Positions 1 through 18,678 are shown, numbered from the stretch's first letter. The stretch: DNA of 18,678 nt from an uncultured bacterium (GCA_964010765.1 CAXGMD010000070.1:1-18678); one strand, 5' to 3'. Translations and numbers: made by a program. The notes: generated from the sequence alone by a model not told the origin.

Positions 1-1214
1 CCACCACCCACCTGATTCGGATGGCCCTCCTTAAGATTGAAATCAACTGCCCTATTCTGCAGACTAATGCCTGTTTCTGGAACAACAATTCCTGAGCCGA
101 AGCCCATACGGTTTGACTGAATGTAGGAGATCATCATTCCGTTTTGATCGGCAGCAGTTAGGTACACCGTACCGCTGGGTTTGGGAACCCCATGGCCCAG
201 TTCCTGGGCTTTGCTCAAATCGATAATTTGGGAGCGTTGGTTGAGATATTCTTCATTCAACAAATGTTCAGCAGTCACTTCCATTGATGATGGATCAGCA
301 AAATACCGATAAGCATCCGCTAACGCTAGTTTCATCACCTCAATTTGGACATGAAGACTATCTACTGAATCAACAGGCCAATCTTTGATTTGCAGATGCC
401 TCAGAATACCCAGAGCAATTAAGGCAGCCAGACCCTGACCATTGGGTGGGATTTCGTGCAGTTCATGGCCCATGAATTCCTGAAAAACCGTACCCACCCA
501 GTCACATTGATGCTGGTCTAAATCTGCAAGAGCCATTGCCCCTCCATGTCGCATTGAGTCAGCAATGATCTGCTTGGCCAAAACTCCTCGATAGAATGCT
601 TCACCCTTGGTTTCTGCAATCAGTTTTAATGTCTTGGCTTGATCCAGGTTTTGAAAGCGTTCTCCCGTTTGGAGAGCTCTTCCCTGGGGCAGGAAAACCC
701 TACGAAACTCCTCAAACTTGCCAAGAACTTCGACGGATTCTTCCCACATTTCTGCCGAAACGGGGCCAACTTGGAACCCAGACTCAGCATAACGGATTGC
801 GGGTTCAAATAATTTTTCAAAAGGTAGACGACCAAAACGCTTGGACAGTGCCACCCAGGCGGAGACACAACCGGGTACTGTGATTGCCTCCCAACCTCGC
901 TGAGGCATTTCCTTAAGGCCTGCAAAGCGTGCAGGGGTCCAAGCAGCCGGTGAACGTCCTGAAGCATTCAATCCATGTAGTTGTTGACCATCCCAGAGAA
1001 TGCAGAAAGCGTCAGAGCCAATGCCATTCATCACCGGTTCAACCACTGTCAGGGTGATAGCGGTTGCCAGGGCTGCATCCACTGCATTGCCTCCATCCTG
1101 CAACATCCGCAAGCCAGCCTGAGCTGCTAGCGGCTGCGAGGTTGCCACGATGTTTTCTGCAAAAATAGGCATTCTGCGGGACGCGTAGGGCATCGCCCAA
1201 GAAAAGTTCTCCAT
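1..1214 (-). CDS. ggt: Gamma-glutamyltransferase-family Ntn hydrolase (YwrD/HpxW-like subgroup), 3' end outside the window
   Basis: Translated by hand; absent from the ORF track because it runs off the edge. ATG at 1214 with AGGA upstream. Reads MENFSWAMPYASRRMP...VATSQPLAAQAGLRMLQDGGNAVDAA...EPVMNGIGSDAF...LNASGRSP...TVPG...EIPPNGQG...GTVYLTAADQNG (predicted nucleophile Thr349, codon 168-170)...GFGSG...LQNR. No stop in 404 codons; no signal peptide evident. Confidence 0.93.
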   Translation of the reverse strand, partial: MENFSWAMPYASRRMPIFAENIVATSQPLAAQAGLRMLQDGGNAVDAALATAITLTVVEPVMNGIGSDAFCILWDGQQLHGLNASGRSPAAWTPARFAGLKEMPQRGWEAITVPGCVSAWVALSKRFGRLPFEKLFEPAIRYAESGFQVGPVSAEMWEESVEVLGKFEEFRRVFLPQGRALQTGERFQNLDQAKTLKLIAETKGEAFYRGVLAKQIIADSMRHGGAMALADLDQHQCDWVGTVFQEFMGHELHEIPPNGQGLAALIALGILRHLQIKDWPVDSVDSLHVQIEVMKLALADAYRYFADPSSMEVTAEHLLNEEYLNQRSQIIDLSKAQELGHGVPKPSGTVYLTAADQNGMMISYIQSNRMGFGSGIVVPETGISLQNRAVDFNLKEGHPNQVGG

Positions 1215-1278
1215 GTAGTTCCTGTAAAATTAGAACGCTATCTGTACTGGAATCTAAGTGCGAGGACTTAGGTACTGA

Positions 1279-1725
1279 TCAAATATCCTCGGCAGAGGAC
1301 TCAGCTTGTTGGCGTCGAGTTTGAGCATCCAGGGAATGCCGGACCGAGCCAATAAGGTGCAAATTACTCTTCACCAGTTCAGCATTCAGTTCCAGCAAAT
1401 TCTTGATCTGCTCTTTCAATTCCTTGATCTCTTCCGTCAGACGGGCGTTTAGTTGTCTCTCAGTCCAAGCTACTTCAATCAATTGTTCCAAGCGAGCATC
1501 CGCTTCCTTGGGTAGTTTTGAAATTCGTGACTTTTCCTGTTTTTTTCTTTTCTTGATAGTTGTCTGATAGAGTTCAGACAACTTTTCATAATCTTCTTTT
1601 TTCAGAAAACGCTGATTCCCTTCTCGGGTTGATTCAATTCCATGCAAATTCATTAATTTATAAAGCGTATTTCTGGCACATCCAATCTTTTCTAATGCTT
1701 CGATAACCGGAATTCTTGTTTCCAT
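1279..1725 (-). CDS. Small protein with N-terminal MerR/excisionase-like HTH and C-terminal coiled coil (148 aa)
   Basis: Start moved from 1776 to ATG 1725, which has an AGGAG Shine-Dalgarno (ctcct at 1731-1735). VIEALEKIGCARNTLYKLM...REGNQRFLKKEDYEKL fits HTH plus wing; LTEEIKELKEQIKNLLELNAEL is a heptad repeat. Confidence 0.72.
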   Translation of the reverse strand: METRIPVIEALEKIGCARNTLYKLMNLHGIESTREGNQRFLKKEDYEKLSELYQTTIKKRKKQEKSRISKLPKEADARLEQLIEVAWTERQLNARLTEEIKELKEQIKNLLELNAELVKSNLHLIGSVRHSLDAQTRRQQAESSAEDI

Positions 1726-1890
1726 AAATTCTCCTAGAAGACTGTTGAAATCAGAATCTAAAATTTCATAGCACATATTATGATAGTTATCAAATCATGT
1801 TTATAACAACTGAATTTTAAGTCATGAAATTGAATATCGAAAACTGAACAACTGTATCTGATGGGGGGAATTGGATGGATAAGAAGTAAT

Positions 1891-1912
1891 GCCCACAGGA
1901 TTTATCGTGGGC
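1891..1912 (-). terminator. GC-rich hairpin, probable terminator of the acyl-CoA dehydrogenase gene
   Basis: GCCCAC-aggatttatc-GTGGGC lies 19 nt past the stop at 1932 and is followed on the minus strand by ATTACTTCTT, an imperfect U-tract. Confidence 0.45.
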
Positions 1913-1931
1913 GGATTGCTATGAGGATGTT

Positions 1932-3113
1932 TTAGTTGGCGAGATGGTTACCGAGGATTGCGTCCACACCTTTCTTCATGAGACCTCTGGAGACAACCAT
2001 TCGGTGAATTTCCGAGGTGCCGTCGTAAATACGAAGTACCCGACAGTCACGATAGATCCTCTCCAAGGGAAAGTCTTTGCAGTATCCCATGGCGCCGAAA
2101 AGTTGGACGGCCCGATCCGCAATTTTACCGAGTGTCTCTGCAGAGTTGATTTTCACCATCGAGACTTTTTCACGAGGATCCAGACCACGATCAATCTCGG
2201 AAGCAGCATCTAAAACCAAAAGATGAGCACAATTTAATTCGATCAGACTATCAGCGAGCATTTGCTGGATCATTTGAAACTCTCCGATCGGCTTGCCAAA
2301 CTGCTGACGCTGATTGGCTCGATCCGTCATCATTTTCAATACTCGGCGACCCATCCCAATGGCTCTCGCACCGATGTGAAAAAGGCGGATCCGTCCGATC
2401 GTGGAGAGCAGTAGACTCAGGCCTCTTCCTCTCTCTCCTAGTAAATGTTCAGGACCCAGTTTGACGTTATCAAACTTGATCTCAACATGCGTGCAACCTC
2501 GCAGACCCATCATCGGCATGTCACGAACGACCTTCACTCCAGGCATAGATCTATCCACCAAAAACAATGAAATTCCCCGAGAGCCCTCTACACCCTCAGA
2601 ACGGGCTGAGACAACATAGAAGTCGGAAAACATGCCATCTCCCACGGGGCACTTGTGAGCGTTGAGAATCCAACCATCTCCATCCGGCTTAGCTGTCGCA
2701 GTTATTGCTGCAGAGTCAGATCCAGCTTCAGGCTCTGTCATCGCAATTGAACAGGTTCTTTCTCCTTTCACACAAGGTAGCAACCATTGCTGGCGCTGGT
2801 CCTCGTTACAAGCCAAGAGGACTTCGTAAACATTTCCAAAGGCACGGCGAACCAGTGGATCTGTGGTCTGCCCCATCTCTTGCTCCAGATAAACCATCTG
2901 GATTGCGTTGAAGCCTCCTCCACCAAATTCAGCGGGAATATTCATCCCATAAAAGCCCTGAGTTCTAGATTTTTCAAAAATCTCTCTCGCCAAGTCAGAA
3001 TCCAATGCACCTCTCAACTCCACCTCATCCTCCAAAGGTTGCAGTTCCGTTTTGATAAAATGGCGAAGTTTCAGAACTTGGGCATTTGTTTTTTCATCCA
3101 ATGTAAAATCCAT
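1932..3113 (-). CDS. Acyl-CoA dehydrogenase family flavoprotein
   Basis: AMTEPEAGSD, MMGLRG, RQQFGKPIGEFQMIQ, AVQLFGAMGY, ERIYRDCRVLRIYDGTSEIHR; 393 aa. Confidence 0.95.
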   Translation of the reverse strand: MDFTLDEKTNAQVLKLRHFIKTELQPLEDEVELRGALDSDLAREIFEKSRTQGFYGMNIPAEFGGGGFNAIQMVYLEQEMGQTTDPLVRRAFGNVYEVLLACNEDQRQQWLLPCVKGERTCSIAMTEPEAGSDSAAITATAKPDGDGWILNAHKCPVGDGMFSDFYVVSARSEGVEGSRGISLFLVDRSMPGVKVVRDMPMMGLRGCTHVEIKFDNVKLGPEHLLGERGRGLSLLLSTIGRIRLFHIGARAIGMGRRVLKMMTDRANQRQQFGKPIGEFQMIQQMLADSLIELNCAHLLVLDAASEIDRGLDPREKVSMVKINSAETLGKIADRAVQLFGAMGYCKDFPLERIYRDCRVLRIYDGTSEIHRMVVSRGLMKKGVDAILGNHLAN

Positions 3114-3190
3114 TCAATTTTCTCTTTGGTTGTTGGCCAAATTTATCTGTGCTGTCCGGAAGAGTCTCAGGTGCTTAACAACAAAATACG

Positions 3191-3604
3191 CTACTCCGCT
3201 TCCTCATACCGGCGGATAAATTCTGCAGCTGGAATATCAAAATCTCGCACATGGTGTTCGAACCAAGCCATGTAGTCATATTCAAGAAAGTTCCAAAGTT
3301 GCAGTAAATCTCGCTCCTCCTCCCAGTTTTTTTTGGCTTCTTTGATTGCCTTCAGAGTCTCTGAGTGAGCCTCTACATGCTTTTTAAAGTTGGGACACAT
3401 CACTCTCTTCATACAGGCTTCTTCTTCATTAAAATGATTGAGGACCTGCCCTTCCAAGCGCTGAAGCCATTCAACAATTTGATCGTCATTACTGTTGGGG
3501 AGTGCTCTCATGAAATCATTTAAGATCTCAATTTCTTCTCGATGGAGATCATCAATCACTTCAAGTTGCGTGGACGTACAGTGTTTTGGCTTTGAGCTAA
3601 GCAT
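3191..3604 (-). CDS. Single-domain bacteriohemerythrin (non-haem di-iron protein)
   Basis: Full ligand pattern: DDLH, HFNEEE (HxxxE), HVEAH (HxxxH), HVRDFD (HxxxxD). GGAGA at 3611-3615 abuts ATG 3610 but is well spaced from ATG 3604, so 3604 is preferred. Confidence 0.88.
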   Translation of the reverse strand: MLSSKPKHCTSTQLEVIDDLHREEIEILNDFMRALPNSNDDQIVEWLQRLEGQVLNHFNEEEACMKRVMCPNFKKHVEAHSETLKAIKEAKKNWEEERDLLQLWNFLEYDYMAWFEHHVRDFDIPAAEFIRRYEEAE

Positions 3605-3847
3605 CAACATTCTCCAAAAAGATTCTGCCGGAGATGGTTGCGTTCCAAAAGAAAACCTAGTTGAGTCGAATAATCAAACCAGAGTTCCATTCCCAGGCTC
3701 GCTTTGTTAGAAATTTAGCAGAGATGAGCTAAAGGCAAACCATGATCCAAATCTTTAGTTGGGTTCTAATTCTGAAAATGAGTCCGAGATTACTGTCAAA
3801 CGTAATTAAGGGTTGCTTTTCGTGCCAGCCTCCACTAAAACTGGCTG

Positions 3848-3888
3848 TGGTAGGACCAAATTAAGAATATTTTTGTGTGGCCCAACCA
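3848..3888. promoter_or_regulatory. Tandem FadR/GntR-type operators
   Basis: TGGTAGGACCA (3848-3858, perfect TGGT-N3-ACCA) and TGGCCCAACCA (3878-3888, one mismatch). Both are preceded by TG and followed by AATT/ATTT, with starts 30 bp apart. They match the PdhR/LldR-type consensus, and the downstream operon ends in a FadR-type regulator. Confidence 0.72.
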
Positions 3889-3980
3889 ATTTACTTCAGC
3901 CCGGTTTTTGGAGATGGGAGAGTTCTTCCATCAGGATTCAAGGTCCGGATGATTGCTAATCCTATGATGGGAGACCAAGC

Positions 3981-4952
3981 ATGTCACGCATTCTGATCTC
4001 ACTTTTTGTTGGCTTGAGCCTTTTGACCTCACCTGTTTGGGGGGCTTGGCCAGAGAAACCAATCAAGGTCATTGTTCCATTCAAGGCAGGTGGAACCTCT
4101 GACCAGACCGCAAGAGTTTTCCAAGCTGCTATGAAGGAGAACAACCTTCTTTCCCAGCCTGTCACGATTGTCAACGTAGGTGGACATTACTCGATTGGCT
4201 CTCGGCAAGTCATGGAAGCCAGCCCAGACGGCCATACCTTTCTCTTAATTCACATCGCTTTGATGGGAGGAGAAGGTAGTGGGGCTTTGAACTTTGGCTG
4301 GAGAGACTTTGAACCTGTTGCCGCAACTGGCGAGTTCTGTGTGCTGCCGATGGTCCGCAAAGACTCAGGCATCAACTCTGTTCAGGAACTTCTCAGCGAA
4401 GCCAAAACAAATCCAGATTCATTAATCTTCGGAGCAAACCTCGGCGCAATCAATCATCTCGCAGGAGTCATGCTTCAGGAATTGGTGCCAGGTGCAAAGT
4501 TCCGCTTCGTACAAATTGGTGGAGGAACAGCAAATTACACCGCTTTAACTGGAGCTCAAACCAACGCGACAGTCCTCTCTGGAGCTGAGGTCGTTAAATT
4601 CACCAGAATGCCGGACGGTTCGGAAAATCCCGAAGCTCAAATCAAGCCATTGGCTTACACTGGGGCTGCTCGCTTTGATCAGTTGTCAGATCTACCCACC
4701 ATGAAAGAGTTGGGTTATGACATGGAATTCTGCATCAAGTCATGGTGGTTCGCACCCAAGGGAACTCCTAAGGCAGCAATCGAAGGCTTTGCAAATGCTC
4801 TGGAGGCTTCTACCTCAACGGACCGGTATCAAAAATTCCTAGAAAGTAAAGGGTTTGCCAATCTGTTTTTAGGTGGCAACGATCTTCAGCAAGATCTGCA
4901 GAATACATGGACAGCAATTGAGCCAGTAGCCAAACTAGCCTCAAAAAAATAA
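3981..4952 (+). CDS. tctC: Tripartite tricarboxylate transporter substrate-binding protein (TctC/Bug family)
   Basis: Signal peptide, then WPEKPIKVIVPFKAGGTSD, PDGHT, DFEPVA, PTMKELG, APKGTP; GGAG RBS; adjacent to tctB and tctA. Confidence 0.95.
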   Translation: MSRILISLFVGLSLLTSPVWGAWPEKPIKVIVPFKAGGTSDQTARVFQAAMKENNLLSQPVTIVNVGGHYSIGSRQVMEASPDGHTFLLIHIALMGGEGSGALNFGWRDFEPVAATGEFCVLPMVRKDSGINSVQELLSEAKTNPDSLIFGANLGAINHLAGVMLQELVPGAKFRFVQIGGGTANYTALTGAQTNATVLSGAEVVKFTRMPDGSENPEAQIKPLAYTGAARFDQLSDLPTMKELGYDMEFCIKSWWFAPKGTPKAAIEGFANALEASTSTDRYQKFLESKGFANLFLGGNDLQQDLQNTWTAIEPVAKLASKK

Positions 4953-4957
4953 GTGCT

Positions 4958-4990
4958 ACTCACCACTCTTGTGACTTTGGAGTGGTGAGT
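4958..4990 (+). terminator. Intercistronic stem-loop after tctC (mRNA-stabilising hairpin or leaky terminator)
   Basis: Perfect 11-bp inverted repeat ACTCACCACTC / GAGTGGTGAGT with an 11-nt loop, followed by only a short T run. Confidence 0.65.
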
Positions 4991-5015
4991 TTCGTGATGC
5001 ATTAAAGATATCGAT

Positions 5016-5483
5016 ATGAATCTTCTTCAGCGGTTTGAAGTTTGGGTTTCGTTGTTGGTCATCCTGATCTGCCTAGTTTTTCTCTGGGAATCATGGGATC
5101 TGCCGCCAGGATCTTTTGAACCTTTGGGCTCAGGGCCTGTACCTCAAGCAACTGCATTTATTGTGATTCTTTGTGCTGGGCTGGTGATCTTTAATGCCTT
5201 GAGAAAGCCAGTTCAGCTTTCGGGAGACGAAGAGATCAAAGAACGACCTTCAATCAGTGCTGGTCTAATTATTTCGTTAGCAACTGTTATTTACAGTCTG
5301 ATGCTTCACTTTAGGCTGATGCCTTTCGCTTGGATGACAACCCTCTTTCTGATCATTACGATTTGGAGTCTTGAAAAATTTGAGAAGAAAAAATTTCTTC
5401 CTGCACTAATCACAGCAATCGTGATTGGCTTTGCTAGCGAATACCTTTTCACGGAGGTTTTCATCGTCGACCTACCAACCTGA
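5016..5483 (+). CDS. tctB: Tripartite tricarboxylate transporter small membrane subunit TctB
   Basis: 155 aa, 4-5 hydrophobic segments, LGSGPVP motif, C-terminal YLFTEVFIVDLP; lies between tctC and tctA. Confidence 0.9.
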   Translation: MNLLQRFEVWVSLLVILICLVFLWESWDLPPGSFEPLGSGPVPQATAFIVILCAGLVIFNALRKPVQLSGDEEIKERPSISAGLIISLATVIYSLMLHFRLMPFAWMTTLFLIITIWSLEKFEKKKFLPALITAIVIGFASEYLFTEVFIVDLPT

Positions 5484-5492
5484 CGAGTCGCA

Positions 5493-6989
5493 ATGGATGT
5501 TGAATTACTATTTGCGGCTGCCAGCCAGATCTTAAATCCTTGGCCTTTTTTCTTGCTCTTCATTGGAACCTCACTGGGCATCTTGGTTGGTGCCATCCCT
5601 GGGATGACCGGTGCGATGTTGATTGCACTGACTCTCCCTTTGACTTTCTACATGGATCCCTTCAACGCGATAGTATTGCTTGTAGCGATGTATGTAGGAG
5701 CTATCAGTGGAGGATTAATTACGGCAACACTCCTCAGAATGCCCGGAACCCCAGCTGCTGTGATGACGACGTTTGATGGCTACCCAATGGCCAGAAGTGG
5801 CAAACCAGGTCGCGCATTGGGATTAGGCATTACAGCATCGTTCATTGGTGGATTGATCGCGTGGATCACCCTGGCTACCATCACCAAGCCTCTCTCGATT
5901 TTTGCCACCAAGTTTGGCCCTTTTGAGTATTTCACTCTAATCATGATGGCAATGGTACTAATTGCCTCTGTCAGTGAAGGCTCTTTGGCCAAGGGATTGA
6001 TTTCGGGGTTGCTTGGGATGCTGATTTCGATGCCTGGGGTTGATCCGGCAACAGGAATGCCTCGTCTGACCTTCGATTGGTACATGTTGAATGGGGGTCT
6101 GAAGCTCCTGCCTGTTTTGATCGGGGTCTTTGCCGTGAGCCAGATCATTAAGGATGCCCTCGACATTGGCCAAGTGCCTGAGCGGATAGCGATGAGCAGC
6201 AAGGGCATGCTGATGAGTGCAAAAGATTTCATGGCACAGGGGGTCAACCTGATTCGCTCTTCCTTGATTGGCACTTGGGTAGGAATTCTCCCGGGAATTG
6301 GGGCTTCCATTGGTTCTGTGATTGCCTACACTGCGGCCAAGAATATGTCCAAAACTCCAGAGAAATTTGGGACAGGATCTGAAGAGGGAATCGTGGCTTC
6401 GGAGGCAGCGAATAATGCAACGGTAGGTGGAGCCCTGATCCCCTTGATCGCCATGGGCATTCCAGGAAGTGTCATTGATGCCATTCTAATCGGCGCCTTG
6501 ATGATTCATTCGATTCAACCTGGCCCCACTCTGTTCCTGACAAATGCGGATATTGTCTGGGGAATGATTGCCGCCTGCCTCTTGGCAAATGTGTTGATGT
6601 GGTTACTGATGACAAGCTCCGTTAAATACATTGCTGGATTGATGTATTTGCCCAGAAGCTTCGTTCTTCCTATTGTCATGGTCTTCTGTGTCATCGGTTC
6701 CTTTGCCTTGAACAACACCATGTTTGATGTCTGGGTAATGCTAATCTTCGGAGTGATGGGCTTCCTGATGGAGTGCGCTAAGATTCCTTTGGGTCCTTTC
6801 GTGATAGGGTTTGTCCTCGCACCACTTGCGGAAGAAAAGCTCCGTAGTGGCTTGATGATGACTGCGGGGGATTTCAGTCCTATTTTTACTCGACCACTTC
6901 CACTTTTCTTCACCATTTTAGCCGTGATCCTTCTCCTTTGGCCGATTATCGGTGATTGGATGCGAAAGCGCAGAGCATCTCGCAAATAA
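5493..6989 (+). CDS. tctA: Tripartite tricarboxylate transporter permease TctA
   Basis: GILVGAIPGM, MPGTPAAVMTTFDGYPMA, GILPGIG, EGIVASEAANNATVGGALIPLIAMGIPG; 498 aa polytopic membrane protein. Confidence 0.97.
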   Translation: MDVELLFAAASQILNPWPFFLLFIGTSLGILVGAIPGMTGAMLIALTLPLTFYMDPFNAIVLLVAMYVGAISGGLITATLLRMPGTPAAVMTTFDGYPMARSGKPGRALGLGITASFIGGLIAWITLATITKPLSIFATKFGPFEYFTLIMMAMVLIASVSEGSLAKGLISGLLGMLISMPGVDPATGMPRLTFDWYMLNGGLKLLPVLIGVFAVSQIIKDALDIGQVPERIAMSSKGMLMSAKDFMAQGVNLIRSSLIGTWVGILPGIGASIGSVIAYTAAKNMSKTPEKFGTGSEEGIVASEAANNATVGGALIPLIAMGIPGSVIDAILIGALMIHSIQPGPTLFLTNADIVWGMIAACLLANVLMWLLMTSSVKYIAGLMYLPRSFVLPIVMVFCVIGSFALNNTMFDVWVMLIFGVMGFLMECAKIPLGPFVIGFVLAPLAEEKLRSGLMMTAGDFSPIFTRPLPLFFTILAVILLLWPIIGDWMRKRRASRK

Positions 6990-7021
6990 TTCTTCAGCGT
7001 GAGTAGAGGTCTCATAAAAAA

Positions 7022-8350
7022 ATGACAGCTAACCATTTTCAGTCTCCTGCTTTTCCTGCAATCAGATTTCCTCACTTGGCTGAAGTTAAATTGCCACCAC
7101 TTCATAGAGTGAGGATCAGACATCCCCAAGCACCTGCCCTTCAGAATCTAGAGAAAATGGTGGCCGATGTTCTGAAAAACTGCCAGAAACTCCAGCAAAT
7201 CCCAAGAGGATCTGAGGTTGCCATTGCTGTTGGGAGTCGAGGAATTGCTAAGATTGATACCATCACCAGAACTGTGGTGAGTCAGCTAAAGGTCTGGAAC
7301 CTCAAACCGTTCATTGTCCCAGCCATGGGGAGTCATGGAGGAGGTACTGATGATGGACAGCAAGAAGTACTGAAAAAGTTGGGAATTGACGAAGAGAGCA
7401 TGGGGTGTGAAATCCGCTCTTCCATGAAAACAGTGGACTACGGGTCGATCGGTGATGGAATCCATTGTCATTTCGATGCCAATGCAGCTGGGGCTGCGGG
7501 GATTATCCTTGTAAATCGAGTTAAAGCCCACACGAGCTTTCCTAGAGAAATTGAAAGTGGGTTGATCAAGCTGATCGCAGTGGGTCTAGGGAAAGCCGAA
7601 GGAGCTCGCTCTGTTCACAGAATTGGCCCTAAAGGATTACAAGAGATATTACCTAAGCTTGCTGAGAGAGCGATTCTCTCTGCTCCGATCAAGGCAGGCA
7701 TAGCACTCATTGAAAATGCCAATCGGGAAATTTGTCATATTGAACCTGTGGAGCCGGAGGCACTTTTTGAAACAGAGAAAAGACTTCTGCGCAAAGCCAA
7801 AAGCCTGATGCCCAGTTTACCATTTGATCAGCTGGATGCATTGATCGTTGAGGAGTTTGGCAAGGAGATTTCTGGAGCTGGGCTAGATCCGCACATTTCA
7901 GGTAGAACAGATATTCGAGGTGTGGAAAATCCCTCTACGCCCTTCATCCACAAAATCGCTGCTCTGAGAATGACAGCAGCCACCAATCGAAACGGGATGG
8001 GCACTGGCATGGTGGACTTCCTGCCACAGCCAACAGCCAACAAACTTGATCTCCATTCAATGTACATGAATGCAGTTTCATCCACTGTGCTGGAAAAAGC
8101 CTTCTTACCCATCGTTCTTGCCAATGATCAGGAAGTCATTCGGGCTCTAGTAGCCACTTGCTGGAAGCCAGAAATAAATTTGATTCGACTGGCCCAGATT
8201 CGCTCCACGCTTCACCTCAACGAAATTCTACTGACCACACCACTCTTTCAGGAAGCCCAATCAAAAGGTGCCATTGCTTCCTTTGAAGATCAGACAGAAT
8301 CTTTCAAATTTGACTCATCCGGCCAACTCTTGACCAAAGTTCAGTGCTAA
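7022..8350 (+). CDS. LarA-like (lactate racemase N-terminal domain/DUF2088-DUF362-type) putative hydroxy-acid racemase/epimerase
   Basis: AIAVGSRGI, PFIVPAMGSHGG, NRVKAHTSF, ESGLIKLIAVGLGK...SVH, GKEISGAGLD. His/His/Lys/His spacing resembles the LarA active site. Family recognised by eye; substrate unknown. Confidence 0.78.
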   Translation: MTANHFQSPAFPAIRFPHLAEVKLPPLHRVRIRHPQAPALQNLEKMVADVLKNCQKLQQIPRGSEVAIAVGSRGIAKIDTITRTVVSQLKVWNLKPFIVPAMGSHGGGTDDGQQEVLKKLGIDEESMGCEIRSSMKTVDYGSIGDGIHCHFDANAAGAAGIILVNRVKAHTSFPREIESGLIKLIAVGLGKAEGARSVHRIGPKGLQEILPKLAERAILSAPIKAGIALIENANREICHIEPVEPEALFETEKRLLRKAKSLMPSLPFDQLDALIVEEFGKEISGAGLDPHISGRTDIRGVENPSTPFIHKIAALRMTAATNRNGMGTGMVDFLPQPTANKLDLHSMYMNAVSSTVLEKAFLPIVLANDQEVIRALVATCWKPEINLIRLAQIRSTLHLNEILLTTPLFQEAQSKGAIASFEDQTESFKFDSSGQLLTKVQC

Positions 8351-8376
8351 TAAACCAACACTCTTCCTAGGCAGTT

Positions 8377-9936
8377 ATGAGCAGACCAAACATTTTGATC
8401 ATCACCACCGACCAGCACCGCGGTGATTGTTATGGATTCGAGGGACGTAAAGTCAAAACACCCCATATCGATCAATTAGCCGCAGAGGGGACACGATTTC
8501 AACACTGCATCACCCCAAGCGCGATGTGCCAGCCAGCTCGTGCAAGTATGTTAACGGGCCTCTACCCACTCACCCACGGAGTGGTGGATAATGGGATCGA
8601 TCTTCCTTCTGAGACAGGAGATGCAGGCTTCGCTGGTCAGCTTGGTCGCAACGGCTACCACACTGCATTTATTGGCAAAGCTCATTTCTCCTCTTACAAC
8701 ACCTTCTCTCCGACAGGTACCCCAGAGTGCCACCAAAGCTCTCCAAATTTCGCAGATGACTGGACTGGGCCCTACATGGGATTTGAAGAAGCCCAGTTGC
8801 TGGTGCTGGGTCATGAACTAAAAGAGATGGCCAGCGCCCCCAAAGGTCTCCACTACGAACGCTGGCTACGGAGAGATGGCCACGGTCAGAAAAAACTGGA
8901 CCTCTATGGAACCAAGCTACCACCGGACGTTGGCGCCATCCAGACCTGGAACTCGGCAATGCCTGTCGCCTGGCATCATTCCAGTTGGATCGGAGACCGA
9001 GTTATCGATTATCTGGGCCGACGTAAAGAAGGAAAGCCTTTCTGTCTCTGGGCTTCCTTTTCGGATCCCCACATGCCCTTTGACTGTCCGGAACCATGGT
9101 CACGACTTCACCATCCCGAAGAAGTGGACTTACCTCCCTTCCGAACGAGGGAACTGCACAAACGTCCCTGGTGGCACAAAGCCTATGTGGAAGATCGCTC
9201 CGTCGATCCAGAATTGGATGTAGCCATCTATGATCATGAGCAATCCCTCCATCGTTTGCCAAAACGCAATGGTCGAGCCAGGAACTATAATGACACAGAA
9301 TTTCAGCTCAGACATACGATCGCCAACTACTACGGTATGATTTCATTGATTGATCACAACGTGGGCCGAATTCTCAACGCACTCGATGAGCAGGGATTAG
9401 CAGAGAACACCGTAGTACTGTTTACCTCAGACCATGGGGATTGGCTGGGTGATCATGGGATGATGCTGAAGGGCCCGATGTTCTATGAAGGACTACTCAG
9501 AGTAGCGATGATCCTTAGGGGACCAGGAATTCCTGCAGGACAGATTTCACAAGAACCTGTTTCAAATACTGACATTGCTGCTTCAGCCTTGGATTGGGCC
9601 GGTGTCAGACCTGAACTGGCTCCTCATGGCCAAAGCTTGAAAACATTAATTGATCAACCTTCCGCAACTCGAGACTTTGCCTACGGGGAATGGGATCTCA
9701 ATCCCCAAAATTGGGGGTTGGACCTCAAATTGCGGGTTGTGCGAACAACTCGTCACAAGATGACCATGGAAATGAACTCAGGTGCTGGGGAACTCTATGA
9801 CCTGCAAGAAGATCCTCATGAAACCACCAACCTGTTTGACCAAGAGAGCAAATTGAAAAAAGAATTTGAGGACATGATTCGCTCTAGACCGAATGATCAA
9901 ATCCGTGAAGCATTGGTACCTTCTGGCCTGCATTGA
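8377..9936 (+). CDS. Cys-type (formylglycine-dependent) sulfatase, cytoplasmic
   Basis: PNILIITTDQH, CQPARASMLTG (CxPxR), GKAH, DPH, SDHGD, MLKG, ELYDLQEDPHE; no signal peptide. Confidence 0.95.
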   Translation: MSRPNILIITTDQHRGDCYGFEGRKVKTPHIDQLAAEGTRFQHCITPSAMCQPARASMLTGLYPLTHGVVDNGIDLPSETGDAGFAGQLGRNGYHTAFIGKAHFSSYNTFSPTGTPECHQSSPNFADDWTGPYMGFEEAQLLVLGHELKEMASAPKGLHYERWLRRDGHGQKKLDLYGTKLPPDVGAIQTWNSAMPVAWHHSSWIGDRVIDYLGRRKEGKPFCLWASFSDPHMPFDCPEPWSRLHHPEEVDLPPFRTRELHKRPWWHKAYVEDRSVDPELDVAIYDHEQSLHRLPKRNGRARNYNDTEFQLRHTIANYYGMISLIDHNVGRILNALDEQGLAENTVVLFTSDHGDWLGDHGMMLKGPMFYEGLLRVAMILRGPGIPAGQISQEPVSNTDIAASALDWAGVRPELAPHGQSLKTLIDQPSATRDFAYGEWDLNPQNWGLDLKLRVVRTTRHKMTMEMNSGAGELYDLQEDPHETTNLFDQESKLKKEFEDMIRSRPNDQIREALVPSGLH

Positions 9937-9944
9937 TGGGTTGA

Positions 9945-10643
9945 ATGCAGATACCCAAATCTCTCCCCAACCGACGCTACAACCAGATCACTCGACAGCT
10001 GATTGAGTCCATCCAGGCCGGGGAGTATCCTGTCGGGGACAAGCTGCCCCCAGAGAGAGAACTCGCTGAAAAGTTGAACGTCAGTCGCACAACCCTGCGC
10101 GAAGCTTTTATTGCTTTGGAGTTGATGCGGTATGTGGACATCCGCATTGGTTCAGGGATTTATGTGTTGCCGGAAGCAGCGCGTGAGGTCGAAAACAGTC
10201 CGAAGTTACAGCATGACCCAGGTCCTTCAGATCAACTCGAAATCCGCAGATTGATCGAGGGCCATTTGGCCTACAAAGCTGCGCTCAATGCGGAGGAAAA
10301 GGACATTCAGAAATTGCAGGAGTTGCTTGAGTTGATGGATCAACACAAGAGGGATGCTGCCGAGTTTGAGAAATTTGATCAGCAGTTTCATCTAGCCATT
10401 GCCAAGGCTTCGGGGAATGTCTTGGGACCCAATTTGGTTAAATGGCTTTGGAACTTGAGAGAAGCAGAAATGTTCTTCAGTTGGTTTTCAAAAACACGAT
10501 CTGAGAGTTACCGCCAAAGAACCGTTCGCGATCATGAAAAAATCCTCAAAGGCATTTCGATGCGTATGCCGGATGTAGCCATGACAGCCATGCAGCATCA
10601 CATCGATGTCATTCGTGAAAGGTTCTTTGACCAAAACATTTGA
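9945..10643 (+). CDS. GntR-family, FadR-subfamily transcriptional regulator (wHTH + FCD)
   Basis: GDKLPPERELAEKLNVSRTTLREA, EIRRLIE, DQQFHLAIAKASGN, DHEKI, MQHH. Confidence 0.96.
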   Translation: MQIPKSLPNRRYNQITRQLIESIQAGEYPVGDKLPPERELAEKLNVSRTTLREAFIALELMRYVDIRIGSGIYVLPEAAREVENSPKLQHDPGPSDQLEIRRLIEGHLAYKAALNAEEKDIQKLQELLELMDQHKRDAAEFEKFDQQFHLAIAKASGNVLGPNLVKWLWNLREAEMFFSWFSKTRSESYRQRTVRDHEKILKGISMRMPDVAMTAMQHHIDVIRERFFDQNI

Positions 10644-10675
10644 TTTGCAAATTATCTGGGCCCCTCAATCATTCA

Positions 10676-12139
10676 TTACATTGGGCCAATGCATTCTGGG
10701 CCTAGATCAATGGCTTGCATTGAGGCGTCAAAACTTTTGATGATCATCTGTAGTTTAATCTCTGAATGATCTTGGTTGTCCCAAAGGTTGTCAAACTCCC
10801 CAGGATCCTGATCCAAATCGTAGAGTTCCCCAAGACCGATTCCATGATACATCACTAGCTTGTAGCGTTCATCCCTCAGCATGGTCGCCCGCGAGTGATA
10901 GGGTTGATTGAGGGCGTCATAGAACTCGCTACGAATATGGGGCTTGTGAAAATCTGGTTTTGCCGAACCTGAGATTATTGGCCAGAGAGATTTCCCCTGC
11001 ATGTAATTGGGCTGTTCGATCCCGCACACCTCCAGCAAGGTCGGTGTGATGTCCATCAGTTCCACCAGTGCGTCACTCTGCAGATTGCTCTTTACTTGCC
11101 CTGGCCATGAAAAAATCAATGGAACGCGTACCAGCCCATCAAAGAATCGGCATCCTTTTTCGATCAGCCCATGGTCTCCAAGAGATTCCCCATGATCTGT
11201 GGCGTAGATGATCAGTGTATTCTCCAGTTGATTCGTGGCTTCGAGGTAATCCACTAAACGACCGAATTGATCATCGATCAGTTTAATCATTGCATAATAA
11301 GCAGCCTTGAGGGTCCAGGCGTCCTTGGCTCCAGGTGATGGCTCCGCTCCCCGAACGCTGTCTGCAGTTGGTGTTCTTGGTAGGATTGGATCACAAATAT
11401 CCAGATCCTCTGGTCGTCGAACCTTCGATTGGAAGTCGATGGGCTCCAGAATTTTCTGCTGAACCAGATCTGACTCACGAAAGAGGGGATCGGGCATCTG
11501 CTTGGGATCAAAGAGATCACGATACTGCTGAGGTGGGTTGAAGGGAGGATGAGGATCATAGACATTGATGCTGAGAAACCAAGGTCCTTGACGCTTTTCC
11601 TGAATGAAATCAATAGCACGATCGGTTCCCCAGGTGGTTTGGTGAAACTCCGCTGGAATTCCCTGAATATCCTTCACCAACTCTTTTAGTACTCCCCCTT
11701 TTTGGTGGACCCAATCGGCATAGTCATGACCTCCCTGCCAGTCATCACGAGGCGCATGACTCCACTTGAAGAAACGGTATCCATCATCGACTCTCGGTTC
11801 CACACGCTGGAAAGAACTAGCCAAGTGTAGTTTACCCACTAGGCCGCAGTCATAGCCCTGTTCACTAAGAATTTTTGATATCAGGGGGTATTGATCTGCA
11901 TAGGTAAAATTGCCATTACGCGGGGCTCTTATCGCATTTGGATAACAACCCGTAAGGAAGCTTGCACGACTTGGAGTACAGATCGGAGACTGGCAATAGT
12001 TCTTCGTGAAAGCAGTACCTCGATGTACCAATCGATCAATGTTTGGTGTGATCACATGAGGATTGTTCAGGGCACCAATCGTGTCGTAGCGTTGCTGATC
12101 AGTGCAGTACCAGAGGATATTTGGTAAATCTTTTTTCAT
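10676..12139 (-). CDS. Second Cys-type sulfatase, cytoplasmic (487 aa)
   Basis: Start moved from 12211 to ATG 12139 (MKKDLPNILWYCTDQQR), which removes the overlap with the divergent gene. CTPSRASFLTG, GKLH, DPHPP, TDHGE, IEKG, ELYDLDQDPGE. Confidence 0.94.
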   Translation of the reverse strand: MKKDLPNILWYCTDQQRYDTIGALNNPHVITPNIDRLVHRGTAFTKNYCQSPICTPSRASFLTGCYPNAIRAPRNGNFTYADQYPLISKILSEQGYDCGLVGKLHLASSFQRVEPRVDDGYRFFKWSHAPRDDWQGGHDYADWVHQKGGVLKELVKDIQGIPAEFHQTTWGTDRAIDFIQEKRQGPWFLSINVYDPHPPFNPPQQYRDLFDPKQMPDPLFRESDLVQQKILEPIDFQSKVRRPEDLDICDPILPRTPTADSVRGAEPSPGAKDAWTLKAAYYAMIKLIDDQFGRLVDYLEATNQLENTLIIYATDHGESLGDHGLIEKGCRFFDGLVRVPLIFSWPGQVKSNLQSDALVELMDITPTLLEVCGIEQPNYMQGKSLWPIISGSAKPDFHKPHIRSEFYDALNQPYHSRATMLRDERYKLVMYHGIGLGELYDLDQDPGEFDNLWDNQDHSEIKLQMIIKSFDASMQAIDLGPECIGPM

Positions 12140-12172
12140 TTCAAACTCTTGCTGGGATTTTGGAAAAACCGA

Positions 12173-12200
12173 ATTATAGACGGATAAGATGAAAATACAA
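12173..12200 (-). promoter_or_regulatory. Candidate sigma70 promoter for the second sulfatase
   Basis: Minus strand TTGTAT (12200-12195), 16-nt spacer, TATAAT (12178-12173), 33 nt upstream of ATG 12139. Confidence 0.45.
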
Positions 12201-13289
12201 CGCGTTGTCACGAAACATCTTGCTTTCGAGCTGGATGATCGCTTTTGGAATTCTCAGCAACGCTGGGCAAAGAAAGACATTGTTCTGGTTTTTATCGAAA
12301 CGGATAATGGACTGATTGGGGTTGGAGAAGGCTGGACGCCGGGGGCATCGCCAAAGGCTTTGATGCAAACCATCGAAGAGGATGTTGGCCCAAGATTGAT
12401 TGGACAAGACCCCCGCTACCACACAAAAATTTTTGCAGAGGTTTGGAAAACAACTGCCTTGAATGCACGAAGAGGGATTCTCTCGATTGCTCTCAGTTCT
12501 GTTGATCTCGCTCTGTGGGATTTAGTTGGAAAAGCCTTGCAGACTCCAGTTTACCAATTACTGGGAGCCTTCACAGATCAGGTACCTTGCTATGCCAGTG
12601 CTGGCTTGTACGGGAAAGGTAAGGATGAAACTGCCCTTGCGGAAGAGATGCAAGGCTACCTGGCGCAGGGGTTCAGTGATGTGAAGATGAAGGTTGGTGG
12701 CGTTCCCATAGAAGAAGACGTCAAGCGTGTCAAGGCAGTTAGAGGTGCAATTGGACCAAGAGCACGTCTGATGGTTGATGCCAACTACACCCTGAATGTT
12801 CCAAAATCACTGAAGATGGCGCAGGCTTTTGAGCCTTACGAAATCTACTGGCTCGAAGCTCCTGTTTCACCAGATGATGTGAGTGGCCAAGCAAAGGTCA
12901 ATGCTCTCAGCCCAATTCCTGTCTGTGGAAACGAAACCGAGACTGGGATTGACCGATTTCGGGAGTTGATCACTCAGCGAGCAGTCGAGTTTGTACAATT
13001 TGACATCGCAGCCTGTGGAGGTATCTCCGAGGGACGCAGGATCGCAGACCTTGCTGCAGCGTTTCATCTTCCCTGCACCCTTCACGCTTCTTCAACTGGG
13101 ATTCTTCTCGCCGCAAGCCTGCACCTGGCAGCAAGTCTGCCTAATCTCGACTCAGTTGAATACCACATGTTTCACCAGTGGCTTTTCGACAAATGTCCGT
13201 CCAGCGCCTTCAAACCTAACGCTGGGGGATTCGTTCGTCCACCAGACGGACCAGGATTTGGCCTGGAGATTCATTATGATGATCTATGA
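12189..13289 (+). CDS. Mandelate racemase/muconate lactonizing enzyme family (enolase superfamily), probable acid-sugar dehydratase or cycloisomerase
   Basis: DLALWDLVGK, KMK (KxK), metal ligands D (MVDAN), E (WLEAP), E (GNET), Asp/His dyad (QFD...TLH), PDGPGFG. Confidence 0.93.
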   Translation: MKIQRVVTKHLAFELDDRFWNSQQRWAKKDIVLVFIETDNGLIGVGEGWTPGASPKALMQTIEEDVGPRLIGQDPRYHTKIFAEVWKTTALNARRGILSIALSSVDLALWDLVGKALQTPVYQLLGAFTDQVPCYASAGLYGKGKDETALAEEMQGYLAQGFSDVKMKVGGVPIEEDVKRVKAVRGAIGPRARLMVDANYTLNVPKSLKMAQAFEPYEIYWLEAPVSPDDVSGQAKVNALSPIPVCGNETETGIDRFRELITQRAVEFVQFDIAACGGISEGRRIADLAAAFHLPCTLHASSTGILLAASLHLAASLPNLDSVEYHMFHQWLFDKCPSSAFKPNAGGFVRPPDGPGFGLEIHYDDL

Positions 13290-13304
13290 CCTGCAACCTC
13301 TCAC

Positions 13305-14483
13305 TCACTTGACAACGACACGGTCAATTTTTGTTTTTTCAATCAAATCCCAGTCATAGTCCACCCCCAAACCCGGAGACTGGGACACTTCCACCATTCC
13401 ATTGGCGTTGATACAGTCCAACTCATCTGAGTAGCCATTGCGATAAATTGGCAGTTGCCAGGGATTTGGGGCAGCAGGATGGACCAGATTGACTTCATAG
13501 TAGTTACTGCGGGAGAGGGCGGCCATCAGTTGACGCATTGCAGGACCACAAGAATGTACCTCCACATCAATTCCCATTGCTTCAGCAGCAATCGCAGCCT
13601 TGTAGCAACCGGTGATGCCTCCATCATAGTCAGGATCAACCCGACCAAAATCCGTCGCCCCAGAGATCATCAAATCTGTATGTGTCTCTACAGTGCGGAC
13701 ATGCTCGCCAATCATGATCGGGGTTTGAACCTTTTGCTTGAGAAGCTTATGGCCTGAAAAGCTGAGACCTCCATCTGCGAAGGGATCTTCGTACCAGAGT
13801 AGGTTGTACTCATCACAAACTTGGCCAACACGAATCGCATCGGTTAGAGTTTTTAGATGGCAAGAGGCGTCATACATCACTTCCATTTTTCCACTAACAC
13901 GGTCGGCTACAGCTCTAATCATCTTCGACTCTCTTTTCGGATCTCCTTCTTTCCACCCGTGCATCTTGAAGCCTGGATAGCCAAGCTCCAAACAGCTTTC
14001 TGCAAAATCAGCATAGGCTTCTGGGTGGCTCAACCCACCTTGCTGCTCATCCCCATGAATTGTGCTCGCATACGCAGGTAATTGCCAACGATGACCTCCC
14101 AGCATTTGGGCAATCGAGAGTCCAGAGCATTTGCCAGCTAGATCCCAAAGTGCAATGTCCAAAGCCCCAATACCAGCTTCGCCGACATGTTTGGTGAGTC
14201 TCCGCATCGTTTGATAGTGTCTCTCCCGCTCCAAGCCTGGTTTGTTGAGGAGAGCGTGAGCCAAGGCAACACCTGCAGACATTAAGACTGTGGCCCGAGA
14301 CTTTGGAGGAACATACTCTCCAACTACCCCCTCATCCGTTAAAATTCTGACACTAAATCGTTTTTGGGGTGTACCTACTCCAGGCTCGTACCAAACTCCA
14401 AATCCCGAAGGATCGGCTGCAATGTTGGGGATACTAACCTCAAAGAGTGTAAATTCGATTTCTTGAATTCTAGGACTTTGCAT
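13305..14483 (-). CDS. Second mandelate racemase/muconate lactonizing family enzyme (KxH variant)
   Basis: DIALWDLAGK, GFKMHGW, MYDAS, WYEDP, IGEH, RVD, EVH, PGLGVDYD. Confidence 0.92.
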   Translation of the reverse strand: MQSPRIQEIEFTLFEVSIPNIAADPSGFGVWYEPGVGTPQKRFSVRILTDEGVVGEYVPPKSRATVLMSAGVALAHALLNKPGLERERHYQTMRRLTKHVGEAGIGALDIALWDLAGKCSGLSIAQMLGGHRWQLPAYASTIHGDEQQGGLSHPEAYADFAESCLELGYPGFKMHGWKEGDPKRESKMIRAVADRVSGKMEVMYDASCHLKTLTDAIRVGQVCDEYNLLWYEDPFADGGLSFSGHKLLKQKVQTPIMIGEHVRTVETHTDLMISGATDFGRVDPDYDGGITGCYKAAIAAEAMGIDVEVHSCGPAMRQLMAALSRSNYYEVNLVHPAAPNPWQLPIYRNGYSDELDCINANGMVEVSQSPGLGVDYDWDLIEKTKIDRVVVK

Positions 14484-14651
14484 GAGTTGGATTTGTTGAA
14501 TGAGAAAAATGGTTTGTTGTGAATGACTTGACTACCTTTGGTCAGGAGATTAGGAATGCAAACTCTTTCTGTGAGCTAAGATTTCAACATGCTGATCGCA
14601 CTCCCTCTTACTGATTAAATCTACCCTCCAAAATTCTTAATTGAGATAATT

Positions 14652-15059
14652 ATGAATCAAGAAGATTTACAGAAACTTAAAGAAACCAACAGTTGCCCCA
14701 CAGGAGATTTTGAGGGAGCCGATCTATCCGGCATGGATTTGCGCCGAGCAAATCTAAGTGGCGCAGCTTTGAAAAAAGCTAATCTCAGGAATGCAGATCT
14801 GACCGAAGCAAATTTGAGCGTAGCTGACCTCACTCACGCAAATTTACAAGAAGCGAAGATTCGCCAAGCTAACCTTGAGGGTACTTTACTGGTTAATGCA
14901 GACTTACGCCACGCTAATCTGGGCAGTGCCAACTTGATGTTCGCTGATCTCAGTAAAGCAGATTTATACAAGGCCAACTTAACCAACGCCTCCATTTCAG
15001 AGGCAAAATTTTGTAGTACGACTCTACCTGATGGGAAGATTAGCAACCGGGATTGTTGA
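14652..15059 (+). CDS. Pentapeptide repeat protein (Rfr fold)
   Basis: About 21 uninterrupted A(D/N)Lxx repeats from GDFEG to AKFCS, with C-terminal cap FCSTTLPDG...C. Confidence 0.95.
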   Translation: MNQEDLQKLKETNSCPTGDFEGADLSGMDLRRANLSGAALKKANLRNADLTEANLSVADLTHANLQEAKIRQANLEGTLLVNADLRHANLGSANLMFADLSKADLYKANLTNASISEAKFCSTTLPDGKISNRDC

Positions 15060-15124
15060 ATAATTTTCTCCTTGATGAACTGAAAACTCTCTAAACATTA
15101 ACCTGTAAACTTACCGGAAAAAAC

Positions 15125-16222
15125 ATGACCCCAGTCAAGGTTGGTATCATTGGATGTGGCAATATCTTTGATGCTTATCTAAACGCCTCCAAAAATTTCC
15201 CGATCTTGAACATTGCTAGTTGTGCTGACCTGAAAAGCGAACGGGCACAGGCAAAAGCGGATCAATGGGGATTGCAAGTTCAATCCATTGATTCCCTCCT
15301 CCAAGATCAATCTATTGAGATTATCCTGAATTTGACGACTCCTGATTCTCATATCTCAGTTGCCAAACAAGTTCTAGAGAGCGGCAAGCACGTTTATACT
15401 GAAAAACCCCTTGGTTTGAATGTCAACGAAGGAATTGAATTGCTTGCTCTCGCAAAAGATCGAGGATTACGAGTTGGTTCTGCTCCAGATACTTTTCTTG
15501 GTGGTTCGCATCAGAAAACACGACAATTGCTGGATTCTGGGAAGATTGGTGATCCCCTGGCCTGCACCGCTTTTATGATGGTTCCTGGTCATGAGTTATG
15601 GCATCCAGATCCTGACTTTTACTATCTCCCTGGAGGAGGCCCTATGCTGGACATGGGGCCTTACTACCTAACGGCTTTCATCAATCTCTTGGGTCCAGTT
15701 GCTCAGGTCACAGGCTTTGGTAAAGCGTTTCGAACTTCTAGAACAATTGCCTCTGGAGCCAGAGCTGGTCAGACAGTACCTGTCAAGACGCCTACTCATC
15801 TGAGTGGTGTTGCTGAATTTGTGAATGGGGCCCTGCTGACAATCACGATGAGTTTTGATGTATGGCAGCATACTCACCTACCGATGGAACTCTATGGAAC
15901 AGAAGGTTCGATGCTGATTCCGGATCCCAATCGGTTTGATGGTGAAGTCAAGTGGAGTGAAGGCAAAGCAGACTGGAACTCTGCTACGGTTGAGTTTCCC
16001 TATGCGGATGATAACTATCGAAGTATTGGTTTAGCTGACCTGGCCCAAGCGATCAGGGCCGAAAGGCCACATCGAGCTAATGGCCAGTTGGGTTTACATG
16101 TGCTTGAGATCATGACAGGCTTTCTCAAAGCCGCTGAAACCGGCGCCAGCACAAGCATGCAGACAACCTGTGAACGGCCTGCATTAATGAAGACGGATTT
16201 ACCCTTTGGACAACTTGACTAA
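15125..16222 (+). CDS. Gfo/Idh/MocA family NAD(P)-dependent oxidoreductase
   Basis: VGIIGCGNI, GKHVYTEKP, GSAPDTFLG, GGGPMLDMGPYY, YGTEG. Confidence 0.95.
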   Translation: MTPVKVGIIGCGNIFDAYLNASKNFPILNIASCADLKSERAQAKADQWGLQVQSIDSLLQDQSIEIILNLTTPDSHISVAKQVLESGKHVYTEKPLGLNVNEGIELLALAKDRGLRVGSAPDTFLGGSHQKTRQLLDSGKIGDPLACTAFMMVPGHELWHPDPDFYYLPGGGPMLDMGPYYLTAFINLLGPVAQVTGFGKAFRTSRTIASGARAGQTVPVKTPTHLSGVAEFVNGALLTITMSFDVWQHTHLPMELYGTEGSMLIPDPNRFDGEVKWSEGKADWNSATVEFPYADDNYRSIGLADLAQAIRAERPHRANGQLGLHVLEIMTGFLKAAETGASTSMQTTCERPALMKTDLPFGQLD

Positions 16223-16230
16223 GAGGACAG

Positions 16231-16878
16231 ATGGCACAGAAAAAAGCGTTGATTGCTTGGGGAGGATGGGAAGGACATACACCCCAGGAGAGCACAGAAA
16301 TCACAAAAGTGATTCTTGAAAATAACCACTTCGCTGTTGACGTGGTTGAGGGGACCGAAGCCTTTCGGGATCCAGATTTGTCTCGCTACAACCTGGTCGT
16401 CCCCGTAATTACAATGTCAACTATTGAAAAAGAAGAAGTTGAAAATCTTTGCCAGACTGTTGAAAAGGGTACTGGCTTGGCTGGCTTCCATGGTTGCATG
16501 TGTGACTCCTTCCGCAACAGCGTTGACTATCAATTCATGACTGGAGGTCAGTGGGTTGCTCATCCAGGCAATATTATTGATTTTTCAGTAGAAATCCTCC
16601 CTAACGAAGATCCAATCACAGAAGGCATTCAAGATTTCCCTTACAAATCTGAGCAGTACTTCATGCATGTGGACCCATCGAATGAGGTACTGGCGACAAC
16701 CACCTTCACGGGTGAGCATTGTTCCTGGGTCAAAGGGGTAAAAATGCCCGTAGTATGGAAAAGAGTGCATGGAGTAGGACGAGTCTTCTACAGTGCCTTG
16801 GGCCATGTTGCAGAGGAATTTAAAGTCCAGGAGATGGCAACGATTTTTGAACGGGGAATGCTGTGGGCAGCACGCTAG
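16231..16878 (+). CDS. ThuA-like domain protein (class I glutamine amidotransferase-like fold)
   Basis: WGGWEGH, GTGLAGFHG, GGQWVAHP, SEQY, MPVVW, GRVFYSALGH; GAGG RBS; starts 8 nt after the oxidoreductase stop. Confidence 0.9.
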   Translation: MAQKKALIAWGGWEGHTPQESTEITKVILENNHFAVDVVEGTEAFRDPDLSRYNLVVPVITMSTIEKEEVENLCQTVEKGTGLAGFHGCMCDSFRNSVDYQFMTGGQWVAHPGNIIDFSVEILPNEDPITEGIQDFPYKSEQYFMHVDPSNEVLATTTFTGEHCSWVKGVKMPVVWKRVHGVGRVFYSALGHVAEEFKVQEMATIFERGMLWAAR

Positions 16879-16899
16879 TTGTTCACTGACTGAGGATCA

Positions 16900-17679
16900 C
16901 TATTGATTCAGAGCTTCTGTTTTCTGCATCAGGAAATCGAAGCTCATCTTGATTGATTCAAAAGAGTCCCTGGTGCTTGTGTCCTGCTCCACGATGAACC
17001 ACTCACAGCCAGCCTCATCTGCTTCTCGAATGATGGCATCCCAGTTCAAACTCCCTGTACCTACTTCGCCAAAGAGAATCTCTCTCTCAAGGGTGACTAC
17101 ATAATCTTTGAGATGCAGTAAGGGCAGGCGTCCCTTCATTTTGCGGCACCATTCGACCGGATCTTCTCCACCTTTTTGAACCCAGAAAGTATCCAGTTCG
17201 ACTTGGAGAAACTTCGAGTCAGTGTTTGTTAAAATCAATTCCAGAATGGGCTGGTCCGCATAGCGAACAAACTCCAACTCGTGGTTGTGGTAGGACAACT
17301 GCTTCCCCCCATCACACAGGATTTTCCCTGCACTCTCCAACTTATTGGCCAACACCAAGCAAGCTTCCCTTGAATCAATGGCATAGGAACCCGGATGAGG
17401 AAAGGCTGTGTGTTTACAACCCAGAATATTCAATCTCTCGACAACCTCTGCTGGTGCTTCCAAAATTTTATGCGAGGATTCGTGGGTAGCACAAATGATC
17501 AACCCGACTTCATCAGCTAGCTCCCTAATCACCTGTGGGTCTTGAACACCAACACCAGAAATCTGAATCGCCGGATACCCAATTTCTTTTACTTTTTTGA
17601 GCGTGGTTCTGAGAGAGGTTACATCCTGACAATGATCTCGCAGAGTATACAGGGTCAGAGCAATTTGTTCTGGAAGCAT
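16900..17679 (-). CDS. Sugar phosphate isomerase/epimerase, xylose-isomerase-like TIM barrel (IolE-like)
   Basis: LYTLRD, YHNHELEF, metal ligands in VELDTFWV, LHLKD and IVEQD; GEVGTG. Confidence 0.92.
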   Translation of the reverse strand: MLPEQIALTLYTLRDHCQDVTSLRTTLKKVKEIGYPAIQISGVGVQDPQVIRELADEVGLIICATHESSHKILEAPAEVVERLNILGCKHTAFPHPGSYAIDSREACLVLANKLESAGKILCDGGKQLSYHNHELEFVRYADQPILELILTNTDSKFLQVELDTFWVQKGGEDPVEWCRKMKGRLPLLHLKDYVVTLEREILFGEVGTGSLNWDAIIREADEAGCEWFIVEQDTSTRDSFESIKMSFDFLMQKTEALNQ

Positions 17680-17924
17680 GGTTTTGGGACCTCAAGAAGT
17701 TGATTGAATTTTAGGGAAACAAACTTCAGACAGTCTAAAATTTATCAGTTCGATCTGTTATTCATTCTGGTAAGCACCTCAATCGATTATGAACTTTTGC
17801 AAAATGATGATGAAAATCCGATTTTCTAAAACAAAAAAACAGCTTAAAATCGTCATTGAAAAAAATTTGTAAATGCAGCTTTGAAAGCAATTCATTGAGA
17901 AACAAAAATACACAATTAAATTCT

Positions 17925-18678
17925 ATGAATGATACCAGAATTCTCAACTTGGATGAAAAGAATGCCCTCTACAAAGACGGCTACGTTATCTTGAAGAAAG
18001 TTATTCCAGACAAGATTTTGAAAGAGGCTCGAAACGCATTGAGCGGGCACAGCAGTGGTTTCGACAAGCGGCTCGGATATGACGCACGCATGACGGACTT
18101 AATCAACAAATCTTCACTCAACTCTATCCTGTCAGAAGCCATTGGGAACTTTGACCCTCCAAGTGCCTGTCATGTAGCAGTTCGTGAATTCTCAGAGGAA
18201 AGCCAACAGTTTAACAATGTTGGGTATCGGGATGAAGAGACTCCCTACTATGGAGCTTCCATACACATGGATGGACTGCTTTCAATCAATGCTCCTCAAG
18301 AAATCCAGCATGGTAGCCCCCAAGAAATCTACAACCGTTACATTGCCTCTGGACCGAAAGGTGACCTTGGACGCAGTCCGGAGGTACTTGGTCACAACCT
18401 AGTACCACTTTTTCAGGATCCAGCCACCACCTTGAGTATTGGAAGTTTCACAGCGTTGGTTTTCGTGGCCCTTTCAGATCAAACGAAGGAGGGTTCTGGC
18501 CAGACTGGAGTCCTCAAAGGTGCGCACCACCCAATGGAAGAGTTTTTCAAATGGCAAAAAAAACAGGGAAGCTTGATGGGTCCGGAGGGACCAGGTTGGG
18601 ACAGATTGGATCACTCTGTCCCGAATCACTGCGGTTTGGTCTATCTCCCTGATGCTGTCAATGAGCAGTTTCTGGATG
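17925..18678 (+). CDS. PhyH-like Fe(II)/2-oxoglutarate dioxygenase, 3' end outside the window
   Basis: Translated by hand; absent from the ORF track. MNDTRILNLDEKNALYKDGYVILKKVIP...SIHMDG...FTALVFVALSDQTKEGSGQTGVLKGAHH...; open for 251 codons to the edge. The start is uncertain: no clear SD, and the frame is open from 17814. Confidence 0.72.
   Translation, partial: MNDTRILNLDEKNALYKDGYVILKKVIPDKILKEARNALSGHSSGFDKRLGYDARMTDLINKSSLNSILSEAIGNFDPPSACHVAVREFSEESQQFNNVGYRDEETPYYGASIHMDGLLSINAPQEIQHGSPQEIYNRYIASGPKGDLGRSPEVLGHNLVPLFQDPATTLSIGSFTALVFVALSDQTKEGSGQTGVLKGAHHPMEEFFKWQKKQGSLMGPEGPGWDRLDHSVPNHCGLVYLPDAVNEQFLD

Follow-up and report, generated by a model that had tools for sequence, protein, structure and literature searches.

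We identified in a marine SAR324 bacterium a gene cluster that, on balance, appears to encode the uptake and breakdown of an anionic compound, most probably a sugar acid or 2-hydroxy acid that is O-sulfated. The cluster occupies positions 3848..14483 of GCA_964010765.1 CAXGMD010000070.1:1-18678, and by the window we mean this whole analyzed stretch of 18,678 nt. It comprises a TTT importer, a LarA homologue, two sulfatases, a regulator, and two enolase-superfamily enzymes, laid out as follows:

3848..3858, no strand: candidate FadR-type operator box 1, near-palindrome TGGT-N3-ACCA, exact consensus match
3878..3889, no strand: candidate box 2, repeating box 1 in inverted, degenerate form
3981..4952, + strand: tctC, periplasmic solute-binding protein of the TTT importer (Pfam PF03401, 70 bits)
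5016..5483, + strand: tctB, small membrane subunit (Pfam PF07331)
5493..6989, + strand: tctA, large membrane subunit (Pfam PF01970, 477 bits)
7022..8350, + strand: LarA homologue, predicted nickel-pincer cofactor isomerase, "group 22" edge clade (NCBIfam NF052515)
8377..9936, + strand: sulfatase 1, Cys-type, without signal peptide (Pfam PF00884, 158 bits; CQPAR)
9945..10643, + strand: gntR, GntR-family regulator with FCD domain, FadR subfamily (Pfam PF00392, PF07729)
10676..12139, - strand: sulfatase 2, Cys-type, without signal peptide (Pfam PF00884, 154 bits; CTPSR)
12189..13289, + strand: MR1, enolase superfamily, mandelate-racemase subgroup (Pfam MR_MLE_N+C)
13305..14483, - strand: MR2, second enolase-superfamily enzyme (Pfam MR_MLE_N+C)

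Searches of Pfam and NCBIfam returned every family that the first-pass annotation had assigned (TctC, TctB, and TctA, two sulfatases, GntR with FCD, two MR_MLE_N+C proteins, and the LarA homologue), and its ORF calls and strands held as well. From tctC to the regulator gene, all genes lie on the + strand and are separated by the short gaps it had reported (63, 9, 32, 26, and 8 nt); gntR is the final gene of this run. On its 3' side follow sulfatase 2 (-), MR1 (+), and MR2 (-). Since the strands alternate, the neighborhood has at least four transcription units. A single operon is possible for tctC to gntR only; sulfatase 2, MR1, and MR2 are separate units, and with strands arranged in this way, their co-regulation with the tctC operon is an assumption.

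The association of importer and sulfatases extends well beyond the genus. A synteny search had been suggested for TctC, a LarA-like protein, and a sulfatase, and in all eight loci found outside the genus (L002, L165, L166, L016, L013/L170, L191, L198, and L199), orthologues of the window's TctC, 52-80% identical to it, adjoin signal-less Cys-type sulfatases. The hosts are Alphaproteobacteria and one Desulfocapsaceae MAG, and TctA of the related clusters shows 65-85% identity. The LarA part of the expected linkage stood in six of the eight loci, where a LarA homologue lies within about 12 kb, and failed in two, near which none is present; at E 1e-100, the window's LarA homologue was not found anywhere in the genomes of these two. 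In a ninth locus, L007, the sequence breaks off before tctC and reads tctBA-sulfatase-LarAH-sulfatase-MR. Viewed from the LarA side, 12 of 123 LarA-homologue loci carry both TctA and a sulfatase, and these 12 homologues fall into a 10-member clade (SH-like support 100) and a separate pair. An MR-type or other enolase-superfamily gene is within reach in seven of the eight TctC-orthologue loci, across two other phyla. The gene set as first proposed thus shrinks to a core of TTT importer, sulfatases (two to five per cluster), and an enolase-type enzyme, with the LarA homologue frequent, not universal. Sulfatase 1, which has no orthologue in related TTT clusters, the GntR regulator, and MR2 fall outside this core. 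Other clusters have regulators of the LysR type, sulfatases of three further types, and a UxaA-like dehydratase split into an SAF small subunit and a GD_AH large subunit. In other lineages, the cluster is accompanied by genes that mature the cofactors of its two unusual enzymes: an FGE gene lies inside L002, L165, and L166, and larC-larE-larB lies inside L165 and L166, while the cluster of the anaerobic Desulfocapsaceae carries an anaerobic sulfatase maturase instead (491 bits, cut-off 349).

The SAR324 cluster itself is a mosaic, since sulfatase 1 lacks TTT-linked orthologues and since sulfatases 1 and 2 accompany an Opp-type ABC importer in another genome, G492, whose ABC operon includes a sulfatase 1 orthologue with 57% identity. 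It was probably acquired horizontally. A stronger form of this idea, which we consider unlikely, is that sulfatase 2, MR1, MR2, and the tctCBA-larA-sulfatase-gntR operon share no substrate, each working in its own pathway, and came together by chance or co-transfer. The alternating strands, the partial overlap of the window's cluster with the others, and the ABC operon of G492 all fit this explanation. Among the window's sulfatases and MR enzymes, only sulfatase 2 and MR1 have orthologues in other clusters, but these recur elsewhere: sulfatase 2 orthologues (48-58% identity) occur in L002, L166, L199, and L189, MR1 orthologues (49% identity) occur in L016 and L199, and in L199 both adjoin the TctC orthologue. 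For MR2, the MAG G492 has an orthologue (62% identity) roughly 2 kb away from its TTT/sulfatase block. The pairing of sulfatase and enolase-type genes in seven of eight loci from two other phyla likewise argues for a common substrate.

Neither sulfatase has a signal peptide, as had been claimed from the first reading; the conserved N-terminal D-Q motif already begins at residues 10-13 in both, which leaves no space for one. For sulfatase 2, this presupposes the ATG start at 12139 seen in its orthologues, as the listed GTG start at 12211 would make the protein 24 residues longer and overlap MR1. The C-x-P-x-R motif is CQPAR at residue 51 in sulfatase 1 and CTPSR at residue 54 in sulfatase 2, and all 19 cluster sulfatases compared have it at residues 45-71 and have no signal peptide. 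The window's genome contains eight FGE-domain matches, a domain also found in other enzymes, and no anaerobic sulfatase maturase over the cut-off. Neither sulfatase reached an NCBIfam equivalog cut-off. Among PDB entries, sulfatase 1 best matches the exo-2S iota-carrageenan sulfatase 6pt4 (E 4e-44), and the solved relatives of both include the phosphonate monoester hydrolases 2vqr, 2w8s, and 4upk (E 1e-35 to 1e-41). With such hydrolases among the nearest solved relatives, leaving groups other than sulfate are possible. These sulfatase-fold enzymes might then hydrolyze phosphonate monoesters or phosphodiesters, and what is imported might be an acid with a phosphorus ester in place of sulfate, an explanation further suggested by matches to the NCBIfam PehA family, a "phosphoric/sulfuric ester hydrolase," that reach 184 and 219 bits where the cut-off is 900. 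However, named sulfatases score equally well or better, a cluster can hold as many as five paralogues, and related clusters include dedicated sulfatase maturases, although phosphonate and phosphodiester hydrolases also use formylglycine. We give a phosphorus ester only a slim chance.

MR1 and MR2 both carry the signature of the mandelate-racemase subgroup, with MR_MLE N- and C-terminal domains, three acidic metal ligands, a base, and a D/H pair. In MR2, the residues, placed by motif order only, are K173-x-H175, D205, E232, E260, D283, and H310. Its top PDB matches, 1rvk and 4hcd (E 1.5e-38), belong to an Agrobacterium enolase that we take to be galactarate dehydratase III and that shares its catalytic set. 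In MR1, the base motif is K-x-K rather than K-x-H, and the residues, assigned by the numbering of the Agrobacterium galactarolactone cycloisomerase AtGCI (4ggb/4hpn) in the available part of PMC5698469, are K166-x-K168, D197, E223, E249, D272, and H299; the K-x-K, D, E, E, and H set given there for AtGCI is retained. AtGCI is the second-best solved relative of MR1 (4ggb, E 1e-54), just behind 5olc (E 8e-55), which the same source identifies as DauB, a 3,6-anhydro-D-galactonate cycloisomerase. At E-values of 1e-54 for MR1 and 1e-38 for MR2, the likeness to the Agrobacterium enzymes is at the family level only. MR1 is predicted to be a dehydratase or cycloisomerase of an acid sugar.

The nearest relatives of sulfatase 1 and MR1 together suggest a narrower form of the sulfated-acid reading, in which the substrate is a red-algal galactan product, oxidized 3,6-anhydro-D-galactose 2-sulfate from iota-carrageenan. 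Sulfatase 1 would take off the 2-sulfate, and MR1 would be the anhydrogalactonate cycloisomerase. In addition to the matches to 6pt4 and DauB, the salt-marsh and estuary labels of RNA runs containing the locus are in keeping with this substrate. Both similarities are remote, though, with unrelated sulfatases and the galactarolactone cycloisomerase following at nearly equal E-values. In addition, Pfam and NCBIfam searches found no dauA, dauC, dauD, glycoside hydrolase, or carrageenase family in the window, the other TTT clusters are without sulfatase 1, and the known pathway requires a C2 epimerase at no step. We regard carrageenan as an improbable source, about on a par with the phosphorus ester.

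The consecutive tctC, tctB, and tctA genes encode a complete three-component TTT importer. The same TctCBA architecture is found in the sulfolactate transporter SlcHFG and in the galactarate/glucarate transporter TctABC of Halomonas, both on record in the available portion of PMC5812351, which offer ligand precedents for the window's importer in the form of a sulfur-bearing compound and a sugar diacid. Read directly from the sequence, the N-terminus of TctC is a hydrophobic signal-like segment. The protein is remote from all solved TTT binding proteins, the closest being BugD (E 5e-29). It is very doubtful that the substrate is a C-sulfonate such as sulfolactate, with an SlcHFG-like TTT, the LarA homologue as sulfolactate racemase, a UxaA-like enzyme as sulfo-lyase, and the sulfatases as bystanders: sulfolactate is a 2-hydroxy acid with TTT import on record, and the SAF and GD_AH subunits of other clusters are arranged as in sulfolactate sulfo-lyase, but the window has no GD_AH gene, S1 sulfatases are not known to cleave C-S bonds, and the partners that stay with the importer most constantly are sulfatases, two to five of them, with a maturase of their own.

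The LarA homologue scores 454.3 bits against NCBIfam NF052515 (NPN isomerase group 22; cut-off 400). By sequence only, it has no Pfam match at E 0.01, no PDB match, and an hhalign probability of 0.2%. An AlphaFold2 model (pLDDT 88.9, pTM 0.85) retrieved LarA-family entries at all of Foldseek ranks 1-18 (E 4e-11 to 1.5e-7, TM 0.41-0.56), and as modeled, the protein keeps the two-domain LarA fold. R73, H105, H170, K183, and H199 are invariant in all 18 aligned relatives. H105, H170, K183, H199, and R73 correspond to the two catalytic histidines, cofactor-tethering lysine, nickel-binding histidine, and arginine of LarA (H108, H174, K184, H200, and R75), as matched by motif comparison with the group-22 rows in dataset S2 of PMC7583248 and not by structural superposition. 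The fold, as seen in the Foldseek matches, and the five key residues, by motif, are those of the LarA family described in that paper and of the D-gluconate 2-epimerases GntE (groups 19 and 20). The protein is presumed to be a 2-hydroxy-acid epimerase. Other SAR324 copies score 418-538 bits against NF052515, yet they are only 32-39% identical to the window's homologue, which by these comparisons lies at the edge of the family. Tables S1 and S3 of PMC7583248 list group 22 as "unknown function," and the gene context in table S1, which includes neither a sulfatase nor a TTT, comprises an SDR, an IlvD/Edd dehydratase, a TRAP transporter, and sugar kinases. The window's homologue differs from the group as tabulated there in falling in a separate clade and in its sulfatase and TTT context. 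Among residues specific to the sulfatase-linked clade, we found no extra arginine or lysine suggestive of a sulfate site. The larB, larC, and larE genes of the window's genome all score over their cut-offs and lie next to each other on the same strand of contig C25. They could also serve another LarA, a canonical one encoded on contig C11.

The gntR product combines a GntR winged helix (PF00392, 67.5 bits) with an FCD effector domain (PF07729, 84.7 bits), and its top NCBIfam matches, UxuR and ExuR, both score far under cut-off. The FadR-type boxes reported ahead of tctC are present, with box 1 exactly matching a consensus that we take to be T-x-GT-N3-AC-x-A. By this consensus alone, the whole window has four matches against 2.9 expected, which is not above chance. 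Both boxes are kept in all six same-genus genomes, across which box 1 varies at two letters only (one at its 5' edge and one in the spacer) and positions 3880-3889 of box 2 do not change. Metatranscriptome contigs from four runs span the locus, covering 27-30 of 30 bins; the runs are labeled salt-marsh and estuary. One contig (3879-7126) passes through tctCBA into the LarA gene, and region 3400-3793 has nothing in three of the four runs. Contigs from runs X4 and X7 both begin at 3879, within box 2 and about 21-31 nt downstream of box 1, with adapter letters before 3879 in X4, which hints, though weakly, that a transcript starts there. Counting against a transcript reading, contigs in these libraries also span convergent and divergent gene ends.

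For a sulfated 2-hydroxy or sugar acid, we propose that TctC would bind the substrate in the periplasm and TctAB would import it. The two cytoplasmic formylglycine sulfatases, activated by one of the FGE-domain proteins that the genome encodes, would strip the sulfate esters. The LarA homologue, with a nickel-pincer cofactor supplied by larBCE elsewhere in the genome, would invert C2 and so provide the right epimer to the enolase-type enzymes, and MR1, MR2, or both may then remove the proton from C2 and expel the substituent at C3, yielding a 2-keto-3-deoxy acid. The FCD-type GntR protein may act at the two boxes to repress the tctC promoter, with a pathway metabolite as the ligand that relieves repression. 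The first-pass annotation had likewise envisaged import of an intact sulfated acid followed by epimerization, desulfation, and dehydration; families, motifs, co-conservation, maturation genes in the clusters of other lineages, and presence in RNA libraries support it in part, and the substrate class, the reactions and their order, and the regulation are what we infer. It had also known of no characterized pathway with this combination, and our search of the literature found none that combines a TTT importer, a LarA homologue, sulfatases, and enolase enzymes.

Described catabolism of sulfated marine carbohydrates generally involves exported sulfatases in polysaccharide utilization loci, and the sulfatases of the Zobellia galactanivorans carrageenan system are reportedly secreted. 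In contrast, two to five cytoplasmic sulfatases are here tied to a small-molecule carboxylate importer and acid-sugar enzymes, with sulfatase maturases and, in some genomes, nickel-pincer cofactor genes in the same cluster. As described in the available part of PMC5698469, carrageenan catabolism in Zobellia uses S1 sulfatases and DauA-D from a polysaccharide utilization locus. Both systems join sulfatases with an enolase-superfamily enzyme, which in Zobellia makes a 2-keto-3-deoxy acid. Going by that account, the Zobellia system has glycoside hydrolases and outer-membrane uptake, whereas the TTT importer, LarA homologue, and signal-less sulfatases, with no glycoside hydrolase found, set the window apart. 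More tentatively, the TTT/multi-sulfatase/enolase module might spread horizontally and serve an unrecognized class of substrate, a free sugar acid, possibly with several O-sulfates, that occurs dissolved in coastal water as a metabolite. The LarA clade would then act as a (sulfo)aldonate or uronate C2/C5 epimerase. If true, an unrecognized pool of small sulfated acids would serve as a carbon source for SAR324, Paracoccaceae and other Alphaproteobacteria, and Desulfocapsaceae. The clusters provide a testable context for LarA group 22 and for a set of cytosolic sulfatases, and if the reading of a sulfated sugar acid and a LarA epimerase is true, group 22 would gain its first physiological role, and nickel-pincer enzymes would for the first time be linked to formylglycine enzymes.

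The window carries a cluster made up of a TTT importer (tctCBA), a LarA homologue, two sulfatases, a GntR-type regulator and two enolase-superfamily genes of the mandelate-racemase subgroup (MR1 and MR2), laid out as follows.

3981-4952, + strand: tctC (ORF and Pfam)
5016-5483, + strand: tctB (ORF and Pfam)
5493-6989, + strand: tctA (ORF and Pfam)
7022-8350, + strand: LarA homologue (NCBIfam group 22)
8377-9936, + strand: sulfatase 1 (Pfam), CQPAR at residue 51
9945-10643, + strand: GntR/FCD regulator gene, gntR (Pfam)
Start taken at ATG 12139, - strand: sulfatase 2, downstream of gntR, CTPSR at residue 54
After sulfatase 2, + strand: MR1
After MR1, - strand: MR2

ORF calling reproduced the reading frames and gaps of the first-pass annotation (63, 9, 32, 26 and 8 nt from tctC to gntR), and Pfam and NCBIfam confirmed each of its family assignments. 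The ATG chosen for sulfatase 2 is the one its orthologues have; the listed GTG at 12211 would overlap MR1. By their motifs both sulfatases are Cys-type, and the earlier view that neither has a signal peptide holds, as both open directly with the conserved N-terminal motif and none fits. The N-terminus of TctC, judged by its sequence, is signal-like. The window is one complete contig of a genome of 3.86 Mb in 266 contigs, in which profile searches found 12 sulfatase and 8 FGE-domain matches and no anaerobic sulfatase maturase above cut-off. The window as a whole drew no Rfam match at E 0.1. Two ORFs, at 1279-1776 (- strand, 165 aa) and 17856-18677 (+ strand, at least 274 aa, continuing off the contig), matched no Pfam or NCBIfam family. 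Downstream, at 14652-17679, Pfam identifies a pentapeptide-repeat protein, a Gfo/Idh/MocA oxidoreductase, ThuA and a xylose-isomerase-like TIM-barrel gene; this group looks like a module of the sugar 3-dehydrogenase type. It is syntenic within the genus, and the related clusters in other lineages lack it.

Against NCBIfam 'NPN isomerase group 22' (cut-off 400) the LarA homologue reaches 454 bits; it had no Pfam match even at E 0.01 and no sequence match in the PDB, so that sequence-only links to solved LarA structures failed. Its membership of the LarA family was settled by fold: with the AlphaFold2 model (pLDDT 88.9) as query, Foldseek ranks 1-18 are all LarA-family structures. Residues R73, H105, H170, K183 and H199 are invariant in 18/18 aligned relatives and correspond by motif to R75, H108, H174, K184 and H200 of LarA in the group-22 rows of dataset S2 of PMC7583248. 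Supplement tables S1 and S3 of that paper enter group 22 as 'unknown function', and the neighbours it gives for the group are SDR, IlvD/Edd dehydratase, TRAP transporter and sugar kinase genes, with no sulfatase or TTT among them; in its abstract and section 6, a 2024 follow-up (PMC11770544) likewise gives the group no function. The genome also has a second, canonical LarA, and larB, larC and larE lie adjacent on one strand of another contig.

To see how far this arrangement extends, 123 loci with a LarA homologue were scanned with profiles built for this analysis, the reach being the DNA fetched per locus. TctA and a sulfatase were both present at 12 of them: the window, five congeners, an Afifella MAG (L002), a Halovulum MAG (L007), two Halovulum-family genomes (L165, L166), a Desulfocapsaceae MAG (L016) and a Geminicoccaceae MAG (L013). 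A FastTree phylogeny, with a midpoint root only, covered 43 of 115 rows (all 31 with at least 43% identity and every seventh of the remaining 84, leaving out 72). Ten of the 12 sulfatase-linked homologues formed one clade (SH-like support 100), and those of L013 and L016 paired (support 93) in a neighbouring fork that is unresolved. Around the homologues of the sister groups lie genes for IlvD/Edd, Gfo, GMC and aldehyde dehydrogenase, or a varied set, and no sulfatase. Nine positions are specific to the sulfatase-linked clade and include no added Arg or Lys; they are silent on whether the enzyme acts on the sulfated or the desulfated acid.

Within the SAR324 phylum, a group-22 match over the cut-off was found in 31/88 genomes, some with two or three copies. 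Only five of 37 fetched phylum loci share the window's neighbour genes, all of them from its own genus and with the entire contig syntenic. The other 32 copies (L111-L138, L144-L146 and L099, from the genome set G001-G087) are 32-39% identical to the window's homologue and, apart from weak stray matches, have none of these genes nearby. A metagenome scan returned 14 loci, all 83-100% identical and so of the same genus, and no new lineages. Relatives 87% identical to the LarA homologue are named at NCBI as 'SAR324 cluster bacterium' or 'Deltaproteobacteria bacterium' MAGs, and the closest homologues beyond the phylum are alphaproteobacterial; proteins at 56-57% identity carry the names Oceaniglobus trochenteri and Halovulum sp. 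GXIMD14794.

Conservation was also assessed from the importer. Among 401 sampled Halovulum-family genomes, a LarA homologue with an E-value of 1e-100 or lower occurs in six, half of them of the sulfatase type and half of the IlvD type, and a TctC of 61% identity or more in four. At two of those four loci, L198 and L199, sulfatases and MR genes adjoin the importer and a LarA homologue is lacking; GD_AH is present at L198 too, and at L199 a 58% orthologue of sulfatase 2 adjoins a 49% orthologue of MR1. In a Rhodospirillales MAG (G492), tctCBA is 79-85% identical to the window's, with flanking sulfatases and GD_AH adjoining tctA; an MR2 orthologue (62%) and a LarA homologue lie about 2 kb and 9-10 kb, respectively, from this block. 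The proposal that importer, LarA homologue and sulfatase are conserved together thus stands for the sulfatases, present at 8/8 TctC-orthologue loci outside the genus, and stands less firmly for the LarA homologue, present at 6/8. An MR-type gene occurs at 7/8. These counts place the importer, sulfatases and an enolase-type enzyme in the stable core, to which a LarA homologue is often added.

The related clusters run in the order LysR, sulfatase A (- strand), tctCBA, sulfatase B, sometimes sulfatase C, LarA homologue and sulfatase D, followed by an MR-type enolase and then the SAF small and GD_AH (UxaA-like) large subunits. L165 and L166 extend into larC, larE and larB (larE of L165 scores 221 bits, above its cut-off of 150). 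FGE genes are found in L002, L165 and L166, and L016, from an anaerobic lineage, has an anaerobic sulfatase maturase in place of FGE (491 bits against 349), together with UxuA, a 2-hydroxy-acid dehydrogenase and a gluconolactonase-like gene. Each of the 19 cluster sulfatases that were compared carries C-x-P-x-R within residues 45-71, and none has a signal peptide. Orthology divides them into four types, A to D: the window's sulfatase 2 belongs to type C (48-49% identical), and its sulfatase 1 is at most 33% identical to any type.

The most likely pathway, as read from these genes, would begin with import of the substrate by the TTT system and removal of sulfate esters in the cytoplasm; the LarA homologue would invert C2, MR1 and/or MR2 would dehydrate the product to a 2-keto-3-deoxy acid, and a GntR repressor would sense a metabolite and control the pathway. 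We infer in what order the steps run, how many sulfate groups are involved and which acid is used. The reading as an acid sugar draws on the full catalytic set of MR1 by sequence (K166-x-K168, D197, E223, E249, H299), on the nearest solved relatives (DauB and galactarolactone cycloisomerase for MR1, 1rvk/4hcd for MR2), on the UxaA-like, UxuA and lactonase genes of sister clusters, on the regulator's best NCBIfam matches (UxuR and ExuR, both sub-threshold), and on TTT precedents for sulfolactate and galactarate/glucarate noted in PMC5812351. Another pairing of LarA with TTT is group 5, the malate racemase Mar1: in table S1 of PMC7583248, COG2721 altronate-dehydratase-family genes occur in all of its contexts and TctC and TctA in 26%, and the authors themselves doubt the natural substrate. 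For the sulfate-ester reading, the grounds are the sulfatase motifs and the maturases that other lineages encode in cis. We set aside a role of the sulfatases as sulfur scavengers: the regulator belongs to a carbon-catabolic type, and the RNA runs carry salt marsh and estuary labels, seawater in such places being rich in sulfate.

Upstream of tctC, an exact FadR-type box (3848-3858) and a degenerate inverted copy (3878-3889), noted in the first-pass annotation as FadR boxes, are both kept in 6/6 same-genus genomes. The roughly 100 nt from box 2 to the tctC start codon (3879-3980) are almost invariant in these six and better conserved than the sequence preceding box 1. This leader has no Rfam match, and 3879-3990 shows no more folding than shuffled sequence does (z -0.4). 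An inverted-repeat search of 3611-3980 (seed 6) found nothing, the boxes being too short for it, and scans for promoters and terminators were uninformative, giving 9 and 5 sites where shuffles gave 10.7 and 11.7. A second near-palindrome (3788-3807, ATTAC-N8-GTAAT core) precedes the RNA-contig start by some 70 nt, in the space that separates the hemerythrin gene from tctC. It is conserved in 6/6 same-genus genomes at all but two variable positions and may be a site of another regulator.

Seventeen RNA-labelled runs, with salt marsh (2018) or estuary (2022) labels and 16 study codes that may represent only two campaigns, contain 45-65% of sampled words from 3900-13800. In contigs of four runs at 95% identity or more, 27-30 of 30 bins are covered; 3400-3793 is bare in three of the four. 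Contigs of runs X4 and X7 share a start at 3879, preceded by adapter letters in X4, and one X7 contig spans 3879-7126, covering tctCBA and entering the LarA gene, although contigs prove neither a start nor a single transcript. Contigs from three runs bridge the junction of sulfatase 1 and gntR. Among the 32 contig pieces listed, with 241 more beyond the listing, none crosses the LarA/sulfatase 1 junction with at least 31 nt on each side; gaps in the cover of a single run do not count as evidence. Since some contigs run across convergent and divergent gene ends as well, DNA carry-over is possible, as are overlapping transcripts.

The identities of TctC and TctA to the Afifella MAG (80% and 81%), together with the midpoint-rooted LarA tree, suggest that the SAR324 genus may have acquired the cluster horizontally. 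In G492, orthologues of sulfatase 1 (57%) and sulfatase 2 (52%) lie inside an ABC importer operon (contig C3, 8181-18289) of Opp/Dpp type, with SBP_bac_5, two permeases and two ATPases, adjoined by a LysR gene and a third sulfatase. The pair thus serves another importer too, and the window's cluster is a mosaic. The operon is a second kind of importer paired with cytoplasmic sulfatases.

The first-pass annotation knew of no described pathway with this enzyme combination, and we found none in the full texts open to search, about 1.7 million PubMed Central articles and most subscription papers being beyond reach. No searchable full text joined LarA and nickel-pincer with sulfatase, or sulfatase with TTT and mandelate racemase, and none paired any two of cytoplasmic sulfatase, intracellular sulfatase, sulfated monosaccharide and TctC. 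Matches for sulfatase with lactate racemase were unrelated by title or opening of the abstract, and papers joining SAR324 with sulfatase are, by title, ecological surveys. The enzyme families are all already known. What is new is their combination, in the roles proposed here: cytoplasmic catabolism by multiple sulfatases, fed by a carboxylate importer and joined to a nickel-pincer epimerase.
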